Assembly (NCBI GenBank): GCA_052034935.1
Contig: JBPOIB010000008.1
Location: 2,511-66,510, forward strand
Direction: 5' to 3'
Length of the DNA stretch: 64,000 nt
Origin: Candidatus Moraniibacteriota bacterium
GTDB lineage: Bacteria; Patescibacteriota; Minisyncoccia; Moranbacterales; UBA1568
Within the stretch, counting starts at the first letter, position 1; the number at the start of each line of letters is the position of its first letter. Position numbers and translations under genes: made by a program. Of this stretch, positions 1-64,000 are shown piece after piece. The notes under the pieces are model-generated. The model made no database searches, had not been told where the DNA came from, and saw only the letters and a list, made by a program, of their open reading frames with translations.

Positions 1-224
1 TCCAGCTCCGGAAGGAAATGTACGAGCGAGTTGGAACTGGTGGTCTGGCCGTTCTCTACAGCGACCTGGAGCAGCTCGAAGATGAGGGTTTCATTGAGAG
101 CCAGCCACACGAGGGTGACGTCGAGTCTTCGCTCTACGAATATCGACTGACCCTGAAAGGGCTCAAGCGGAAGCTCCGCGATCATCGGCCCAAGATGAGC
201 CAGACGCTTCCCAGGACCGTGTAG
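1..224 (+). CDS. PadR-family transcriptional regulator, C-terminal part (5' truncated by window edge)
   Basis: Frame is open from nt 3. Motif ...LEDEGFIESQP...YEYRLTLKG is typical of the PadR winged-helix C-terminus. Confidence 0.45.
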   Translation, partial: QLRKEMYERVGTGGLAVLYSDLEQLEDEGFIESQPHEGDVESSLYEYRLTLKGLKRKLRDHRPKMSQTLPRTV

Positions 225-252
225 TCAGTCTGTCACCCCACCCCCAAGCGCT

Positions 253-265
253 GCCCGGCAACACC
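253..265. repeat. 13-nt remnant GCCCGGCAACACC, identical to the core of the terminator hairpins at 1012 and 5103
   Basis: Direct sequence comparison. Third partial copy of the repeated terminator module. Confidence 0.4.
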
Positions 266-295
266 AAGCGATGGTGCTTTGAACAACGAGAGGAG

Positions 296-577
296 ATGAT
301 TATGGGAAAAATACTCCAACCGGATCTGGCCAGAAAGCTCAAGCAGCTCACGGAGAGTGTGTTTCGTCCGCCGGAGATCGTCACGCTCGAAGCCTGGACC
401 AATGGCGAAGTGCGAGCGCTCCAGGTGCGCGATACAGTGCTCGGCGCGAGAGATGAAGTGACGCTCGCTCGGCGCGCTGTCCTCAACCAGAAAATGCGTT
501 TTCTCGATGTGCTGTACATCGAGTGGGCAAAGCGCGAGCTCTCGCTCGAGCTGGCATGTCATCAATCAACCGTCTGA
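296..577 (+). CDS. Hypothetical protein (93 aa), immediately upstream of CheY-like receiver
   Basis: ORF with AGGAGA RBS 6 nt upstream of ATG. No recognisable domain. Confidence 0.5.
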   Translation: MIMGKILQPDLARKLKQLTESVFRPPEIVTLEAWTNGEVRALQVRDTVLGARDEVTLARRAVLNQKMRFLDVLYIEWAKRELSLELACHQSTV

Positions 578-589
578 AGGAGATCGCAC

Positions 590-985
590 ATGAACGCCAC
601 CGACCTGAAGTTTCTCATCGTCGACGACTTCTCGACGATGCGCCGCATCATCCGCGGCCTGCTCAAGGAAATGGATTGCCATCATGCCGACGAGGCCGAA
701 GACGGCGTCGTCGCGCTCGGCATGCTCCAAAGCGGCGAGTACAACTTCGTCATCTCGGACATCAACATGCCCAACATGAACGGCTTCGACCTGCTTCGGG
801 CCATCAAGGGCGATCCGGCCCTGAAGCATCTGCCGGTGCTCATGGTCACGGCCGAAGCGCGGAAGGAGGACATCGTCCTCGCCGCCCAGTCGGGCGCCGC
901 CGGCTACATCGTGAAGCCCTTCACGAAAGCGACCCTCGAGGAGAAGATCCAGAAGATCCTCCAGAAGCTGGCCGCCCAGGCCTGA
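590..985 (+). CDS. Single-domain CheY-like response regulator receiver
   Basis: DD pair (LIVDDFS), phospho-acceptor D in VISDINMP, T in MVTAEA, K in IVKPF. GAAGGAGA RBS upstream. Confidence 0.85.
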
Positions 986-1011
986 ACCGCTACCGGAGAT
1001 TTCTCCGCCCC

Positions 1012-1042
1012 GCCGCCCGGCAACCCCGGACGGCTTTTTCTT
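1012..1042 (+). terminator. Intrinsic terminator (hairpin GCCGCCCGG-caacc-CCGGACGGC + TTTTTCTT)
   Basis: GC-rich stem followed by a T-tract directly after the cheY-like stop. Confidence 0.65.
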
Positions 1043-1047
1043 GCTTC

Positions 1048-1071
1048 GACCGGGCAAAATCCGGTCTTTTT
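1048..1071 (+). terminator. Second tandem intrinsic terminator (GACCGG-gcaaaat-CCGGTC + TTTTT)
   Basis: Perfect 6-bp stem followed by T5. Confidence 0.6.
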
Positions 1072-1175
1072 ACACAATAGAAGCGGGACGAAGGCAATAT
1101 TCTGCATTCGGCTGTTTTCTGATAGATTGAACCATCGTTCTCTTAACAATCTTTTCAACCCTCTCGGAGGAAGCC

Positions 1176-2291
1176 ATGAAAGTCAGTCTGGAAAAAATGA
1201 CGGCGCGTCCTCCGAAAGGGACGTATGATGTCAACTTGCCGCGCGAATCCATTGGCGTCTTGTTGCAGATGCGCTCGCGGATGTCGCTTGTCGGTCTCAG
1301 TGACCTGGCCGATAGCATCAGTGCTGTGGGCCAACATACCCCCGGACTGGTCGTCGCGCTCAATGCTCATGGAGCGCGAGACTATCTCAGGAAGATCAAC
1401 GAGATGTGGGGGGCACGCTACCGGCTGGCAAAATTCGCGTCGGTTTACATCGAAGAGAAGGGAGAAGAGTTCTTCCTCTTTCTCGCTGCCGGCCACCGGC
1501 GGTTCAAGGCGGTCGAGATGGCGGGTCGCACGACGTTCTATGCCCGTCTCCATTTCGAGAGCTCTTTCTCGGAGGCGCTGCTCATGCAGTACCACGAGAA
1601 CATCCATGAGCAAGTACCACCTGATAACGAGGCGCGCTTCATCACGCTGTTCTGGCGGGAAGCGAAGAAGAAGGATCCCGAGCTCACGATCGCCAAGTTC
1701 GCCCGGAGCCTGGGCAAGAAGTCGGAGTTCATTCGCCGCTGCATCCGCTTTACGGTACTGCCGATCCGAGTGCAACAGCTCGTCTTGCCGAACAAAGAGT
1801 TCAAGAAGGGGATCGCCTATACACTCCTCTGCGAGCTCGCTCGTCTGCAGGAGGCTCGGATCGAAGCAGGGAAGCCGTTCGATGAATCGGAGCTGATGCA
1901 TCTCGCGTACGTGCTCATCTCGCAGTACAAGACGGCGAAGCGGGCGGCGGCCTGGGTGAGCGATCAGATCCGGGTCCTCCAGGGCCAGGGAGAGATCTTC
2001 GAACTTTCCATGCAAGATGCTTTTGCCGGTGCCCAACAGACGGCAGCGAGCCAGCTCGCAACGACCGTCCGAGTCGGCGAACAGCAGCTTCGGGTCGTGG
2101 CCCGTCTCCATACCGAAGGTGGCATACCGAAGGTGGCGAGCGGAGCGGCAGTAGCGGCGGTCGGTCGGACGCTCGACGTCGCCAAAAACCTCGCCCCGCA
2201 AATCATCGATGGGATCAAGGGTGCGCGAGGTGCCAGATCGGTGAGACAGGCTGTGATGCAAGTAGCTGGCCAGAAGCCGGCAGAACGCTGA
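1176..2291 (+). CDS. ParB/Srx-like nuclease-domain protein (orphan ParB-like; no ParA partner)
   Basis: FLAAGHRRFKAVEMAG matches the ParB N-terminal GxRR box. It is followed by an HTH-like segment (TIAKFARSLGKKSEFIRRCIRF) and a C-terminal extension. Confidence 0.65.
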   Translation: MKVSLEKMTARPPKGTYDVNLPRESIGVLLQMRSRMSLVGLSDLADSISAVGQHTPGLVVALNAHGARDYLRKINEMWGARYRLAKFASVYIEEKGEEFFLFLAAGHRRFKAVEMAGRTTFYARLHFESSFSEALLMQYHENIHEQVPPDNEARFITLFWREAKKKDPELTIAKFARSLGKKSEFIRRCIRFTVLPIRVQQLVLPNKEFKKGIAYTLLCELARLQEARIEAGKPFDESELMHLAYVLISQYKTAKRAAAWVSDQIRVLQGQGEIFELSMQDAFAGAQQTAASQLATTVRVGEQQLRVVARLHTEGGIPKVASGAAVAAVGRTLDVAKNLAPQIIDGIKGARGARSVRQAVMQVAGQKPAER

Positions 2292-2380
2292 CGCGAGCGA
2301 TTCGCGTCGTTTACCGGCTGGTCGGAAGCGTGGATCAATACCCATTCTCTCGCCAGCCGTTCTCTCTACTTGGAGGTCTC

Positions 2381-3334
2381 ATGAGGTTTACGACTGCTCG
2401 TTATGACATCGAGGTTGATGAAGAGCGGGCAGAGCGCATCATCAGCGAGATCAACACTGCCTGGATCGAAAGCGGAGGACTCTTCCGATACGTCTCTCGA
2501 GAGCAGGATGCGGTCCAGCAGCGGCATGTGCCGTCGGGGATGACGCGTCGCAGTTTGCGGCATCAGCAGTGGCTCTTCCTTGCGACCATGACGGATCGGC
2601 GCGAAGAGAGCGAACGTGTGTATGCGAGCCATGTCCGGCTCCATGCCAAGTGGCCGCGTCTCTATACGTCGGTCGCGGGGCAGATGAAGCCGAAAACGAT
2701 CGAGGCCAAGCTCCGACTCGTCAAAGTCGGTAGTCCGGGACAGTCGGCAGCGTATTGGCCACGTTCTGCCGAGACCCTCTTCACGACTCTCGATGGTGAC
2801 CCGAAGCGGCTCTATCAGTTCGGGGACGGGCGCATCGATGACGTGCTCGCGTTCAAGCGCTCATCGAAGGAAGACCCCATACCGGGTTTCGGACCGAAGA
2901 TCTTGTCCCTTTACTCGTTCTATCTCCACGAGCTCGGGGTCATCGATCTTCCGAAGGACGCCTTCCCGGTTGATGTCCATGTCCAGCGATTCCTCATCTC
3001 GACGGGTATCGTCAGTGGTACCGGCACGATCGTGAACGAGCAGCTCGAGCGGATCGCCCGGCCGCTCCTGTGTCAGGTGGCCGACCGTCTCCGTATCGAT
3101 CGCCTCGAGCTCTCGCACGCGATCTGGTTTCTCGGCAACCGGTGCTGCACTGGTTGCTGGAAAAATGCTGCCATTCCCGAACTCTGCCCCGCTTATGCCA
3201 AGTGTGGCGGCGCGATCGACAGCAAGTCGTACTACAAGAAAGGGGTGTGGCACCTCGACCGGCCGCGAAACCCGCGCGGCGGCGATGTCCAGGCTGTCCT
3301 GCCGTGGTCGATACCGATTCAGGTAGTCGCCTGA
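2381..3334 (+). CDS. HhH-GPD superfamily (endonuclease III-like) base-excision repair protein with C-terminal Cys cluster
   Basis: HhH segment IPGFGPKILS, then FPVDVHVQRF (compare EndoIII LPGVGRKTA ... VDTHIFRV). Cys cluster CCTGC-x9-C-x5-C near the C-terminus. ATG 2381 has a GGAGG RBS; an upstream in-frame GTG start at 2330 is also possible. Confidence 0.55.
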   Translation: MRFTTARYDIEVDEERAERIISEINTAWIESGGLFRYVSREQDAVQQRHVPSGMTRRSLRHQQWLFLATMTDRREESERVYASHVRLHAKWPRLYTSVAGQMKPKTIEAKLRLVKVGSPGQSAAYWPRSAETLFTTLDGDPKRLYQFGDGRIDDVLAFKRSSKEDPIPGFGPKILSLYSFYLHELGVIDLPKDAFPVDVHVQRFLISTGIVSGTGTIVNEQLERIARPLLCQVADRLRIDRLELSHAIWFLGNRCCTGCWKNAAIPELCPAYAKCGGAIDSKSYYKKGVWHLDRPRNPRGGDVQAVLPWSIPIQVVA

Positions 3335-3344
3335 AACCGCACAG

Positions 3345-3388
3345 CCGGGCAATCTCAAACGAGAATGCCCGGCCTTTTTCTTTTTTAT
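3345..3388 (+). terminator. Intrinsic terminator (CCGGGC-16 nt loop-GCCCGG + CCTTTTTCTTTTTT)
   Basis: Hairpin plus long T-tract after the HhH-GPD gene. Confidence 0.6.
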
Positions 3389-3415
3389 ACGTACTTTGAT
3401 ACAGTGACAGTAGTT

Positions 3416-4051
3416 ATGGATACCGAACAGAAACAAAGGCGATTCCTCTCCGCCGGACTGACGATACTTTTTCTCGCGGCGGTTTTTCTCTATTCTGCTT
3501 CGCTCTTCGACCGGAACGTCGCTGAGATCAATGAGATTGAATCACCCGTTTCGGTTTCGAATGATTTTCAATCAGGGATCACAAAACTGACAGAATCAAT
3601 CACTCCTGTGGTTCCCACTAACAAACAAGCGGAGCCCGTTGTTGTAGCGGATGACTGGAAGACATATAAAAATGCAAAGTACGGACTCGAGTTTCGTTAT
3701 CCGAAAGATTTTCAGGTAAGTGATTTTGGGAGACAGGAGTTGGGTCAAATAAAAGATGGCAAGCCAGTTGTGTTTGAGTCACTCCATGTCAGTCCGCTGA
3801 GTGAGGATGATGGGTTTCTGATGCACATCTACGTGTCGTTGGATAAGCGGCTTCTTGATGGACCTGAAGATAGAATGATGGGTGATGAGAAAAGAATTGA
3901 CGGCACAGTATTCAAAGAGTTTAGCGATCCTGGGATGGGGGATCGGTCGGGTTACTTTGCAAAAGTTGGGTCTCGATATTATATTCTCGATGCGGTTTTT
4001 GGTGACGGTCGGTTCGATGCGATTCTCTCGACCCTCAAGTTGACCAGGTAG
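3416..4051 (+). CDS. Hypothetical membrane-anchored/secreted protein (N-terminal TM helix), in a lower-GC stretch
   Basis: ORF with hydrophobic N-terminal segment LSAGLTILFLAAVFLY. Local GC is visibly lower than its surroundings. No domain recognised. Confidence 0.55.
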   Translation: MDTEQKQRRFLSAGLTILFLAAVFLYSASLFDRNVAEINEIESPVSVSNDFQSGITKLTESITPVVPTNKQAEPVVVADDWKTYKNAKYGLEFRYPKDFQVSDFGRQELGQIKDGKPVVFESLHVSPLSEDDGFLMHIYVSLDKRLLDGPEDRMMGDEKRIDGTVFKEFSDPGMGDRSGYFAKVGSRYYILDAVFGDGRFDAILSTLKLTR

Positions 4052-4170
4052 CTCTGATAAAAGAGCGATAGACCCGAGGCAGTCCCTCGGGTTTTCGTAT
4101 GGACAAAGCAGTGAGAATAGAGTATTTTGAGCTGTCCATGTGGACGGTAGCTTAACAAGGGGAGACTGCC

Positions 4171-4662
4171 ATGACAGCGACGCTGAAGCGGTATTTCATC
4201 ACCGACCGCGAGACAGGTGAGCGCGTGCTCGCCGCCATCCGCGACTGTTTCGATGGGGACAAGCGGCTTTTCTGCCGTCTCCTCATCCGCCGAGCGTTCG
4301 GCGATACGCCGACTGACCATGTGAAGGAGGATGTCGAGTACTTCGTGTACGCCTGCCCTTCGCCGAATGCCGGCGATCGCGGGGCGGTGTATCTGTACTC
4401 GCTCGTCCATGACACGGGCGAAGCGGGTGCACGGCTCTTCACAGTCCTCATCGATCTGCCGAAGCCCGATGATCAGGCGTTCGTGGCCGAGCTCATCGAT
4501 TTCCTCGACCGCTTCGAGTTCGTTCCGTTCTATCGCTCGCTCCGGGCCCGTCCGATCGGTCCGACCTGCTGCCCGAGCTATCTGGACGAGCCGATCGACA
4601 CGGGCGCCATCGACCAGTGGCTGCGGAGCCGCGTGCCGCCGGTCTTGGCGAACGCGGCTTGA
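4171..4662 (+). CDS. Hypothetical protein (163 aa) upstream of second CheY-like receiver
   Basis: ORF with AAGGGGAGA RBS. No domain recognised. Confidence 0.55.
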   Translation: MTATLKRYFITDRETGERVLAAIRDCFDGDKRLFCRLLIRRAFGDTPTDHVKEDVEYFVYACPSPNAGDRGAVYLYSLVHDTGEAGARLFTVLIDLPKPDDQAFVAELIDFLDRFEFVPFYRSLRARPIGPTCCPSYLDEPIDTGAIDQWLRSRVPPVLANAA

Positions 4663-4679
4663 AGCTAGGGGAGGGAATC

Positions 4680-5078
4680 ATGAACACTGCCGAATTGAAG
4701 TTCCTGGTCGTCGACGACTATCCGGATCTCAGCCGGCTGACGGCCATCATGCTCGAGGGTCTCGGCTATCCGCCGCCTGATACGGCGGCATCCGGCGAAG
4801 AAGCGCTCCAGATGCTCCGGGCGAAGCGTTACAGCTTCGTCATCAGCGACATCAACATGCCGGGGATGAACGGCTTCATGCTGCTCCGGGCCATCAAGGA
4901 GGATCCGGCGCTTCGCCCCATCCCGGTGCTTGTCATGAGTACACATCCGGAACAGCTCTACAGCGAAGCGGCCATCCTCCGCGGTGCGGTCGGCTACCTC
5001 ACGAAGCCGCTGACATCCGCCGCGCTCAAAGCGATCATCACCCGGGCCTTTCCTGAGACTGCTCATCCGCCCGAATGA
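4680..5078 (+). CDS. Single-domain CheY-like response regulator receiver (paralog of 590..985)
   Basis: MNTAELKFLVVDDYPD...ISDINMPGMNGF...YLTKPLT. Roughly 55% identity to the first copy by eye. GGGGAGGG RBS. Confidence 0.85.
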   Translation: MNTAELKFLVVDDYPDLSRLTAIMLEGLGYPPPDTAASGEEALQMLRAKRYSFVISDINMPGMNGFMLLRAIKEDPALRPIPVLVMSTHPEQLYSEAAILRGAVGYLTKPLTSAALKAIITRAFPETAHPPE

Positions 5079-5102
5079 GCTTTTGCGGGCCGTTCCCGTA
5101 CC

Positions 5103-5136
5103 GCCGCCCGGCAACACCGGACGGCCTTTTCTTTTT
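5103..5136 (+). terminator. Intrinsic terminator, near-identical copy of the 1012 hairpin
   Basis: GCCGCCCGGCAACACCGGACGGC + CTTTTCTTTTT. Confidence 0.65.
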
Positions 5137-5180
5137 GGCTCGATTTGCTAGAGTGAGGGACAAGCTATTTTTCCTGCCGT

Positions 5181-5633
5181 ATGCGCTGCCCATTCTGCAA
5201 TCATCCCGAATCCAAAGTGACGGACTCGCGCGAGACGCTCGAAGGCCGGGTCATCCGTCGCCGCCGCGAATGCCTCTCGTGCCTTGCTCGGTTTTCGACG
5301 TATGAGCAGGCCGAACTTTTCCGGGTCTCGGTCATCAAGAAGGACGGCCAACATCAGCCGTATGAACGCAAGAAGATCGAGGCAGGCCTCCGGAAAGCGT
5401 TCGAGAAACGGCCGATGACGGAAGACCGGCTCGAGAAGCTTCTCGGCGCGATCGAGTACACTATCGCGGAGAAAGCGAAGAAGAACCAGATCGCGAGCCG
5501 CGATATCGGGACAATCGTCCTGGAGAAGCTGAAGGATGTGGACGAGGTCGCCTACATCCGTTTCGCGAGCGTCTATCAGTCATTCGGCAGCGCGCGGGGG
5601 TTCCGACGGGCGTTGGAAAAATTCGAGCAGTAA
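5181..5633 (+). CDS. nrdR: Transcriptional repressor NrdR
   Basis: MRCPFCNHPESKVTDSRE zinc ribbon plus ATP-cone. Full-length match to the NrdR architecture. Confidence 0.9.
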   Translation: MRCPFCNHPESKVTDSRETLEGRVIRRRRECLSCLARFSTYEQAELFRVSVIKKDGQHQPYERKKIEAGLRKAFEKRPMTEDRLEKLLGAIEYTIAEKAKKNQIASRDIGTIVLEKLKDVDEVAYIRFASVYQSFGSARGFRRALEKFEQ

Positions 5634-5680
5634 AACAAAATTCCTGGCATCATCGGCCGTAACGGGTAAGCAGGAATCAT

Positions 5681-7144
5681 ATGTCGAGGTGGGTGACGAG
5701 CAGTACGATCGGGCTTTTTGCCGGCATGGGACTGGCTGCTTGGACCGGGGAGCGGGCCGTCATGCTTCTCTTGCTCGCTGCGGTCGGCATCATCATCGTG
5801 CGGAGCCTCTTTCCTGACCGGCGGAAAACTTTTTTCAGCTTCATCGGCCTCCTCGCTCTTTCCAGCGGGATATTTTTTTATCAGCAGGCTTTCGATCGCT
5901 GGCAAAGACTGCCTGAAACAATCGGCTTTTCCGGTGCGGTTGAAATCGTCGAACGAGGCGAAGTGAAGGTCTTCTATCGGCCGGTGACGCTTCGTCCTCT
6001 GGATGAGGACTGGTATGGCGGCGATATCCTCTACCGGGCCCCGATCGATATGGCTGCTTTGCCGGGAGAAGAAGTCGCTTTCGAGTGTATGCTCTCACGG
6101 CCGAAGAATTTCGAGCCTGGTTTCGACTACCGAAGCCTGCTGGCAAGCCGCGGCGTCGGGTACGCGTGCGACCGGGCCGGCACAGCGGAACTTTTGCCGA
6201 GTACCGGCTTCAGTCTTCGGAAATTATTCGCGACCATCCAATCCGGTTTCCGCAGGGCTATCGCTGATATCGTACCGGAGCCGGAGGCCGGACTCCTCTC
6301 GGGGCTACTTGTCGGCGGAAGCGATACGCTTGCTCCCGAGACGAAAGCAGCGTTCGCTCAAGCCGGACTCTCGCACATCGTCGCGGTGTCAGGATACAAC
6401 ATGAGCATCGTCGCCGAAGGCCTGGTCGTCTTCTCACTCATTTTCGGCGCCTGGCGCAAATGGGCGGTGGCCGTTGCTATCATCGGACTCGCTTTCTTCC
6501 TCCTTGTCATCGACGGTTCGGCCGCGTCGCTTCGTGCCGCACTCATGGCCTGGCTCGCATTCGGGGCATATTTTTTCGGCCGGCCGGCGGCTTCGTGGAA
6601 TGGACTCATGATTGCTGGTGCGGGTATGCTCTTCTTTAATCCGCTCCTCATCCGCTACGATGTCGGATTCCAGCTATCATTTCTCGCGACGCTGGCGCTT
6701 CTCATCTTCTCCCGCTCTTTCGAAACGTTCGCGTTCTTCCGTCAGTGGTACGGCAAGGTCGCGGCACTTTTTCTCACGACGATCGTTATTGAACTCTTCA
6801 CGTTACCCATCGTCGTCTCGACATTCGGCACGTTCTCAGTCGTAGCACCGTTCGCGAATGCACTCGTTCTCCCGCTCGTTCCGATCGCGATGTTTATCGG
6901 CATCGGGGCTGTCGTTCTCTCGGGACTTGTCCCAGCACTTGGCATCTTCATCACTCCGCTCGTCTGGCTGCCGCTCACCGCGATCATCCGGCTAGCGGAA
7001 GGACTCGCCCGCATTCCAGGCGCGAGTCTCGAGGGTCTCGACATGCCCGCTTCTTTTGCGCTACTTTGGTATGCCGGACTTGCTGCTACGGTTCTCCTGC
7101 TCGAATATTTCCGCAAGCGCTATGTATTGGGGATGGATCACTAA
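5681..7144 (+). CDS. comEC: ComEC/Rec2 DNA internalisation channel, N-terminal part (DUF4131 + competence domain)
   Basis: Polytopic membrane protein with the motif PEAGLLSGLLVGGSDTLAPETKAAFAQAGLSHIVAVSGYNMSIV. Confidence 0.8.
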   Translation: MSRWVTSSTIGLFAGMGLAAWTGERAVMLLLLAAVGIIIVRSLFPDRRKTFFSFIGLLALSSGIFFYQQAFDRWQRLPETIGFSGAVEIVERGEVKVFYRPVTLRPLDEDWYGGDILYRAPIDMAALPGEEVAFECMLSRPKNFEPGFDYRSLLASRGVGYACDRAGTAELLPSTGFSLRKLFATIQSGFRRAIADIVPEPEAGLLSGLLVGGSDTLAPETKAAFAQAGLSHIVAVSGYNMSIVAEGLVVFSLIFGAWRKWAVAVAIIGLAFFLLVIDGSAASLRAALMAWLAFGAYFFGRPAASWNGLMIAGAGMLFFNPLLIRYDVGFQLSFLATLALLIFSRSFETFAFFRQWYGKVAALFLTTIVIELFTLPIVVSTFGTFSVVAPFANALVLPLVPIAMFIGIGAVVLSGLVPALGIFITPLVWLPLTAIIRLAEGLARIPGASLEGLDMPASFALLWYAGLAATVLLLEYFRKRYVLGMDH

Positions 7145-7976
7145 AACTGTTTTTATACTCTTCCTTCTCGGGTTGGTCGCTGTCTTCGGACTGTGGATTC
7201 TGCTTATCCGTCAGAATTCTGACGAGACCAAAATTGTTTTCCTTTCAGTCGGGCAGGGGGATGCGACCCTTATTTCGCAGGGGATGAACCAGATTGTCAT
7301 CGATGGCGGCCGCGATGGTCAACTCCTCCTCTCCCGGCTCGGCCGGCATATCCCGTTCTACGATCGGACCATCGAAACGCTCATCCCGACCCATCCTGAT
7401 GCCGATCATGTCGGCGGCCTCTCCTCGCTCCTCGAGCGCTACCGGGTGAAGACCGTGCTCGATACGGGTGCACGGACAGACACGAAGTCGGCGTTTCTTT
7501 TCTATCGCGATCTGGAGCGCGAGGAGTCCCGGACTTTTCCAGCGGTGCGCGGCACCAATCTTGCACTCCCGAGAGGCGGCGCACTTGATATCATTTTTCC
7601 TTTCACACTGATTCCGGTGGATACTCCGGAAACAAATGAGGGAAGCGTCGTTAGTCGCTTCTCTTTCGGAGAAACAAGTTTCCTTCTCACGGGGGATTTG
7701 CCAGACGAGGAACGATTCATCCCGGACCTCGGACCGGCGACGGTCCTCAAGGTTGGACACCATGGATCGCAGTATTCGACGAGCGACGCGTTGCTCGAGC
7801 TCGTCAAACCGAAAGAGGCGGTTATCTCGGTGGGGAACAATAGTTATGGCCATCCGCACCCGTCCGTTCTCGAACGGCTCTTGGCACATGGCGTGAGCAT
7901 TTTTCGGACGGACATGGGTGGCGATATTATGTACCGGTGCTTGACTGAGACGAATCGCTGCGACCGTCAGGAATAA
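7122..7976 (+). CDS. comEC: ComEC C-terminal metallo-beta-lactamase domain (separate ORF, different frame; overlaps the previous ORF by 23 nt)
   Basis: TM helix, then KIVFLSVGQGDATLI...THPDADHVGG...KVGHHGS MBL motifs. Confidence 0.75.
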   Translation: MYWGWITKTVFILFLLGLVAVFGLWILLIRQNSDETKIVFLSVGQGDATLISQGMNQIVIDGGRDGQLLLSRLGRHIPFYDRTIETLIPTHPDADHVGGLSSLLERYRVKTVLDTGARTDTKSAFLFYRDLEREESRTFPAVRGTNLALPRGGALDIIFPFTLIPVDTPETNEGSVVSRFSFGETSFLLTGDLPDEERFIPDLGPATVLKVGHHGSQYSTSDALLELVKPKEAVISVGNNSYGHPHPSVLERLLAHGVSIFRTDMGGDIMYRCLTETNRCDRQE

Positions 7977-8004
7977 ATTAAAAAAAGTGTACATTTTTTG
8001 AATC

Positions 8005-8033
8005 TTGCCAAAGTGGCTAAAGACGAGTATACT
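8005..8033 (+). promoter_or_regulatory. Sigma70-like promoter, TTGCCA-17-TATACT, upstream of ndk
   Basis: Near-consensus hexamers with a 17-nt spacer in an AT-rich gap. Confidence 0.55.
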
Positions 8034-8127
8034 GTCGCGGACAGAGAGAGACTCGTTTCATATTGTTTCCGAAGAGTTTCCATGTCATAATATACTTGTT
8101 GTTAATTGTCTTTATCGTACCGACGTT

Positions 8128-8733
8128 ATGGCCGCCCACCCGAAGAAAGAACTTTCCCTCGTCATCCTGAAGCCGGACGCTATCCAGCGCTCGCTCATGG
8201 GGACTATCATCAGCCGGATCGAGAATACCGGGCTCAAATTCGTCGCGATGCGGCTCGTTGTCCCGAAGGCTGAACAGTGCTGGGCGCACTACAACAAAGA
8301 CGAAGCTTGGTTCATGAAGAAAGGAACGCGCGTCGTCGAAGACCGCAAGGCGCAGAATCTCCCGATCGAGAAGGAGGCGATGGAGTACGGCAAGGATATC
8401 ATCCAGGCGAACGTCGATTTCTTCACTTCCGGCCCCGTGCTCGCCTTCATCGTCGAGGGCAATCAGTCGGTCGCGATCGTGAAGAAGCTCGTCGGCGGCA
8501 CCGAACCGACGACGTCCGATGTCGGCACCATCCGCGGAGACATGACGGTCGACTCCTACGCGCTTTCCTCGATCGATAATCGTGCGGTCCGCAATCTGGT
8601 ACATTGTTCCGATAGTCCGGAAGAGGCTGAGCGTGAGATTCCGATCTGGTTCGAACCGTCCGATATCCTCAAATACCGCCTCGTCCAGGAACAAATTCTC
8701 TACGATGTGAACCTTGATGGCATCCTCGAGTAA
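8128..8733 (+). CDS. ndk: Nucleoside diphosphate kinase
   Basis: LVILKPDAIQR, GLKFVAMRL and NLVHCSDSPEEAEREI motifs, with an insertion. Confidence 0.9.
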   Translation: MAAHPKKELSLVILKPDAIQRSLMGTIISRIENTGLKFVAMRLVVPKAEQCWAHYNKDEAWFMKKGTRVVEDRKAQNLPIEKEAMEYGKDIIQANVDFFTSGPVLAFIVEGNQSVAIVKKLVGGTEPTTSDVGTIRGDMTVDSYALSSIDNRAVRNLVHCSDSPEEAEREIPIWFEPSDILKYRLVQEQILYDVNLDGILE

Positions 8734-8754
8734 GGAGCACGATTATTTTCAAAA

Positions 8755-8779
8755 AGAGCCTTGACAGGCTCTTTTTTTA
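8755..8779 (+). terminator. Intrinsic terminator (AGAGCC-TTGACA-GGCTCT + T7)
   Basis: Perfect 6-bp stem followed by seven T. Confidence 0.7.
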
Positions 8780-8911
8780 TGGCCTCTTGCATAAAAAGAG
8801 AGTGGGTGTAGGATGGGGGCGTACATCTGGCGCGATAGCTGGGGTACGGCATACTTGCCACAGCAGATTTCAGTTCCTTTCGCCTTTTTGTCCTTTCAGG
8901 AGAGCCACATC

Positions 8912-9130
8912 ATGAACCAAGAACAATCGAGTCGGGGTATCGATCGCCCCCTTCTCGTTTTGGATAGCACCGACAGAACGATGTCACTGCGTCCGCCTCA
9001 GTCGGCCAACGACGCTGCCACCGTCTCGGGCGATGATCAGGCTGCAGGGTCTCGTCCGAAGATTGGGATCAGCGAGGCCGTCCTTTCGCTCGGCGACAAC
9101 TACTGGGGTCGCCGGCCAGGCCGGTTGTAG
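8912..9130 (+). CDS. Possible small hypothetical protein (72 aa)
   Basis: AGGAGAG RBS 7 nt before ATG 8912. Followed by a perfect terminator at 9156. No homology recognised. Confidence 0.3.
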   Translation: MNQEQSSRGIDRPLLVLDSTDRTMSLRPPQSANDAATVSGDDQAAGSRPKIGISEAVLSLGDNYWGRRPGRL

Positions 9131-9155
9131 CCCAAGCTGCAAGGCAGCGCAAGGG

Positions 9156-9187
9156 GGAGTCCTCAAAAGGGACTCCTTTTCATTTTG
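9156..9187 (+). terminator. Intrinsic terminator (GGAGTCC-tcaaaag-GGACTCC + TTTTCATTTT)
   Basis: Perfect 7-bp stem followed by a T-tract. Confidence 0.65.
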
Positions 9188-9240
9188 TCGCCAGTTTGAT
9201 ATCCTCACTCTGCTTTTAATGGTGAACTAGTGCGGCAATA

Positions 9241-9311
9241 CGGGCTGTAGTATATCGGCAGTACGCGTGCATGGGGTGCACGTAGGCCGGGTTCGATTCC
9301 CGGCAGCCCGA
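9241..9311 (+). tRNA. tRNA-Pro (anticodon GGG)
   Basis: Manual cloverleaf fold. The 7-bp acceptor stem CGGGCUG/CAGCCCG pairs perfectly. Anticodon loop AUGGGGU, T-arm CCGGG-UUCGAUU-CCCGG, 4-nt variable loop. No encoded CCA. Confidence 0.7.
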
Positions 9312-9466
9312 CTGAATAAAGTGGAGGAGTGATAAGAAGGCCAACTGCTTGGCTTTCGTCTGGGATATTGAAGGAGTCCCCGGTAGTCTAACGCTGATTG
9401 AGGAAGGGGATAGAAAACCTCTCTCCCTCTATGCTACAATTCAGGTATAAGATTTGATTGTATTCT

Positions 9467-10228
9467 ATGGAGACCCCGTACCTGTCGGTCTTGATTCCTG
9501 CATATAAAGAAGGTGAACGCATCGGGCATAATCTGCTCGAGATTGACCGGTTCCTGAAAGGAAAATCATTCACTTACGAAATTATTGTTGCTGTCGACGG
9601 TTCGCCAGACAATACGGCTGAGATTTCGCGCAATTACGCGCTCTCCATTCCTCATCTGCGTGTGATTGAAAATAAGGAGAACCGCGGTAAAGGCGCTGTG
9701 GTACGGCAGCTCCTTCTCGAGGGCAAGGGCGAGTACCGTGCCTTCCTCGATGCAGATGGCTCGACGTCCATCACACACCTTGATGCCTGCCTGCCACCGT
9801 TCACTGAAGGCTATGATGTCGTGATTGGTTCGCGCAAGATCGAAGGTGCTTTCGTTCAAGTACACCAGCCACGCCATCGCGAAATCATGGGTGAAGGAGG
9901 GAACTGGCTCATCCGCATTGTTCTCGGTCTTTGGAGCTATCCTGATACTCAGTGCGGTTTCAAGATGCTTTCGGCTAAGGCGGCTGAGGCTATCGCGAGC
10001 CGTATGGTTGTCGATCGCTTCGGCTTCGATTTCGAACTCATCATTCTTGCCGAGAAACTCGGCTTTAAGGTGAAGCAGGTGCCCGTACGCTGGATGAACG
10101 AGGAGGGATCGACGGTAAGTCTGACGGGGCCGAATGGCTTCATTCAGGTGCTCATCGATCTCTTCAAGACAAAGTGGCGGCTCATGACCGGCCAGTACAA
10201 AATCGGTGACTACAAGCGTGGCGCGTAG
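9467..10228 (+). CDS. GT2-family glycosyltransferase (dolichyl/polyprenyl-phosphate sugar synthase-like)
   Basis: LSVLIPAYKEGERI, VDGSPDNT and DADGS motifs. The ORF track starts at an upstream TTG; ATG 9467 is the preferred start. Confidence 0.8.
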   Translation: METPYLSVLIPAYKEGERIGHNLLEIDRFLKGKSFTYEIIVAVDGSPDNTAEISRNYALSIPHLRVIENKENRGKGAVVRQLLLEGKGEYRAFLDADGSTSITHLDACLPPFTEGYDVVIGSRKIEGAFVQVHQPRHREIMGEGGNWLIRIVLGLWSYPDTQCGFKMLSAKAAEAIASRMVVDRFGFDFELIILAEKLGFKVKQVPVRWMNEEGSTVSLTGPNGFIQVLIDLFKTKWRLMTGQYKIGDYKRGA

Positions 10229-10257
10229 GGCAAGGCAAAAAAAGAACACACACAAAC

Positions 10258-11280
10258 ATGTCAGCGAAAGACCATCACAATGAGAAGCCGGCCTCCGAGC
10301 TCAGGCAAGATATCGTGACCGGCGATTGGGTCATCATCGCGACCGCCCGGTCCAGGCGGCCGGATGATTTTGTCGCGCCGCCCCGGGCAGATGCCGAAGA
10401 AGGCGTCGATATCTTCGAAGATCCGAAAGCGAGCGGCCAAGAGGAAGACGTTCTCGTTTATATGCGACCGGACGGTGACTGGAGTCTGCGCGTCTTTCCG
10501 AACAAGTACCCGGCGGTTTCAGGTGGTGGCCGCGGGAAGTCGCTTGCAGAGGGGCCGTATTTCGGCATGTCGGGAGTCGGCTACCATGAGGTGATCGTGA
10601 CGCGCGACAACAAGCGCCATATCGCGCTCATGGAAACCTGGCAGGTAGCAGAGCTTCTCGATGCCTATCAAGACCGGTATGTCGCGCTTATGAACAAAGC
10701 GGGTGTGAATTATATCCAGATTTTTCATAATCATGGGAAAGAGGCCGGTGCCTCGGTCCCTCATCCGCACTCGCAGCTCATGGCGATACCAGTTGTGTCG
10801 CCGTATGTCGAATCGATTCTCGCTGGTGCCGGGCGCTTTCATCGCAGTCATCACCAGCGCGTCTATGGTGTGATGGTGGAGCACGAGCTCGAGAAGAAGA
10901 AGCGGCTCGTCTATGAGAATGATGACTTTGTCGTTTTTGTGCCCTATGCTTCTCGGGTCGCCTTCGAGCTCTGGGTCGTCGGTAAGCGGCCCAACCCGTA
11001 TTTCGAGCGTATCACTGATAAGGAGAAGTATAGCTGTGGTGATGCGCTCCAGAAGGCACTGCAAGCAATTTATAAAGGTCTTGGCGATCCGGCTTATAAT
11101 TTCTACCTCTACACCGCACCCTGCGACGGACGTGACTACCCGTATTTCCAGTGGCATATCGAGATCGCTCCCCACACCTCTACCTGGGCCGGATTCGAAC
11201 TTTCGACCGGTATCGAGATCTCATCGATTGAACCAGAAAAAGCAGCGGTGTTTCTCCGGAAACAGCTCGCGAGCGATTAA
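10258..11280 (+). CDS. galT: Galactose-1-phosphate uridylyltransferase-like (HIT superfamily, GalT)
   Basis: VPHPHSQ active-site motif and GalT-like length. Confidence 0.75.
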   Translation: MSAKDHHNEKPASELRQDIVTGDWVIIATARSRRPDDFVAPPRADAEEGVDIFEDPKASGQEEDVLVYMRPDGDWSLRVFPNKYPAVSGGGRGKSLAEGPYFGMSGVGYHEVIVTRDNKRHIALMETWQVAELLDAYQDRYVALMNKAGVNYIQIFHNHGKEAGASVPHPHSQLMAIPVVSPYVESILAGAGRFHRSHHQRVYGVMVEHELEKKKRLVYENDDFVVFVPYASRVAFELWVVGKRPNPYFERITDKEKYSCGDALQKALQAIYKGLGDPAYNFYLYTAPCDGRDYPYFQWHIEIAPHTSTWAGFELSTGIEISSIEPEKAAVFLRKQLASD

Positions 11281-11283
11281 TCT

Positions 11284-12066
11284 ATGGCTCCTTTCTCCGT
11301 CATTGGTAATCTGAAGATGAATCTGCTGTCGCGCGAGGAATGCGACGAGTACGTGTCGCAGCTCCGCCGCGAATCAGCCGGTAAAACCTTCGCGCATGCA
11401 CGGGGAATCATCGCTCCGCCGGCCATCCATATGAATCGCTTTCAAAATCTCCCACCCGGATTCTCGCTCGCTGCACAGAATATGGGTTGGGAGACGAAGG
11501 GTGCTTTTACCGGCGAGATATCGCCTCTCATGCTCCGCGATGCTGGCGTCACACACGTAATTCTCGGCCACAGCGAGCGGCGTATGTATGCCGGCGAAAC
11601 GGACGAGTTAGTCGCAAAAAAGGCTCGACTCGCCCTGAAGGAGGGAATTACGCCGATTGTCTGCATTGGAGAAACAATGGAGGAGCGCGAGCGCGAAGAG
11701 ACAACCGGAGTTATTGAACAGTCGGTCCGGACGATTTACACGGGACTTTCCTCGCTTTTCGCCGAACGCGTTATCCTTGCCTATGAGCCCCGTTGGGCAA
11801 TCGGAACGGGTATGACACCGGCCACAGCTGATATCCTTCAGGTGAAGGTCTATCTCCGCAAGCTCTTTTCCGAGTTGTACGATCCGGCATTCGCTGAGCG
11901 AGTTTCTGTTATCTATGGTGGATCGGTCAAGGCGGCGACGCTTGCGGCGGTCTCCTGGGAAGCGGAGATGTCGGGGGTGCTCGTTGGAGGGGAGAGTCTC
12001 TATCCGCGCGAGCTCGTGAAGATGCTTTCTGAGGCAGATGCTTATTTCACGAATCTCCAATCATAA
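11284..12066 (+). CDS. tpiA: Triosephosphate isomerase
   Basis: GNLKMN, GHSERR, CIGE, AYEPRWAIGTG and YGGSV motifs. Confidence 0.9.
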   Translation: MAPFSVIGNLKMNLLSREECDEYVSQLRRESAGKTFAHARGIIAPPAIHMNRFQNLPPGFSLAAQNMGWETKGAFTGEISPLMLRDAGVTHVILGHSERRMYAGETDELVAKKARLALKEGITPIVCIGETMEEREREETTGVIEQSVRTIYTGLSSLFAERVILAYEPRWAIGTGMTPATADILQVKVYLRKLFSELYDPAFAERVSVIYGGSVKAATLAAVSWEAEMSGVLVGGESLYPRELVKMLSEADAYFTNLQS

Positions 12067-12071
12067 TCACT

Positions 12072-12932
12072 ATGCTCATTTCAGCCAAGAAAATCCTGAC
12101 CGAAGCACAAGAGAACGGCTATGCGGTCGGTGCGTTCAATACCGTCAATCTTGAGACAACGTGGGCTATCCTCGAAGCAGCTGCCGATCGCCGATCGCCA
12201 GTCATCGTACAGATGACAGAAAAGACATTCCAGTACGGTGGTGGTCATGCGATGTATCACCTCGTGAAGAACATCGCCGATTTTTACTTTCCCGATATCC
12301 CACTGGCGATTCATCTGGATCATGGCCGGAATCTGGCTGTTGTTCGTGAAGCGCTTGCGATTGGCTTCAAATCAGTGATGATGGATGCTTCCACTTTACC
12401 CTACGAGGAAAACAAGGCAGCGACGGCGATGATCGTCGAGGAAGCCCGATCGAAAGGTGCAACCGTGCAAGGGGAACTCGGCAATGTCCCTTACAAGGGC
12501 GAAGTATCCGATATCGAACATATGGACTGGGACAAGTACATGACGAATCCGGCGCAGGCAGATGCCTATGTTAGGGACACAGGTGTGGACACACTCGCGG
12601 TTGGTATCGGCAACGCTCATGGTTCGTTCCCGGAGCGACTGGAACCTGATTTCGATCGGCTGAAGGCGATCCACGAGCGGATCAAAATTCCCCTCGTGCT
12701 GCATGGAGCTTCTGACTGGGAGGGGGAGAAAGTTGCGAAGGTCATCGGTCTCGGAGTTGCCTGCTTTAATGTTGAGACCGCTACTAAAACCGCCTTCATC
12801 AATACGTTGCGTGAAACCTTGCCAACGAATGAGGCTGTCGATATCCGGAAAATCCTCATGCCGGCGCGAGAAGCTTTTCGCGAGGCAGTGAAGGCGAAAA
12901 TGGATCTTTTTGGTTCGACTGGGAAAGCATAA
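12072..12932 (+). CDS. fba: Class II fructose-bisphosphate aldolase
   Basis: HLDHG, metal-binding LHGAS and GNAHG motifs. Confidence 0.9.
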   Translation: MLISAKKILTEAQENGYAVGAFNTVNLETTWAILEAAADRRSPVIVQMTEKTFQYGGGHAMYHLVKNIADFYFPDIPLAIHLDHGRNLAVVREALAIGFKSVMMDASTLPYEENKAATAMIVEEARSKGATVQGELGNVPYKGEVSDIEHMDWDKYMTNPAQADAYVRDTGVDTLAVGIGNAHGSFPERLEPDFDRLKAIHERIKIPLVLHGASDWEGEKVAKVIGLGVACFNVETATKTAFINTLRETLPTNEAVDIRKILMPAREAFREAVKAKMDLFGSTGKA

Positions 12933-12944
12933 ATAAAAAAAGTC

Positions 12945-13961
12945 ATGCCTATGGAAAAAGAAATGAAGCGGATTGCGATCAATGGTTTCGGACGGATCGG
13001 CCGTGCCGCTTTCAAAATTGCGCTTGAAAAGCAAGATCTTGAGGTAGTCGCTATCAATGATCTGACAGAAGCGGGCGTACTCGCTCACCTTCTGTCGCAT
13101 GATACGGCCTATGGAGCCTATGCCAGGACGGTCGTAGCAGGAGAGAAGAAACTGATTGTTGACGGCAAAGAATACCCGGTTTTTGCCGAACCGGATCCGC
13201 TCAAACTTCCCTGGAAAGAATACGATGTCGATGTCGTGCTCGAGTGCACTGGCCGTTTTACTGACAAGGACTCCTCAGCTCAGCATCTGACTGCCGGTGC
13301 GAAGCGCGTCGTCCTCTCGGCTCCGTCGAAGGGGGATGACGGCTCGGTGCCGACTTTTCTTATCGGCGTGAATGCCGATGGCTATGCGGCCGAGACTGTC
13401 ATCTCGAACGCATCCTGCACAACAAACTCGCTCGCGCCGGTCGCGAAGGTCCTTCATGACCGCTTTGGCATCGATAAGGCACTGATGAGCACGATTCATT
13501 CATATACTGCTGACCAGAGCATCCAGGATGGCCCCCACAAGGACTTGCGCCGAGCTCGTGCCGCTGCCCAGAATATCGTGCCGACGACGACGGGCGCAGC
13601 GATCGCAGTGACGCAGGTCATGCCCGAACTCGCTGGACGATTCGATGGTCTTTCGTTCCGGGTCCCGACCATTGTCGTATCGCTTACTGATTTCACCTTC
13701 GTTCTGAAGAAGAAAACAACAGTTGAAGAGATCAATGAGGCACTCACTGAAGCGAGTCGTAATCCGCGTTACGCCCATGTGCTTGCTGTCACCGACGAAC
13801 CGCTGGTCTCATCGGACTTCATCGGCAACCCGCACTCATCAATCGTCGATTTATCACTGACGAAGGTAATTGATGGTGATCTCGTGAAAGTGGTCGCGTG
13901 GTATGATAACGAATGGGGCTACTCGAACCGCCTTGTTGAAATGGCGGCTTTGATTGGATAA
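12945..13961 (+). CDS. gap: Glyceraldehyde-3-phosphate dehydrogenase
   Basis: INGFGRIGR and SNASCTTNSLAP motifs. The true start may be the in-frame ATG at 12963 (MKRIAING). Confidence 0.9.
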   Translation: MPMEKEMKRIAINGFGRIGRAAFKIALEKQDLEVVAINDLTEAGVLAHLLSHDTAYGAYARTVVAGEKKLIVDGKEYPVFAEPDPLKLPWKEYDVDVVLECTGRFTDKDSSAQHLTAGAKRVVLSAPSKGDDGSVPTFLIGVNADGYAAETVISNASCTTNSLAPVAKVLHDRFGIDKALMSTIHSYTADQSIQDGPHKDLRRARAAAQNIVPTTTGAAIAVTQVMPELAGRFDGLSFRVPTIVVSLTDFTFVLKKKTTVEEINEALTEASRNPRYAHVLAVTDEPLVSSDFIGNPHSSIVDLSLTKVIDGDLVKVVAWYDNEWGYSNRLVEMAALIG

Positions 13962-13984
13962 AACAAAAAAATGCTCGGGCGGTT

Positions 13985-15574
13985 ATGTATGACGTCCTTA
14001 TCAAGCATGGCACGCTGATCGACGGCTCCGGCGAGCCGATGTTTCAGGGTGATCTTGCAATTCAAGAAGACACGATTGTCGCGCTCGGGAATGTTGACGG
14101 AGCAGCAGAACAGGTGATTGATGCGACGGGGAAATATATCGCACCAGGATTTATCGACGTCAATAACCATGCGGACACGTACTGGGAACTCTTCGGCCAT
14201 CCGTCACTCGAGAGCTTACTCTACCAGGGAGTGACGACTATCGTCGGTGGAAATTCTGGCTCTTCGCTCGCTCCGCTGACGCGTCCCGATATCATCCGTT
14301 CGATCCAGAAATGGACTGATGTCAGTCGGATCAATTTCAACTGGTTGACGATGAAGGAGTTTTTTTCTGCTGTCGACAAACGTCGGACATCGGTCAACTT
14401 CGCAACACTTGTCGGTCATGGGACACTCCGTCGCGGAGCGATGAAAGATGAGACACGCCCCATTCATGATGCGGAAGTCGAGGTAATGGAGAAGCTTTTG
14501 AAGCAAGCGCTCCGCGAAGGCGCGATCGGATTTTCGACTGGACTCTTGTATACGCATGCCCGCGGAGCGCACATCAATGAAATTCTTCGACTTGTGGAGC
14601 TGGTTCACGATCAGAAAGGGGTCTACGCGACGTATGTCCGTGACGAAGGCGAGGGCCTGGTGAGGGCGGTGGAGGAGGCGGTGACGGTGGCGCGGAAATC
14701 CGAGGTACCACTTCATATCTCTCACCTGAAAGCGGTTGGCAAGAAAAATTGGCATCTCATGGATGAGGCTTTCAATCTTATCGAAACGGCCGCTTTGAAT
14801 CAGCTCGATATCAGTTTCGACGTCTATCCGTATACGAGTACTGGATCAGTGCTCTACACTTTTCTTCCGACCTGGATCACTGAAAATGGTGCCAAGCTTA
14901 TGTTGGCGCGGCTCCGGGATGCGAAAGTGCGCGAGGCGGTCGTTGCCGAAATGAGGAAAGGCGGAATCGACTACTCATCGATGGTGCTCGCGGTGACGAA
15001 CTTGAACAAAATGCTTTCGCGGCGGAAGATTTCCGAAATCGCGATCCTCCACGGTAAGCCACCGGAAGAGGTGGTGATCGATGTCCTTCTGGCAAGTGAG
15101 GGTCGGGCCATCGTCTCAATCGAGACACTCTCTGAGAAGAACGTGAAAAAAGCCATCCAGCATCCATTCTCTATCATCAGTACGAATGGTTCAGGTTATC
15201 ATATCGATCATGGGAATACGGGTGACCATGTTCATCCGCGGAACTTTGGGACCTTCCCCAGGGTTTTTTCTGAATACGTCCGACAGGCACACGCGTTATC
15301 ATGGGAGGAAGCCGTGCATAAGATGACCGGCAAGCCGGCGAAAAAATTCAAACTCGAGGGGAGGGGGGTTCTGAAAGTGGGGAATATTGCTGATATCGTC
15401 ATCTTTGATCCGGCACATATCAGCGATACCGCTACGCTCGAAAATCCCTACCAGTACGCAAAGGGAGTAGACTATCTGATCGTCAATGGGATTTTGACGA
15501 TTGAACAAGGGGTGTATAATGGCAGTCGGTCCGGAAAAGTTTATCGTAAGCCACATTCCTGGCTCCCTTGGTAA
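13985..15574 (+). CDS. N-acyl-D-amino-acid deacylase-family amidohydrolase
   Basis: N-terminal YDVLIKHGTLIDGSG...FIDVNNHAD metal-dependent amidohydrolase motifs. Confidence 0.7.
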   Translation: MYDVLIKHGTLIDGSGEPMFQGDLAIQEDTIVALGNVDGAAEQVIDATGKYIAPGFIDVNNHADTYWELFGHPSLESLLYQGVTTIVGGNSGSSLAPLTRPDIIRSIQKWTDVSRINFNWLTMKEFFSAVDKRRTSVNFATLVGHGTLRRGAMKDETRPIHDAEVEVMEKLLKQALREGAIGFSTGLLYTHARGAHINEILRLVELVHDQKGVYATYVRDEGEGLVRAVEEAVTVARKSEVPLHISHLKAVGKKNWHLMDEAFNLIETAALNQLDISFDVYPYTSTGSVLYTFLPTWITENGAKLMLARLRDAKVREAVVAEMRKGGIDYSSMVLAVTNLNKMLSRRKISEIAILHGKPPEEVVIDVLLASEGRAIVSIETLSEKNVKKAIQHPFSIISTNGSGYHIDHGNTGDHVHPRNFGTFPRVFSEYVRQAHALSWEEAVHKMTGKPAKKFKLEGRGVLKVGNIADIVIFDPAHISDTATLENPYQYAKGVDYLIVNGILTIEQGVYNGSRSGKVYRKPHSWLPW

Positions 15575-15577
15575 GAG

Positions 15578-16195
15578 ATGTATATGCAATTATCGACTGG
15601 TTTTTTCCCGAAGCTTCTTCTTGGAGCATACACGGGACTCTTTGCCGCCCTCGCCTTTGATCCATACGACCGAACGGTATGGGTTGCTGAAAATCTTCCG
15701 ATTGTTGGTATTGTTCTCATCCTCGGAATCCTTTACTGGAAGGGTATCCGTTTTTCACCGCTCGCGTACGGGCTCATGAGTATTCTCGTCTTCTTACATA
15801 CGATTGGTGGCCACTTTACCTTCGAGCGCGTCCCATTTGGCTGGTTCAATGACCTCTTCGGTTTCGAACGGAATATGTACGACCGGGTCGCACACTTCAG
15901 TGTCGGATTCTATGCGTATGCTTTCGCGGAATGGCTCGACCGCTCAGCGGTCTCGGCACAGCGTTTCGTTATCTACTTGTTTCCGCTCTTCACAATTGCT
16001 TTTGTTGCGATGAGCTATGAAATCATCGAATGGTGGTTTGCGGTCTCGAGCGACCCGAATGCCGGTGGCGCCTTTCTCGGAAGCCAGGGCGATATCTGGG
16101 ATGCTCAGAAAGATATGCTCGCGGATACGCTGGGAGCACTTGCTGCGCTGGTTTTTTATGCGATAGCGAGATTACGCCGTCCGGTCATCCAGTAG
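15578..16195 (+). CDS. DUF2238 (YjdF-like) inner-membrane protein
   Basis: Several TM helices. Pattern resembles the YjdF family. Confidence 0.55.
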   Translation: MYMQLSTGFFPKLLLGAYTGLFAALAFDPYDRTVWVAENLPIVGIVLILGILYWKGIRFSPLAYGLMSILVFLHTIGGHFTFERVPFGWFNDLFGFERNMYDRVAHFSVGFYAYAFAEWLDRSAVSAQRFVIYLFPLFTIAFVAMSYEIIEWWFAVSSDPNAGGAFLGSQGDIWDAQKDMLADTLGALAALVFYAIARLRRPVIQ

Positions 16196-16205
16196 CAGAA
16201 ATCGT

Positions 16206-17627
16206 ATGGATATGCTGAAACAAGAGTGGTTCAAAGGAAAACGAGTGACCGTGTTCGGAATCGGTCTCAATCGTGGCGCCCTAGCGACAATCCGTTTCCT
16301 GGCCGAGTCGGGCGTGAAGGAGGTGATTGCGACCGACATCAAGACCGCAGAAGACCTTGCGCCTACCCTCAAGGACCTCACGGCATATAAGAACATCACG
16401 TATGTCCTCGGCCAACACCGGAGCGAAGACTTCACGCATGTCGATATGGTCGTGAAGAATCCGATCATTTCTTGGACCAACGACTATATCAAGCTTGCAC
16501 TCGAACATAAGATACCGGTTGAGATGGATGCGAGCCTGTTCGTTCGGCTCTGTCGGCAGCCGATGATTGGCATTACCGGAACGAAGGGGAAAACGACAAC
16601 CTCTTCTCTCATCGCTCATATTCTGGAACGATCGCGACAGTCAATTGTTCGGGCGGGTATCAGTCAGGTAGGCTTTCTGGACGTGCTCAAAAAAGTTGCG
16701 TCGGATACGACGGTCGTTGCTGAACTCTCGAGCTGGCGTCTCTCATCGTTCGTACCCCATTCGTATTCTCCGCACATCGCTGTCGTTACGAATATCTATC
16801 CCGATCACCTTAACTATTATAAGAAGATGAGCGCGTATGTCGCGGACAAAGCGGCAATCTTCCGTTTCCAGAAGAAGGATGGTATTCTCGTCCTCAATCA
16901 TGATAATGACGGAGCCCGCGAATTTGCCTCCCAAGCGAGAGGGAGACTGGTCTGGTTTTCCGAACATGATCTCTCGGATGGGCAAGGGGTGTTCGTTCGC
17001 TCGGGATCGGTATATGAGCGAACGGCCGAGGGAGAGAAAGAACTTTTTCTGTGGCCGAAGACATACCTTCTCGGAGATCATAATCGGAGCAATGTTCTCG
17101 CTGCAATCGCTGTCGCACGTCTGAAAGGGATAAACGAAGCCAATATCCTCGATGCTCTCGAGAGTTTTTCCGGCGTGCCACACCGTCTTGAATTCGTGGG
17201 AGAGAAGGAGGGGGTTCAATTCTATAATGATACTGCCGCCACGATGCCGGAAGCGGCTATCGCCGGTATCCGTTCGTTCGTTCGACCGGTGGTACTCATC
17301 GCTGGTGGCGCCGACAAGGCTTTTGAATATGATGAATTGGCCAGAGTTTTTGCAACTGAACCGAAATCAGTCATTCTCCTTAAGGGGACAGCAACCGAAA
17401 AGCTCCGGCCGCTTATGGAAAGGGTAGCCCTTGCTTCGGGCAAAACAGAAGCTCTTTTTCCTGTTGTAGCGAGCATGGACGATGCGCTCCGTCTCGCGAG
17501 AGATGAAGCATCCGAAGGCGATGTCATTCTCTTGTCTCCGGGAGTCGCCAGCTTCGGCCTCTTCCAGAATGAATTCGATCGTGGTGACCAGTTTCGGGCA
17601 GGGGTGAAACGACTCCTCTCTTCTTAG
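16206..17627 (+). CDS. murD: UDP-N-acetylmuramoylalanine--D-glutamate ligase
   Basis: Mur-ligase P-loop GITGTKGKTTT and a MurD-like N-terminal Rossmann fold. Confidence 0.85.
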   Translation: MDMLKQEWFKGKRVTVFGIGLNRGALATIRFLAESGVKEVIATDIKTAEDLAPTLKDLTAYKNITYVLGQHRSEDFTHVDMVVKNPIISWTNDYIKLALEHKIPVEMDASLFVRLCRQPMIGITGTKGKTTTSSLIAHILERSRQSIVRAGISQVGFLDVLKKVASDTTVVAELSSWRLSSFVPHSYSPHIAVVTNIYPDHLNYYKKMSAYVADKAAIFRFQKKDGILVLNHDNDGAREFASQARGRLVWFSEHDLSDGQGVFVRSGSVYERTAEGEKELFLWPKTYLLGDHNRSNVLAAIAVARLKGINEANILDALESFSGVPHRLEFVGEKEGVQFYNDTAATMPEAAIAGIRSFVRPVVLIAGGADKAFEYDELARVFATEPKSVILLKGTATEKLRPLMERVALASGKTEALFPVVASMDDALRLARDEASEGDVILLSPGVASFGLFQNEFDRGDQFRAGVKRLLSS

Positions 17628-17763
17628 GCTGCGTTGATCCCGCTAGAAAGACGAGCCTACCGAATATAACTAAAATAGTCGGAAGAGGTGAACCGTAGTG
17701 AAGGAGGGTGATCGGCGAGAGAGATCTTTCTCACCAGATTGACAGTTTTTCACAGAATGCGCT

Positions 17764-17786
17764 AATATACCCCCAGAGGGTATATT
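17764..17786 (+). promoter_or_regulatory. Putative CsoR-family operator: perfect 9-bp inverted repeat AATATACCC-ccaga-GGGTATATT
   Basis: Lies 12 nt upstream of the csoR ATG. It has the C-rich/G-rich inverted-repeat form typical of CsoR/RcnR operators. Confidence 0.6.
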
Positions 17787-17797
17787 TATTTTCTCTT

Positions 17798-18082
17798 ATG
17801 CCACGCACACTAGCCGGAAAGAAAGTGCTAACGAAGAAGTCGAGCGAAGGGCATGATGCTGTCTTGGCTCGCATCTCACGCATCGAGGGTCAGCTCCGAG
17901 GTATCCGCCGGATGGTCGAGGAAAATACGGAGTGTCTTGATATCATTGCACAGATTTCGGCGATTCGCGAAGCTGTTGCGATGCTTGGCGTTGAGCTCCT
18001 CAAGGATGACTTTGTCTGCAAGTGGGAGGGAAAGAAAAAGATCGATGAGGCGTATCTCAAGAGCCTTTTTAAAATGCAATAA
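17798..18082 (+). CDS. csoR: CsoR/RcnR/CstR-family metal- or persulfide-sensing repressor (DUF156)
   Basis: RISRIEGQLRGIRRMVEENTECLDIIAQISAIREAV ... DDFVCKW. Two conserved Cys and no obvious His ligand. Confidence 0.8.
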   Translation: MPRTLAGKKVLTKKSSEGHDAVLARISRIEGQLRGIRRMVEENTECLDIIAQISAIREAVAMLGVELLKDDFVCKWEGKKKIDEAYLKSLFKMQ

Positions 18083-18092
18083 TTATAAAAAT

Positions 18093-19022
18093 ATGTACGA
18101 CTGCATTATCGTTGGTGGCGGGCCGGGCGGAGTGGCGGCGGGTATCTATGCCGCCAGAAAGCAGATGAAAGCACTTTTCATCACCGAAAACTTTCTCAGT
18201 CAATCGGTCGTCTCCGCCTCGATCGAGAACTGGATCGGGACCGTGACGATACCTGGCTGGGAATTCGGTCAGTCGCTCGAGAAGCACCTCCGGGCGCAGG
18301 AGGATCTAGAAATTAAGACGGGCGAACGCGCGACCGAACTCGAAGAGTTGCCGTCCGGTGGCTATGCGCTCGTGACTAACAAGGAACGGTATGAGACGAA
18401 AACCGTTATCATTGCGACTGGCGGCCGGCATCGCCATCTGGATGTCCCAGGAGAAGAAAAATTTGTCGGTAAAGGGGTTGTCTTCTGCTCGACCTGTGAT
18501 GCGCCGTTCTTCAAGCTGAAGAAGGTCGCGGTTATCGGCAGCGGCAATTCGGCGCTCGAGGCAGTCGAGGATTTGATGCCCTATGCAAGCGAGATTATTT
18601 TGATTTCACGGAGTGGCGAGCTCAAGGGTGATAAGGTGACCCAAGAGAAAATTCTTGTTTCACCGAAAGTGAAGGTTATTTATAACGGTGAAACGACGGA
18701 AGTCCTCGGTGATACTCGCCTTGAGGGGCTTCGTTACAAAGATAAGGTGAGTGGCGAAATCAGAGATTTAGTGGTTGACGGCGTTTTTGTGGAAATCGGT
18801 ATGGTACCGAATACTGAGTTCGTGAAGGATATGCTCGAACTTAATGAGCGAGGAGAAATCGTGCTCGATACGCGTAAGGCCTCGACGTCAAAGCCAGGCA
18901 TCTTTGCAACCGGCGATGCGACGGATGCGCCATATAAACAGAACAATATTTCGGCTGGACTCGGCGTGACGGCGGCGCTCGCAGCGTATGATTTCGTTCG
19001 GAAGGGTGGTCAGACCGATTGA
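18093..19022 (+). CDS. Thioredoxin-reductase-like FAD/NAD(P)-dependent disulfide oxidoreductase
   Basis: DCIIVGGGPGG FAD-binding motif, CSTCD redox-active CxxC, AVIGSGNSA NAD(P) site and GDATD motif. Confidence 0.7.
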   Translation: MYDCIIVGGGPGGVAAGIYAARKQMKALFITENFLSQSVVSASIENWIGTVTIPGWEFGQSLEKHLRAQEDLEIKTGERATELEELPSGGYALVTNKERYETKTVIIATGGRHRHLDVPGEEKFVGKGVVFCSTCDAPFFKLKKVAVIGSGNSALEAVEDLMPYASEIILISRSGELKGDKVTQEKILVSPKVKVIYNGETTEVLGDTRLEGLRYKDKVSGEIRDLVVDGVFVEIGMVPNTEFVKDMLELNERGEIVLDTRKASTSKPGIFATGDATDAPYKQNNISAGLGVTAALAAYDFVRKGGQTD

Positions 19023-19065
19023 CAAGACGTCATTTCCTTGCTATACTGGTAAAGTAAAAGAATTG

Positions 19066-19096
19066 AGAGCGGGTGAAAGCCCGTTTTCTTTTTTTA
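19066..19096 (+). terminator. Weak intrinsic terminator (AGAGCGGG-tgaaag-CCCGTTTT + T-tract)
   Basis: Short stem with G-U pairs, then TTTTCTTTTTTT. Confidence 0.4.
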
Positions 19097-19302
19097 CCGT
19101 CTGATCAAAAGAATCAGGTGAAAACAGAATACAAAAATAAAAAGAAACGCGTCACAACGCTTTCAAACCCATGGAATGGGTGTCCCTATTCCAGCCGGCT
19201 AGCGCCAATTGGCCCTGCCGCAAACCACAACACTACCGCCCTCGACATAAACTGCGTGGGCGGTTCATTGTTTTTGGAGTCAAAAGTAAGCACTTTTTCG
19301 GC

Positions 19303-19331
19303 TTGAAAAGAGGGGTCTTTCGCGGTATACT
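19303..19331 (+). promoter_or_regulatory. Sigma70-like promoter, TTGAAA-17-TATACT, upstream of murA
   Basis: Good hexamers with a 17-nt spacer, 8 nt before the murA ATG region. Confidence 0.5.
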
Positions 19332-19338
19332 CGGTTCC

Positions 19339-20601
19339 ATGGACATCTTCCGCATTAGAGGGGGGAAACAACTCACCGGCAGGATTCCGGTCTATGGCCT
19401 GAAGAACGCGGCGACACCAATTATCGCGGCGACACTTCTGTCAAAGGAGCGCTCGGTGCTTGAAAATATCCCTCGAATCGAGGATGTTTTTCGCATGCTC
19501 GAAATCGTGGAAAGCTTAGGGGCAAAAGTCGAGTGGCTCAGCGAGCAAACAGTAGCCATTACGCCGGAAACGATTAGTCCAGCGCGAGTCGATCAAGAGA
19601 AAGTGAAGCGCTTGCGTTCCTCGATTCTTCTCTTGGGTTCACTGTCAGCACGTTTTGACCAGTTTGAACTCCGCCAGCCGGGAGGCTGTGTCATCGGTGC
19701 TCGACCAGTCGATGCGCATATCGATGCGTTGGCGAAACTCGGCGTGCATATTCGCTGTGAAGAAAAAGGCTATGTCATCGATGCTTCAGGTAGAGAAGCG
19801 GGAAAAGTTATTTTGAAAGAGTTCTCCGTAACGGCAACGGAAAATGCCATGATGCTCGCGGCAGCGCTCCCCGGCGAGACGGTGATAAAAATTGCTGCCG
19901 GTGAACCACACGTCATCGACCTTGGGCATTTCTTGGAAAAAATGGGAGCACAGATTTCAGGACTTGGTACCCACACCATCCGAGTGCGAGGCAAGTCAGT
20001 GTTAAGTGGGGCTACGCATGCGATCATACCGGACCATAATGAGGCAGCAACATTTCTTATCTTGGGTGTAGCGACAGGGAGTGAGATTACCGTCGAGCAC
20101 GCTCGGGCAGACGATCTTGATCTCGTCCTAGAAAAACTCAGAGACTTTGGCGCACGGTTCACTATCGTCGGCGATGCCATCACGGTTCACCCAGCTGAAA
20201 AACTTCAGTCGGTAGCTAAGATCATGACACAGCCGTACCCGGGCATTCCTACAGATATCCAAGCGCCACTTGCGGTGCTTGCGACCCAAGCTGAAGGTGA
20301 GACGCTTATTTTCGATACGATGTTTGAGGGACGATTCAACTATGTGCTCGAACTGGAAAAAATGGGAGCGAAACTGTCAGTTCTCAACCCTCACCAGCTC
20401 ATCGTGCATGGACCAACGCCGCTCAAGGGGACGGTGATCAAGAGTTTTGATCTTCGGGCCGGTGTCGCGCTTATCTTAGCGGCGCTTGCCGCTCAAGGCG
20501 AGACAGTGGTCGAGGATGTCTATCAGGTTGATCGTGGCTATGAAGAAATCGAGAAGCGACTATCAGCTGTCGGGGCAGAAATTACTCGCGAGACGCTTTA
20601 A
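19339..20601 (+). CDS. murA: UDP-N-acetylglucosamine 1-carboxyvinyltransferase
   Basis: MDIFRIRGGKQLTG... with EPSP-synthase-fold motifs throughout. Confidence 0.9.
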   Translation: MDIFRIRGGKQLTGRIPVYGLKNAATPIIAATLLSKERSVLENIPRIEDVFRMLEIVESLGAKVEWLSEQTVAITPETISPARVDQEKVKRLRSSILLLGSLSARFDQFELRQPGGCVIGARPVDAHIDALAKLGVHIRCEEKGYVIDASGREAGKVILKEFSVTATENAMMLAAALPGETVIKIAAGEPHVIDLGHFLEKMGAQISGLGTHTIRVRGKSVLSGATHAIIPDHNEAATFLILGVATGSEITVEHARADDLDLVLEKLRDFGARFTIVGDAITVHPAEKLQSVAKIMTQPYPGIPTDIQAPLAVLATQAEGETLIFDTMFEGRFNYVLELEKMGAKLSVLNPHQLIVHGPTPLKGTVIKSFDLRAGVALILAALAAQGETVVEDVYQVDRGYEEIEKRLSAVGAEITRETL

Positions 20602-20610
20602 TCCCTCTCT

Positions 20611-21624
20611 ATGCACTGGCTCATCCGGAAAATTGGAATTGATTTAGGGACGGCGAATACACTCGTGTTCGTCCCGGGTGAGGGGATCGTCATCAATGAG
20701 CCTTCCGTGGTAGCGATTTCTCTTTTTGAAAACAAGGTGCTTGCTGTCGGTAACGAGGCAAAAGAAATGCTCGGCCGGACACCTGATACAATCGTGGCGA
20801 GCCAGCCGCTTCGCGATGGGGCGATCGCTGACTACCGGGTGACCGAGGCGATGCTCAAGTATTTCATCAACCGGGTCATGGGCCGGGTGCGATTCCTGCG
20901 TCCAGAAATTGTGCTGTCGGTACCGGCCGGTATTACTTCCACTGAACGGCGGGCTGTCGTAGATGCGGCGATCAAGGCCGGTGCGAAGGCAGCATATGTT
21001 GTGAAGGAACCAATTCTGGCTGCGATCGGTGCTGGCATCCCGATCCATACGGCACAGGGGAATATGATTATCAATGTCGGCGGCGGGACGTCGGAAATCG
21101 CCATTCTTTCTCTTGGCGGCGTGGTCGCTTCGCACAGTGCCCGGGTCGGCGGCAACAAGATTGATCAGGCAATCAGTGACTATATCAAACGTAAGTACAG
21201 TCTTGCGATCGGCGACCGGACAGCGGAAGAAGTGAAGATTGGTATCGGGTCGGCCATCGCCCAGGTGAAGGAGGATCATATGGAGGTCCGGGGTCGGGAC
21301 CTTATGGGTGGGCTGCCGAAAACGATCACACTTTCCTCGAATGAAGTGACCGAAGCGATTCAAGATGAATTGCGGGAAATCATTAATGTCATCAAGCAGG
21401 TGCTGCAGGAGACGCCGCCGGAGCTTGCAGCTGATATCATGGACAAGGGGATGGTGCTTTCGGGCGGGACGGCGCAGCTTCGTTATCTCGACCAGCTCAT
21501 CGCCAAAACAATCAATGTCCCGTGTTATATCGCGGATGATCCTGCATTCTGTGTCGTGAAAGGTACGGGTATTGTTCTCGAAAATCTCGACACCTACAAG
21601 CGGAGCCTGATGCTCGGCAAGTAG
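20611..21624 (+). CDS. mreB: Rod-shape-determining protein MreB
   Basis: IGIDLGTANT, INVGGGTSE and LSGGTAQL actin-fold motifs. Confidence 0.9.
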   Translation: MHWLIRKIGIDLGTANTLVFVPGEGIVINEPSVVAISLFENKVLAVGNEAKEMLGRTPDTIVASQPLRDGAIADYRVTEAMLKYFINRVMGRVRFLRPEIVLSVPAGITSTERRAVVDAAIKAGAKAAYVVKEPILAAIGAGIPIHTAQGNMIINVGGGTSEIAILSLGGVVASHSARVGGNKIDQAISDYIKRKYSLAIGDRTAEEVKIGIGSAIAQVKEDHMEVRGRDLMGGLPKTITLSSNEVTEAIQDELREIINVIKQVLQETPPELAADIMDKGMVLSGGTAQLRYLDQLIAKTINVPCYIADDPAFCVVKGTGIVLENLDTYKRSLMLGK

Positions 21625-21654
21625 CGACGCCATTTTTCACCTGACTGCTTTTCT

Positions 21655-22764
21655 ATGCGAATCGGTATCGATGCTTCCCGGGCTTTTCTGAAGCGGCGGA
21701 CGGGGATTGAAGAGTATAGCTATCGGGTCATCGAACATCTTCGGGATGAAATTCCGACTGAACAAGTTACGCTCTATGTTCAGAAGAGGCTCGTTTTTGA
21801 AAATGGGCGGCTCCGGTTCGTATGGCCCAGAATAGACTTTGAGATTCCCACGGCGTGGCGAGTAAAAGGGTTGTGGGCGCCACGGTTCTGGACTCAAGCG
21901 AGACTTTCACTTGAAATGCTTATCACTGCTCCTGATGTACTCTTCATCCCAGCGCATACCGTACCCGTGATCCATCCGCGGAAAACGATTGTGACCATTC
22001 ATGGCCTCGAGTACGAGTTTTCACCGGAGAGCTATAGCTTCTGGGAGCGTCTCTATATGCGACTGTCGATCCGCTACTCGGTCTTTGCAGCCAGTCAGAT
22101 CATTGCCGTCTCGGAAAATACGAAGCGAGACCTGATTCGGCTCTATGTCGTCCCGGAAGAAAAGATAAAAGTCCTCTACGAGGGATTCACCAAACCCCTA
22201 TTCGATAATCAGGCTACTGAAAAAAGAGCGACCCCCTACTTTTTCTTTGTTGGCCGCCTTGAGACGCGCAAGAATATCATCCGGGTAATTGAAGCTTTCG
22301 AAGTGTTCAAAACAAAAACTGGTTCGCTACATCAACTGATACTGGCGGGAAAGCCGGGCTATGGCTATGGGGTGATTCAAGAAAAGATTGGAGCCTCAAA
22401 ATATAAAGAAAATATTTGTGAAGTAGGCTATGTAAGTGAAGAAGAAAAGTGGCGACTGCTGAAAAATTCTGAAGCGTTCCTCTTTCCTTCGCTTTATGAA
22501 GGGTTCGGATTGCCAGTTATCGAAGCGCAGAGCGTGGGCGTCCCAGTGATTACTGCAAATACCTCGTCACTGCCAGAAATCGTCGGGGAGGGTGCGATAT
22601 TAGTCAGCCCGCCGAACGTTTCGGCACTAGCAGAAGCGATGGAAGAACTGGTCAAGAATCAAGCGAAAAGGGCTGATATAATAGACAAAGCGACCCGGAA
22701 TGCTGGTCACTTCAGTTGGGCACGTTGCGCTCGGGGGGTGGCCGATCTTCTCGTGGGGTCCTAG
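21655..22764 (+). CDS. GT4-family (GT-B) glycosyltransferase
   Basis: C-terminal [18 protein letters not shown] motif. Confidence 0.8.
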
Positions 22765-22823
22765 TGACGAGGCTCGTGCTCCCCGAGGACTACACTCACT
22801 GCACATAAATTCAATATTCAGAT

Positions 22824-23933
22824 ATGGTCGAGAATAAGTCTCAAAAAATAGCCTTGGCGCATGATTTCCTTCTTGCGTGGGGCGGAGCGGAGCGGACTTT
22901 CCGGGTCATGGCCGACATGTATCCCGAAGCACCGATTTATACGCTTTTAGCGGACAAGGATTTTGCCGCAAAGCATTTTCCTGGTCGTGAGATTCGGACT
23001 TCATTTCTTCAAAAACTGCCACGCTGGCTCCGCCGGCATCACCGTTTTCTTCTGCCGCTCTACTCGGTCGCGGTTGAAGCAATCGATCTCCGTGATTTTG
23101 ACTTGGTCGTTTCAAGCTCGGGAGCCTGGATGAAGGGGCTCATTACGCGGCTTCATACGCGCCATATCGCCTACCTCCATTCGCCGATGCGCTATGTTTG
23201 GGACAGTCAAGAGCGGTATCTGCGCGAGATTGGGAGAGAGAAAAGCCTCGTTGTCCGGATGATTCTTTCGTATCTTCGGGTTTGGGACCGCCAGTCAGCA
23301 GAGCGCCCCGACCGCTTGATTGTCAATTCTCTGTTCACTCAGAAACGCGTAGAGAAATACTATCGCCGGGATTCGGAAATCATTTCGCCACCAGCTGGCG
23401 TACTCAGTGAGACCGCTGAATTAGATAGTGAGAAGCCGAAGGAATATTTTCTCGTTGTCGCTCGGCTGACTCGATCAAAACGGGTCGACGCTGTGATTGA
23501 AGCATTCAATCGGCTTCAACTCCCGCTTCTTGTTGTTGGGACCGGTCCTGAAGAGCGGTCGCTCAAAGAAATTTCTGGTCCGACTGTCCGCTTCGCTGGA
23601 GCGGTGAGTGATGAAAAACTCGTTGACTGCTACCAGCGAGCACGAGCCGTCATTCAGCCAAGTGAGGAGGACTTCGGTATGGTTATCGCGGAGGCATTCT
23701 CTTTCGGTGTGCCAGCAATCGCTCTGGGGAGCGGAGCGGCAAAAGAATTCATCCAGCCAGGAGTTACGGGCGAACTCTATATCGGGGAAACGGCCGAAAT
23801 GATTGCTGACGGCGTGCGTCGATTTCTCGAACGAGAGGAAAAATACCAGTCATCCGTAATACGCGAGCGAGCGGTGGGATATGATAAAGAGGTTTTTATT
23901 GAGAAAATGCAGTGCTTCATACATGGAAACTAA
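22824..23933 (+). CDS. GT4-family (GT-B) glycosyltransferase
   Basis: C-terminal EEDFGMVIAEAFSFGVPAIA motif. Confidence 0.8.
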   Translation: MVENKSQKIALAHDFLLAWGGAERTFRVMADMYPEAPIYTLLADKDFAAKHFPGREIRTSFLQKLPRWLRRHHRFLLPLYSVAVEAIDLRDFDLVVSSSGAWMKGLITRLHTRHIAYLHSPMRYVWDSQERYLREIGREKSLVVRMILSYLRVWDRQSAERPDRLIVNSLFTQKRVEKYYRRDSEIISPPAGVLSETAELDSEKPKEYFLVVARLTRSKRVDAVIEAFNRLQLPLLVVGTGPEERSLKEISGPTVRFAGAVSDEKLVDCYQRARAVIQPSEEDFGMVIAEAFSFGVPAIALGSGAAKEFIQPGVTGELYIGETAEMIADGVRRFLEREEKYQSSVIRERAVGYDKEVFIEKMQCFIHGN

Positions 23934-24804
23934 GGAATCAGTAGCTATCTGCGGGCATAGTGATGTCCGCGTGTCGCTCGAGCGGATCGCACGAGTAGCG
24001 AATCCTCCCCAGAGCTTCCTTTTTTCTGGGCCGAAGCATCTCGGCAAGTCACTGGTCGCTCGGGAATTTGCTGGAAGATTGATTGGTACGCCCATTTCTC
24101 AAGGTGTTTTCCATCCCGATCTGCTCATCCTCGATGAGGCTCATGATGATTCTGACGATCAGACCGCGGCACTCTCAGTCGAAAAAGTCAGAGAGATGCA
24201 ACTTTTTTTATCCCGTTTTCCAGAGAAAGGCCGTTATCGGGTCGTCTTGATTGATAATGCTGAACGTCTGACAAAATCAGCAGAAAATGCGTTGCTCAAG
24301 GCGCTGGAAGAGCCGAATACATCGTCGGTTATCATCCTCGTCTCAGCCCATCCCGGGAAGCTTCTACCGACTGTCCGTTCACGCCTCTTTCCGGTCGCTT
24401 TTTCTTTGCTCGCGCCCGAAGAGCTGCAGAGATTCTTTCCCCGAGCCGCTCATCTACCAGAATTCTTCTTCTCCCTTGGTCTGCCCGGACTCGTAAAACA
24501 GGCTGTCGACGAGCCTGAAGCATTCGATGTGACGAAGGGACAGCTGAGGGGGCTGTTTCAGCTTTCTCGGCTTTCCTGGGCTGAACGAATCACGCTCGCT
24601 GAGCAGTTGGCTGCAGCGCCTGAGACAATCGAGGATATTCTCGATATCTGGCTCATCGGACTCTCTCGCCGCCAGAATCTATCGGAGAATCGCTCCCGGA
24701 CAGAGGCTCTTTTCCTTGAGAGAGTGATCGAAACGATTGATTTCATATCGAGCCATCAGGGAAATCCCCGACTTTCGATGGAGCGACTTTTCACTTCACT
24801 CTAA
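23923..24804 (+). CDS. holB: DNA polymerase III delta-prime subunit
   Basis: FSGPKHLGKS P-loop-like motif, LIDNAERLT and SRLFPVAF motifs. The start overlaps the previous stop by 11 nt. Confidence 0.7.
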   Translation: METKESVAICGHSDVRVSLERIARVANPPQSFLFSGPKHLGKSLVAREFAGRLIGTPISQGVFHPDLLILDEAHDDSDDQTAALSVEKVREMQLFLSRFPEKGRYRVVLIDNAERLTKSAENALLKALEEPNTSSVIILVSAHPGKLLPTVRSRLFPVAFSLLAPEELQRFFPRAAHLPEFFFSLGLPGLVKQAVDEPEAFDVTKGQLRGLFQLSRLSWAERITLAEQLAAAPETIEDILDIWLIGLSRRQNLSENRSRTEALFLERVIETIDFISSHQGNPRLSMERLFTSL

Positions 24805-24819
24805 ATTCCGAGAACGAAC

Positions 24820-25734
24820 ATGTTTACGCCGAAGAAAAACGATCGTCGAACGATTTTCAAGAAGGCGATGCTCGTGCGCGAGAAGCGGGCTCCGCTCCGC
24901 CGGTCGGTGACTGAAAAAACACCGCTACTTTCGCTGTGGTCGGCCATCTTCTTGTGGTCTTCATTCGGGATCGTCACTGGACATATGCTGTTTTTTTCGC
25001 CGGTTCTTTCGGTAGAAACGGTCGAAGCACGTGGTGAGAGTATTCTCCCGCTTTCTGAATACGAAGAGTTCGTGAGACGATCCATTGAAGGTCGGTATCT
25101 TTCTGTTTTGCCGAAAAACAATTTCTTGCTCGTGCCCGTCCGATCGATTGAAGACGAACTGCGACGTCAGTATCCGAAGCTGTCGCGAGTCTCGGTCCAA
25201 CGGACATTTCCGTCAACGGTTCGTATATTCATCGACGAGGATCCACTTCTTCTGCTCTGGTGCTCCGGCGGACCGTGTTATGGTCTCCGCGACGGCCGGT
25301 CAATAACATTGCCGACAGCTGATGATTCACGTTACGACCAAGTCAGGCTTTCGGTTGTCGATGAGAGTGCGCTCCCAGTGACAGCAGGAGAGAATCTTCC
25401 TGTTAATGACTATCTCTCTAGTTTCAGCTTTTTTTTCCACGAGTTGCCAGCGATTCTGCCGATCCGGGTCAGAAATCAGTCGTCCACTCCGTCGCGTCAC
25501 TCGAACGAGCTCGTATTCTCGACTGATGAAGGATGGCGAATTCACATCGCGACTGATCGGCCGGCTGAATCCAGTCTCCGTTCGCTCCAGCTTTTTCTTG
25601 ATGAATATACCAAGGATCATCCTGATCGGACCAACTTGGCATGGATCGATCTCCGGGTCGAGGGAAAGATTTTCTTTGCTGATAAGAGCGCTCCTTCGGA
25701 AGAAGCTCTTCTGAAAGAAGAGAAAAAAGACTGA
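24820..25734 (+). CDS. ftsQ: FtsQ/DivIB-like cell-division protein (TM + POTRA)
   Basis: N-terminal basic tail, one TM helix and a POTRA-like beta-alpha pattern. Confidence 0.55.
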   Translation: MFTPKKNDRRTIFKKAMLVREKRAPLRRSVTEKTPLLSLWSAIFLWSSFGIVTGHMLFFSPVLSVETVEARGESILPLSEYEEFVRRSIEGRYLSVLPKNNFLLVPVRSIEDELRRQYPKLSRVSVQRTFPSTVRIFIDEDPLLLLWCSGGPCYGLRDGRSITLPTADDSRYDQVRLSVVDESALPVTAGENLPVNDYLSSFSFFFHELPAILPIRVRNQSSTPSRHSNELVFSTDEGWRIHIATDRPAESSLRSLQLFLDEYTKDHPDRTNLAWIDLRVEGKIFFADKSAPSEEALLKEEKKD

Positions 25735-25786
25735 AAAATACCACCGATACGCTAAGCGATCGGAGGTATTTTTTATAGGAGGCGGA

Positions 25787-27727
25787 TTATTCTCCGCTCT
25801 CGAGCTCTTCGGGCGAGATGTAGAAGACGAATATCGAGTCTCCGACGCGGAAGTCAGGCACCCTTCCTTTGAGCCAGGCGTAGGATAGCTCTCCAGGCGC
25901 GAGCGTCTTGTACAGATTTTCCTGTAGAAATCCGATCGAGATGCCATACCAGCCAGCTTCCGGAGGAAGTGTCGAATGCCAACCTTTGTATTTGTCACCA
26001 AGCTGCCATTTTCCGCTCGATCCGCCGAAGTAGTCGACCCGGATTGTGTCAATCGGAATCTCTTTGGGAGTCGTCATCGAACGGAACGGTTCACAGAGCG
26101 GATTGGCGAATTGATTGGCTACGCAGTCATTGTAGTTGTCGACGAAGCCGCGGAGACGCCGCAGGTCCTGTCCCCAGTCGTAGTTCGAGTCGGTAACATA
26201 GCGGTAGCCGTTCGCGTGTCCGCCACCGATCGCATTGAAGTAGGAGAGATAGCTCGGGTAGGAGAGTATCGGAATGGCGATGATCGAGAAGGTTGCGCAA
26301 GAGAGGAGGATGCGAAGAACTCGGTGGGTCGCCGGCTGGTCGCTTGCGCGCTTCAGGATGTCGAAGACAACTTTAGCGACGAGAACATAGATGAAGGGGA
26401 GAATCGGGAAGAGGTGACGATAGCCGATGTTCAGATTGCCAGTAATGCTCACATAGCTGTAGAACAGGATAAAAAACACCATCAGGTACTGAGTGATCCG
26501 CTCTCGGAATGAAGTCATGACCAGACTGATGAGGCTCTCCCCCTCGCGGGTCAGGAGGCGGAGCCAGATGCGGTAGCCGCTGTAGAGTGTCGCCGTCAAG
26601 AGGAGGAAAAGCATCGGGATAGTCTCCTTCAGGACGAAGACAAGCGGGAAGTAGAGCTGGGAGGCAGTTTTCGATACTTCACCGAGGAAGTAGTAGGTAT
26701 TGCCACCGGCGACTCGAGCGAAGACCATGAAGACACCGAGGAAGTATTCGGCGAATGGCTTCATGATTTCCCATTGACTCATGGCGACGACGGTTGTCTC
26801 GGCAAACTGGCCGACAGCCCGAGTATTCGGGAATTGGGCGCGGGCGGTCTCGGCGATCACTTCAGCCGGCATCTGCACTGTGTTGAAGAAATAGAGAATC
26901 CAAATCGCAACAAAGCAGATCGCAACACTGCCCATGTACTTCAGACCGTAAAAGAAAGCATTCTTGAAGCGGGTCTTCCATGCACCGGGAACGGCCTCGA
27001 CGGCCACACAAAATCCGTAGGCAACGGCGAACATACCGAAAATTGGAAACAGGAGCACTGCTGAGAATTTGGCGAGCTGAGCGAGACCGAGGAAGAGTCC
27101 GGACCAGAAAATATTTTTCTTGCTCGGATCCTTGAGGAAACGGACGAAGTAGTAGAAGGAGAAGAAGATAAAGGCGGCGATGCCGATATCGGTCGTGACG
27201 TAGTGACTATGGGCGATGATATTCGGATCGAAGAAGTAAAGGAGAGCGGCGAAGAGTCCGGCGACGGTACCAGCGAGTTCCCTGGTCCAGCGGAAGATGA
27301 AAAAGCCAAGGAGAAGTGAGACGAGGATGAAGGGGAATCGGGCCCAGAATGTGACAAGATTAGCATCATTGCCGTTGAGGTGGAGAATCTTATCGCCGAA
27401 TTCCCACTGGGCCAGTCCCCAGGTGCGCGCGGCTCCCTCGGGAAATTTTGAATGATCGAGCCAGTCGCCGCTTTCCCAGAGTGGATCGGATTTCGGCATC
27501 GCGGGGTCGAGCGGGAGAATGGCCAGTCCGGCGAAATCTTTCAGGAGCGGTGGGTGCTCAGGATTGATGCGCATATCCTGATATTTCACATAGCTATAAC
27601 CGGCAGGAATATGGGCTTTCTCATCCATGGTCGTTGATTCCTGATACGAAACGAGGATGGAAAGCGCAAAAAAGGCGACCATCATGAGAGCGAGGAGTTG
27701 TGGCGCGAGACGTTTGAGATTCTCCAT
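25787..27727 (-). CDS. GT-C fold polytopic glycosyltransferase (PMT/ArnT/GT39-like)
   Basis: MDEKAHIPAGYSY DE-loop after TM1. About 12 or more TM segments. Confidence 0.75.
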   Translation of the reverse strand: MENLKRLAPQLLALMMVAFFALSILVSYQESTTMDEKAHIPAGYSYVKYQDMRINPEHPPLLKDFAGLAILPLDPAMPKSDPLWESGDWLDHSKFPEGAARTWGLAQWEFGDKILHLNGNDANLVTFWARFPFILVSLLLGFFIFRWTRELAGTVAGLFAALLYFFDPNIIAHSHYVTTDIGIAAFIFFSFYYFVRFLKDPSKKNIFWSGLFLGLAQLAKFSAVLLFPIFGMFAVAYGFCVAVEAVPGAWKTRFKNAFFYGLKYMGSVAICFVAIWILYFFNTVQMPAEVIAETARAQFPNTRAVGQFAETTVVAMSQWEIMKPFAEYFLGVFMVFARVAGGNTYYFLGEVSKTASQLYFPLVFVLKETIPMLFLLLTATLYSGYRIWLRLLTREGESLISLVMTSFRERITQYLMVFFILFYSYVSITGNLNIGYRHLFPILPFIYVLVAKVVFDILKRASDQPATHRVLRILLSCATFSIIAIPILSYPSYLSYFNAIGGGHANGYRYVTDSNYDWGQDLRRLRGFVDNYNDCVANQFANPLCEPFRSMTTPKEIPIDTIRVDYFGGSSGKWQLGDKYKGWHSTLPPEAGWYGISIGFLQENLYKTLAPGELSYAWLKGRVPDFRVGDSIFVFYISPEELESGE

Positions 27728-27768
27728 ACGATTTGGTGTGATGAGGATGAATGACGGATTAGTATTGA

Positions 27769-29385
27769 TTATGGAAAACGGAGCACGGTGAATTCACTGC
27801 CAGTTTTCGGGTGAAGATTAATCGTTTCCGTGAGGACGGTCGGACTTCTTTTCCTGATCGCGTCTATGATTTGGTCGTCGTGTCTCATAAAGATGATGAC
27901 GCTGTCCTTGGTGCGGACAGTCGTCTCATCTGAGAGGAAAACGAGGTTCTCTACTTTTTTGTACGTGAGGAATTTGATAGGCTGAGCGGAAACGGGAAGT
28001 CCGTCTTCCATCATCCGACCACCACCGTTCGGAACGACGTATTTCATCGTTTTTGGCGGCAGGCTCATCGCGTAGTCGGCCATATTGCGGAAGTTTTGAT
28101 TGAAAGCGCCGTGTTGATTCGGGTTAGCATCAAAGAAAACAAAATATTTCGTCAGATTGAAGGCAGCACTGAAGAAGAGTCCGAAAGCGAGAAGGGTGTA
28201 GAGGGCGATACGTTCGCCGGGAAGCGTGACGCGGGCACGATTGATTACCCAAGCGATGGGCAGGATTGCGATGAGGTAGACAGGCATCTGGGTGCCGATG
28301 GCTCGGAGTGCGTGAGGTAACCCTTCTTCAGTGAGGAATTCCGGCATGAGCATTACGAAGAATGAGGAAAGCAGGAACCAATTGCGTACCAGTCGCTCAT
28401 CCCGGAGTTTCTCCCGGAAGCGCAGTCCGATGAATTTGATCGTCTCCCAGATGATGTAGATGAAACCGGCAAGGAAGAATGCTCCGGAAATCGGATCAAG
28501 AATTGGATACGGCGCGTAATTATGGCGCCAGTTCTGATCACCCCAAAAATTGTACTTTACGAGGGAAAGGCCAAGGGTTTTAGCGAAGGTACCCCAGAAG
28601 TCGCCCTTATTGATCTCCGGCGAGAAAATCGAGACGGCACCGGTTCGCGAGGAGAAGTGATCTGGGTTCTGATAAAAATCGTAGAACATTGGTGCGGCCG
28701 TGATGAATGCACCAAGAGCGAAGGCGAGCAAGTGCTTCCAGTAGCGGGTGAGGAAGTTCTCGTAGACAAGGAAAAGAATGGGGAGGAGGGCGATCAGAAT
28801 GAGCGGGGCGAGCCGGAAGGCAACATAGGTGTGAAGTCCAGCACCGAGAAAGAGTCCAGCGAAGAGGAAATCGCGTAACCGACTCGTGCGAAGCCCTTTG
28901 AAGAAGAAGTAGAAGGAGAAGGTGAGGAGGAACGTGACCATGATAGCCCGGAAGCCGATCCGGGAGAAATTGATCGCCCAGTAGGAGGTAGCGAGGAGAA
29001 AGGCAGCAAGATAGCCGTACACGCGTCGGCCGTAAAGCTCACGTCCAAGGAGGTAAATCCCGAGGACAGCGAGCGTTCCGAACATGACGGACCAGAATTT
29101 CAGGACCGGAACGGTGTTGCCGAAGTATTTGACAGCGAGTGCCTGGAGATTGATGAAGAGTCCTTCACGGCCGTAATTGTTCGTGTAGAGGAGTCGATAG
29201 TCGCCGGTCTCATTGGCGAGGAGTGCGTCGGTGCCGTTGGTTGCTTCATCCGGATAGAGTCCAGCAGGGAGCGAGTCAAGATGATAGACGCGGACAAAAA
29301 GCGCGAGAACGAGAATGCAGAAAACGATATAGGGCGCGATACGTTCAGTCCAGGTTTTTTCTGGAGAAGAAGCCACAGTTTCCAT
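27769..29385 (-). CDS. GT-C fold polytopic glycosyltransferase (ArnT/PMT-like)
   Basis: LYPDEATNG loop motif. Polytopic membrane protein. Confidence 0.75.
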   Translation of the reverse strand: METVASSPEKTWTERIAPYIVFCILVLALFVRVYHLDSLPAGLYPDEATNGTDALLANETGDYRLLYTNNYGREGLFINLQALAVKYFGNTVPVLKFWSVMFGTLAVLGIYLLGRELYGRRVYGYLAAFLLATSYWAINFSRIGFRAIMVTFLLTFSFYFFFKGLRTSRLRDFLFAGLFLGAGLHTYVAFRLAPLILIALLPILFLVYENFLTRYWKHLLAFALGAFITAAPMFYDFYQNPDHFSSRTGAVSIFSPEINKGDFWGTFAKTLGLSLVKYNFWGDQNWRHNYAPYPILDPISGAFFLAGFIYIIWETIKFIGLRFREKLRDERLVRNWFLLSSFFVMLMPEFLTEEGLPHALRAIGTQMPVYLIAILPIAWVINRARVTLPGERIALYTLLAFGLFFSAAFNLTKYFVFFDANPNQHGAFNQNFRNMADYAMSLPPKTMKYVVPNGGGRMMEDGLPVSAQPIKFLTYKKVENLVFLSDETTVRTKDSVIIFMRHDDQIIDAIRKRSPTVLTETINLHPKTGSEFTVLRFP

Positions 29386-29466
29386 TTCTTTTTGTGTTCT
29401 TTACTGTTAAAATTATAGCAAAGGAGACCGGAAAAAGAAAAAATTGTAAAGACTGACGCCTGTATT

Positions 29467-31980
29467 ATGGGTGAGCGTGGATTGTTACCTGATGCTAGTT
29501 CCGATTTTGCTAAGGGTTCGCGTGTTGAACGTGGCCGTACCCATGAAAAAACTGAAGCGGCCAAGCGCGCCGGAGTGTCCGGTCAAACCGTGCATCGTCG
29601 AGGTTTTATTCCCGTGGCAGCTGCTGAACAAAAACTGGAAAATGCGGGTGAAAAAGCCCTTAGACCACTGCTGGAGGATATCGAAGAGAAGGTTAATCGA
29701 CTGACGCAGGTCGCAGTTTGGCTTGAAGGCGAGGGTATATCAATGCAAAGCGAATATGAGGGGGAGAAAATGTCCCTTCTTCGTTTCATTGCCAATAGCT
29801 TTAGGGCGGCTAAAGATAACGCCGGGCCGTATCTCGAAGATGCAACTAATACATTGGTTGAGACCACAGACTTTCAGGGAGATAAAGAAAAAATTGAAGA
29901 GATTCAGGATCGGTTTGTCCAACTGCTCGAAATTTTAAAGGACCAAGTCGCTAGTCTTGAGTCTGCCACAGGAGAAGATCATCGTGATGTCCCTGCGGAA
30001 ATCAAAGCGCTCTTGAGGGAATCGGCCCCAGCTGAACCGCCGGAGGAAGCTCGGGATTCAACCGAACCAGCAGACTCCCTGGCCGCTGATCCCGCACCAG
30101 AATCAGGACCGGGTGCGGAGGCCGAAGCGAAGTTTGCCGAGCTCGAGAATAGTGTTCAGAAATGGCAGAGCATACGTGGGCGTATAACTGACCTTGCCAA
30201 AGGAACTGCTTTCGACGATGCGATGCGTAGTCTCCCGGCGCCCGATTTTGCGAAGCACCATAAATCGGAAGAGGCAGCGAAGGTGATCAGGCTCTGGAGA
30301 AGACTCCTTGCCCAAGGGAAAAAACCGGATGAGGAGCTTCAGACGAAGATCGAGGCGCTCGAGCAGAATTTGGCCAAGATGATTCCAGCAGGAGAAACAC
30401 TACTAGCTTCGCTCGAGGCTGCGCAGGGCGGTGGAGGAAAAGAGGGTCAGGAGGCGCCCGTTCGCTTCGCTGATTATGATCGAGATGAATTACTCGAAGA
30501 GTTCGAAGGGCAGAACAATCGCGCCAAAATTATCCGCTTGCAAGCAGCACATAAGTCTTTGCGGTTGATGGTTCAAGAGGTGGTCCACTTGGGCGGTTGG
30601 AAAGAACTGAGTGCAGCGGTAGCGAATCTACCGGGCAAAGAGCTGATTCGTAAGGGCAAGCGAGAGCAAAAAGAAAGTGAGTTGCGTGATCTCTGGCAGG
30701 CAAACCAGGAGAAGGGCGCACTGCCGGAGGATATCGATCTCAAGGCGCTCCTTCTCGAGTATCATGATGTGCTGGTGGCTGCGGAGGCCGTCCGGGAGAA
30801 GCTGCAAGCCAATCCGCCGAAAGAGATTGCCCGTAGCGAGCGAGCTGAGGGGGTAACGGAGAATCCTGGACCCGCGCTTGAGGCGGAGCTTCAGGAAAAA
30901 TGGCGGGCGATGCGGGGAAATCCGGAAGCGAAAGTTGCGGCGGTAGAAACATTGCTCGCGGAATGGAAAGAGGTGAGCGAAACGATTCGGCAGTTTTCTG
31001 ATGAGACTCGGGTGCGAAGCGATATCGTCGGCAGCGGTTTGGAGCCACGCAAGTTCGAGAAAATATTCGCTTCAGCTGAAAATGAAAAGCAAGTCGAAGC
31101 AAGGTTAGAGGTGATTCGGAAAAACATGGAAGCGAATCCTGCCTTAAGCGACGAAGACGCTGGGTTTTTGACCGCTAATTTCCATAACTATCATCAGCTC
31201 ATCGCAGCTGCCAGATCAGTCGTCCGTGAACGAGAACGAGAGACGGCAGTGATGGCGGCTGAAGAGGTAGCCGAGGACAATCCGGAAAATGATCCAACAC
31301 CGAAAGAGAAGTTTCTTCAGGCGAATGAGCTCATCACACGTTGGCGGGAGCTTTGCGATGAATTTGGAGTGATACGACTCCGAAAGGCCATTCGGAAGAA
31401 ATATCCAAGAGAAATGGAATTGCCTGTTGTCCCGGACATTGACGCCTGGCTTGAGAAGCATCGGGATCTGAAAGCGTGGCGGGGGCGCTCGGCGCAGCGG
31501 AATCAGGCTCGCCTGGATGCTCACCTGGTAGATCTTGTCGGCTTAGTTAAGGATGCCGAGCTCGTGGCGGCTGATATCCGTTCGCGAAGGGCCGAGAAAA
31601 TCGCTGCAGACAAAAAAGAAGCTGCGGAACCAGAGACGAGGGGAAATGTCACTGTTCTTGCGACTGGACGAATAATTGAAAGCGATGAACAGATGACGGC
31701 TTGGGAAAAGCTCGATTCGGATAAGGCCAAGGAGTTTAAGCGTCTCGTTTCCATGAATGAGTTCAATGATTTTCAGGGGCGACTGAGGGCCAAGCTCTCT
31801 GAAAAAGGTATAACGAATTCAGTGGACCGTCTGCGGATCGCCCAGGTGGCACTCGAGCAGTTCATGCCCGGGCATATTCGCAAGCTCGCAAAAAAAGGTG
31901 ATTGGAATATCGAGATTACTGATGATGAACTTGAAAAAGTGTTCATGGTAGGTTTGAGAAAAAACCTTCTTGTCTCATAA
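29467..31980 (+). CDS. Large (837 aa) acidic, alpha-helical/coiled-coil hypothetical protein; first gene of the giant-protein/T4CP operon
   Basis: Long ORF in coding-like composition. No TM segment and no recognisable domain. The start codon is uncertain. Confidence 0.6.
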   Translation: MGERGLLPDASSDFAKGSRVERGRTHEKTEAAKRAGVSGQTVHRRGFIPVAAAEQKLENAGEKALRPLLEDIEEKVNRLTQVAVWLEGEGISMQSEYEGEKMSLLRFIANSFRAAKDNAGPYLEDATNTLVETTDFQGDKEKIEEIQDRFVQLLEILKDQVASLESATGEDHRDVPAEIKALLRESAPAEPPEEARDSTEPADSLAADPAPESGPGAEAEAKFAELENSVQKWQSIRGRITDLAKGTAFDDAMRSLPAPDFAKHHKSEEAAKVIRLWRRLLAQGKKPDEELQTKIEALEQNLAKMIPAGETLLASLEAAQGGGGKEGQEAPVRFADYDRDELLEEFEGQNNRAKIIRLQAAHKSLRLMVQEVVHLGGWKELSAAVANLPGKELIRKGKREQKESELRDLWQANQEKGALPEDIDLKALLLEYHDVLVAAEAVREKLQANPPKEIARSERAEGVTENPGPALEAELQEKWRAMRGNPEAKVAAVETLLAEWKEVSETIRQFSDETRVRSDIVGSGLEPRKFEKIFASAENEKQVEARLEVIRKNMEANPALSDEDAGFLTANFHNYHQLIAAARSVVRERERETAVMAAEEVAEDNPENDPTPKEKFLQANELITRWRELCDEFGVIRLRKAIRKKYPREMELPVVPDIDAWLEKHRDLKAWRGRSAQRNQARLDAHLVDLVGLVKDAELVAADIRSRRAEKIAADKKEAAEPETRGNVTVLATGRIIESDEQMTAWEKLDSDKAKEFKRLVSMNEFNDFQGRLRAKLSEKGITNSVDRLRIAQVALEQFMPGHIRKLAKKGDWNIEITDDELEKVFMVGLRKNLLVS

Positions 31981-31995
31981 TGAAAGATATTCCGA

Positions 31996-34900
31996 ATGGA
32001 AAACGAAGCTATGCCCGATAAAGATGGAGTCGTGCCGCCGGAGGCTGAGTCTCCGAAGCTACTCGATAAAGCGACAATTGAGGCCATAGGAGCGGAAATC
32101 GCTCTGGAGATTTCCGCTGCAAAAGAACCGGAAAAGGCAGCGAAGCCTGAAAGCGGGTTTTCGGCGGAAGCACTTGAACGCCAGCGCCTTGTTTTTGACA
32201 CGCTCGAGAGCCAGGCGGGGGCTTGGCGGGAACGGATTTCAGCTATTGCAAGTAGAAAAGACCTGGATGCTGTCACGCGGTCGGCGGCTAGTAATGGGAA
32301 GTACACGAGGGTTCCCGGTTTTGTCGTGGGAAATGCCTTGATAAGGCTGCTTCGCGATAACGCGATTACGGACAGTGCCGAGATTGCGGTTATCAAAGAA
32401 CGGGCGTATGAGCTGCAGTCGGAGCTGGATACTCCTTATCTCGCAAAACAGGCAGAGTTCTATCCGACCTCACCGGCAGCCAAAGTTGCGTCGACGGCAG
32501 AAGCTGATCCTCAAGAGGGCTGGATATCGAGGACCAGAGAATTCTCTATTCCGCTCGCAAAAGATTTTCCGTCTGATGGGGTTCGATATGAAACCTTCGA
32601 TGGCAGGAGTTATCTGATCGTCAAGAGAGGGAGCCGGTATCATATCGATGGCCCGGGAATCGAGGGTGGTAGCGCTATCTCGCTGAAAGAAATACATGAG
32701 CGTGCCGAAGCGGAAGGCTGGCGACGGTCAAAGAAGGAGAGTGCAAGTGCGGCTCGGTCTCAAGGGGTTCAAGCCTCTCAGCTTCCTGATCCGGTACCCG
32801 TGCCAGAAACTGGGGCTGGTAATAAGACTGAAACATTGGGTGATATTACCGAACGTCTTAGCTTTCTCCGAAAGGGAGAGGGTCTACGTTATACGGGTCG
32901 AAATAATCAGCGATATGTCATTACCCGAGTTTCTGACCAGGAAGTATACCGTGTCGAGAGTCTTGATGAAGGAGATGATGGCGTGACGAGGCTGCATCAC
33001 ATCAAAGAGTTAGCCGGCTATATATTTGAAAATAATTGGCGATTCCGTGGGAAAAATAGAGTGGAAAGCGGTTCTGGTATGTCTCCAAAGGAGTTGCCAG
33101 TATCAGATGACCGCGGAGAAGTGCCGTTTAAAATTGAGAAGCGGCTCACCAGTCTCAAGCCTGACCGGGAGCTCGTCTATGAGGATGAATCAGGCGCTGC
33201 TTTTTCAGTTTCGAATCCATATGGAAAAGATGTTTTTAGTCTCCGCCATCCAGACGACACGCTGACCATGCATTACATTCGGGATTTGGTTAATGACATT
33301 CGTGAAAAAAAGTGGAAATTCAAGCGAGCAAGGAACCTCGCGGCGAGATCCGGAGAAGTTGCTGTTCAGGGTGTAGAGAGTTCAACCCATATCCTGGGGA
33401 CTGAAGCTCTCAATCAGTCGGCTCAACCAGCTGAAGCTGGTGAATCAGGAAAGGTACGAGAAATGATGACTGCTCTTGCTGAGGGCACAGTTATTAGTTT
33501 CATTAGTCGTTCTGGGGAACCAGTCACCGTCGAAAGGCGCAGTAACCAATATCAGATCACAAGTGCGGATGGCAACTCCTCTGGTTTTACCTATGATCTC
33601 GAACATATCACCAATATTGCAGTAGAGGAGGGATGGAAAGACATGCGTGGTGCGGCTGCCGAAAGCGTGGAGTCGGATTTTCTCAAGGATGGTGAGACGG
33701 GAGAATATACCATGGACAATTCGCCGATGGGATCAGTCCGTCGCTTTAAACGCGTGGGAAATTTCTATCATCAAATCCGTCCGGAGGATGGAAGTATCGG
33801 TAATCCGTATTCCGAGGCTCAAATTCAGCAGCTTGCCAAAGAGGTGGGGCTAAAGCGAGTGGTACCGGAAACTCCGGAGTCCATGGCTGAGGCAGCGAGA
33901 AAAGCGGAGGCACTTGCGGCGCTTGACACCGAGGTGGTGAAATTCCGGACTGAAGCCGACGCTGAACGGTCAGCCTATATCGCCAAGAAAGAAGATCAGA
34001 CGGCCGCCAAGAAAAGGCTCAGTAGAATTTTTCGCGATATCGGATTCGGAGAGAATCTCGAAGAAGAAGTCTTGGATTATAAGCAGTACTACGAAAACGC
34101 CCTTTCGCGCTGGAAGAATGCTGAACTTGAGCGGTTGCGCCAACAAGCACTCGGACGGGAAGAGCTTCATGGGGCGATGGCGGTGCTCGTCCGCGAGTTC
34201 GAATTCGAAGAATCGGAACGCCTCTATGAAGGGGAGCGAAGGGCCCGGTTGGATCGTGTCTCGAAGTCCGTTTTTGAGCGAGCCGATGAGTTATGGAGGG
34301 AATCTAAGGACGGCATCAGCAAAGAAGACGGATCGATGCGAGTAGAAGTCGCCTGGTCTCGGTTGAAATATGTCATGGGTGCACTCGGTATCGCGAGTCA
34401 GGCTGGGCTCGAGAAGGCGGTTAAGGGAGTTGATACTCTCGGCGAGCGTTACAACCAGCTTGCTCGAGGAAAATATGGGAAGCTTATCCTCGGGGCGACC
34501 ATCTTCGGTGCGGGGGCTGTCGTGGCTGGGACAGGTGGCACTGCACTGGCGGGGGTGCTCGCCGCCAAGCGAGTGGCCGCTGGCGCCGGTTTCGCGGTCA
34601 CGGCGAGAGGCGTGATGGATCGGTATGCCGATAAAAGTCGTGAGAAGGAAAAGGCGAATATCATGAACGAGGACCGGGTTAAGAAAGTGATGCGTGATAT
34701 TATCATCCCCACGCTCGATGGAAGGCTCGAGGGTAAGGGTGGAATGTTGAATCTGGAAGCTCTGAGCGAGTATCTCGATAAGGAGGGTATCAAGAAAGTC
34801 CAGAGTAAAGCCCGCCGTCGGAGGATAGGCGAGGTTTTGCGTAAAGGCGGATCGTATGTGGCGGGCGCAGCTATCGGCGGTCTCATACCGAGGGAGTGGT

Positions 34901-36129
34901 TTGATGGAGTGAGTTTCGGGAGCGCCGCACATGCAGCGACTGCTGGTGAGATTGCTCAGCCGGTAGCGGAAGCCGCCTCGGCTCCGTTGCCTCTTGCTTC
35001 CGCGCCGGTGGCTACTCCCGATAGTCCGCTTGCGGGTGGGCCTGGCTCAGGTCCGTCGATTGCTGAGTCTTCGGCGGCAGCTGAATTGTTGAAAGATACC
35101 CAAGCAATACCTGCCCCAGCTGCGTTAGAGGCGCCAGAATCTTTGAAGGATACGCATGTTATCCCAGCCCCGACTGAAGTATCGGAAGGGGGTACGGAAG
35201 GATTGCTCAAGTCATACGAGGTGAAGCCGGGGGATTCGATTTGGAAGATTGCGACAAAATCGGTCGAGGGAGTGCCAGATATGGACAAGCGTTCGAGTGG
35301 GCGTTTCGCGAAACTGCTCGCTCTGAGGCTCGAAGAGAAATTGACCGTAATCGATCCGAAACTCGCCGAAGCGGCTGGATTCACACCGGATGTCGATGGC
35401 CGTTTCACCCCGGACCACATCCTCGCTGGGGCAAAGCTCGAACTTGGCAAACTTCTTTCTGTCGAGGAGATGGCGAAGCTTGTCGAAGAGGCGAAGAGTG
35501 ATAGTCCGATTGCAATCCCGACTGAGTCGGCTCCGGTCGCTGCCGAGGTGGTGCCCTTAGCTGCTCAGTCCTCGACCGAGGCAGAACAGGTCGTAATTGA
35601 AGAAGCACGCGTCGCCGCTCAGGTGCCGTCGGTGAGTGTTGAAGAGCGGTCGGATATACTGAGCGTGTTCGAGCAGCATGCATCTCAAGAGCTCATCAAG
35701 CCGGATGGGAACGTGATGAAATACATCGAGACCTTGCCACGTGAAGAACAGGAGAAGCTTTTCCGTAATTTCAAAAAACTTTCGGTCGAGCTCTTTCAGA
35801 CGAATGAAGTGATGGGAAGCGAGACCTATGAAATGCGCTATGATCCGGCTGTTCATCCAGAACTTGCCAAGACAAACATGGCGACCATCCTGACCGATCA
35901 TAAGCTGCTCGGAAAGAATCCGTTCGTCTCGTATGATCGTTTCCGGAATCCGCTGCATGGTTCGCAGATGGAGGAAATAGCAAAATTTTCGAAAGCAGTA
36001 GCGAAGGTGTTCGGCCCGACGGCCGCAGCGCCGAAGGCGGTTGAATCTGTCCAGGAGTATGTTCTCCGAATGGCGGCGATTGCCGGCAATCAGCAGGTAA
36101 AAATTCCGGGTTTCCGTATGGTAAACTAA
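31996..36129 (+). CDS. Giant (1377 aa) hypothetical protein with five internal repeats of about 65 aa, a Gly-zipper hydrophobic segment and a LysM-like C-terminal region
   Basis: Repeats lie at about aa 180-625, each ending ...EGW(R/K). Hydrophobic segment GKLILGATIFGAGAVVAGTGGTALAGVLAAKRVAAGAGFAV at about aa 828-871. LysM-like YEVKPGDSIWKIA at about aa 1074. Confidence 0.65.
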   Translation: MENEAMPDKDGVVPPEAESPKLLDKATIEAIGAEIALEISAAKEPEKAAKPESGFSAEALERQRLVFDTLESQAGAWRERISAIASRKDLDAVTRSAASNGKYTRVPGFVVGNALIRLLRDNAITDSAEIAVIKERAYELQSELDTPYLAKQAEFYPTSPAAKVASTAEADPQEGWISRTREFSIPLAKDFPSDGVRYETFDGRSYLIVKRGSRYHIDGPGIEGGSAISLKEIHERAEAEGWRRSKKESASAARSQGVQASQLPDPVPVPETGAGNKTETLGDITERLSFLRKGEGLRYTGRNNQRYVITRVSDQEVYRVESLDEGDDGVTRLHHIKELAGYIFENNWRFRGKNRVESGSGMSPKELPVSDDRGEVPFKIEKRLTSLKPDRELVYEDESGAAFSVSNPYGKDVFSLRHPDDTLTMHYIRDLVNDIREKKWKFKRARNLAARSGEVAVQGVESSTHILGTEALNQSAQPAEAGESGKVREMMTALAEGTVISFISRSGEPVTVERRSNQYQITSADGNSSGFTYDLEHITNIAVEEGWKDMRGAAAESVESDFLKDGETGEYTMDNSPMGSVRRFKRVGNFYHQIRPEDGSIGNPYSEAQIQQLAKEVGLKRVVPETPESMAEAARKAEALAALDTEVVKFRTEADAERSAYIAKKEDQTAAKKRLSRIFRDIGFGENLEEEVLDYKQYYENALSRWKNAELERLRQQALGREELHGAMAVLVREFEFEESERLYEGERRARLDRVSKSVFERADELWRESKDGISKEDGSMRVEVAWSRLKYVMGALGIASQAGLEKAVKGVDTLGERYNQLARGKYGKLILGATIFGAGAVVAGTGGTALAGVLAAKRVAAGAGFAVTARGVMDRYADKSREKEKANIMNEDRVKKVMRDIIIPTLDGRLEGKGGMLNLEALSEYLDKEGIKKVQSKARRRRIGEVLRKGGSYVAGAAIGGLIPREWFDGVSFGSAAHAATAGEIAQPVAEAASAPLPLASAPVATPDSPLAGGPGSGPSIAESSAAAELLKDTQAIPAPAALEAPESLKDTHVIPAPTEVSEGGTEGLLKSYEVKPGDSIWKIATKSVEGVPDMDKRSSGRFAKLLALRLEEKLTVIDPKLAEAAGFTPDVDGRFTPDHILAGAKLELGKLLSVEEMAKLVEEAKSDSPIAIPTESAPVAAEVVPLAAQSSTEAEQVVIEEARVAAQVPSVSVEERSDILSVFEQHASQELIKPDGNVMKYIETLPREEQEKLFRNFKKLSVELFQTNEVMGSETYEMRYDPAVHPELAKTNMATILTDHKLLGKNPFVSYDRFRNPLHGSQMEEIAKFSKAVAKVFGPTAAAPKAVESVQEYVLRMAAIAGNQQVKIPGFRMVN

Positions 36130-36144
36130 GTTCAGAATAAAAAT

Positions 36145-36450
36145 ATGGACATTGACTATTCGAAAATTGAACAAGAACTGATTGAAGAGCTCGCGCTTTC
36201 GGGGCTACCAAAGCCAAAACAGGAAGAGCTCCTCGGTCGGATGCTCGAAGCACTCCTGAAGCGGATTTTCATGGAGACGATGGAACGGCTTGGTGAAGAT
36301 GGGATGAAGGAGTATGAAGCTTTAATTGAAGCCAAACCGACCGAAGAAGCTGTCGGAAAATTTCTCGAAGATCGGATTCCAGAATATACGGTATTTATTG
36401 AGGGTATCGTGGAACAGTTCAAGAAAGACATAAAAGCGGTGGCCGCCTAA
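36145..36450 (+). CDS. Small acidic helical hypothetical protein (101 aa)
   Basis: Tightly packed ORF inside the operon. No recognisable domain. Confidence 0.5.
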   Translation: MDIDYSKIEQELIEELALSGLPKPKQEELLGRMLEALLKRIFMETMERLGEDGMKEYEALIEAKPTEEAVGKFLEDRIPEYTVFIEGIVEQFKKDIKAVAA

Positions 36451-36454
36451 CCCT

Positions 36455-36871
36455 ATGTCAATGTGGGAATTTTTTTCACGGAAAAAAGAGGCGGCGGCCG
36501 TGGTGGCTTCGCCCGCGAATATAGCTGAAACGAAGGTTTCAGAAGGTAAGCCTGATTTTGAGAGAGTTTCCGAACAAACAGTCGAGAAGGTAAACGAGAA
36601 GTATGCCGCAATACTTTCTCAGAGTGCGATTTCCCAGTCGGCACCAGTAGCCGCTCAGGTAGCTACGGATGCTGACCTGTTGAGCCATGCCGTAGATGCG
36701 GAAACCCGGGTTAATCAGCTCGTCGAGCTCGCTCAGGTAAAGGGAGTCGCTCATGCGGTCGAAGTCGCCCGAAAAATGAATGATCTCTACGTCCTTGATA
36801 CGATGCATGATGAGCTTGCGGATAAGCTCTATGATGCCCTCAGGGCAAAGGGGCTCATTCTCGGGGAATAG
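36455..36871 (+). CDS. Small hypothetical protein (138 aa)
   Basis: Tightly packed ORF, 4 nt after the previous stop. No recognisable domain. Confidence 0.5.
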   Translation: MSMWEFFSRKKEAAAVVASPANIAETKVSEGKPDFERVSEQTVEKVNEKYAAILSQSAISQSAPVAAQVATDADLLSHAVDAETRVNQLVELAQVKGVAHAVEVARKMNDLYVLDTMHDELADKLYDALRAKGLILGE

Positions 36872-36894
36872 GAGAAAAACAAGACAAAAAATAA

Positions 36895-39393
36895 ATGTTT
36901 TCGGAGTTCGATCTCAATGTCGTATTGCTTCCGCTCGCGTATCTCTCGGGCGGATTAGCTTTTCTTTCTGGTCTTTTTCTTGTAGTCAAAGCGTTCCTCG
37001 TCGTCCGTTTCGAAGTTGCTCAATCGCTCAATCTCGATCTTGAAATTGTTCAGGTAAGCAAAAAGAAAGTATCAGAGGGGGCAGTCCACACAGCTGAAGA
37101 ATGGCGGGAGGAGATTCGGGCAATGGAGCAGCTCCTCGCCTCACTCTCCTCGCTGAAGCGTCATCTACCTTTTTGGAAGCGTCTTTTCTTCGAGGCACCG
37201 CATATCGTCTTCGAAATCGCGAACCCTTCATCGAAGGAGGAAATATTCTTTTATCTCTCCGTTCCCAAGCATTACCGTGAGAATGTTGAAAAGCAGATCC
37301 ATAGTTTCTTTCCTCATGCCTCGATCGAAAAGGTTCCTGACTATACCATTTTCTCTCCTACTGGCGAGACGGCCGTCGCACTTCTCGAGCTCTCAGCGAG
37401 TCATGCCTTGCCCTTGAAAACATATAAGACACTCTCAGTCGATCCATTGAACGAGATTTCTAATGCTCTCTCGAAGCTTGAAACGGTTGCCGAGGGAGCG
37501 GCTATTCAAATTATTCTGGCGCCGGCCCCCAATGGTTGGCGGCGAGGAAGTCGTCAGATTGCTCAAAGAATGCAGGAGGGGAAGCGGTTAAAAGACGCGC
37601 ATCCTGAAACATTTACTTCCATGGTTGGGAAGTCGGCGCTGGAGGGAATGAACCGAGTCGTCCTTCAGCAGGATATGAAGGCGGGTAAGCTCGAAGAGAA
37701 AAAGCCGGTTGTCTTGACGCCCGAGGAACAGGAGCTCGTCAAAACAATCGACGCGAAAGCGAGCCAGTCAGCCTTTTCCGTAAATATCCGCCTTCTCGCC
37801 TCGGCAAGCACAAAGGCTCGCGCTGAAAGTATCCTCAGTCATCTGGAGAATGCTTTTTCCCAGTTCGAGAATCCGGAAGTGAACAGCTTCCGTGTTAAAA
37901 AGCGTATCTCATCGAAAAAAGCAGCCTATCATTATATTTTTCGAAACTTCGATCCCGATTCGGCCATGGTCCTCACTTCGGATGAGGTCGCGAGTTTCTT
38001 TCATTTCCCGATCTCGACTACTGAGACACCAAAAATTAAGTGGTTGAAAGCCGGTGCTGCCCCGCCGCCGATTAATATCCCGAAAGAGGGATTGTTGCTT
38101 GGCTATAACGATTACCGCAACACGAAGACAGAAATTCGTATCACGGATAATGACCGCCGCCGCCATATGTATGTGGTCGGACAGACTGGTGTCGGAAAAT
38201 CGAATTATCTCCAAGAAATGGCAAAGAAAGATGCGCGTTCTGGTAAAGGGTTCTGCTTCATCGATCCACATGGTGATGCAATCGAAGATATCCTCACTTC
38301 GATCCCGAAGGAACGCGCGGAAGACGTCATTGTCTTCGATCCATCCGATACGGCTCGCCCGATTGGAATCAATATGCTCGAATTCGATCCGAATCATCCC
38401 GAGCAGAAAACCTTCGTCATCAATGAGATGATTGGCATTTTCGATCAGTTGTACGATATGAAGGCGACCGGCGGCCCGATGTTTGAGCAATATATGCGCA
38501 ACGCCATGTTGCTTATCATGGAGCATCCAGAAAGCGGGTCGACCTTGATGGAGATCCCGAAAGTGCTCGCTGATGAAGAGTTCCGGCGCTACAAACTCGA
38601 GCATTGCGCCAATCCAATCGTCCGTGATTTCTGGCTGAAAGAGGCGGAGAAAGCTGGTGGCGAAGCGGCACTTGCGAATATGGTCCCATACATCACTTCA
38701 AAGCTGACGACATTTATTTCGAACGATATGATGCGGCCGATTATTGCGCAGCAGAAAAGTACACTCAATTTTCGTGAGCTGATGGATAGTGGAAAAATCG
38801 TCCTCATTAACCTCTCCAAGGGAAAGATTGGCGAGATTAATGCTCGCCTCCTCGGTATGGTCGTCGTCGGAAAGATACTGATGGCGGCCCTTTCCCGGAC
38901 TGATCAACCGGAAGCAGAACGGCGAGATTTTTATCTCTATCTCGACGAATTCCAGAATGTGACAACGACTTCGATTGCGCAGATCCTGTCCGAAGCGCGC
39001 AAGTACAAGCTCGTGCTCATCCTCGCTCACCAGTTCATCGCCCAACTCAAAGAGGAGATTTCGAAAGCGGTCTTTGGCAATGTCGGCTCGCTCATCTCCT
39101 TCCGGGTTGGTCCGGAGGATGCTGAATTTCTCGAGAAGCAGTTCTCTCCGGTCTTTAGCGCTCACGATATCGTGAATGTCGACAACTACCAAGCGTTTGC
39201 TCGCCTCCTCATGAATAATGAGCTGACCAAACCATTTAATATGAAAACCTATCCGCCGACTTCAGGCGATCAAGAAGTGGCCAATGCACTCAAGGAACTC
39301 TCGCGCCTACGCTACGGCCGCGACGCAAGGATCGTGAACCAGGAAATCATATCCCGCATGCATCTTGCTGAGGGGACTCGGGCGAGAACTTAA
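36895..39393 (+). CDS. VirD4/TraG/TrwB-like type IV coupling protein (T4CP) ATPase with N-terminal TM helices
   Basis: Two N-terminal TM helices. Walker A VVGQTGVGKS, T4CP-type FIDPHGD, and a TraG-D_C-like YLYLDEFQN...ILAHQFIAQL...NVGSLISFRVGPED. Confidence 0.7.
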   Translation: MFSEFDLNVVLLPLAYLSGGLAFLSGLFLVVKAFLVVRFEVAQSLNLDLEIVQVSKKKVSEGAVHTAEEWREEIRAMEQLLASLSSLKRHLPFWKRLFFEAPHIVFEIANPSSKEEIFFYLSVPKHYRENVEKQIHSFFPHASIEKVPDYTIFSPTGETAVALLELSASHALPLKTYKTLSVDPLNEISNALSKLETVAEGAAIQIILAPAPNGWRRGSRQIAQRMQEGKRLKDAHPETFTSMVGKSALEGMNRVVLQQDMKAGKLEEKKPVVLTPEEQELVKTIDAKASQSAFSVNIRLLASASTKARAESILSHLENAFSQFENPEVNSFRVKKRISSKKAAYHYIFRNFDPDSAMVLTSDEVASFFHFPISTTETPKIKWLKAGAAPPPINIPKEGLLLGYNDYRNTKTEIRITDNDRRRHMYVVGQTGVGKSNYLQEMAKKDARSGKGFCFIDPHGDAIEDILTSIPKERAEDVIVFDPSDTARPIGINMLEFDPNHPEQKTFVINEMIGIFDQLYDMKATGGPMFEQYMRNAMLLIMEHPESGSTLMEIPKVLADEEFRRYKLEHCANPIVRDFWLKEAEKAGGEAALANMVPYITSKLTTFISNDMMRPIIAQQKSTLNFRELMDSGKIVLINLSKGKIGEINARLLGMVVVGKILMAALSRTDQPEAERRDFYLYLDEFQNVTTTSIAQILSEARKYKLVLILAHQFIAQLKEEISKAVFGNVGSLISFRVGPEDAEFLEKQFSPVFSAHDIVNVDNYQAFARLLMNNELTKPFNMKTYPPTSGDQEVANALKELSRLRYGRDARIVNQEIISRMHLAEGTRART

Positions 39394-39413
39394 CGAGCGT
39401 TGAGAAAATCCCT

Positions 39414-39851
39414 ATGAAGTATACGGAATATATAGATACACTTCCCGTCGGTACGTGTCCCTTTTGCGCTTCTGATGACCGACGGTTGATTGAGAACGAG
39501 ACGGCCTATGTCACATATGCCCTTGCTCCGTATCATAAACATCACTTACTCATCATCCCAAAAGACCACAAGAAATCATTTCTTCACCTCAGCCCAGAAG
39601 AACATATCGATATCCAGGATCTCGCACAAAAAAGCTCGCGTCTGCTCCGGTATCTCGGATACGAGAATTTTACCATGATGGTTCGCGAGGGGGCGGAAGG
39701 AGCGAGGAGTGTCGAACATCTCCATTACCACTTCATCCCGAATGTCCGTCTCGGCGATCTCGATCATGCGAATGGCGCCCGGAACGTGATGTCTGATGAA
39801 GAGGTTCAATCCCTCATAGTCGAGCTTAGGAGCGTGATTGATCAGCTCTAG
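39414..39851 (+). CDS. HIT-family (histidine triad) hydrolase
   Basis: HLHYHFIP histidine triad and an N-terminal CPFC motif. Confidence 0.75.
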   Translation: MKYTEYIDTLPVGTCPFCASDDRRLIENETAYVTYALAPYHKHHLLIIPKDHKKSFLHLSPEEHIDIQDLAQKSSRLLRYLGYENFTMMVREGAEGARSVEHLHYHFIPNVRLGDLDHANGARNVMSDEEVQSLIVELRSVIDQL

Positions 39852-39915
39852 GCTTCAGAAAAAAGTATTTTTATATCTGCTCCGTCTCGTGTTCTTTTAG
39901 ACGGAGAAGAGAATT

Positions 39916-42297
39916 TTACTGTATCCGCCAGACGGCGACAGCACCGTGGCTGGATGTGAGAAGTTCAGTCCCATCGTTCGATACGGTGATAGCCTCAGTC
40001 CCGCTGAATGATTCATGGAAGTATTGGTTGATAAGCACTCCTGAGAGAGACCAGCGAAGGATGCGTCGGCTGCCTCGGTCGAGAGCGAAGACATCACCAT
40101 TCTTCGGGTTGAAAGAAAGAGTGTCCGTCATGACCGGTGCGGCGCTTCCTGAAAAAACAACACCGGTGTTTTTTCCGCGCGTGAAAATGATAGGGCGACC
40201 GTCATTTCCTACCAGGGCGATGTTCTCATAGACACTCATCGCCGATTTTTCTTTCAAATTGAGAGTCTCTTTGGACCAGGTAATCGCGTCACCGAAGCCG
40301 CCTTCAGCTCGAGGGAAGCGATAAATTTTTCCGGCTGTCTGGTCGAGAACATAGAGGTAGGTGAGGTAAGAGCCGAGAGCGTCGATGTTTGTTCCGGAGG
40401 CGAGGGGGAGAGTATTCAATTCAAATTTTTTGTTCGTGACGCTATAGAGATAGAGCGCTCCGGATTCGCTGAGGAGGAATAGCGCATCGAGGTCATCCAT
40501 GCCAGTAGCGAGACGGATTGTTTCCGGAGCATTCGTTGATTCTTGAGTCTTCAGGTTCGTGATGCGCTTTCCAGTGATGAGAAAGGGAACATCATTAATG
40601 TTCGTAAGCGCCACGGTCGCTGCGTCACCAATCGGCGAGAGTGTTCGGTCACCACTGAGGCGGATTGACAATGGTTCATCGGCCGGAGGAAAAACCTTCG
40701 CTTCGGCCGTTGCGGGGGTATTTTCGACGGCAGGGGCAGCTGTCTGCTCGGACACCCCAGTCTCGTCAGTTGAAAAGAGAAATAGACTGAGGGCGAGCAT
40801 GATAACGCACCCGGTGATAAGAAAAAGCCAGCCTTTCGTTGACAAGTTCTGGATGAGGGGAGGAATCGCGCTGAAAAGTCGACTGAGGAGATTAGCTATT
40901 TTTCTAACCATGCGATGCCAGGCCTCCTTTCCGGTTCCGAGGGCGCCCATACTGATTGTACGGACGCGGAGATGGGTTGCCCGTGCTTTTTCACCGAGAG
41001 ATACATAGCGAGAGCGGACAGAATCGGACGGCTCGGATATCGTGATAGCCGGGGCTGGGGTATTTGTCGGAGGGTCTATTTCAGTGACAGGAATCGATCG
41101 GTTTTCTGATTCCCTTACTTGGCGAGCTTCTCGGAAAGCCTGCCATTTCAACTGAATTGATCGCTTGCTGAGGCGCGTACGCCGCTCGGCCGCGCGCTTC
41201 AGAACACTGAGCTGCGAGTATAATTCATCAACCAGGAAGCCGGACTCTTTGCTAATCCGGCGGAAAGTCTTTTTAGTGCTGGCCTGGGCCGCTCGCGCGT
41301 GCAGATCGAAGTGATGTCGGAAGACATCCCAGGACTCTTTCCAGTGTGTATCTGGCGTACGGAATGATTCGTCGTTCGAGGCCTGAACGTAAATGTGGCC
41401 AGTTTTCGCATCAGTGTATTCTGTTTTCGGAACTTCCCCTTGAGAAGAAGGTTCCTTTTTTGAGGGGCTTGATTCATGTTTGGACTGGAGCGCTTCAGAG
41501 AACGGCTTTCCGCTCCAAACGTTTTCAAGGCTAATGGGTGGTTTTTTCGATTCTTTTCTCGCCGGTGCAGGTTTGATGACCTCGACCGGGGCGGAACAGA
41601 GGAGAATGGCTGCTGCTGCGACCGGCAACTCATTGATAAGGGCGGTACGGAGAAACTGCTCGAAGCCGGCTGGTCCGAGGCGACTCAGACTTCGCGCGAG
41701 TTCTCCAGGTGAGAAAAGTGACCATATTGATGGGGAAAAGGCAATCACGAGGTCGCCGTCGAAAAGTTCGCCGCTGGAGACTTCAGTGAAGGTTTTGAGT
41801 GGATGCGGCTCGCTGCCGGTATCGGCAAGCCCTTGACTGATCGATTGGAATGAGTCATTTCTGGCGAGATAGAGTTCGCCTTCTCCGGTAGCGGAGAAAT
41901 GAAGAAGGTTCTCATTGACCGCGCCAATCGCTCCATGGAGATGGCCGAGCCAGGAGACATTGCCATGTTTGACTATTTCGGCTAAGGCGACATTGATCTT
42001 GTGAAGAGCGGCATCAAAACTATCAGTCGGACTCCGTCGCGGATTGGCAAAGTATTCTTTCTTGGCGACGGAAGTGAGAAAATTGACGATGTAGGCAGCG
42101 TCTTGATCATGGATCTCTACCTCGAAAAAACCGAAAAGCGTCCCGAGGCTCTTGCCCGCGACGTTATCGCTCGCGTAATGGAAAGCTATGATGTAGGGCT
42201 CTTGCGCACGCCCAGCCCCCACGACGATTTCTTTGTATGACTTTTCGAGTACGGCCAGGGACTGCTTTTTAGCCCGGTCATCGATGCGTTGACGCAT
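39916..42297 (-). CDS. Membrane protein with N-terminal PP2C-like (SpoIIE/PPM-type) domain, one TM helix and a large extracytoplasmic C-terminal domain
   Basis: GEGELYLARNDSFQSIS and DGDLVIAFSPSIW resemble PPM motifs. TM segment WLFLITGCVIMLALSLFLF. The functional call is tentative. Confidence 0.5.
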   Translation of the reverse strand: MRQRIDDRAKKQSLAVLEKSYKEIVVGAGRAQEPYIIAFHYASDNVAGKSLGTLFGFFEVEIHDQDAAYIVNFLTSVAKKEYFANPRRSPTDSFDAALHKINVALAEIVKHGNVSWLGHLHGAIGAVNENLLHFSATGEGELYLARNDSFQSISQGLADTGSEPHPLKTFTEVSSGELFDGDLVIAFSPSIWSLFSPGELARSLSRLGPAGFEQFLRTALINELPVAAAAILLCSAPVEVIKPAPARKESKKPPISLENVWSGKPFSEALQSKHESSPSKKEPSSQGEVPKTEYTDAKTGHIYVQASNDESFRTPDTHWKESWDVFRHHFDLHARAAQASTKKTFRRISKESGFLVDELYSQLSVLKRAAERRTRLSKRSIQLKWQAFREARQVRESENRSIPVTEIDPPTNTPAPAITISEPSDSVRSRYVSLGEKARATHLRVRTISMGALGTGKEAWHRMVRKIANLLSRLFSAIPPLIQNLSTKGWLFLITGCVIMLALSLFLFSTDETGVSEQTAAPAVENTPATAEAKVFPPADEPLSIRLSGDRTLSPIGDAATVALTNINDVPFLITGKRITNLKTQESTNAPETIRLATGMDDLDALFLLSESGALYLYSVTNKKFELNTLPLASGTNIDALGSYLTYLYVLDQTAGKIYRFPRAEGGFGDAITWSKETLNLKEKSAMSVYENIALVGNDGRPIIFTRGKNTGVVFSGSAAPVMTDTLSFNPKNGDVFALDRGSRRILRWSLSGVLINQYFHESFSGTEAITVSNDGTELLTSSHGAVAVWRIQ

Positions 42298-42448
42298 ACC
42301 ACATAGTATACCATAAATTGTCTCAAAAAAGTCATTCTTTATCCTTTAGCTAAGCCTCAAAGAAGCATTCTTTTACTTTGACTTTTCGGGTACCGGTTCG
42401 TATACTGGGGCTATTGGCACGTAATTCATGTAATGGCTGATTTCGCCT

Positions 42449-43054
42449 ATGTCCGTCGCTTTGTTTGAAGCACTTTTTGGCTCCCGTTCAAGGGCTCGTC
42501 TCATCCGCTATTTCACGATGAATCCAGAGACCGAGTTCTCCGTTTCCGATATTGCCGACAAGACAATGGTATCGCGCAGCGATGTGCTGCGCGAAGTGAA
42601 GCGCCTGGCCAAGATGAAGTTCGTCTTTGAGAAATCCCGGCAGGGGAAGAAAGTGTATATCGCCAATACGGACTTCCCATTCTATCTCGAGATGAAGACC
42701 CTCGTCTCCAAGCTGAATGTTAATGCTCAGTCGCAAGTTTTCCGTAAGCTGAAAACGGTCGGTGAGGTGAAACTTATCCTCATCAGTGGCCTCTTCCTGA
42801 ACTACCCCAAGGCAAAGGTGGATATGGTGCTTGTCGTGAATAACATCAATCGCGCCAAATTGAAACAGGCGTTGACGCATCTTGAGGCGGAGGTTGGGAA
42901 AGAGATCCGCTTCGTACTTATGACGAGTGAGGAGCTTCATTACCGTTTGAATATGCTTGACCGCTTCTTTATTGAGTTCCTCGAGGGTCCTTACGAGGAG
43001 GTTGTTAACCGGATTGCCGAATTGAAACGCTTTATTGCCGGACTGCGCAAATAA
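42449..43054 (+). CDS. Hypothetical wHTH-type regulator-like protein
   Basis: N-terminal winged-helix-like segment (ARLIRYF...SVSDIADKTMVSRSDVLREVKRL). Confidence 0.5.
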   Translation: MSVALFEALFGSRSRARLIRYFTMNPETEFSVSDIADKTMVSRSDVLREVKRLAKMKFVFEKSRQGKKVYIANTDFPFYLEMKTLVSKLNVNAQSQVFRKLKTVGEVKLILISGLFLNYPKAKVDMVLVVNNINRAKLKQALTHLEAEVGKEIRFVLMTSEELHYRLNMLDRFFIEFLEGPYEEVVNRIAELKRFIAGLRK

Positions 43055-43057
43055 GCC

Positions 43058-44143
43058 ATGTCTATCGATACGATTATTGTCATTCTCGCTGCTCTCCTTG
43101 TTGGGGGAACTGTTGCTGCGGCCATTTTCTTCTTCCAGTCCAGACTTCGTTCGATTGATGAGAAGCGGGCTCTCCTCGAGCATCAGGTCTCGGATATGGG
43201 GCAGGGGATGCGGCAAGACATACATCAGTTCTCAGCGACGATGTCCCAGATGCTCCACGGGATGCAGTCGACCCTCGATAAGCGCCTTTCTGATAATACA
43301 GAACGCCTTGATCAGCGTCTGGATAATGCCGGCCGCCAATTCCTTGATGTTCGTGAGCGGTTGGCTGAGATGGGTAAAACGAACGAGCAGATTCTTGAGG
43401 TGACCAAGGATGTAGCTTCGCTCCAAGATATCTTGAAAGCGCCGAAGATCCGGGGTGGTTTTGGTGAAATGATGCTGGCTGACATGCTTTCCCAGATGCT
43501 CTCGAAGGAGAATTATATCTTGCAGCACACATTCCGGTCGGGAGAGACGGTCGATGCTCTCATCACGCTTCAGGGTGGTAGTATCAGTGTTGATTCAAAA
43601 TTCCCGCTTGAGAACTTCAAACGCGTTATTTCACTCGAGAACGATTCGGATCGGGCAGCAGCGCGACGGCAGTTTATCACTGACGTAAAGAAGCATGTTG
43701 ACGCAATTTCGGCGAAGTATATCCTGCCGAGCGAGGGGACGCTCGACTGGGCGCTCATGTATATTCCCGCGGAAAATGTCTACTATGAGATCATCATCAA
43801 GGACGAGGACCAGCGTGACCTGTATGAATACTTCAATAAGAAGCGTGTTATTCCGGTTTCGCCCAACTCTTTCTACGCTTACCTAAAGACGATTATGTTT
43901 GGCTTGCAGGGGATGCAGATCGAGAAGCGGGCGAAGGAGATGTTCGTCCAACTGGAACGTCTCGGGCAGGAGTTCGGGAAATTCGGCGAAGAGTTTGAGC
44001 TTGTCGGTAAGCATATAAGCAATGCCAACAAGAAATATGAGGATGCGGAGAAACGGCTCATGAAGCTCGGCGACCAGATGGAGCGGACTCGTCTCGCGGC
44101 GCCGGAAGATGATTCCGTGCCGGTGCTCCCTCTTGCGGAATAA
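43058..44143 (+). CDS. rmuC: DNA recombination protein RmuC
   Basis: N-terminal TM helix, coiled coil and a RmuC-type C-terminal domain (YIPAENVYYEII...). Confidence 0.8.
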   Translation: MSIDTIIVILAALLVGGTVAAAIFFFQSRLRSIDEKRALLEHQVSDMGQGMRQDIHQFSATMSQMLHGMQSTLDKRLSDNTERLDQRLDNAGRQFLDVRERLAEMGKTNEQILEVTKDVASLQDILKAPKIRGGFGEMMLADMLSQMLSKENYILQHTFRSGETVDALITLQGGSISVDSKFPLENFKRVISLENDSDRAAARRQFITDVKKHVDAISAKYILPSEGTLDWALMYIPAENVYYEIIIKDEDQRDLYEYFNKKRVIPVSPNSFYAYLKTIMFGLQGMQIEKRAKEMFVQLERLGQEFGKFGEEFELVGKHISNANKKYEDAEKRLMKLGDQMERTRLAAPEDDSVPVLPLAE

Positions 44144-44145
44144 AT

Positions 44146-44520
44146 ATGGCTGAAGAAATACTTTTTACAGAGGAACGGATCCGCTCGATTTATTTCAAGA
44201 GCCGGTACTGGATATTTCGAGGCGGACTACTTGCCTTTATTGTTCAATTCGCGCTCGTGGCATTTTTCATCCGGCCGGACTCAGGGACGATCATCCTCCG
44301 ATACAATTCATTTTTCGGAGTCGATCTTCTCGGGGCCTGGTGGCAGGCGTATCTGGTCCCGGGAATCTGCCTCGGTTTTTTCCTCATTAACCTCGTGCTG
44401 GCACTGTTTCTTTTTCGAAGGCAATCATTTCTCGCCGCACTCATCCTACTTTATGGTGCTTTTCTAGTCGTCGTCTCGGGATCGCTTGCAACTGCGACAC
44501 TTATTTTCATCAACACATAG
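44146..44520 (+). CDS. Small polytopic membrane protein, hypothetical
   Basis: Three or four predicted TM segments. Confidence 0.5.
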   Translation: MAEEILFTEERIRSIYFKSRYWIFRGGLLAFIVQFALVAFFIRPDSGTIILRYNSFFGVDLLGAWWQAYLVPGICLGFFLINLVLALFLFRRQSFLAALILLYGAFLVVVSGSLATATLIFINT

Positions 44521-44535
44521 CCTGCGAGGACTGAT

Positions 44536-45561
44536 ATGGAACACGGACCGATGTTCTACCTCTCTTCTTGGCTTCTGGCACTTCTCTTTTCCGCCACCGC
44601 CCTCTTTCTTGCGTTCAAGGTGCCCTTCCTTCGAAAAATAAGGGAACGGAAAGAGGGTCATCGGAGCGCAGTTTCATCCATTGGCTTTCGTTTAGGTGGG
44701 TTCTTCTTGGCTGGAATCTTCCTTCTCCTTCTCCTCGGAGATTCGCGCCTTGAACATACCGAATCCTTCATAGCTTTCTTTATTGGTACTATGGCGATTA
44801 TGGTCTTTTCACTTGCCGACGACTTGGCCCATGTCGCGTGGCCATGGCACCTTGGTTTTCAAATCCTCCTCGGAATACTTCTTTTCACATCGGGCCTGAA
44901 GGTTGAGATTGGTACCTACTTCCCTAGACTCTCGGCCCTTGATGATGGATTGCTCACCGGCCTTTTCCTGGTCCTGGTCTGGCTCCTCCTCGTTATGAAT
45001 GCGCTCAATTGGGCAGATGGCATCGATGGACTCATGCCCGGGGTCGCAGCCATCTCTTTCGGCGTACTCTTTCTACTCGCTCTCCGTCCCGAGGTTAATC
45101 AGCCAGCGGTCGCCATTCTCTCGATCATGCTCTTCGGTCTCTCGCTCAGTCTTCTTTTTTTCAATTGGTATCCGGCGCGTATCCTCGCGGGAACTGGCGG
45201 AGCATATTTTTTTGGTTTCGCTTTAGCTGTCCTCGGTCTATATGCTGGGATGAAAATTGCAACGCTTTTTCTGGTGTTGGTTATCCCGGTATTCGATGCA
45301 TTATTTGTCATCGTCCGGCGGATTTGGTTCGGTCATTCGCCGTTCCAGCCCGACCAAGAGCACCTGCATCACTTGCTCTGTCTTAGGGGTTGGAGTGTGA
45401 GTCAGGTCGCAGCAGCCTATCTTTTTTTTACGACTTGTCTCGCACTCCTGGCCCTTTCTTTCGAGGAAGAGAAGAAGTTAATATTTTTTATCTCGTCTGG
45501 AATACTGATCATTCTTGTTTCATCGACAATTCATTTTTCCATCATGAGAGCCAAAAAATAG
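44536..45561 (+). CDS. GT4 MraY/WecA-family polyprenyl-phosphate HexNAc-1-phosphate transferase
   Basis: NALNWADGIDGL motif and about 10 predicted TM segments. Confidence 0.7.
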   Translation: MEHGPMFYLSSWLLALLFSATALFLAFKVPFLRKIRERKEGHRSAVSSIGFRLGGFFLAGIFLLLLLGDSRLEHTESFIAFFIGTMAIMVFSLADDLAHVAWPWHLGFQILLGILLFTSGLKVEIGTYFPRLSALDDGLLTGLFLVLVWLLLVMNALNWADGIDGLMPGVAAISFGVLFLLALRPEVNQPAVAILSIMLFGLSLSLLFFNWYPARILAGTGGAYFFGFALAVLGLYAGMKIATLFLVLVIPVFDALFVIVRRIWFGHSPFQPDQEHLHHLLCLRGWSVSQVAAAYLFFTTCLALLALSFEEEKKLIFFISSGILIILVSSTIHFSIMRAKK

Positions 45562-45567
45562 TCTTGT

Positions 45568-46047
45568 ATGAAAGATGAACAAACAGCTCTGATCAGACGT
45601 TTCGGCATCATCGCAGCCTTTGTGCTTCTTTTAGGAGGAGCCTTCATGCTTAGTCGCTCGGCGAATACGTTCGACCCTGAGACGGAGAGCCTTTTCCCGA
45701 CGAGTGCTCATGGGGCTGGCCGCTCATGGGAGCTCGATATCGCAGCAACGCCGGAAACCAGAGTATTCGGTCTCGGGGGGCGAGAGAGCTATCCAGCAGG
45801 TCGAGGAATGCTTTTCCTCTTTCCGGAGGTAAACCAGCATGGTTTCTGGATGAAGGGCATGCATTTTCCCATTGATATCATTTTTATGCGATCAGGCCGG
45901 ATCGTTTTCATTGAGCGCTCGTTTCAACCGACTGACACTCGGATTGTAGTTCCTCCGGTGTCAGTAGATCAGGTGCTCGAGGTGAATGCTGGTGAGGCTG
46001 ATCAACTTTTCCCAGGGGATCGAATCTGGTACTGGCGTTCGGTGTAG
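45568..46047 (+). CDS. DUF192-domain protein
   Basis: GLGGRESYPAGRGMLFLFP ... MKGMHFPIDIIF pattern. Confidence 0.65.
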   Translation: MKDEQTALIRRFGIIAAFVLLLGGAFMLSRSANTFDPETESLFPTSAHGAGRSWELDIAATPETRVFGLGGRESYPAGRGMLFLFPEVNQHGFWMKGMHFPIDIIFMRSGRIVFIERSFQPTDTRIVVPPVSVDQVLEVNAGEADQLFPGDRIWYWRSV

Positions 46048-46076
46048 TTTACGGGGAGTAATTCACTTCTGAAAAA

Positions 46077-46106
46077 GCCAAAAACCCCGGAGTCCGGGGT
46101 TTTTGG
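46077..46106. terminator. Bidirectional intrinsic terminator (AAAAACCCCGG-agt-CCGGGGTTTTT) between convergent genes
   Basis: Perfect palindrome with A- and T-tracts on both sides. Confidence 0.7.
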
Positions 46107-46136
46107 TGCAATTGCAGAAGGTACGGAGAGAACGGG

Positions 46137-46733
46137 TTACGAGCGATAAGCGGCGACGCGGCTTGAATACTTTTTGAGATTATTCAGCTGGTTCGCGCTG
46201 AGCATTTTCGACTGATCGATGGCCTGACGAATCAGATCCTTCGAGAATTCAGCCGAGGAACCGACGGCGAGCGAGTTTTTCGAGCCGACAGCTTTTCGGA
46301 GGTAGTCTTCAATGTAGACTTTGTGTTCACCGGTAAGCGATGAATCAGGGGTCTTCTCGAGGTAGTTTGCAAGCGCGCGGCGGGCGAGATGGGTCGAGCC
46401 ATCGCCCTTGGTTGCAGTTTCGATGAATGATCCAGCGGTCTCTTTACTGACTTCTTCTGGGGCAGTCGTGACCTTTGACGGATCATTGGCGGCGCTCATA
46501 CCATCAGCAGCTTTTTCTGAATCCATGCTTTCGGATTCGGTAGCCACGGTCATATCATCGGTCGTATCCAGAGTCTCATCGGCACGCTGTGAGTAGGAAT
46601 AGATACCGAGTGCGATTGCCGCGACGATAAAGAAGCTAACGATGACACGGAGGTTTTCCTGGAGCCAGAGCTTGGCCTGGTCAGTGATGCGTTCTTCTTC
46701 GTTCATGTTCATGTTTTCATCCATAAGAGTCAC
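46137..46733 (-). CDS. Hypothetical membrane-anchored protein (one TM, low-complexity exterior)
   Basis: ORF with TM segment VIVSFFIVAAIALGIY. Confidence 0.5.
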   Translation of the reverse strand: MTLMDENMNMNEEERITDQAKLWLQENLRVIVSFFIVAAIALGIYSYSQRADETLDTTDDMTVATESESMDSEKAADGMSAANDPSKVTTAPEEVSKETAGSFIETATKGDGSTHLARRALANYLEKTPDSSLTGEHKVYIEDYLRKAVGSKNSLAVGSSAEFSKDLIRQAIDQSKMLSANQLNNLKKYSSRVAAYRS

Positions 46734-47356
46734 CTCTCTTCCTAGTTACGGATTAGTTTGTGAATGTGCCGCTTGCGTTGAAGCTCCAATGGGAGGCTTT
46801 TTCGTTCCGAAAAGGCCGCATTCACCCATTTCTTTCTCCATAGTACGGTCGGAAAAGGGGGGTGTCAATCTAGACAAAAAACGAGCTTTTCTGCTTAATA
46901 AAGCCTGAAAATGCCATTTTGAATACCAGGGATGATTCGTTGGCGCAAAGAAATGTCGAGAAAAAGAGGAGTATTTTTTGAAATGTATTCAGCGAGAAAT
47001 ATGATGAAAAATCTAGTCGGAAAAATGAAGTATTCGATCCGGACTATATCTACTAAGGATGTTGTCTCAAGAGAATGAGGAGTAATTGGTTCTTATTTTT
47101 TACTTGCGGTATTGAAATAGTGTCACGTGAATTATTTTTTTCTTCGCTGGACTATAAAATTTTTTAATTAAATAGAAATTTCTTACAGACCACTTGACAA
47201 GCTCTTTGCAAATAAAAAATAAAGAGTATACTACATGTGTGTGAAACATCACACGTGCGTAGAACAAAAACTTGTTCTGCAAACAAAGATAAAAATAACA
47301 TCGTAACCGTAAACGTACGGAAGCGAAAACAAAATTTTGGAAGGAGGTGACCTATT

Positions 47357-47455
47357 ATGGCAGTAAAGAAAAAGAAAGTAGCCAAGAAGAAGGTGACCAA
47401 GAAGAAAGTCGCCAAGAAGAAAGCTACCAAGAAGTCCGCGAAGCGCCGCGCCTAA
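47357..47455 (+). CDS. 32-aa lysine-rich peptide MAVKKKKVAKKKVTKKKVAKKKATKKSAKRRA (histone-H1-tail-like)
   Basis: Consensus GGAGGTGA RBS 6 nt before the ATG. Terminator 20 nt downstream. Not in the ORF track because it is under 60 aa. Confidence 0.5.
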   Translation: MAVKKKKVAKKKVTKKKVAKKKATKKSAKRRA

Positions 47456-47476
47456 TTAGCACGTGACGATTCAAAC

Positions 47477-47506
47477 AAAAACCCCGCTTATGCGGGGTTT
47501 TTGTTT
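47477..47506. terminator. Bidirectional intrinsic terminator (AAAAACCCCGC-ttat-GCGGGGTTTTTG)
   Basis: Perfect 7-bp stem flanked by A- and T-tracts. Sits between the K-rich ORF (+) and prmC (-). Confidence 0.7.
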
Positions 47507-47514
47507 TGTCGGAA

Positions 47515-48384
47515 TTAGCGGAGCGTTCCAGAAATAATCCGGTTTTTTCCAGCGAGATCAGGAATAATTTTCAGTGTCTCGGAAATGGTCTTGGAAAGAA
47601 GCCATTGAGAGAAGGGATGAGCCTGTTCGGGGCTTATTTCAAAGGAAAAATGGATTTTTGTACCATGTTTTCTAAGGCGGAGAAGCTGCCTCATCAGGCG
47701 TCTGTAGTGGAGGAGCCCATCAGCGCCTGAGACGAGCGCACTTTTTGGTTCATACTTCCTTACATTGGTGGCGGTTGATTGGTAGAGGCTCGTTGAAAGG
47801 TAGGGGAGATTAGCAATCACGAAGATCTCATCGTACGAAGAAAGTTTTTTTTCTATCGCATCTAAGAGATCGCTTTTCTTGAAATGAATTGATTGCTCGA
47901 CAGGGTACATCTTTGCATTTTTTCTCGCATAGCGAAGCGCCGCTGATTCTTGTTCGAGTGCGTACCAATCAATTTTTTTTCTGTGTGCTGGTTTGAGTGA
48001 GAGGTAAGTGCTGATGATGATTGCGCCGCTTCCAGTGCCGACATCGAGCACTACATTTTTTTTCTTCGTATCAATATCACTTAAAATATTTTCTAGCGTG
48101 TACTCGACAATAATTTCCGACTCTGGTCGTGGAATGAGCACGCCCGGCCCGACAAAAAATGTTCGTCCGTAAAATTCTTTTTCACCGATGATATAGGCGA
48201 TTGGTTCGTCTTTTCCTGCTCGTGCAAGAAAAGTCTGATAGCGCTTCGATTGCTCTACCGAAAGCATAATCTCGTCATGAGCGAGGAGAAAAGAGCGCTC
48301 TTTTTCCAGGAGGTGAGAAAGCAAAACCTCCCGGTCGAGGCGCGGGAGGTCACGGCAGAGACTGAGGGCTTCACGGAGGGTCAT
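47515..48384 (-). CDS. prmC: Release-factor glutamine N5-methyltransferase
   Basis: [14 protein letters not shown] motif and NLPY (NPPY-type) motif. Overlaps prfA by 4 nt. Confidence 0.85.
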
Positions 48385-49475
48385 ACTGAGCCTTTTTTCC
48401 CTTCGGCCTCGAGCTTCAGTCGCATATCCTCAGTCTCGAGCAGGTCGAGGATAGGGCCGAGGCCGCCAGCGAGGATGCCGGGGATATTGCTCCAGTTTTC
48501 TTTGATGCGATGATCCGTGACGCGATCCTGTGGGAAATTGTAGGTGCGGATCTTTTCGCTGCGATCGCCAGTACCGATCTGGTCCTTGCGCGCGTCACCC
48601 TGTTCTTTGCGCTGGCGCTCTTCTTCGGCTTCCCAGAGGCGGGCGCGGAGCACCTTCATGGCTTTCTCGCGATTTTTGATTTGTGACTTCTCATCCTGAC
48701 AGGAAACGACGACTCCGGTTGGAAGGTGTGTGATGCGAACGGCTGAGTATGTCGTATTGACCGATTGTCCGCCAGGACCCGAAGAGCAGAAGGTATCGAT
48801 ACGGAGGTCTTCCGGCTTCACCACGATCTCGATATCGTCGACCTGAGGCAAGACAGCGACCGTCACCGTCGAAGTGTGAACACGGCCCATTTTCTCGGTT
48901 TCAGGGATACGTTGCACACGGTGGACACCGGATTCATACTTGAATTTCTGATAGACGGACGTGTCGCTCCGCCCCCGGTTCACTTCGAAGGTGATTTCCT
49001 TGTAGCCGCCGACCTCGCTCGAGTGGGAATCGAGGAGCGTCGTCTGCCAGCCGAGGAGTTCGGCATAGCGGGCATACATCCGGAAGAGCTCGGCGGCAAA
49101 GAGACTTGCTTCGTCGCCCCCCGCCCCCGCGCGGATCTCGACGATGATGTCTTTGGTGTCGTTCTTGTCTTTGGGCAGGAGAAGTCGCTTCAGTTCGGTC
49201 TCGAGCGCTTCTTTTTCGGTGGCGAGGGAGATATTTTCCTCGAGTGCCATCGCTTTGAGCTCCTCGTCGCTCTCCGTCTGGGTGATTTCAGCGTTCTCAC
49301 GGAGGCTTTTCTCGATTGCTCGGAGCCGGTTTATCCGCTCCATGACGATATCGAGCTCGGCTTTGCGCCGGCCGAGGGTCATCAGCTTTTCGGGTGCGCT
49401 CAAAGTCGCCGAAGAGGAGAGTTCCGCTTCGATCTGTTCCATTTCTGATTCGATTTTGGCGATGAGATCTTGCAT
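48381..49475 (-). CDS. prfA: Peptide chain release factor 1
   Basis: GGQ motif in [11 protein letters not shown]. Confidence 0.9.
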
Positions 49476-49501
49476 ATATGTGTCAGACTAGCCTCTCTAT
49501 G

Positions 49502-49534
49502 AACAAAAAACAATCCTCAGACAAGGATTGTTTC
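49502..49534 (-). terminator. Intrinsic terminator downstream of rpmE (AACAATCCT-loop-AGGATTGTT + T-tract on - strand)
   Basis: Perfect 9-bp stem. The - strand reads ...AGGATTGTTTTTTGTTC. Confidence 0.6.
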
Positions 49535-49551
49535 GGTTTCAGGATATTCAG

Positions 49552-49905
49552 CTAAGCGGCGGCTTCGGTCTTGGCGACTTTAGCAGCGCGAACGGCTTCC
49601 GCGGCCTTGGTCTCCTTTTCGGCCTTCTCGGCTGCTTTTCTGTCGGCTTCAGCTTTGGCCGCTTTCTTCTCGGCGAGGGCGCTCTTGCTGGCCTTGGTCT
49701 TCTCGGCGCGCTCCGCGAGCTTCTTGAAGCGGTCTACCCGGCCGCCGGCATCGACGAATTTCTTCTTGCCGGTGTAGAACGGATGGCAATTCGAACAGAT
49801 TTCCGTGTTGATGGCTGGAATGGTCGAACCCGTGACAAAAGTGTTGCCGCAAACGCAGGCGACGGTCACTTTTTCGTGATAGGTGGGGTGGATAGAGGCT
49901 TGCAT
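49552..49905 (-). CDS. rpmE: 50S ribosomal protein L31 with an A/K/E-rich C-terminal tail of about 55 aa
   Basis: [23 protein letters not shown]...[10 protein letters not shown]. The ORF track begins at an upstream M. Confidence 0.85.
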
Positions 49906-49955
49906 AGGATTTCGGGAGAAATATGTACAACTGAATCTATCATAGGGTTTCGAAA

Positions 49956-49984
49956 TTGACAAGTGTCAGGGAGTGACGTATCCT
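49956..49984 (+). promoter_or_regulatory. Sigma70-like promoter, TTGACA-17-TATCCT, upstream of rpsB-tsf
   Basis: Consensus -35 hexamer with a 17-nt spacer. Confidence 0.5.
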
Positions 49985-50126
49985 GGGAGCGCTTTGTCAT
50001 GGCCTGAAATGGCCGTTCGACGAATCACACATATCCGTCAGAGCGCCCTTTCCTGCTCTTGCTTGCAAGAGATCGGGGCGAAACTTTTCCTGAGGATAGA
50101 GGTAAATAATCTAAGGATAAAGCAAT

Positions 50127-50927
50127 ATGTCAGACGCAGTAGCGGCCCCGAAAGCCGAAGAGTCCCTCGTACTCGAGGGTGGAAGCGCCTATTTTGAGGC
50201 GTTCGATTTCAGCCGGGTGGATGACTCGATTGAGAGTCTCCTTAAGGCCGGTGTTCACTTCGGCCACCTGAAGAGCCGGCGCCATCCCCGGATGGAAGAG
50301 TATATCTTCACCACGCGGAAGAATATCAACATCCTGAATCTCGAAAAGACAAAGGAGTGTATCGAGAATGCATCAGCGTTCCTCACTGGTGTTGCCAAGA
50401 GCGGCAAGCCGGTTCTCTTTGTCGGGGTGAAGAAGCAGACGCATGATGCAGTGAAATCGCTCGCGAAGCGGCTCAATATGCCGTACGTCGTCGACCGCTG
50501 GCTCGGTGGTACTTTGACGAACTACGTTCAGATTATTGGTCGGGCGAAATACCTCGTCGAGGGCGAAGCGAGCTATGCGGCCGGGGACTTCAAGAAATAC
50601 ACCAAGCTCGAGCAGCTGAAGAAGCAAGAGGAGCTAGAGAAGCTTGAGCACAAGGTCGGCGGTCTCCGGACGATGCGTGAGCTTCCCGGTGCGATTGTCA
50701 TCGCTGATGCCAAAGAAGCCGGTCTCGTCATCAAGGAGGCGACGAAGCTCGGCGTCCCACTGGTCGGCATCGTCGATACGAATGCGAACCCGAGCGCGAT
50801 CGACTATCCGGTCCCAGGGAATGATGATGCCTTATCATCGCTTCGTCTTCTTCTCGGCCTCCTCGGCCGAGCAGTAGAGAAAGGGACTGCTCAAAAAGCG
50901 GCCGCAGCGACTGAGAAGAAAGCCTAG
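50127..50927 (+). CDS. rpsB: 30S ribosomal protein S2
   Basis: LLKAGVHFGH and later S2 motifs. N-terminal extension of about 25 aa. Confidence 0.9.
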   Translation: MSDAVAAPKAEESLVLEGGSAYFEAFDFSRVDDSIESLLKAGVHFGHLKSRRHPRMEEYIFTTRKNINILNLEKTKECIENASAFLTGVAKSGKPVLFVGVKKQTHDAVKSLAKRLNMPYVVDRWLGGTLTNYVQIIGRAKYLVEGEASYAAGDFKKYTKLEQLKKQEELEKLEHKVGGLRTMRELPGAIVIADAKEAGLVIKEATKLGVPLVGIVDTNANPSAIDYPVPGNDDALSSLRLLLGLLGRAVEKGTAQKAAAATEKKA

Positions 50928-50988
50928 ATTCCGGCTCATTCTTTTCTTCCCGGTTTTCTTCTAGAATAAGATAAAAGGACAATTGCCT

Positions 50989-51573
50989 ATGAGTACCATG
51001 GAACAAGTGAAAGCACTCCGCGAAAAGACTGGCGGAGGTATCGTTGAGGTGAAAAAAGCCCTTGATGAAGCGGGCGGGGACGAAGCGAAAGCGATTGAAA
51101 TCCTCAAAAAGCGCGGCGAAGCGAAAGCGATGAAGAAGACCGATCGCGCCGCCGGTGAAGGAATTGTCGTTTCATACATCCATTCGAATCAGCGCGTTGG
51201 GACGCTTCTCACGCTCCTCTCCGAAACGGATTTCGTCGCTCGGAATAGTGAGTTCCAGGAGCTAGCGAAGGACCTTGCTATGCACATTACAGCGATGGCT
51301 CCCCAATACGTCCGACCGGAGGATGTTCCGGCAGAAATGGTGGCCAAGGAACGCGTGATTTGGGAAGAACAGGTGGCGACCGAAGGTAAGTCGGCTGAAA
51401 TCGCTGAGAAGATCCTGGCTGGTAAAGAGAAGAAGTTCCGCGAAGAACTCGCCCTCCTTTCGCAGCCATTTGTGAAGGATCCGTCGAAAACGGTGCAAGC
51501 CCTTATTACTGAGAGCATCCATCGGATTGGCGAAAACATCCAGGTCGGCAGCTTTACCAGGTTCGAAGTCTAA
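50989..51573 (+). CDS. tsf: Elongation factor Ts (short form, 194 aa)
   Basis: MSTMEQVKALREKTGGGIVEVKKAL. ATG 50989 has AAGGA 9 nt upstream; the ORF track starts at TTG 50983. Confidence 0.9.
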   Translation: MSTMEQVKALREKTGGGIVEVKKALDEAGGDEAKAIEILKKRGEAKAMKKTDRAAGEGIVVSYIHSNQRVGTLLTLLSETDFVARNSEFQELAKDLAMHITAMAPQYVRPEDVPAEMVAKERVIWEEQVATEGKSAEIAEKILAGKEKKFREELALLSQPFVKDPSKTVQALITESIHRIGENIQVGSFTRFEV

Positions 51574-51604
51574 ATCCCCTTTTTGAGCGAACGTCTTTAC
51601 GGCT

Positions 51605-52414
51605 ATGTGGTATCTCGTCATTCCACCTATCGTCTTTATCGGAAGTCTCGCTCTCTTGTTCTGGTTTCTGTCAAAGAAATCGAGTGACCCGGCAGTGCTC
51701 GGCCGCATCGCTCAGGATGAATTGAAGCCGATCCCGCGTCGCTTCCTGTTCATCAAGGAAGAAACCGGTTTGCGTATTCTTGAAAAGATTACGAAGCGTC
51801 TGAATCTGCTTTCGCTGAAATTCCATAATCGCTTCACTCAGCTTTCTGGGAGCCTCCGGAATCGTCGGGAGAAAGTGCAGGAGTCGCATGAAGCCGCGGC
51901 CATAGCTGCCGAAAAGAGCCGTTTCTGGAACCGTTGGCAAAGGCGGCATGGAAAGGACGAAGAGGGGGTGATGCCGGCATCGGAAGCGACACTGCCTATT
52001 CCTGCACCGAACGATCCGAATCGTGTCGTTGTGAAGCAGGTATCGAAAGAGGAGAGGATAACAGAGGGCGTTCGCGAAAAAACAGGAATAATCAAGGAGG
52101 TAGGGCGCAGCTTCGGCGATTCGCTGGCTGCGAAGAGCGAAGAAACGGTTCGTGTCTTCCGTCGCCGCCGTGTTACCCCTGCCGGGCAGAAACGTCTGTC
52201 TGAAGAGGAACTTATCGATCGGATCGCGCGCAATCCTAAAGATGCGCCAGCCTATGAGGAGCTTGGGGATTATTACATGGAGAGCGAGAACCTTTCGGAT
52301 GCTAAGGCCTGCTACCGGCAAGTGATCAAGCTTTCGCCACTTAATCGCGAAGTGAAGGACAAGATTCGCCGGCTCGAACGGCTTCTTGTTCTGAAAGAGA
52401 AGTCGGAGAGTTGA
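51605..52414 (+). CDS. Hypothetical membrane-anchored protein with C-terminal TPR-like segment
   Basis: N-terminal TM helix. C-terminal AYEELGDYYMESENLSDAKACYRQVIKLSP resembles a TPR. Confidence 0.5.
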   Translation: MWYLVIPPIVFIGSLALLFWFLSKKSSDPAVLGRIAQDELKPIPRRFLFIKEETGLRILEKITKRLNLLSLKFHNRFTQLSGSLRNRREKVQESHEAAAIAAEKSRFWNRWQRRHGKDEEGVMPASEATLPIPAPNDPNRVVVKQVSKEERITEGVREKTGIIKEVGRSFGDSLAAKSEETVRVFRRRRVTPAGQKRLSEEELIDRIARNPKDAPAYEELGDYYMESENLSDAKACYRQVIKLSPLNREVKDKIRRLERLLVLKEKSES

Positions 52415-52489
52415 TGCATTCGACAATCTTGGCTAAGATACGGAAGTTATCTTTCTCTGGTGAAAGATGATGCCGGACGGCTCTAGGCA

Positions 52490-52562
52490 GCCGAAGTAGC
52501 TCAGTTGGTAGAGCAACGGTTTTGTAAACCGTGGGTCGCCGGTTCAAGCCCGGCCTTCGGCT
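52490..52562 (+). tRNA. tRNA-Thr (anticodon TGT)
   Basis: Manual cloverleaf fold. Acceptor GCCGAAG/CTTCGGC, D-stem GCTC/GAGC, anticodon loop TTTGTAA, T-arm GCCGG-TTCAAGC-CCGGC. Confidence 0.85.
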
Positions 52563-52581
52563 CAGGGAATTGAAAATACAC

Positions 52582-52664
52582 GGGTAGGTGGTGGAGTGGT
52601 CTATCACAACAGACTGTAAATCTGTCGCCTTCGGGCTTCGGGGGTTCGAATCCCTCCCTACCCA
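52582..52664 (+). tRNA. tRNA-Tyr (anticodon GTA), long variable arm
   Basis: Acceptor GGGTAGG/CCTACCC, anticodon loop CTGTAAA, a type-II variable arm and T-loop TTCGAAT. Confidence 0.8.
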
Positions 52665-52676
52665 CAAAAATCAAAA

Positions 52677-52708
52677 CGATACCCTCGTGGTATCGGTTTG
52701 GTTTTGTT
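52677..52708 (+). terminator. Intrinsic terminator (CGATACC-ctcgt-GGTATCG + GTTTGGTTTTGTT)
   Basis: Perfect 7-bp stem followed by a U-rich tail. Confidence 0.55.
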
Positions 52709-52872
52709 AGAGTAGGAGGAAGCCAACTGCTTGACTTCCGAGAGGGATGAGAAAGCCGGAGTGCTGTACGGGTTTGTCCGAAGGGCAAGGCGAGTACTGC
52801 GAGGCGGGGTCGAGAAATTTTTCCGTCAGGAAAAATATTCGTGACCGAAGCTCTTCTTAAAAAAGCATATCT

Positions 52873-52945
52873 GCCGTTGTAGCTCAGTTGGTAGAGCAAC
52901 GCCATGGTAAGGCGTAGGTCACCGGTTCAAATCCGGTCAACGGCT
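52873..52945 (+). tRNA. tRNA-Thr (anticodon GGT)
   Basis: Acceptor GCCGTTG/CAACGGC, anticodon loop ATGGTAA, T-arm ACCGG-TTCAAAT-CCGGT. Confidence 0.85.
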
Positions 52946-52960
52946 CAGAAAGAATCAGAA

Positions 52961-53001
52961 AAGTAAAGGCTCGGGAATGCGTTCCCGAGCCTTTACTTTT
53001 A
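52961..53001 (+). terminator. Intrinsic terminator (AAAGGCTCGGGAA-tgcg-TTCCCGAGCCTTT + ACTTTT)
   Basis: Perfect 13-bp stem. Confidence 0.6.
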
Positions 53002-53057
53002 CCTCAGGCGATGCTAATTTCCGCCCATCCGCAAACCAACTCCAAAGGAGACACCTC

Positions 53058-53696
53058 ATGTCGCGGTTCGTTCTTTCTCTCGTTCTCATGATGTGCGCTC
53101 CGCTCACGGCTCGCGCGGCAGACTGCTACTTTCTCCTGGGTTACGGGAGCGGGCAGTTCAGCCGAAGCTATACCGAAAAGCTGGAGGACAAGCTCCTCGG
53201 GAATCGCTACATTGATGGCACCTACACGACCAATGCGCGCAGCCAACCGTATCAGATCGGCGGCGGCTGTCAGATCTGGAAGTACGCTGCCGTTGAGTTG
53301 GAGCATTTCGCCGGCTACCGTCACGAAGTCACTACGACGGCAGCTCTTTGCGCTGATGTGCTCGGGGAGCGGGTCTGCACAAAGCCGGGTCTGCTTCGCC
53401 GGACGGCGACGCTGGAAGGGTGGGGACTCTCGATTCTCGGACGCTTTCCGCTTTCCGAGCGTGTCTTCCTCACGGGACGCCTCGGCACATTGTCCGGCGT
53501 GGCACGCGTCAGTCTGACCATTCCGGAGTCATCGGATCCGGCGAGTCTCTCTCTTGAAGAGCGTGGTATCGTTCCAATGCTCGGCCTCGGCCTGCTCTAT
53601 CAAGCGAATCAGCAGTTCTCGCTTGCCGGTGAGGCGGTCACGTTCGATGCCAAGTACAGCCGAATCACACGGCTCGTCGCACGTTGGTCGTTCTGA
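53058..53696 (+). CDS. Predicted outer-membrane beta-barrel protein (OmpW/opacity-like) with signal peptide and C-terminal Phe
   Basis: Signal peptide MSRFVLSLVLMMCAPLTARA. Alternating hydrophobic beta-strand pattern. C-terminal ...RWSF. GGAGA RBS. Confidence 0.5.
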   Translation: MSRFVLSLVLMMCAPLTARAADCYFLLGYGSGQFSRSYTEKLEDKLLGNRYIDGTYTTNARSQPYQIGGGCQIWKYAAVELEHFAGYRHEVTTTAALCADVLGERVCTKPGLLRRTATLEGWGLSILGRFPLSERVFLTGRLGTLSGVARVSLTIPESSDPASLSLEERGIVPMLGLGLLYQANQQFSLAGEAVTFDAKYSRITRLVARWSF

Positions 53697-53712
53697 CCCT
53701 TCTCTTCCCCCT

Positions 53713-53747
53713 GGGCGTCCTCATCTCGAGGCGCCCGCTTTTTTTTT
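53713..53747 (+). terminator. Intrinsic terminator (GGGCG-loop-CGCCC + T9)
   Basis: Stem followed by nine T. Confidence 0.6.
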
Positions 53748-53756
53748 GCCTGAGAG

Positions 53757-53785
53757 TTGACGAACCGCCTGCTTTCGCGTAGAGT
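53757..53785 (+). promoter_or_regulatory. Sigma70-like promoter, TTGACG-17-TAGAGT, upstream of rpmG
   Basis: Hexamers with a 17-nt spacer. Confidence 0.5.
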
Positions 53786-53821
53786 GGGACTATTCTTTTG
53801 TCATCAATTTCTGGAAATACT

Positions 53822-53983
53822 ATGGGCAAGATCAAAGACAACATGGCTAAGCTGAAGTGCAGTGACTGCCAGCGTATCACGCGTGAGACTTCGCGCAACA
53901 AAAAGAAGGTGAAGGAGAAACTTTCTCTCTCGAAATACTGCCGCTTCTGCCGCAAGAACACCGTCCACAACGAATCGAAATAA
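53822..53983 (+). CDS. rpmG: 50S ribosomal protein L33
   Basis: MGKIKDNMAKLKCSDCQRITRETSRNKKKVKEKLSLSKYCRFCRKNTVHNESK. L33 zinc ribbon. Confidence 0.85.
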   Translation: MGKIKDNMAKLKCSDCQRITRETSRNKKKVKEKLSLSKYCRFCRKNTVHNESK

Positions 53984-54046
53984 CCTCTCCTCTCCCCGGG
54001 GAGAGTCTCGTTGTATACTGGAAAGGCGCAGCCCGAGGCTGCCGTT

Positions 54047-54117
54047 AGGGGCGTCGTATAATGGTAGTACAACGGTCTCCAAAACCGTTAGCGTGGGTTC
54101 GATTCCCCCCGCCCCTG
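54047..54117 (+). tRNA. tRNA-Trp (anticodon CCA)
   Basis: Acceptor AGGGGCG/CGCCCCT with discriminator G, as in E. coli tRNA-Trp. Anticodon loop CTCCAAA. One mismatch in the T-stem. Confidence 0.75.
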
Positions 54118-54161
54118 CAGGCAAAAATTAAAGAGCCGTGCTGCTTGAGGTTTTGCCAAGC

Positions 54162-54233
54162 GGCCCCATCGTCTAGCGGCTAGGACACTTGGTTCTCATC
54201 CAAGAAACAGGGGTTCGATTCCCCTTGGGGCTA
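54162..54233 (+). tRNA. tRNA-Glu (anticodon CTC)
   Basis: 5' GGCCCCATCGTCTAGCGGCTAGGAC, as in the tRNA-Glu family. Anticodon loop TTCTCAT. T-arm AGGGG-TTCGATT-CCCCT. Confidence 0.8.
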
Positions 54234-54248
54234 CTGTGAAACGAAAAG

Positions 54249-54276
54249 AAATCCTGTCTATCGGCGGGATTTTTTT
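54249..54276 (+). terminator. Intrinsic terminator (AAATCC-12 nt loop-GGATTT + T-tract)
   Basis: 6-bp stem followed by TTTTTT. Confidence 0.45.
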
Positions 54277-54350
54277 ATGACTCAGAGCATGGGCTGGTGC
54301 GAGATTTTGTATAAAAATGATACGATGAGCATGGATTATAGAAACTTCTT

Positions 54351-55793
54351 ATGTCGGTAAAAATAGAGCGTATTCGGAAAATCAACGAGCTTCCCGTTGG
54401 TGATGGACCGATTGTCTATTGGATGAACCGGGAAATCCGGACCAAGGATAATTGGGCGCTTCTCTATGCGCAGGAACTCGCGCTGGAAAAAAAGGCGCCC
54501 CTTTTGGTTGTCTACAATCTCGCGCTCGGCTTTCTCGGCGGTGGGTATCGGCAGTGGTCCTTCAAAATCGGCGGACTGAGAGAGGTTGAGCAGTCGCTTG
54601 CGGAAAAGAATATCCCTTTTTTTCTCGTGGTGGATCGCGGAGGAGAGGACGAGTCCTCAAAAGGGTTGCTTGCTTTTTTTTCATCGGTTGAAGCCGGCGC
54701 GGTGGTGACGGACTTTTCCCCGATTCGTACTCAGATGCAGTGGGTGAAAGAGATCAAAAAAAATATTACGTGCGCGTTCCAGCTGGTTGATGCGCACAAT
54801 ATTGTCCCGGTCTGGACGGCTTCACCGAAAGAAGAATGGGCGGCGTATACGCTCCGGCCCAAGCTTCATCGACTCCTTCCCGACTATCTTGAGGATTTTC
54901 CTCAATTGAAGAAGCATCCGCATTCCTTTACCGGTGCCGTTGAAAAAATTGATTGGTCAAAACTGTTGGGTGATTCATCGGTCGACAGGGGCGTGATGGA
55001 GACGGTCTTCATCCCGGGTGAGGCGGCAGCTCATCGGGTGCTGAAAACTTTTATTCGAACACGGCTTTCTCGTTATGCCACCGACCGTAATGATCCGCTT
55101 AGCGAGGTACAGTCGGATCTGTCGCCGTACTTTCACTACGGCATGCTCGCCCCGGTGCGTGCGGCACTCGAGACGCTCGCTGTGACCGGTAGGTCGATAA
55201 GCGAAGTGCTTCATGTGGCCAAAAACAAGGCCAAGGTGGATCCTGATGCGGCGCTTGGGCTGATTGATCACACGAGTGCTTTTTTGGAAGAGTTAATCGT
55301 TCGTCGTGAGCTTGCTGACAATTTCTGTTTCTATAATAAAAACTATGATTCGGTCGACAGCTTCCCGGATTGGGCGAAAAATTCGCATGCTAAAACATTG
55401 GCCGATAAACGTGAGTATCTGTACTCGTTAGAGCAATTTGAACAAGCAAAAACCCATGACGCGCTCTGGAACGCTGCGCAGCGCGAAATGGTCATAAGTG
55501 GCAAGATGCATGGCTATCTCCGCATGTACTGGGCCAAGAAGATTTTAGAGTGGACAAAGGGTCCTGGGGAAGCGATGCGAATTGCCATTGCACTCAATGA
55601 TAAGTATGAGCTCGATGGCCGGGATCCAAACGGCTATGCCGGTATTGCCTGGAGCATTGGAGGCGTTCACGACCGAGCCTGGTTTTCCCGGCCGGTTTTC
55701 GGTACGATCCGCTATATGGCCCGCTCCGGTTGTGAGAAAAAATTCGATGTCTCGGCCTATATCCGCCGCTGGAGTCCGGACAAAACCGAGTAA
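54351..55793 (+). CDS. phr: Class II CPD photolyase (deoxyribodipyrimidine photolyase)
   Basis: C-terminal FAD-binding motifs HGYLRMYWAKKILEWT and GIAWSIGGVHDRAW, characteristic of class II photolyases. Confidence 0.75.
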   Translation: MSVKIERIRKINELPVGDGPIVYWMNREIRTKDNWALLYAQELALEKKAPLLVVYNLALGFLGGGYRQWSFKIGGLREVEQSLAEKNIPFFLVVDRGGEDESSKGLLAFFSSVEAGAVVTDFSPIRTQMQWVKEIKKNITCAFQLVDAHNIVPVWTASPKEEWAAYTLRPKLHRLLPDYLEDFPQLKKHPHSFTGAVEKIDWSKLLGDSSVDRGVMETVFIPGEAAAHRVLKTFIRTRLSRYATDRNDPLSEVQSDLSPYFHYGMLAPVRAALETLAVTGRSISEVLHVAKNKAKVDPDAALGLIDHTSAFLEELIVRRELADNFCFYNKNYDSVDSFPDWAKNSHAKTLADKREYLYSLEQFEQAKTHDALWNAAQREMVISGKMHGYLRMYWAKKILEWTKGPGEAMRIAIALNDKYELDGRDPNGYAGIAWSIGGVHDRAWFSRPVFGTIRYMARSGCEKKFDVSAYIRRWSPDKTE

Positions 55794-55804
55794 TCATTAT
55801 TCCT

Positions 55805-56527
55805 ATGGCAACACTCATTTTTGATATCGAGACGGTCGGGGAGGATTTCTTGGCACTCGATGAGACGACGAAAGAGTCGCTCACTCGCTGGATCAAGCGT
55901 GAGAGCGGTGATGAGGCCGAGTATGCAGCTGCCTTGAAGGATCTTGAAGACGGTCTTGGCTTCTCACCTTTGACTGGACAGATCGTCGCAATCGGCGTCC
56001 TTGATGCTGAACGGATGAAATCGGCCGTCTATTATCAGCCGGCCGGCGAGGATGATACGGATTTTGAAGAGGGATCAGCGAAGTTCGAGGCATTGTCTGA
56101 AAAAGCGATGCTGGAGAAATTTTGGGAAATCGCGACCAAATACGATACCTTTGTGACGTTCAATGGCCGCGGCTTCGACGTGCCGTTTCTCATGGTGCGC
56201 TCGGCGATTCATGGCGTGAAGCCGACGAAGAATCTCCTCGCCAATCGCTATCTGCAGTATCAGCCGTACAATGCCAAACATGTCGACCTTCTTGATCAGC
56301 TGTCGTTTTACGGAGCGCTTCGGCGCAAGGGGAGTCTCCATCTCTGGACGCGGGCGTTCGGAATCGAGAGCCCGAAAGCGCAGGGTGTGACCGGGGACGA
56401 TGTTCGCGGACTTTTCAAGGAAGGAAAGTTCAAGGAAATCGCCCGTTACAATGCCCGTGACCTCGTCGCGACTCTCGAGCTCTATCGGCGTTACGAGTCG
56501 TACTTCACTTTTGAATCACATGATTAG
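55805..56527 (+). CDS. RNase H-like 3'-5' exonuclease (PolB-exonuclease-like)
   Basis: ATLIFDIETVG Exo I motif and later FNGRGFDVPFL and YNARDL motifs. Confidence 0.6.
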   Translation: MATLIFDIETVGEDFLALDETTKESLTRWIKRESGDEAEYAAALKDLEDGLGFSPLTGQIVAIGVLDAERMKSAVYYQPAGEDDTDFEEGSAKFEALSEKAMLEKFWEIATKYDTFVTFNGRGFDVPFLMVRSAIHGVKPTKNLLANRYLQYQPYNAKHVDLLDQLSFYGALRRKGSLHLWTRAFGIESPKAQGVTGDDVRGLFKEGKFKEIARYNARDLVATLELYRRYESYFTFESHD

Positions 56528-56651
56528 CTAGACTGTAGTATTCCTACTCTATCGTCAGAGGCTACCCAGATAGTGGTGGAGCTTCTATAATTCTTACAAT
56601 TGTGTCAGGATATATTGTCTCAAATACCGGTTCGTTTCTGGCGGCACCCGA

Positions 56652-57749
56652 ATGATCAATGGCTCAAATACCTCCATGGATATCCAAACAACACTCAAGG
56701 CGTTCAAAGAGGAACTCGATCCAAAGATCGGGGCGTATTTCGACCGGATGCTAGCTGAAGCCAAGAAGGAAGATGACCTTGTCCATGAGGCTCTCGGCCA
56801 CGTCAAAACCATGACGCTTTCGGGGGGCAAACGCCTGCGGCCCGCCTTCATGTATTATGGTTACCTCGCCGCCGGCGGAACCGACCGCGAACGGCTGCTC
56901 GAGACCTCGATTGCGGTCGAGCTTATCCATATGTTCCTGCTCATTCATGATGACATCATCGACCGCGACACATTGCGGCATGGCGAACCGACCTTGCATG
57001 AGCGGTACCGGGCCTGGGGTAAACGGTATCTCAGCCTCGATGATCCGGCTCATTTCGGTGACTCGATTGCACTTATCGTTGGCGACATGCTCTTCGCGAT
57101 GGGCAATGACATCATTTTCAATTCCGGGTTTCCCGAGAAAAACGTTTTTGCGGCGTTGTCCCGGATGCAGAAAATTGTCTCGCATACGGTCGTCGGGCAG
57201 GCGCGCGATATCTACATTGAGTATCGCGGTGAGGCGACATCGGAAGAAGTTCTCGGTATGTATGAAAAGAAAACAGCTCGCTATACTATCGAGGGCCCGC
57301 TTCATCTCGGCGTGCTCTTGGCCGGCGGGGATCCGGCGCTGACGACCGCACTTTCGAGCTACGCGCTTCCGATTGGCATCGCCTTCCAGATCCAGGACGA
57401 TATCCTTGGCATCTATGGCGACGAAGAACGGATCGGAAAGCCAGTTGGTTCCGATATCCGTGAAGGCAAGATTACTATTCTCGTCGCACACGTGCTCGAA
57501 TCTGCCGACCAGAAAACGAAAAAGGAAATGACTTCTCTCCTGAAACGCGGGGCGGATCTCACGCTCGTAGAAATCGAGCGCTTCCGAGAAATCATCCGCG
57601 AGACGGGTGCACTTGCCGCGGCCAAAGCCCGGGCCTTGAGGCATATTGCCGAGGGCAAACAGGCGCTCGCGGCTATTCCCGCAATCGCTCCCGAAGCCCG
57701 GAAATTTCTCGAGGGTATTGCCGATTATATGGAAAGACGCGATTATTGA
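56652..57749 (+). CDS. Polyprenyl diphosphate synthase (GGPP/FPP synthase-like)
   Basis: FARM motif LIHDDIIDRD and SARM motif FQIQDDILG. Confidence 0.85.
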   Translation: MINGSNTSMDIQTTLKAFKEELDPKIGAYFDRMLAEAKKEDDLVHEALGHVKTMTLSGGKRLRPAFMYYGYLAAGGTDRERLLETSIAVELIHMFLLIHDDIIDRDTLRHGEPTLHERYRAWGKRYLSLDDPAHFGDSIALIVGDMLFAMGNDIIFNSGFPEKNVFAALSRMQKIVSHTVVGQARDIYIEYRGEATSEEVLGMYEKKTARYTIEGPLHLGVLLAGGDPALTTALSSYALPIGIAFQIQDDILGIYGDEERIGKPVGSDIREGKITILVAHVLESADQKTKKEMTSLLKRGADLTLVEIERFREIIRETGALAAAKARALRHIAEGKQALAAIPAIAPEARKFLEGIADYMERRDY

Positions 57750-57753
57750 TATT

Positions 57754-58482
57754 ATGTCGACTCTTCTCGAATCCATCATTCCCGAAAAGCTGCCGCAGCA
57801 CGTGGCAATCATTCCTGACGGCAACCGTCGCTGGGCGGCTGACCATGACCAGGAGCCGTGGGAGGGTCACCTTGCCGGTGCTGAGCGGATGGAGGAAATC
57901 GTCCGAGAGGGACGGAAGATCGGCATCCGCGAAGTCTCATTCTGGGGCTCGTCGCTTGAGAATCTCTCCAAGCGGCCGCTTCGCGAGAAACAGGAATTGC
58001 TCCGAATCTACGAGACGTATTTCGAGAAGCTCATGGCAGACGAAGATGTTTTCCGAGACCGGGTGCGGATCCGCTGTATCGGCCACTGGGAAGAGCAGTT
58101 TCCAGAAAAATTGAAACAGGTGCTCCAGAAAGGGATCGCAGCGACCAAGGATCATGACCAGTACTTCCTGAATTTTTTTCTCGCCTACAGTGGCGATGAC
58201 GATATGCTCCGTGCGGTTCAGAAAATCGCCGGTGAAGGGCTGGCACCAGGCATGGTGACGGAGGAAGTCATCAAACGACATCTGATGACGGAGGAGATTC
58301 CCGCTGTCGACCTCCTCATCCGGACCGGTGATGACCCGCATCTCTCGGCCGGATTCATGATGTGGGAGACCAAGGACTCCCAGCTCTACTTCCCGAACTG
58401 CCACTTCCCGGATTTCGATGCGGCCGGTTTTCGGGCAGCCATCGAGGAGTATCTTGATCGCGACCGGCGGTATGGGAAATAG
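57754..58482 (+). CDS. uppS: Undecaprenyl-diphosphate synthase
   Basis: HVAIIPDGNRRWA and later FSSEN-type region. The ORF track starts at an upstream in-frame M at 57646. Confidence 0.9.
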   Translation: MSTLLESIIPEKLPQHVAIIPDGNRRWAADHDQEPWEGHLAGAERMEEIVREGRKIGIREVSFWGSSLENLSKRPLREKQELLRIYETYFEKLMADEDVFRDRVRIRCIGHWEEQFPEKLKQVLQKGIAATKDHDQYFLNFFLAYSGDDDMLRAVQKIAGEGLAPGMVTEEVIKRHLMTEEIPAVDLLIRTGDDPHLSAGFMMWETKDSQLYFPNCHFPDFDAAGFRAAIEEYLDRDRRYGK

Positions 58483-58556
58483 ACCGAAAGAGCCGGAAAA
58501 ACAGTGTTCGGAGCCGGAGTTTCGGCTCGGTCGCGGAGGGTCGGATTTGGGGCTTG

Positions 58557-58585
58557 TTGACAACATTTCTGCTTTCTATTACACT
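58557..58585 (+). promoter_or_regulatory. Sigma70-like promoter, TTGACA-17-TACACT, upstream of the infA ribosomal operon (leader of about 140 nt)
   Basis: Consensus -35 hexamer with a 17-nt spacer. Confidence 0.55.
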
Positions 58586-58729
58586 GTGAGCACATTTGAA
58601 AAGTGCATACAGCTCCCGTGAGAGAGGGTATACTGACGCGATGCAAGACTGAGGAACGCACGAATTATACGCACCACTCTCTTTTTGTGTTGGCAAAGTA
58701 ACCCCCTTGCTGGAACTGGTGTGCAATAT

Positions 58730-58951
58730 ATGGGAAATAATAAAGAACTCATCCGTTTTGATGGAGAGGTGATCGAAAGCCTCCCCAGCACAACCTTCAA
58801 AGTCCGTCTCGATAACGGGCATGAAGTGCTCGCCCACATTTCGGGCAAGATGCGGGTGCACTATATCCGACTCCTCCCAGGGGACCGGGTCACAGTGGAC
58901 ATGAGTCCCTATGATCTGACCAAGGGACGGATCGTCCAGCGTCTGAAATAA
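58730..58951 (+). CDS. infA: Translation initiation factor IF-1
   Basis: [43 protein letters not shown]1-like OB fold. Confidence 0.9.
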
Positions 58952-58954
58952 GCT

Positions 58955-59068
58955 ATGAAAGTCCGCGCTTCCGTAAAAAAAATCTGTGCTCATTGCAAGA
59001 CCGTGACTCGCCGCCGGGTGATTCGCGTCATCTGCAAGAACCCGAAGCACAAGCAGCGTCAAGGATAA
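58955..59068 (+). CDS. rpmJ: 50S ribosomal protein L36
   Basis: [37 protein letters not shown], translated manually. Not in the ORF track because it is under 60 aa. Confidence 0.85.
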
Positions 59069-59077
59069 AAGCCACCT

Positions 59078-59467
59078 ATGCTCCGTATTTCCAGCATCAA
59101 CCTGCCCGATAACAAGCGCATCGAAATCGCGCTGACCTATATCTATGGCATCGGCCGTCCGATGAGCCGTAAGATTCTTGAATCTCTGAATATCGACATC
59201 GATACCCGGACCAAGGACCTCTCCGAAAAAGACGCTAACCGCCTTCGTGAAACGATTGAGAAAGAGCATCGCGTCGAAGGTGAACTCCGCCACCTCGTGA
59301 AGATGAATATCAAGCGGCTCAAGGAAATTGGTTCCTACCGCGGTATCCGCCACGCTAAGGGTCTTCCAACCCGCGGCCAGCGAACGAAAACCAACACCCG
59401 GACGGTCCGTGGCAATGTGCGCAAGACAATGGGGAGCGGCCGCAAGAAATCAGATAGCAAGACCTAA
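59078..59467 (+). CDS. rpsM: 30S ribosomal protein S13
   Basis: MLRISSINLPDNKRIEIALTYIYGIG. Confidence 0.9.
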   Translation: MLRISSINLPDNKRIEIALTYIYGIGRPMSRKILESLNIDIDTRTKDLSEKDANRLRETIEKEHRVEGELRHLVKMNIKRLKEIGSYRGIRHAKGLPTRGQRTKTNTRTVRGNVRKTMGSGRKKSDSKT

Positions 59468-59475
59468 GGAAATTT

Positions 59476-59919
59476 ATGGCAGAAGAGCTCACAACTGAAG
59501 AAGAAGTGAAAGTGGATGCGCCGGTCGCCGAAGAGGCGGATGCGAAGAAGCGCGTCAAAAAGGTCAAGCGTTTGATCCAGAAGGGTCGAGCGAGTATCCA
59601 GTGCACCTACAACAACACGATTGTCACGCTCACGGATATGAATGGCGGAGCACTTGCCTGGTCGAGCGCCGGCCATCTCGGCTTCAAGGGGGCGAAGAAA
59701 TCGACCCCGTACGCCGCGACCCAGGTCGTCGCCGAAGTCTCCGAGAAAGTGAAGAAATACGGTCTCCAGGAACTCGAGGTGTATGTGAAGGGAGTCGGGA
59801 GCGGCCGCGAAGCCTGTATCCGCGCCCTCGCCAACAACGGTTTCGAACTTGTTTCCATCAAAGACATCACCCCAATTCCGCACAACGGCTGCCGCCCGCG
59901 CCGCCCGCGCCGCATCTAA
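59476..59919 (+). CDS. rpsK: 30S ribosomal protein S11
   Basis: IQCTYNNTIVTLTDMNGGALAWSSAG. Confidence 0.9.
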   Translation: MAEELTTEEEVKVDAPVAEEADAKKRVKKVKRLIQKGRASIQCTYNNTIVTLTDMNGGALAWSSAGHLGFKGAKKSTPYAATQVVAEVSEKVKKYGLQELEVYVKGVGSGREACIRALANNGFELVSIKDITPIPHNGCRPRRPRRI

Positions 59920-59934
59920 ACCCACGCGAACTTT

Positions 59935-60567
59935 ATGGCTAAGAATCTCGACTCCAAATGCAAACTCTGCCGACGTGCCGGCGAAAAGCTCTTCCTGAAG
60001 GGTGATCGTTGCTTGTCGCCGAAATGCGCCATGGTTCGTCGTCCGTATGCCCCGGGCGTTCATGGCCAGAACCCGTCTCGCGGTCGGAGTGAATTCGGAC
60101 GTCAGCTTTCGATGAAGCAGAAAATCAAGCGCCTTTACGGAGTGCTCGAGCGTCAGTTCCGCCACCATTTTGAAGAAAGTAAACTCCGCCAGGGGGCGAC
60201 CGGTGATCTCCTCCTTCAGCGCCTCGAATGCCGTCTCGATAACGTCGTCTACCGTCTCGGTTTCGCTTCGTCTCGGACCGCTGCCCGACAGCTCGTTGCC
60301 CACAAATTCTTCACCGTTAACGGCAAGCGCATGAATATCGCTTCCTACGAGGCGAAAATCGGCGACGTCATTGCGCTCAAGGCAAGCAAGGAAGAAAAGA
60401 CCCTGACGAAGAACCGGATTGAAATACTGAAGAACAAGAAGGATGTGCCGCACTGGCTCGTACTTGATGCTGACAAGCTCGAAGGCAAAGTCCTCGCCCT
60501 TCCGTCTCGCGAAGATGTCGGCATCTCTGTCGATGCGCAGATGGTCGTCGAGTATTATTCGAAGTAA
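59935..60567 (+). CDS. rpsD: 30S ribosomal protein S4 (with zinc ribbon)
   Basis: CKLCRRAG...CLSPKC and S4 domain. Confidence 0.9.
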   Translation: MAKNLDSKCKLCRRAGEKLFLKGDRCLSPKCAMVRRPYAPGVHGQNPSRGRSEFGRQLSMKQKIKRLYGVLERQFRHHFEESKLRQGATGDLLLQRLECRLDNVVYRLGFASSRTAARQLVAHKFFTVNGKRMNIASYEAKIGDVIALKASKEEKTLTKNRIEILKNKKDVPHWLVLDADKLEGKVLALPSREDVGISVDAQMVVEYYSK

Positions 60568-60618
60568 TTCTCTCAACTGGTAACCACTTCGTCCGCTTCT
60601 TAAGCAGACGCCAAACCT

Positions 60619-61392
60619 ATGCAAAACATCACCGCCCCACAAGCACCAGCCTATACCGAACTCGCCTCGAACCATGGTCGGATCGAGATCGGTGGCTGTT
60701 ATCCTGGTTACGGCGCGACTCTCGGCAATGCGCTCCGGCGCGTGCTTTTGTCGTCTCTTCCAGGCGCTGCGGCTCGTTCCATCAAGCTCAAGGGTGTATC
60801 CCACGAGTTCTCGACGATTCCGGGCGTGATGGAGGATGTCGTCCAGGTTATTCTCAATATGAAACAGGTGCGCTTCCGCTCGCATTCCGAAGAACCGGTA
60901 ACGGTGACGCTGAAGGCAAAAGGCGAAGGCGTAGTAACTGCTTCCTCGATCAAGTGCCCGAGCTCTGTCGAAGTTGTGAACGGCGATCAGATCATCGCGA
61001 CACTTTCCGACAAGAAGGCCGAATTCGAGATGGACATCATCATCGACCGCGGCCTCGGCTATGTGCCGGTGGAGACTCGCGAGGAGGAAGAACGCGAGAT
61101 CGGTGAGATCGCGATCGATGCCATCTACACCCCGATCAAGCGCGTGAACTTCGAAGTCGAAAACATGCGTGTCGGCAAGCGGACGGATTATGATAAGATC
61201 ACGCTTGAAATCGTGACCGATGGCACCCTGTCGCCGATGGCCGCATTCGAACAGGCCGTCGCCATCCTCGTTGCTCAGTTCTCGGTCCTTTCGACTGGTG
61301 CGGCTGCGGAAGAGGTGGGGGTTGAAGAAGCGGAAAAGAAACCGGCCAAAAAAGCGAAGAAAGAAGCCACTCCTGAAGTGGAGACCGAATAA
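60619..61392 (+). CDS. rpoA: DNA-directed RNA polymerase alpha subunit, N-terminal domain only (257 aa, no alpha-CTD; Lys-rich tail)
   Basis: GYGATLGNALRRVLLSS and alpha-NTD through AILVAQF, then ...EKKPAKKAKKEATPEVETE stop. rplQ starts 27 nt later. Confidence 0.85.
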   Translation: MQNITAPQAPAYTELASNHGRIEIGGCYPGYGATLGNALRRVLLSSLPGAAARSIKLKGVSHEFSTIPGVMEDVVQVILNMKQVRFRSHSEEPVTVTLKAKGEGVVTASSIKCPSSVEVVNGDQIIATLSDKKAEFEMDIIIDRGLGYVPVETREEEEREIGEIAIDAIYTPIKRVNFEVENMRVGKRTDYDKITLEIVTDGTLSPMAAFEQAVAILVAQFSVLSTGAAAEEVGVEEAEKKPAKKAKKEATPEVETE

Positions 61393-61418
61393 TCGAACTA
61401 CTCAGTAATTCTAGGGAT

Positions 61419-61784
61419 ATGCAGCATCGGAACAAAGGTCGAATCCTCAGTCGCAAAGCGGGCCCGCGCCGCGCGCTCATGAAGACTATGCTTGGCAGTC
61501 TTATCATGCGTGAAAAAATTACCACGACTCTCGCCAAAGCGCGTGAGCTGAAGAATCATATCGACCAGCTTGTAAACAAGGGAAAGCGTGCCGAGGCAGA
61601 CAAGGATCGTCGGCAGGCTGAGCTTCGGCTTCTCCGGCAGAAACTTTCCCTCGAAGCAACCAAAAAAATCTCGAGCGATTTCGTGAAGCGCTTTGAGACC
61701 CGTAAGAGCGGTTATACCCGGATTACCAAGCTTGAGCGTCGCCAGGGTGACGGTGCTGAAATGGCGGTCATCGAATTTGTCTAA
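61419..61784 (+). CDS. rplQ: 50S ribosomal protein L17
   Basis: MQHRNKGRILSRKAGPRRALMKTM. Confidence 0.9.
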   Translation: MQHRNKGRILSRKAGPRRALMKTMLGSLIMREKITTTLAKARELKNHIDQLVNKGKRAEADKDRRQAELRLLRQKLSLEATKKISSDFVKRFETRKSGYTRITKLERRQGDGAEMAVIEFV

Positions 61785-61789
61785 GTCCT

Positions 61790-62218
61790 ATGAAGAACAC
61801 TGAAACGACTGTTAAGGAGAGGAAGGGAGTTGTCCGTGCGACGCATCTTTTCGACGCGCAGGGACAGGTACTCGGCCGGCTTGCGACCGAGATTGTGAAA
61901 GTCCTTTCCGGCAAGGGGAAGACGACCTTCGCGCCTCATATCGATGCGGGTGACATTGTTATCGTCACTAATACTGATGGTATCGAAGTGACTGGCAACA
62001 AGCGTCAGGACAAGATGTATCATCGCTTTTCTGGCTACCCGGGCGGCATCACCTCGATCTCATTCAAGGATCAGCGCGAGAAGGATTCTACGAAGCTTAT
62101 CTGGCAGGCGGTCTATGGTATGCTTCCGAAGAATTCGCTGCGAGCGCGGATGCTCACTCGGCTGCGCCTCTTCAAGGACGGTGAGTATGGCAACCGGAAG
62201 ATTGATGTGACCCACTAA
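61790..62218 (+). CDS. rplM: 50S ribosomal protein L13
   Basis: Full-length L13-like protein; LGRLATEIVKVLSGKGK. Confidence 0.9.
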   Translation: MKNTETTVKERKGVVRATHLFDAQGQVLGRLATEIVKVLSGKGKTTFAPHIDAGDIVIVTNTDGIEVTGNKRQDKMYHRFSGYPGGITSISFKDQREKDSTKLIWQAVYGMLPKNSLRARMLTRLRLFKDGEYGNRKIDVTH

Positions 62219-62232
62219 ATTTTAGAAACGTT

Positions 62233-62694
62233 ATGGCGACTGCGACCAAGAAAACTGTTGTGAAGGAAACGACCAAGAAGACTGCTTCTCCGGATGGCCG
62301 CTATGTCTATGCGGTCGGTCGCCGCAAAACAGCGGTTGCTCAGGTCCGTTATTTCGCTGATGCCAAGTCCGACGTACTCGAGATTGTCGTCAACAATCGT
62401 CCGTACAGTGAATACTTCAATACTTTCGAGCAGCGCGAAGCCTGTGTCGCTCCGCTCAAAGTTGTCGGCAAGTCCGAAGCAGCCAAGATCTCTGTGCTCG
62501 TCCAGGGCGGTGGTCTCGCGGGACAGGCGGACGCGGTAAAGCTCGGCATCGCTCGCGCCCTCGTCGAGCACGATGCGCTCGTCCGACCAGCTCTGAAGGC
62601 TGAAAAGCTCCTCACTCGCGATGCGCGTGCCGTGGAGCGCAAGAAGCCGGGTCTCAAGAAGGCTCGTCGCGCACCACAGTGGGCCAAGCGCTAA
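62233..62694 (+). CDS. rpsI: 30S ribosomal protein S9
   Basis: C-terminal GLKKARRAPQWAKR. Confidence 0.9.
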   Translation: MATATKKTVVKETTKKTASPDGRYVYAVGRRKTAVAQVRYFADAKSDVLEIVVNNRPYSEYFNTFEQREACVAPLKVVGKSEAAKISVLVQGGGLAGQADAVKLGIARALVEHDALVRPALKAEKLLTRDARAVERKKPGLKKARRAPQWAKR

Positions 62695-62713
62695 AGACTT
62701 TATCTCAAGCATC

Positions 62714-62740
62714 AAAAACCCCGGTTGTCCGGGGTTTTTT
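62714..62740. terminator. Bidirectional intrinsic terminator (AAAAACCCCGG-ttgt-CCGGGGTTTTTT), with the same stem as the hairpin at 46077
   Basis: Perfect palindrome between convergent rpsI (+) and the PEGA/TolB-like gene (-). Confidence 0.7.
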
Positions 62741-62760
62741 CTTTAATGAATGAAGAGAGG

Positions 62761-64000
62761 CTATTCGCTGAAGAGACCTTGCGGTTCGGGGAAGACGAAA
62801 GAGGAAATATCAGTGTTCGGGGCGACGATGAAGAGGCGGTTTTCCGGGAAGAAGGTGAGAATCTGGCTCGGTGTCTCGGGGAAGCCCTTCAGATCGCTGA
62901 TGGCACGGCCACTTCGGCCGTCGAGTTCGATGAGCTTGAGGGAATTGCCCCGCGTGAAGAGGACATGCTCGTAGTCTTCGGTCCAGCCGACATTGCTGAC
63001 CGGGTCGGAGAAGCGGGCAATCTGGAGGATATCATCTTCGGCCCGCCGCGGCTGCACTTCCCAGGCCCGGGCAAAGTAGACATTGATTTCATTCGCGCTC
63101 GCGAAGAGGAGTTTCTTTCCGTCATTCGAGAACTGGAAGCGGTCGATATTCTTGCCGATTTCCCGGAATGGGTAGGTTTTTGCCCCGCTCTGATTGTAGA
63201 AAAAGAGCCGTTTCTTTTCTCCTCGCTCGAGGAGGGTGATGCGGTTCTCGTCGTAGACATCGAGAACATAGGCGCTTTCACCGAGTGCGACTTCGAGACC
63301 GGGAGCGACCGCAGTGCGACTCTCGCCTGTCCCATTATTCTTGAACCGGTTGATAGTGGCGCCCTCGGTCGCAGCGGTATAAATGAAGTCATTTGTCACA
63401 TCGTAAGCGAGGATATTCTCCGCCAGGAGGATCGGCACTCGGCTGCTGCCAGTTGTATTGAAACGGTAGAGTGATCGGCTCGCGAGAAAGAGTAGTTCTT
63501 CGCCGGTCGTTGCGTTCCAGCGCACACTCGAAGCCTCCAGGCCGGGCGCGATATCGGCGAGCTTTTCGACAGTGCCGTCAGCAATCGTCACGATGTAGTA
63601 GGAGCGGGTCCCGCCTTCGAGGAGGGGAATGAGGATTTTCCGCCCGCTGGGCGACCACTCAAAATTTTCGGCCAGGTCGAAGTCGAAAGCTGCCGCTGGT
63701 CGTGAGAAAACCTCGCGGCCGGACTGCTTCTGCCGATCATAGATGACGACGCTCGTTGCGCCTTCGCGGGTCTTAGCGAGCGCGAAGAGTTCGTTATCGG
63801 GATGCGGATAGATGCGCTCGGTGCCGCCGGTATTCGGAAGTGCGACGCTCGGGTAGTCATCGCGGGTCAGGATGATATTCCAGTATTCCGTCGAGATCCC
63901 GCTTTGGACAACCGTATTCTTGGTCCATGACCGGTAGCCGGGAGCGGAGAGGGTGAGCCGGTGTTCGCCAGGTATGAGGCCGGTGATGTGGACGGTGTTG
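62761..64000 (-). CDS. PEGA-domain + TolB-like (PD40 beta-propeller) protein, 3' part (continues beyond window end)
   Basis: Frame stays open to nt 64000. Translation ...TVHITGLIPGEHRLTLSAPGYRSW is PEGA-like, and YVTD/WSPSG-like PD40 repeats follow. The ORF track shows only 62761..63591 from an internal M. Confidence 0.6.
   Translation of the reverse strand, partial: NTVHITGLIPGEHRLTLSAPGYRSWTKNTVVQSGISTEYWNIILTRDDYPSVALPNTGGTERIYPHPDNELFALAKTREGATSVVIYDRQKQSGREVFSRPAAAFDFDLAENFEWSPSGRKILIPLLEGGTRSYYIVTIADGTVEKLADIAPGLEASSVRWNATTGEELLFLASRSLYRFNTTGSSRVPILLAENILAYDVTNDFIYTAATEGATINRFKNNGTGESRTAVAPGLEVALGESAYVLDVYDENRITLLERGEKKRLFFYNQSGAKTYPFREIGKNIDRFQFSNDGKKLLFASANEINVYFARAWEVQPRRAEDDILQIARFSDPVSNVGWTEDYEHVLFTRGNSLKLIELDGRSGRAISDLKGFPETPSQILTFFPENRLFIVAPNTDISSFVFPEPQGLFSE

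Follow-up and report, generated by a model that had tools for sequence, protein, structure and literature searches.

A VirB4/VirD4-superfamily ATPase with a split or fused small partner in a Moranbacteria housekeeping region, and its possible role as an exapted orphan coupling protein

Introduction

Patescibacteria form a large share of bacterial diversity and include epibionts with tiny genomes, for which a T4SS is needed for growth on hosts. In the solved T4SS machine of R388, the VirB4 N-domain binds the VirB3 and VirB8 tails, and the roles of VirB3 and pilin extraction by VirB4 have been described (PMC12624023). According to the available parts of a recent survey, almost every Patescibacteria genome retains "coupling-protein-like" ATPases, one or two in number, at a distance from its T4SS genes, with 5,713 T4CP homologues in 2,918 of 3,035 genomes and only 148 of them near virB4 (PMC12102498). 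T4CP-type matches were reported in 96% of genomes against 80% for VirB4, and a number of the tabulated genomes carry T4CP matches and lack a VirB4 row (PMC12102498). This distribution speaks for a role independent of the T4SS, if not in all lineages then in some. The same survey describes the patescibacterial VirB4 as separate, monophyletic, encoded elsewhere and carrying PF19044, and relaxases as scarce (109 in 103 genomes). In Southlakia, it gives the T4CP homologue, possibly a member of another family, as non-essential and the T4SS genes as essential (PMC12102498).

Two Moranbacteria genomes in the published table, GCA_000989885.1 and GCA_000990175.1, have VirB3-TrsD-VirB4(-VirB6) clusters with the T4CP hundreds of genes away (PMC12102498), and the statement of a distal T4SS made below is based on these two; the closely related complete genome GCA_016699425 is unlisted there. 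From the Pfam matches and the NCBI names we infer that the ATPase family described here is probably among the "t4cp1/t4cp2" matches of the survey.

Results

We analyzed a 64-kb window of Moranbacteria (Patescibacteria) DNA, which is housekeeping in content apart from the ATPase locus. Six ORFs are packed head-to-tail on the + strand with gaps of 15, 15, 4, 23 and 20 nt, encoding g1 (837 aa, 29467-31980), g2 (1377 aa, 31996-36129), a DUF5663 protein (101 aa, 36145-36450), g4 (138 aa, 36455-36871), the ATPase (832 aa, 36895-39393) and a HIT protein (145 aa, 39414-39851). The initial annotation had given the same six ORFs, lengths, strand and 4-23 nt gaps, all of which agree with our coordinates, and the two divergent genes upstream indeed encode PMT_2/PMT GT-C glycosyltransferases. 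The single transcript that had also been claimed is a suggestion from the short intergenic gaps; a promoter-like site (10/12 matches) was detected immediately 5' of g2, and terminator-like matches in the locus are not above their frequency in shuffled sequence.

The locus is chromosomal and not an ICE. Core genes flank it on both sides (murD, murA, mreB, holB, ftsQ, rmuC, prfA, rpsB, rpoA), and neither an integrase nor a relaxase nor VirB4 is found among them; the position of the ATPase is conserved across Moranbacteria, and the GC content is uniform along the window. The Pfam scan of the 46 larger window ORFs detected no VirB4, relaxase or pilin, and the reported absence of T4SS genes near the ATPase holds within the 64 kb; extended to the genome, it would probably be wrong, judging by the two Moranbacteria genomes in the published table. 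ComEC and ndk are also encoded within the window.

The core gene (36895-39393, +) encodes an ATPase of the VirB4/VirD4 superfamily, in which a probable Pfam DUF8128 domain is combined with a T4CP-type P-loop domain. A membrane-tether helix at residues 7-45 (36913-37029, +) is followed by an alpha/beta domain similar to the VirB4 N-terminal domain (DUF8128, residues 46-395; 37030-38079, +) and a RecA-like NTPase domain (38080-39264, +), which contains Walker A (38179-38202, +), Walker B (38941-38958, +) and an inserted all-alpha subdomain (residues ~504-632; 38404-38790, +). Two TM helices had been proposed; both the sequence and the model have instead one hydrophobic stretch forming one continuous helix. 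The motifs GQTGVGKS (429-436), DPHGD (457-461), LDEFQN (683-688), AHQ (711-713) and FRVGPED (736-742) were located as described, and the catalytic residues and motifs are invariant; the P-loop domain is catalytically intact.

Three Pfam families suggested for searching scored above the gathering cut-off: TrwB_AAD_bind (2.7e-8, 33.5 bits vs 20.5), TraG-D_C (1.5e-6, 28.6 bits vs 22) and T4SS-DNA_transf (1.3e-4, 21.4 bits vs 20.1), as did DUF87/HerA (2.6e-7). The NCBIfam/Pfam matches are T4CP-type (TraD, VirD4-like, TraG) and the profile search of the PDB gave TrwB as the best match (6e-8), with DotL at 6e-6. By profile comparison, the P-loop domain is closest to the VirD4-type coupling proteins (TrwB, DotL), and the all-alpha domain expected of a T4CP is present within the NBD.

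The structure prediction of the N-domain points to another relationship. Both the VirB4-type N-terminal domain fold and a VirB4-type C-terminal NTPase domain were found. The VirB4 sequence signature is absent: TIGR00929 (VirB4_CagE) reached 15.8 bits where 643.1 are required, and neither CagE_TrbE_VirB, P-loop_TraG nor any other VirB4-specific Pfam family matched at E<=0.1. A look-up of the exact ATPase sequence of the window gave no record. PF26449 (DUF8128) is precomputed for a database protein reported as 100% identical (P0001) and all close homologues; it was not reported in our local Pfam scan, the copy of which is probably older than the model. The identification as a canonical VirD4 could not be maintained, with a VirB4-type N-domain present and 26 lineages devoid of any TM helix. 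The FtsK/SpoIIIE alternative was checked and neither a multi-TM N-domain, a gamma (KOPS-binding) domain nor an FtsK_SpoIIIE signature was found; no DNA-binding domain was detected. The DUF8128 ATPase is single-copy per locus and slowly evolving. Long C-terminal extensions of some relatives were considered as fusions of the upstream-type proteins and rejected: they are disordered tails, rich in Pro and Ala, that match nothing in Pfam.

The suggestion that a small protein is the partner of the ATPase was borne out for g4. We detected g4 adjacent to the ATPase in 29 and fused to its N-terminus in 26 of the 76 assessable loci, using a family HMM with small ORFs and ATPase N-termini handled as separate sets. 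The separate homologue is located directly upstream of the ATPase (gap -3 to 184 nt; 29 loci). Database proteins called independently, 888-1120 aa long, back the fusion and have the g4 domain at residues ~4-135. The ATPase TM helix follows this pattern: it was found in 0/26 ATPases with fused g4, in 28/29 with separate g4 and in 12/12 with g4b, a second small upstream family having no remote homology to the g4 family (hhalign 0.2%). Membrane insertion of the ATPase is dispensable, since soluble TM-less forms exist. There is no family match for g4 in Pfam, NCBIfam or PDB; both small proteins of the locus are acidic, as annotated (pI 4.53 and 4.98). On its split and fused occurrence, the acidic, helical g4 is the ATPase's own detached N-terminal module and a genuine partner. 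The conserved unit across Patescibacteria is a two-part module, DUF8128 ATPase plus g4.

The g2-DUF5663-g4-ATPase block was found in every Moranbacteria locus. The DUF5663 protein (acidic, helical; Pfam 2.2e-7) has its gene between those of the large protein and g4 in each of these loci and in one more (L077), occurs near the ATPase in another gene order in three (L014, L024, L080), and was not detected in most of the remaining ATPase loci; it is a clade-restricted accessory. A literature search for DUF8128 and DUF5663 found nothing.

The N-half of g2 (31996-33882, +) is lineage-specific and consists of ~90-aa repeats, of which four or five units ending in W-[RK] are visible by eye; a BLAST self-comparison detected no repeats, neither in g2 nor in g1, where they are also visually apparent. 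The C-half (33883-36126, +), from the coiled coil to the C-terminal domain, is conserved in the alignment of 11 Moranbacteria members. It includes a Gly/Ala-rich hydrophobic hairpin-like segment (34471-34605, +), with positive charge on either flank as read from the sequence, then a Pro/Ala linker and, before the C-terminal domain, a sub-threshold LysM-like stretch (35203-35451, +). The LysM assignment did not hold: the match, at 16.2 bits, falls short of the 20.9-bit cut-off and covers no more than profile positions 1-15 of 43, and the motif is kept in ~5/11 family members and degenerate in ~6/11. LysM is thus a weak reason to place g2 at the surface. Neither g1 nor g2 has an N-terminal hydrophobic segment, as was noted, and g2 resembles a membrane protein anchored by a hairpin more than it does a secreted cargo.

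Linkage of a g2-type protein to the ATPase is established across Moranbacteria and, in rearranged order, in two further lineages (L079 and L080, remote homologues at hhalign 95.7% and 94.8%), which were the only related cases in a comparison of the g2 family with large ATPase-adjacent ORFs from 12 other loci. Two large-database searches returned one and five g2 relatives, the five from a search of 5.8 billion proteins. Identity of g2 is 34, 25 and 22% where that of the ATPase is 90, 73 and 74%, and g1 has no match where the ATPase is 90% identical.

The g1 protein is acidic, helical and TM-less. Its gene fills a slot ahead of g2 whose content varies among unrelated acidic, helical proteins and which in relatives holds a 561-aa protein, 543- and 514-aa proteins, smaller ORFs or nothing. 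BLAST at 1e-3 detected no g1 homologue in related loci, and Pfam, NCBIfam and PADLOC gave no family match; its membership of the ATPase module is uncertain. The large upstream proteins are fast-evolving, clade-specific additions. The HIT domain (Pfam 3.2e-12) adjoins the ATPase in only 2/84 loci. Together with the lack of detected g1 homologues, this dissolves the proposed six-gene unit, the HIT gene being next to the ATPase by chance. The PMT glycosyltransferases, too, are no more than neighbours: nothing beyond clade-level synteny ties them to the locus, and the idea that they glycosylate the large proteins gains no support. Searches of PDB sequences with the small proteins, g2 and a downstream 793-aa protein yielded no significant match.

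In other lineages the ATPase gene follows secY-adk-map, with ndk downstream and no giant proteins. Giant-protein export is therefore not the general function of the ATPase, and the ribosomal/nucleotide-kinase context without a large partner in many lineages means that the Moranbacteria accessories cannot define that function.

Discussion

By analogy with the described machines, we consider it an evenly balanced proposition that the ATPase is an exapted "orphan T4CP", a protein-handling ring that would use a distal T4SS conduit, and not a self-sufficient exporter. The ring would form on the membrane's inner face, like those of VirB4, TrwB and HerA. The VirB4-like N-domain together with g4 may be where cargo or the tails of membrane proteins dock, much as VirB3 and VirB8 tails do on the VirB4 N-domain of R388, and ATP hydrolysis would serve to recruit a protein substrate, to unfold it or to extract it. 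For Moranbacteria, g2, co-encoded and apparently anchored by a hairpin, would be the most likely client or anchor and the distal VirB3-TrsD-VirB4(-VirB6) system the most likely conduit.

The initial annotation had favored a self-sufficient minimal exporter, in which the ATPase exports the large proteins, the small acidic proteins are chaperones and the PMT enzymes glycosylate the cargo. The co-directional, tightly packed genes, the large proteins without signal peptides and hypervariable like many exposed proteins, the recurrence of the g2-type/ATPase linkage in rearranged form, the lack of T4SS genes in the 64 kb and the T4CP-type genes in genomes of the published table without detected VirB4 all agree with it. 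We find it quite unlikely nonetheless, because an ATPase that has a single TM helix at best, and in 26 lineages lacks even that, cannot form a channel alone, and the operon encodes no polytopic channel protein; the putative cargo g1 is not conserved, the HIT gene is incidental, the LysM evidence is sub-threshold and unconserved, and holB and ftsQ, which share the syntenic block, are linked to the locus as strongly as the PMT genes are. The VirB3-TrsD-VirB4 genes elsewhere in the tabulated Moranbacteria genomes also speak against a self-sufficient system. A variant in which the ATPase, g4, DUF5663 and g2 would constitute a T4SS-independent envelope machine, a VirB4-like "dislocase" displaying or releasing hairpin-anchored proteins for host contact, is improbable in our view. 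Extraction of Gly/Ala-rich, hypervariable proteins by this dislocase, as VirB4 extracts pilins, would likewise be a long shot. If true, it would be an unrecognized secretion or surface-display route, T4SS-ancestral or T4SS-derived, near-universal in CPR bacteria.

A housekeeping DNA motor, in which the ATPase would be a membrane-associated or soluble DNA translocase for DNA uptake, chromosome segregation or nucleotide scavenging, with the large neighbours functionally unrelated, is unlikely as well, despite its attractions: ring ATPases that bind or depend on DNA (TrwB, HerA, DptH, VirB4) are the nearest solved relatives, the family evolves slowly and is near-universal, and its contexts are housekeeping (secY-adk-map upstream, ndk downstream), with ComEC and ndk in the window here. 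SftA and SpoIIIE are a soluble and membrane-bound pair, of which the coexisting ATPase forms are reminiscent. The absence of a detected DNA-binding domain argues against this motor, as do an N-domain corresponding to the VirB4 protein-docking domain and not to a HAS-barrel or the FtsK gamma domain, and a conserved partner that is small, acidic, helical and unlikely to bind DNA; the ndk/adk adjacency may only reflect the conserved end of the spc operon. An anti-phage module built on a HerA/DptH/MADS-type ATPase was rejected as very improbable. PADLOC matched "mad8" to the ATPase core at 2e-14, HerA weakly, and the HIT protein weakly to ThsC (8.5e-7), but the ATPase matches are confined to the generic P-loop core, and the other five proteins and the downstream 793-aa protein have no defence-family match apart from that ThsC score. 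The HIT gene is not conserved, and a near-universal, slow-evolving gene, single-copy per locus and in housekeeping operons, is the opposite of what defence islands contain. The T4CP-type Pfam/NCBIfam matches could also suggest a decayed ICE fragment with its remaining genes just beyond the window, a reading that is hardly credible and is effectively refuted by the synteny across Moranbacteria and the core-gene context; the even GC, the lack of integrase, relaxase and VirB4, and the rarity of relaxases in the surveyed Patescibacteria point the same way.

As an exapted coupling protein, the ATPase would give the orphan T4CP a concrete anatomy: a VirB4-like docking domain, a T4CP-like motor, an obligate small partner either split or fused, and strictly either a membrane helix or the fused partner. 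The co-encoded and rapidly diversifying g2 of Moranbacteria is a natural candidate client. The exaptation idea thereby becomes experimentally specific in terms of partner binding, client extraction and VirB4 dependence, and the hybrid architecture bears on the divergence of VirB4 and VirD4 from a common ancestor.

Comparison with known systems

Against the HerA/FtsK-superfamily ring ATPases (HerA-NurA, DptH, FtsK/SpoIIIE, T7SS EccC), the ATPase has no HAS-barrel and no NurA, and its N-domain is alpha/beta and VirB4-like; PADLOC gave no nuclease or effector partner (Sir2, DUF4297 and others). The FtsK alpha and gamma domains are lacking, and FtsK and EccC are clearly more distant.

The VirB4 ATPases (TrwK of R388 and T. 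pseudethanolicus VirB4) share the ~800-aa, two-domain plan, and natural VirB3-VirB4 fusions offer a parallel to the membrane helix attached in front of the N-domain here. However, the ATPase has no VirB4 sequence signature and is not encoded beside VirB3, TrsD, VirB6, VirB8 or pilins; no multi-TM VirB6-like or VirB8-like gene was found at the locus, where the neighbours are DUF5663, g4 and g2.

The VirD4-type T4CPs (TrwB, DotL/IcmO, Cag-beta, TraD/TraG) are the best sequence-profile relatives and have the all-alpha NTPase insertion in common with it. Some DUF8128 ATPase relatives have long C-terminal tails like TraD and DotL, and its small acidic partners bring the adaptors of DotL to mind. 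T4CPs lack the 350-aa VirB4-like N-domain, however, and their N-terminal TMD, directly ahead of the NBD, usually consists of two helices and a periplasmic loop, compared with one helix or none here; the ATPase is unlinked to relaxase or T4SS genes within the 64 kb and is located in housekeeping chromosomal contexts.

The orphan T4CP homologues (Quinonero-Coronel et al. 2025, PMC12102498) are likewise from Patescibacteria, far from virB4 and near-universal, and exaptation was proposed for them. In its available parts, that paper counts CONJScan t4cp profile matches and does not include the VirB4-like N-domain, the split or fused partner, the TM/soluble dichotomy or the neighbourhoods. Orphan T4CP homologues in Patescibacteria have thus already been reported, and, relative to those parts of the paper, the architecture and the partner logic presented here appear to be newly described.

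Locus organization and genomic context

The six plus-strand ORFs of the locus (837, 1377, 101, 138, 832 and 145 aa) have exactly the positions and lengths given by the initial annotation, with gaps of 15, 15, 4, 23 and 20 nt, and the pair divergent from the first ORF does encode PMT_2/PMT-type GT-C glycosyltransferases. The short gaps point to a putative six-gene transcript. We detected a sigma-70-like promoter match (window 31954-31981, plus strand; TTGAGA, 16-nt spacer, CATAAT; 10/12) within the 3' end of the 837-aa gene, directly before the 1377-aa gene, so the first gene may be transcribed separately. Terminator-like matches were no commoner than in shuffled sequence.

Near-identical ATPase homologues are labelled Candidatus Moranbacteria or Moraniibacteriota, Moranbacteria being a phylum in the Parcubacteria group of Patescibacteria. 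The other genes of the window have housekeeping roles: ComEC, ndk, tpiA, fba, gap, murD, murA, mreB, holB, ftsQ, rmuC, a GT4 (MraY-like) glycosyltransferase, prfA, prmC, rpsB, rpoA and six tRNAs, with uniform GC content. In line with the initial annotation, neither VirB4 nor a relaxase or pilin was found among the larger ORFs scanned; an integrase was not found either.

ComEC is encoded by two overlapping ORFs (window 5681-7144 and 7056-7976, plus strand), one with the Competence and one with the Lactamase_B domain, which may reflect a frameshift, an error in sequencing or a gene that is truly split. The nucleoside diphosphate kinase ORF (8005-8733, plus strand, 242 aa) matches the NDK domain in two stretches and has an N-terminal extension; the ndk adjoining the ATPase in the related locus L052 is also extended (194 aa). 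Two long ORFs of 396 aa (1155-2345, minus strand) and 371 aa (1176-2291, plus strand) overlap almost completely, the former without a Pfam match.

The ATPase and its family

The 832-aa protein (window 36895-39393) carries the motifs attributed to it, Walker A GQTGVGKS (residues 429-436), DPHGD (457-461), LDEFQN (683-688), AHQ (711-713) and FRVGPED (736-742). A T4CP-type sequence signature is borne out by Pfam TrwB_AAD_bind (2.7e-8), TraG-D_C (1.5e-6) and T4SS-DNA_transf (1.3e-4), all above the gathering scores, as is DUF87/HerA (2.6e-7); the NCBIfam TraD, VirD4-like, CedD, HerA and VirB4 models gave sub-threshold matches only. A profile of 38 family members matched TrwB (6e-8), DotL (6e-6) and HerA (1e-3) among PDB sequences. 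In predicted structures, a VirB4-like N-domain (residues 46-395; DUF8128 in close homologues) is joined to a P-loop domain that is T4CP-type by sequence. The family comprises 5,913 clusters at 50% identity (E<=1e-30).

Some members (P0177, P0179, P0194 and similar database homologues) reach 1400-2000 aa through Pro/Ala-rich, apparently disordered C-terminal tails of about 1000 aa, in which the short motifs LPPIGAPPVD, HQKVIQPLEPI and KGEVYVDxxGNVIVGE are conserved. The tails do not match Pfam and may serve for docking, as those of TraD and DotL do.

A detachable small partner

We compared 84 loci (80 from GTDB species genomes across many Patescibacteria lineages, the window and three earlier non-duplicates) using home-built HMMs, with genes in related loci called by a simple longest-ORF heuristic; 8 loci had too little upstream sequence, leaving 76 assessable. 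The 138-aa-type protein was directly upstream of the ATPase in 29 of the 76 (gap -3 to 184 nt) and fused to the ATPase N-terminus in 26 (ORFs of 908-968 aa). An unrelated small-protein family, g4b (hhalign 0.2% against the 138-aa family), took its place in 12, and no small partner was detected in 9. The 138-aa-type domain also occupies residues ~4-135 of database proteins (888-1120 aa) whose genes were called independently.

The ATPase TM helix was found in none of the 26 fused forms, in 28/29 with a separate partner and in 12/12 with g4b; fusion to the 138-aa domain and the TM helix exclude one another. Both small proteins of the window are acidic as described (pI 4.53 and 4.98). The split and fused arrangements, together with this exclusivity, identify the 138-aa protein as a detachable ATPase module instead of the generic secretion chaperone suggested initially. 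Many lineages do without a membrane helix in the ATPase, a point against the protein itself being a channel.

The g4b proteins (150-216 aa; loci L021, L023, L026, L028, L029, L031, L032, L033, L060, L070, L074 and L083) are disordered in their N-half, conserve the motif WLKxIPGVNKFFLEQEAKIKTDKI and always lie beside a TM-bearing ATPase. Many TPA_asm MAGs (L005-L008, L022, L023, L026 and others) are titled 'uncultured Bdellovibrionales', 'Gammaproteobacteria' or 'Saccharibacteria', and short contigs 'Bacillota' or 'Methylomirabilota'; by gene content these contigs are clearly Patescibacteria, and either the labels seem unreliable or the contigs mis-binned.

In the fused-form lineages (e.g., L050, L052, L071) the ATPase gene is found where the ribosomal-protein operon region ends, in the order secY-adk-(amino-acid-kinase family gene)-map, ATPase, ndk and beta-CASP RNase, and no large partner genes were found near it.

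Large proteins and neighbours in Moranbacteria

The Moranbacteria order is two divergent PMT genes, a variable slot, a 1377-aa-type gene, DUF5663, the 138-aa-type gene, the ATPase and a convergent ~800-aa gene. Conservation of the neighbourhood holds from the 1377-aa-type gene through the ATPase and fails for the 837-aa protein, which had no match in any of the three Moranbacteria relatives compared, and for the HIT gene, which adjoins in 2/84 loci only (the window and its closest relative) and is therefore incidental. Identities to three relatives were 90/73/74% for the ATPase, 79/43/44% for DUF5663, 63/44/53% for the 138-aa protein and 34/25/22% for the 1377-aa protein (C-terminal part only). 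The variable slot contains 561 aa, 543+514 aa or smaller ORFs, or is empty.

Both large proteins lack a hydrophobic segment at the N-terminus, in agreement with the initial annotation. The 1377-aa family is conserved only from residue ~630 on. This part consists of a coiled coil, a hydrophobic segment rich in Gly/Ala, a Pro/Ala linker, the 'LysM-like' region and a domain at the C-terminus. Positive charge on both flanks of the Gly/Ala-rich segment suggests a hairpin anchor; the LysM-like assignment was not sustained, the match being sub-threshold and not conserved in the family. The family is hard to detect, with only 5 relatives found in a large-database search. Remote homologues (hhalign 95-96%) adjoin the ATPase downstream in two non-Moranbacteria loci (L079, L080), one followed by DUF5663, and this recurring adjacency supports a true functional link between the 1377-aa-type protein and the ATPase.

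The ATPase's convergent neighbour in the window (39916-42297, minus strand, 793 aa) has a central TM segment (~485-515) and matched nothing in Pfam, NCBIfam, PADLOC or PDB. Its position is conserved across 11 Moranbacteria loci, and it shares 51/32/38% identity with the proteins of three relatives; it could belong to the module as well or be simply syntenic.

Proposed function and alternatives

The analysis shows the ATPase architecture (from predicted structures), intact catalytic motifs, a split or fused partner, a clade-restricted accessory layer and a housekeeping context. By analogy with solved relatives (PMC12624023), the ATPase would form a ring at the inner membrane face, with the VirB4-like N-domain and the 138-aa module as a putative docking platform, and ATP hydrolysis would remodel or move a client protein. 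The leading candidate for client or anchor in Moranbacteria would be the potentially hairpin-anchored 1377-aa-type protein encoded in the same gene cluster, with a distal T4SS, of the kind listed for two Moranbacteria genomes, as the likeliest conduit. We give this composite about even chances; our confidence in identity and partner is high, that in client and conduit much lower.

A housekeeping DNA motor would fit the DNA activities of solved relatives and the ubiquity of the gene, but the N-domain is predicted to be of the protein-docking type and the partner is acidic, and we consider such a motor unlikely. The autonomous exporter of the initial annotation seems quite improbable. A defence system is very improbable, PADLOC matches being limited to the generic P-loop, and the chance of an ICE remnant is negligible, since the housekeeping surroundings, the even GC and the failure to find VirB4, relaxase or integrase among the scanned ORFs rule out an ICE fragment.

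Comparison with known systems

A recent survey of 3,035 Patescibacteria genomes (Quinonero-Coronel et al. 2025, PMC12102498) counts 5,713 VirD4-type T4CP homologues, presumably including the DUF8128 family, in 2,918 of the genomes. Just 148 of these homologues lie near virB4, and VirB4 occurs in 2,417 genomes. Its Table S3 lists VirB3-TrsD-VirB4(-VirB6) clusters in two Moranbacteria genomes with T4CP matches hundreds of genes distant, and several genomes with T4CP matches and no VirB4 row. The survey proposes exaptation of T4CP homologues and reports the Southlakia homologue as non-essential; a recognisable coupling protein was missing from the Southlakia T4SS cluster (Wang et al. 2023). Our literature search found no paper on DUF8128, DUF5663, the VirB4-like N-domain of these ATPases or the partner logic. 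Orphan T4CP-like genes of Patescibacteria have already been reported; the predicted hybrid of VirB4-like N-domain and T4CP C-domain, the obligate small partner, split or fused, the TM-versus-fusion dichotomy and the Moranbacteria accessory layer appear to be undescribed.

Follow-up and report, generated by a model that had tools for sequence, protein, structure and literature searches.

A repeated small domain of a previously unnamed family in a giant Patescibacteria protein encoded beside a VirD4-like ATPase

In type IV secretion, coupling proteins (T4CPs) select the substrates. As for repeated modules, InlB and Ami of Listeria carry GW modules, which are SH3-like and about 80 aa long. A host-attached life is assumed for Patescibacteria, and a survey found most of their 5,713 T4CP homologues encoded apart from virB4, with a role that was left open (PMC12102498). 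That survey describes neither the two giant neighbours nor the beta4-alpha module reported below.

We analysed a window of 64,000 nucleotides, that is, the whole stretch under study, from a contig of an uncultured Candidatus Moraniibacteriota bacterium; all features below lie on its + strand. The window contains a same-strand cluster made up, in order, of an 837-aa soluble protein of helical repeats (29467..31980), a 1377-aa repeat-carrying protein (31996..36129), a 101-aa DUF5663 protein (Pfam 2.2e-7) and a 138-aa protein of no known family (together 36145..36871), and an 832-aa membrane-anchored VirD4/TraD-like ATPase (T4CP, HerA/FtsK superfamily; 36895..39393), which is always the last gene. 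The ATPase scored above the Pfam cut-offs for TrwB_AAD_bind (33.5 bits, cut-off 20.5), TraG-D_C (28.6, cut-off 22) and T4SS-DNA_transf (21.4, cut-off 20.1) and also matched DUF87; DUF8128 is recorded on its orthologues. Its NCBIfam matches to TraD and VirD4-like families all fell far below their cut-offs (for instance 37.7 versus 366), and on these profile scores we call it T4CP-like, not a confirmed T4CP. By its T4CP-type domains, and by having no virB4 among the window ORFs scanned, it resembles the orphan VirD4-like T4CPs of Patescibacteria. VirB6- and VirB8-like channel components were likewise not found among these ORFs, the cluster showed no relaxase or other DNA-processing gene, and a literature search returned no paper on DUF5663 or DUF8128.

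Seven related loci (L001, L003-L008) have the identical gene order, including that of the two small conserved genes; four of these loci lie on named MAG contigs, and three of the four contigs are labelled Candidatus Moraniibacteriota/Moranbacteria. Across loci the ATPase is 88-94% identical and the two giant genes 25-45%. The neighbouring genes are 80-94% identical, indicating that all loci come from one narrow clade, and common descent of these close genomes, rather than function, may explain why the gene lies near the ATPase. The wider neighbourhood in the window is made up of cell-envelope and division genes (MurA, MurD-like, MreB, FtsQ, PMT_2), so that a role of the 1377-aa protein in envelope biogenesis, separate from the ATPase, is possible.

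The 1377-aa ORF, taken from the ORF list and aligned over its full length with homologues P0001-P0003, showed an overall dN/dS of 0.22 against its 94%-identical relative L007, and is therefore a coding gene under selection. From its N-terminus it runs through an N-domain, five beta4-alpha units set on linkers and a coiled-coil-like region, then a Gly/Ala-rich membrane block, a basic loop, a short hydrophobic segment, an acidic Pro/Ala linker, a LysM-like region and a conserved C-terminal domain. The helical N-domain (roughly aa 50-170, 32143..32505; motif GKYT..PGFVVGN..LLRDNAI) stood out by its dense invariant columns and was the best-matching stretch for most hits of an exhaustive homologue search; in P0008, P0010, P0012 and P0021 it occurs near the C-terminal end of upstream-type proteins. 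It is followed by a conserved lead-in to the first unit (aa 171-193, 32506..32574), reading DPxxxW and then S.T..FS.P.A..FP. Ten of its residues do not vary among the four closest homologues (D171, P172, W176, S178, T180, F183, S184, P186, A188 and P192), and the DPQEGW motif noted earlier ahead of the first repeat is indeed found there, at aa 171-176.

Downstream of the units, a charged helical region (aa 626-827, 33871..34476), seen in the composition and in invariant columns and carrying the conserved motif WKNAELERLR...REFEFEE, is probably a coiled coil, judging from its sequence pattern. Then comes a Gly/Ala-rich hydrophobic block with an internal KR (aa 830-874, 34483..34617; Kyte-Doolittle maximum 1.64), in agreement with the Gly-zipper segment proposed earlier. 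It is 42-46 aa long and conserved across six homologues, with a net positive N-flank, and is likely a membrane hairpin. The basic loop that follows (aa 875-950, net +7, 21 K+R) leads to a short hydrophobic segment, GGSYVAGAAIGGLIP (aa 951-965; loop and segment together 34618..34890), which is a candidate membrane crossing. The LKDTQAIPAP/LKDTHVIPAP duplication described before is visible in the protein sequence. The C-terminal domain (aa 1216-1377, 35641..36126), defined by multiple alignments and carrying FQTNEVMG, NPLHGSQM and KIPGFRM, matched no known family. An AlphaFold2 model of aa 1069-1377, made from a 10-row alignment, showed it as a mostly helical domain (mean pLDDT 74.7 for the whole model), and a Foldseek search of the PDB with that model gave no match at E<=0.001 (best E 0.81). 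PDB sequence-profile searches with the N-terminal half, the C-terminal region and the unit returned chance-level hits only (HicA, a zinc finger, centrin, the C-terminal domain of RpoN and a LytE LysM over its first 22 aa). Incidentally, the 1377-aa protein was considered as a defence-system or phage protein, an identity we discarded, as it had no match in PADLOC or PHROGs.

The original prediction placed five tandem repeats of about 65 aa, each ending in (E/N)xW(R/K), at 32530-33870, that is, aa 179-625 of the protein. All five modules are present and supported beyond shuffled controls: R1 (aa 194-246, 32575..32733), R2 (aa 295-352, 32878..33051), R3 (aa 391-444, 33166..33327), R4 (aa 497-551, 33484..33648) and R5 (aa 569-623, 33700..33864). 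R2 and R3 belong to a subtype of their own (A2). The geometry had to be revised. The core of the unit is 53-58 aa (~55), and the units do not follow each other head to tail, as linkers of 48, 38, 52 and 17 aa separate them, giving start-to-start spacings of 72-106 aa; R5 begins at GEYTMDN (aa 569), earlier than had been drawn. The proposed ending holds for R1 (EGWRR), R2 (NNWRFRG) and R4 (EGWKD) and fails for R3 (KKWKFKR) and R5 (VGLKR), where Leu replaces Trp. The units are about neutral, with net charges of -3 to +2 and pI values of 4.8-9.3. At the DNA level, Tandem Repeats Finder detected no repeat.

Self-BLASTP of the protein gave no off-diagonal hit at E<=100. The units were thus too divergent for BLAST, and we therefore relied on Smith-Waterman scores against 1000 shuffles and on HMMs. 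Four pairs stood out, R2-R3 (z=8.5), R2-R4 (z=7.7), R1-R4 (z=5.9) and R4-R5 (z=3.8); the remaining pairs, such as R1-R3, R2-R5 and R3-R4, were not significant, so that the five units are linked transitively. An independent HMM, built solely from 10 units of 7 distant proteins and leaving out both the window protein and its close relatives, recovered R1 (26.9 bits), R4 (36.2 bits) and R5 (8.5 bits), each above 1000 of 1000 shuffled copies of the protein; R2 was marginal (p=0.057) and R3 was missed. These last two join the family solely through the profile of their subtype, which hhalign matched over its full length to a profile of the remaining units (probability 91%, E=1.1e-6, 54 columns). HMMs made from a single orthologous class of units detected the other classes weakly (p ~0.001-0.003). 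The predicted repeats were thus borne out by pairwise, HMM and profile-profile signals, all exceeding shuffles, although self-BLASTP was silent.

Comparison with L007 gave a dN/dS of 0.065 for the units (8 non-synonymous, 32 synonymous changes) and of 0.49 for the linkers (29 non-synonymous, 18 synonymous; Fisher p=9.5e-5 for units versus linkers). The folded units are under purifying selection and the linkers evolve fast; positive selection on the units was rejected on the same figure. One might suspect that a by-eye alignment of five stretches reflects a compositional bias and no repeated domain, given the pairs that are individually not significant, the modest p-values between classes obtained with single-class HMMs and the lack of a repeat in the DNA. 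This suspicion has practically no chance of being right and is already refuted on present evidence: the transitive links reach z=8.5, an HMM from other proteins found R1, R4 and R5 beyond every shuffle, the subtype profile joins the rest at E=1.1e-6, AlphaFold2 yields a confident fold, and purifying selection falls exactly on the units, not on the linkers. The five stretches are real copies of one small domain.

We ran AlphaFold2 on R4 with an alignment of 25 units, that is, of the paralogous units themselves. The model (pLDDT 88.5, pTM 0.69) predicts four strands (residues 4-8, 14-20, 23-27 and 33-38) and one helix (40-50), in line with the beta-rich module anticipated from the sequence; R1, R2, R3 and R5 would share this fold by homology. 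That the module belongs to no named family, as first suggested, was upheld by every search. Pfam at E<=1 on the whole protein found a sub-threshold LysM only, outside the repeats; at E<=10, the 25 single units gave three unrelated single-member hits (best E=0.07); NCBIfam, PADLOC and PHROGs had no match to the unit; and Foldseek of the unit against the PDB had none at E<=0.001 (best E 0.78). Sequence echoes of HicA (5yrz_B, E=0.45, 22 positions) and of the RpoN C-terminal domain (E=0.37) were not significant, and HicA was absent from the PDB fold matches listed, which speaks against a HicA or dsRBD-like identity. The unit is a new, previously unnamed small protein domain family.

Its closest fold neighbours came from BFVD and were uncharacterised phage proteins, stand-alone and 56-70 aa long, among them A0A4D6E287 of Gordonia phage GodonK and A0A6G5Y961. 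These single-domain predicted models aligned with the modelled unit over its full length (TM-score 0.77-0.83, rmsd 1.5-2.0 A, 56-58 aligned columns; Foldseek E 2e-3 to 2e-2), showing that a unit of four strands and a helix can stand on its own as a small protein; at 10-16% identity between predicted models, common ancestry cannot be claimed. The top PDB fold matches were the F3ab part of IDOL (6qlz_A, PH-like/FERM F3; probability 0.95, TMq 0.54), a Mediator subunit (5n9j_Y, TMq 0.63) and the PB3 polo-box of PLK4. PH-like/FERM F3 and polo-box domains, which are protein-protein interaction modules, share with the modelled unit an antiparallel sheet followed by a helix. However, the matches had E>=0.78 and covered 37-53 columns of larger domains at 7-10% identity, and the likeness is topological only.

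The family is tiny, with about 20 clusters among 1.84 billion representatives, and as far as could be seen it is restricted to a pair of neighbouring giant genes in Moranbacteria-type Patescibacteria. A homologue search with the 25-unit alignment returned nothing, which we read as a word-index limit with a short profile, not as absence. One candidate from the exhaustive search, P0014 with 15 matched stretches, was spurious, its near-perfect tandem repeat being unrelated apart from a shared 'YYGLRPDG'. Scanning genome contigs with profiles, the C-terminal alignment led to four loci and the full-length alignment, with N-terminal patterns chosen, to none that was confirmed. Copy number varies from 1 unit in P0024 to 3-4 in P0002, P0003, P0004 and P0013, 5 in the window protein and at least 6 in P0019. 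R1 is kept in P0002, P0003 and P0004, and R5 is strongly conserved in P0002 and P0003; P0003 carries an R4-like unit after R5. In both P0002 and P0003, the R2-R3 segment is swapped for a helical unit typical of the upstream gene. The 837-aa product of that gene has no Pfam family and no hydrophobic segment, and it is the module-sharing partner of the 1377-aa gene: its relatives P0016, P0018, P0020 and P0022 match the helical stretch found in P0002 and P0003 in place of R2-R3, and others, P0008 and P0011, carry units of the R2/R3 subtype. An HMM of R2 and R3 gave 30 bits on P0013, 15.2 on P0008 and 13.2 on P0011, with a null maximum of 4.8. Copy-number variation and module sharing with the upstream gene show that the unit is an independent, mobile domain.

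We then considered on which side of the membrane the units lie. The N-terminus of the 1377-aa protein has no signal peptide or hydrophobic segment (Kyte-Doolittle maximum 0.88 over the first 60 aa), and its first hydrophobic block comes only after ~830 aa of hydrophilic sequence. In all membrane-bearing relatives the units are N-terminal to that block, whose N-flank carries +3/+4 in six homologues, with +2 to +8 in the following loop; in addition, the paralogues P0008 and P0011 with the R2/R3 subtype have no hydrophobic segment at all. On these grounds the units are most likely cytoplasmic, a topology for which hydropathy and the positive-inside rule are the only basis. Which side the C-terminal half faces is uncertain, since the last hydrophobic segment is weak and 15 aa long, and we infer that the wall-facing part, if any, would be the LysM-like region (aa 1071-1155, 35206..35460). 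The resemblance of this region to LysM, pointed out earlier, can be seen but stays below threshold: its start, YEVKPGDSIWKIA, matches positions 1-15 of the 43 of PF01476 (16.2 bits, cut-off 20.9), and a LytE LysM matched over 22 aa at E=0.01. By our own reading its end, ILAGAKLELGKL, resembles the last LysM strand, but a helical insertion of ~35 aa splits the motif. LysM folds as beta-alpha-alpha-beta; this part of the AlphaFold2 model (pLDDT 76-86) shows a short strand, then helices and then strands (model residues 61-74), and contains an additional long helix as an insertion. No LysM structure came up in Foldseek, where the query was a 309-aa multi-domain model.

What do the units do? They had been likened to the repeats of adhesins and cell-wall-binding proteins, and some features do recall such extracellular modules, be it GW modules, choline-binding repeats or SH3b, that anchor a protein to the wall or a host surface. 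The repeated, beta-rich units are set apart by linkers, and many have at their end a Gly-Trp dipeptide like the one conserved in GW modules; a LysM-like stretch and a Pro/Ala-rich acidic linker occur in the same protein; across genomes the gene diverges far more than the genes around it, which is frequent for surface proteins; and Patescibacteria are thought to be host-attached (PMC12102498). However, the absence of a signal peptide, the long hydrophilic stretch ahead of the block with its positive N-flank, the constant N-terminal position of the units and the subtype in paralogues lacking both membrane segment and signal peptide speak against the analogy. Moreover, none of the 25 units had a Pfam hit to a GW/SH3-type or other wall-binding repeat at E<=10, and the modelled unit, ~55 aa with a C-terminal helix, is a flat four-strand meander and not an SH3-like barrel. 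The 50 PDB fold matches listed, none better than E=0.78, included no SH3, GW or InlB entry and no wall-binding domain, and the dN/dS of 0.065 leaves no sign of diversifying selection on the units. We thus regard an extracellular role as improbable. Binding of nucleic acids, with the units handing DNA or RNA to the HerA/FtsK-type ATPase in an uptake or transfer device comparable to Ced or conjugation, seems just as doubtful: conserved K/R where strand 2 ends and following the Trp, the non-significant HicA and RpoN echoes, and weak NCBIfam matches of the ATPase to TraD, CedD and CedB, all far below cut-offs, would be in keeping with it, but the units are not basic overall, no nucleic-acid-binding family or fold was significantly matched, and the cluster has no relaxase or DNA-processing gene.

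Another alternative is that the two giant, fast-evolving proteins are cargo exported whole or in part by the VirD4-like ATPase, the units acting outside or in a host cell. In favour of this, T4CPs select the substrates in type IV secretion, and the giants shuffle modules between them and diverge far faster than the ATPase (25-45% versus 88-94% identity). The scarcity of T4CP homologues next to virB4 in Patescibacteria (PMC12102498) and the lack of a VirB4 among the window ORFs scanned point the same way. Still, we think it unlikely, as the 1377-aa protein, with its conserved hydrophobic hairpin, looks like a resident membrane protein, strong purifying selection acts on the units in the close comparison, and VirB4/VirB6/VirB8-like channel components are missing among those ORFs. 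The best explanation as a whole, which we hold with moderate confidence, is that the units are cytoplasmic protein-protein docking modules of a membrane-anchored multivalent scaffold for the ATPase apparatus. Each unit would fold as a four-stranded antiparallel meander and one helix ending in the G-W-(K/R) motif, whose Trp probably packs the helix onto the sheet. The units would sit like beads on a string of presumably disordered linkers, in the N-terminal, most likely cytoplasmic half, and the Gly/Ala-rich hairpin would anchor the giant protein in the membrane. By docking proteins, the cytoplasmic arm could act as a multivalent scaffold or adaptor for the apparatus around the ATPase, the number and type of modules changing fast as units are duplicated, lost or swapped with the upstream paralogue. 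The near-neutral charge of the units favours docking over nucleic-acid binding; both the docking function and the link to the ATPase are what we infer from these features.

A small domain repeated in a large protein is an ordinary kind of feature, and the function we propose for it is putative. The unit nevertheless adds a new domain family with a confident fold model, from a group in which hardly any large protein is annotated, and the first guess of surface modules is corrected to units that are probably cytoplasmic. The cluster, with its two module-swapping giants, two small proteins and ATPase, offers concrete candidate partners for the virB4-independent VirD4-like ATPases whose role was left open (PMC12102498). 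More speculatively, and with only a slim chance in our view, the orphan VirD4-like ATPases, which are widespread in Patescibacteria, might work without a VirB4 channel and with this giant modular pair, the shuffled beta4-alpha and helical units serving as the substrate-recruiting platform, or the cargo, of a minimal envelope-spanning translocation device used in an epibiotic lifestyle. If this were true, such a device would have in the beta4-alpha repeat its first recognisable signature domain.

Five repeat units, R1 to R5, were located in the 1377-aa ORF (31996-36129, + strand), within the region that the original prediction had delimited and that corresponds to aa 179-625 of this ORF. All five stretches on which that prediction relied were present. 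After the borders of the unit cores had been set by alignment with homologues, R1 spanned aa 194-246 (nt 32575-32733), R2 aa 295-352 (nt 32878-33051), R3 aa 391-444 (nt 33166-33327), R4 aa 497-551 (nt 33484-33648), and R5 aa 569-623 (nt 33700-33864), all on the + strand. The existence of the repeats was thus confirmed, with corrections to length, spacing, and motif. The cores were 53-58 aa long instead of ~65 aa, and linkers of 48, 38, 52, and 17 aa separated them, indicating that the units are spaced modules and not head-to-tail repeats as had been proposed. The (E/N)xW(R/K) ending held for R1, R2, and R4, but R3 ended in KKWK and R5 in VGLKR. Moreover, the R5 stretch had been drawn with too late a start, the true one being GEYTMDN.

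A possibility was that such divergent repeats were an artefact. No DNA-level repetition was found among the units, and self-BLASTP of the 1377-aa protein gave no off-diagonal match. Smith-Waterman comparison with 1000 shuffles supported R2-R3 (z=8.5), R2-R4 (z=7.7), R1-R4 (z=5.9), and R4-R5 (z=3.8) and no other pair, which means that the five units are linked transitively. HMMs built from a single orthologous class detected the other classes only at p ~0.001-0.003. For an independent HMM, 10 units were taken from seven distant proteins, and the window protein and its three close relatives were excluded. This HMM scored R1 at 26.9 bits, R4 at 36.2 bits, and R5 at 8.5 bits, each above the best of 1000 whole-protein shuffles; R2 was marginal (p=0.057) and R3 was missed. 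These last two units belong to a variant subtype with the signature hh.I..l...I.e..WkF+, and hhalign aligned six units of this subtype end-to-end with 20 others over 54 columns (probability 91%, E=1.1e-6). The artefact explanation is refuted.

The fold was modelled for R4 only, using AlphaFold2 and an alignment of 25 paralogous units (mean pLDDT 88.5, pTM 0.69). The model has four strands (residues 4-8, 14-20, 23-27, and 33-38) and a helix (residues 40-50), followed by a short extended piece at W-(K/R). Strand 1 has a conserved aromatic residue and the first turn a conserved Gly; strand 2 closes with K/R, strand 3 holds an almost invariant Tyr, and the helix hydrophobics and the closing E-G-W are conserved as well, a pattern that would fit a structural core motif. 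Searching Pfam with the whole protein (E<=1) returned solely a sub-threshold LysM match, far downstream of the repeats, and searching it with 25 single units (E<=10) returned nothing but three unrelated single matches. There was no match in NCBIfam, PADLOC, or PHROGs, and matches to PDB sequence profiles were at chance level. With Foldseek, the R4 model reached at best E=0.78 in the PDB, where the top matches overlapped partially with PH-like FERM F3 subdomains, a Mediator subunit, and polo boxes. Its whole-length neighbours in BFVD were phage proteins of 56-70 aa, stand-alone and uncharacterised (TM-score 0.77-0.83, rmsd 1.5-2.0 A), with E values of only 2e-3 to 2e-2 and 10-16% identity. The unit is hence an autonomous small fold that belongs to no named family in these libraries and structure collections, and it represents a domain family that is new but ordinary in kind. 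The original prediction of a beta-rich module outside known families agreed with the fold model and the library searches, and we hold this structural and identity part of the reading with high confidence.

To evaluate selection, we compared codons between the window gene and its 94%-identical relative with available DNA, L007. The five units had a dN/dS of 0.065 (8 non-synonymous, 32 synonymous substitutions) and the linkers between them 0.49 (29 non-synonymous, 18 synonymous), a significant contrast (Fisher p=9.5e-5). This indicated that the units behave as folded, constrained domains and the linkers as loosely constrained spacers. The comparison gave no indication that the units are under positive selection. 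For the whole gene, dN/dS was 0.22, the highest of the region. Incidentally, the linker between the LysM-like stretch and the C-terminal domain (aa 1156-1215, 35461-35640) showed 7 non-synonymous and 1 synonymous substitutions, a dN/dS of ~2.4 from numbers too small to interpret.

The family is small. A word-indexed search yielded three relatives, P0001, P0002, and P0003, with 94%, 61%, and 47% identity in full-length alignment. An exhaustive profile search with aa 1-629 among 1.84 billion cluster representatives retrieved 22 proteins only, including one false positive. The 934-aa protein P0014 was rejected as unrelated, having matched solely via 'YYGLRPDG'; it is made up of a ~60-aa unit that recurs in tandem ~15 times with almost no change, as if a DNA tandem repeat had been translated. 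The position of the module varied, as did its copy number, from one unit (P0005, P0006, P0007, and P0024) to three (P0002), four (P0003, P0004, and P0013), and at least six (P0019), and P0003 has an R4-like unit placed after R5.

Modules were also found on both sides of the boundary with the upstream gene, which encodes an 837-aa protein (29467-31980, + strand) that lacks both a Pfam family and a hydrophobic segment. This protein is built of a repeated helical unit, 'W..LR.e.G...L..AIR...LP....i..W...h.....W.G'. In P0002 and P0003, this helical unit, the building block of the upstream-gene family (P0016, P0018, P0020, and P0022), stands in for the R2-R3 segment. Conversely, two upstream-type proteins, P0008 (15.2 bits) and P0011 (13.2 bits; null maximum 4.8), contain units of the R2/R3 subtype, and the 1377-aa protein's N-domain lies near the C-terminal end of P0008, P0010, P0012, and P0021. 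The two giant genes therefore share a pool of modules, which they exchange: the new small domain is repeated, constrained, and mobile between two neighbouring genes.

The 1377-aa gene belongs to a conserved cluster that also encodes a VirD4-like ATPase. MAG contigs yielded four related loci, of which three are labelled Candidatus Moraniibacteriota/Moranbacteria. The fourth, L005 (CAZGXN010000005.1), is labelled 'uncultured Bdellovibrionales'; its Moranbacteria-locus gene order and neighbour genes 80-88% identical indicate that it is probably mis-binned or mislabelled. All related loci share one gene order within the extent of their contigs: a glycosyltransferase, holB, and an FtsQ-like gene; two PMT_2 genes on the opposite strand; the 837-aa-type and 1377-aa-type proteins; a DUF5663 protein and a ~138-aa protein; a ~830-aa ATPase with DUF8128 and VirD4/TraD-like domains; and, further downstream, RmuC. 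Identity between related loci and the window was 88-94% for the ATPase, 80-86% for the PMT_2 genes, 81-84% for RmuC, and 73-84% for the DUF5663 protein, which is 100% identical in L007. In contrast to these neighbours (73-94%), the two giant genes (29467-36129) are divergence islands in comparison with L001 and L003-L006. The upstream one retained 25-30% identity over part of its length in the four more distant loci and, in L001, 77% over the C-terminal 529 aa. The 1377-aa gene retained 36-45% in its C-terminal half, and its N-terminal half, repeat region included, was not alignable.

The DUF5663 protein (101 aa) and the 138-aa protein, whose family is unknown, invariably separate the giant gene from the ATPase (36145-36871, + strand). 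Along its full length, the ATPase (832 aa, 36895-39393, + strand) matched phrog_5156, an uncharacterised phage family (E=1.8e-92); it also matched mad8, a model from the defence library (2e-14). DUF8128 is present at the N-terminus of its L001 and L007 orthologues. The window ORFs that were scanned included no VirB4. In a survey of 2,918 Patescibacteria genomes, 148 of 5,713 VirD4-like homologues lay near virB4, and their role was left open (PMC12102498). On the strand opposite to the cluster, a 793-aa protein (39916-42297, - strand) was 47-56% identical in all related loci and had no match in Pfam, NCBIfam, PADLOC, or PHROGs. The window otherwise comprised housekeeping and envelope genes, including RF and photolyase and, at 5681-7144 and 16206-25734, ComEC, Mur ligase, a thioredoxin-reductase-like oxidoreductase, MurA, MreB, glycosyltransferases, holB, and the FtsQ-like gene. 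This ordinary chromosomal content places the cluster in a cell-envelope/division neighbourhood and not on an obvious mobile element.

The original prediction had likened the units to those of adhesins or wall-binding proteins, a reading that the inferred topology speaks against. The initial 60 aa of the 1377-aa protein contain neither a signal peptide nor a hydrophobic stretch. The earliest hydrophobic element in the sequence, at aa 830-874, is a block rich in Gly and Ala (42-46 aa in homologues) with an internal KR and an N-flank of net charge +3/+4. A loop of 75-80 aa follows (net +2 to +8, 18-21 K+R), then the short segment GGSYVAGAAIGGLIP, beyond which the sequence is net negative in five of six homologues. 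By the positive-inside rule, the best fit would be a cytoplasmic N-terminus, a hairpin, a loop inside, and one crossing, which would leave the LysM-like region and the C-terminal domain on the outer side; conceivably, the hairpin is instead monotopic and the entire protein stays inside. The repeats would be cytoplasmic under the hairpin-plus-crossing and monotopic arrangements alike, and module-bearing paralogues devoid of a hydrophobic segment point the same way.

As to the C-terminal part, the AlphaFold2 model of aa 1069-1377 (10 sequences, pLDDT 74.7) has two folded regions with a disordered linker between them, and no Foldseek match in the PDB. The proposed LysM resemblance was limited to the first 15-22 residues; a helical insertion splits the motif, and 'LysM-like' is the strongest label justified. 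The LKDTQAIPAP/LKDTHVIPAP duplication was found as predicted (~35086-35175, aa ~1031-1060), in an acidic Pro/Ala linker, and also in P0001; P0002 and P0003 have a gap at the second copy, and the duplication hence looks recent.

An adhesin or wall-binding function being disfavoured, the units might be cytoplasmic protein-protein docking modules, which would turn the N-terminal arm into a multivalent, membrane-tethered scaffold for the apparatus of the cluster. We propose this function tentatively, and it may well prove wrong. Two rivals are to be weighed with it. The giant proteins could be cargo of the VirD4-like ATPase, or the units could bind nucleic acids; the near-neutral charge of the units argues weakly against the latter. 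The domain family gains somewhat in interest from its link to the orphan, as yet unexplained VirD4-like ATPases of Patescibacteria.
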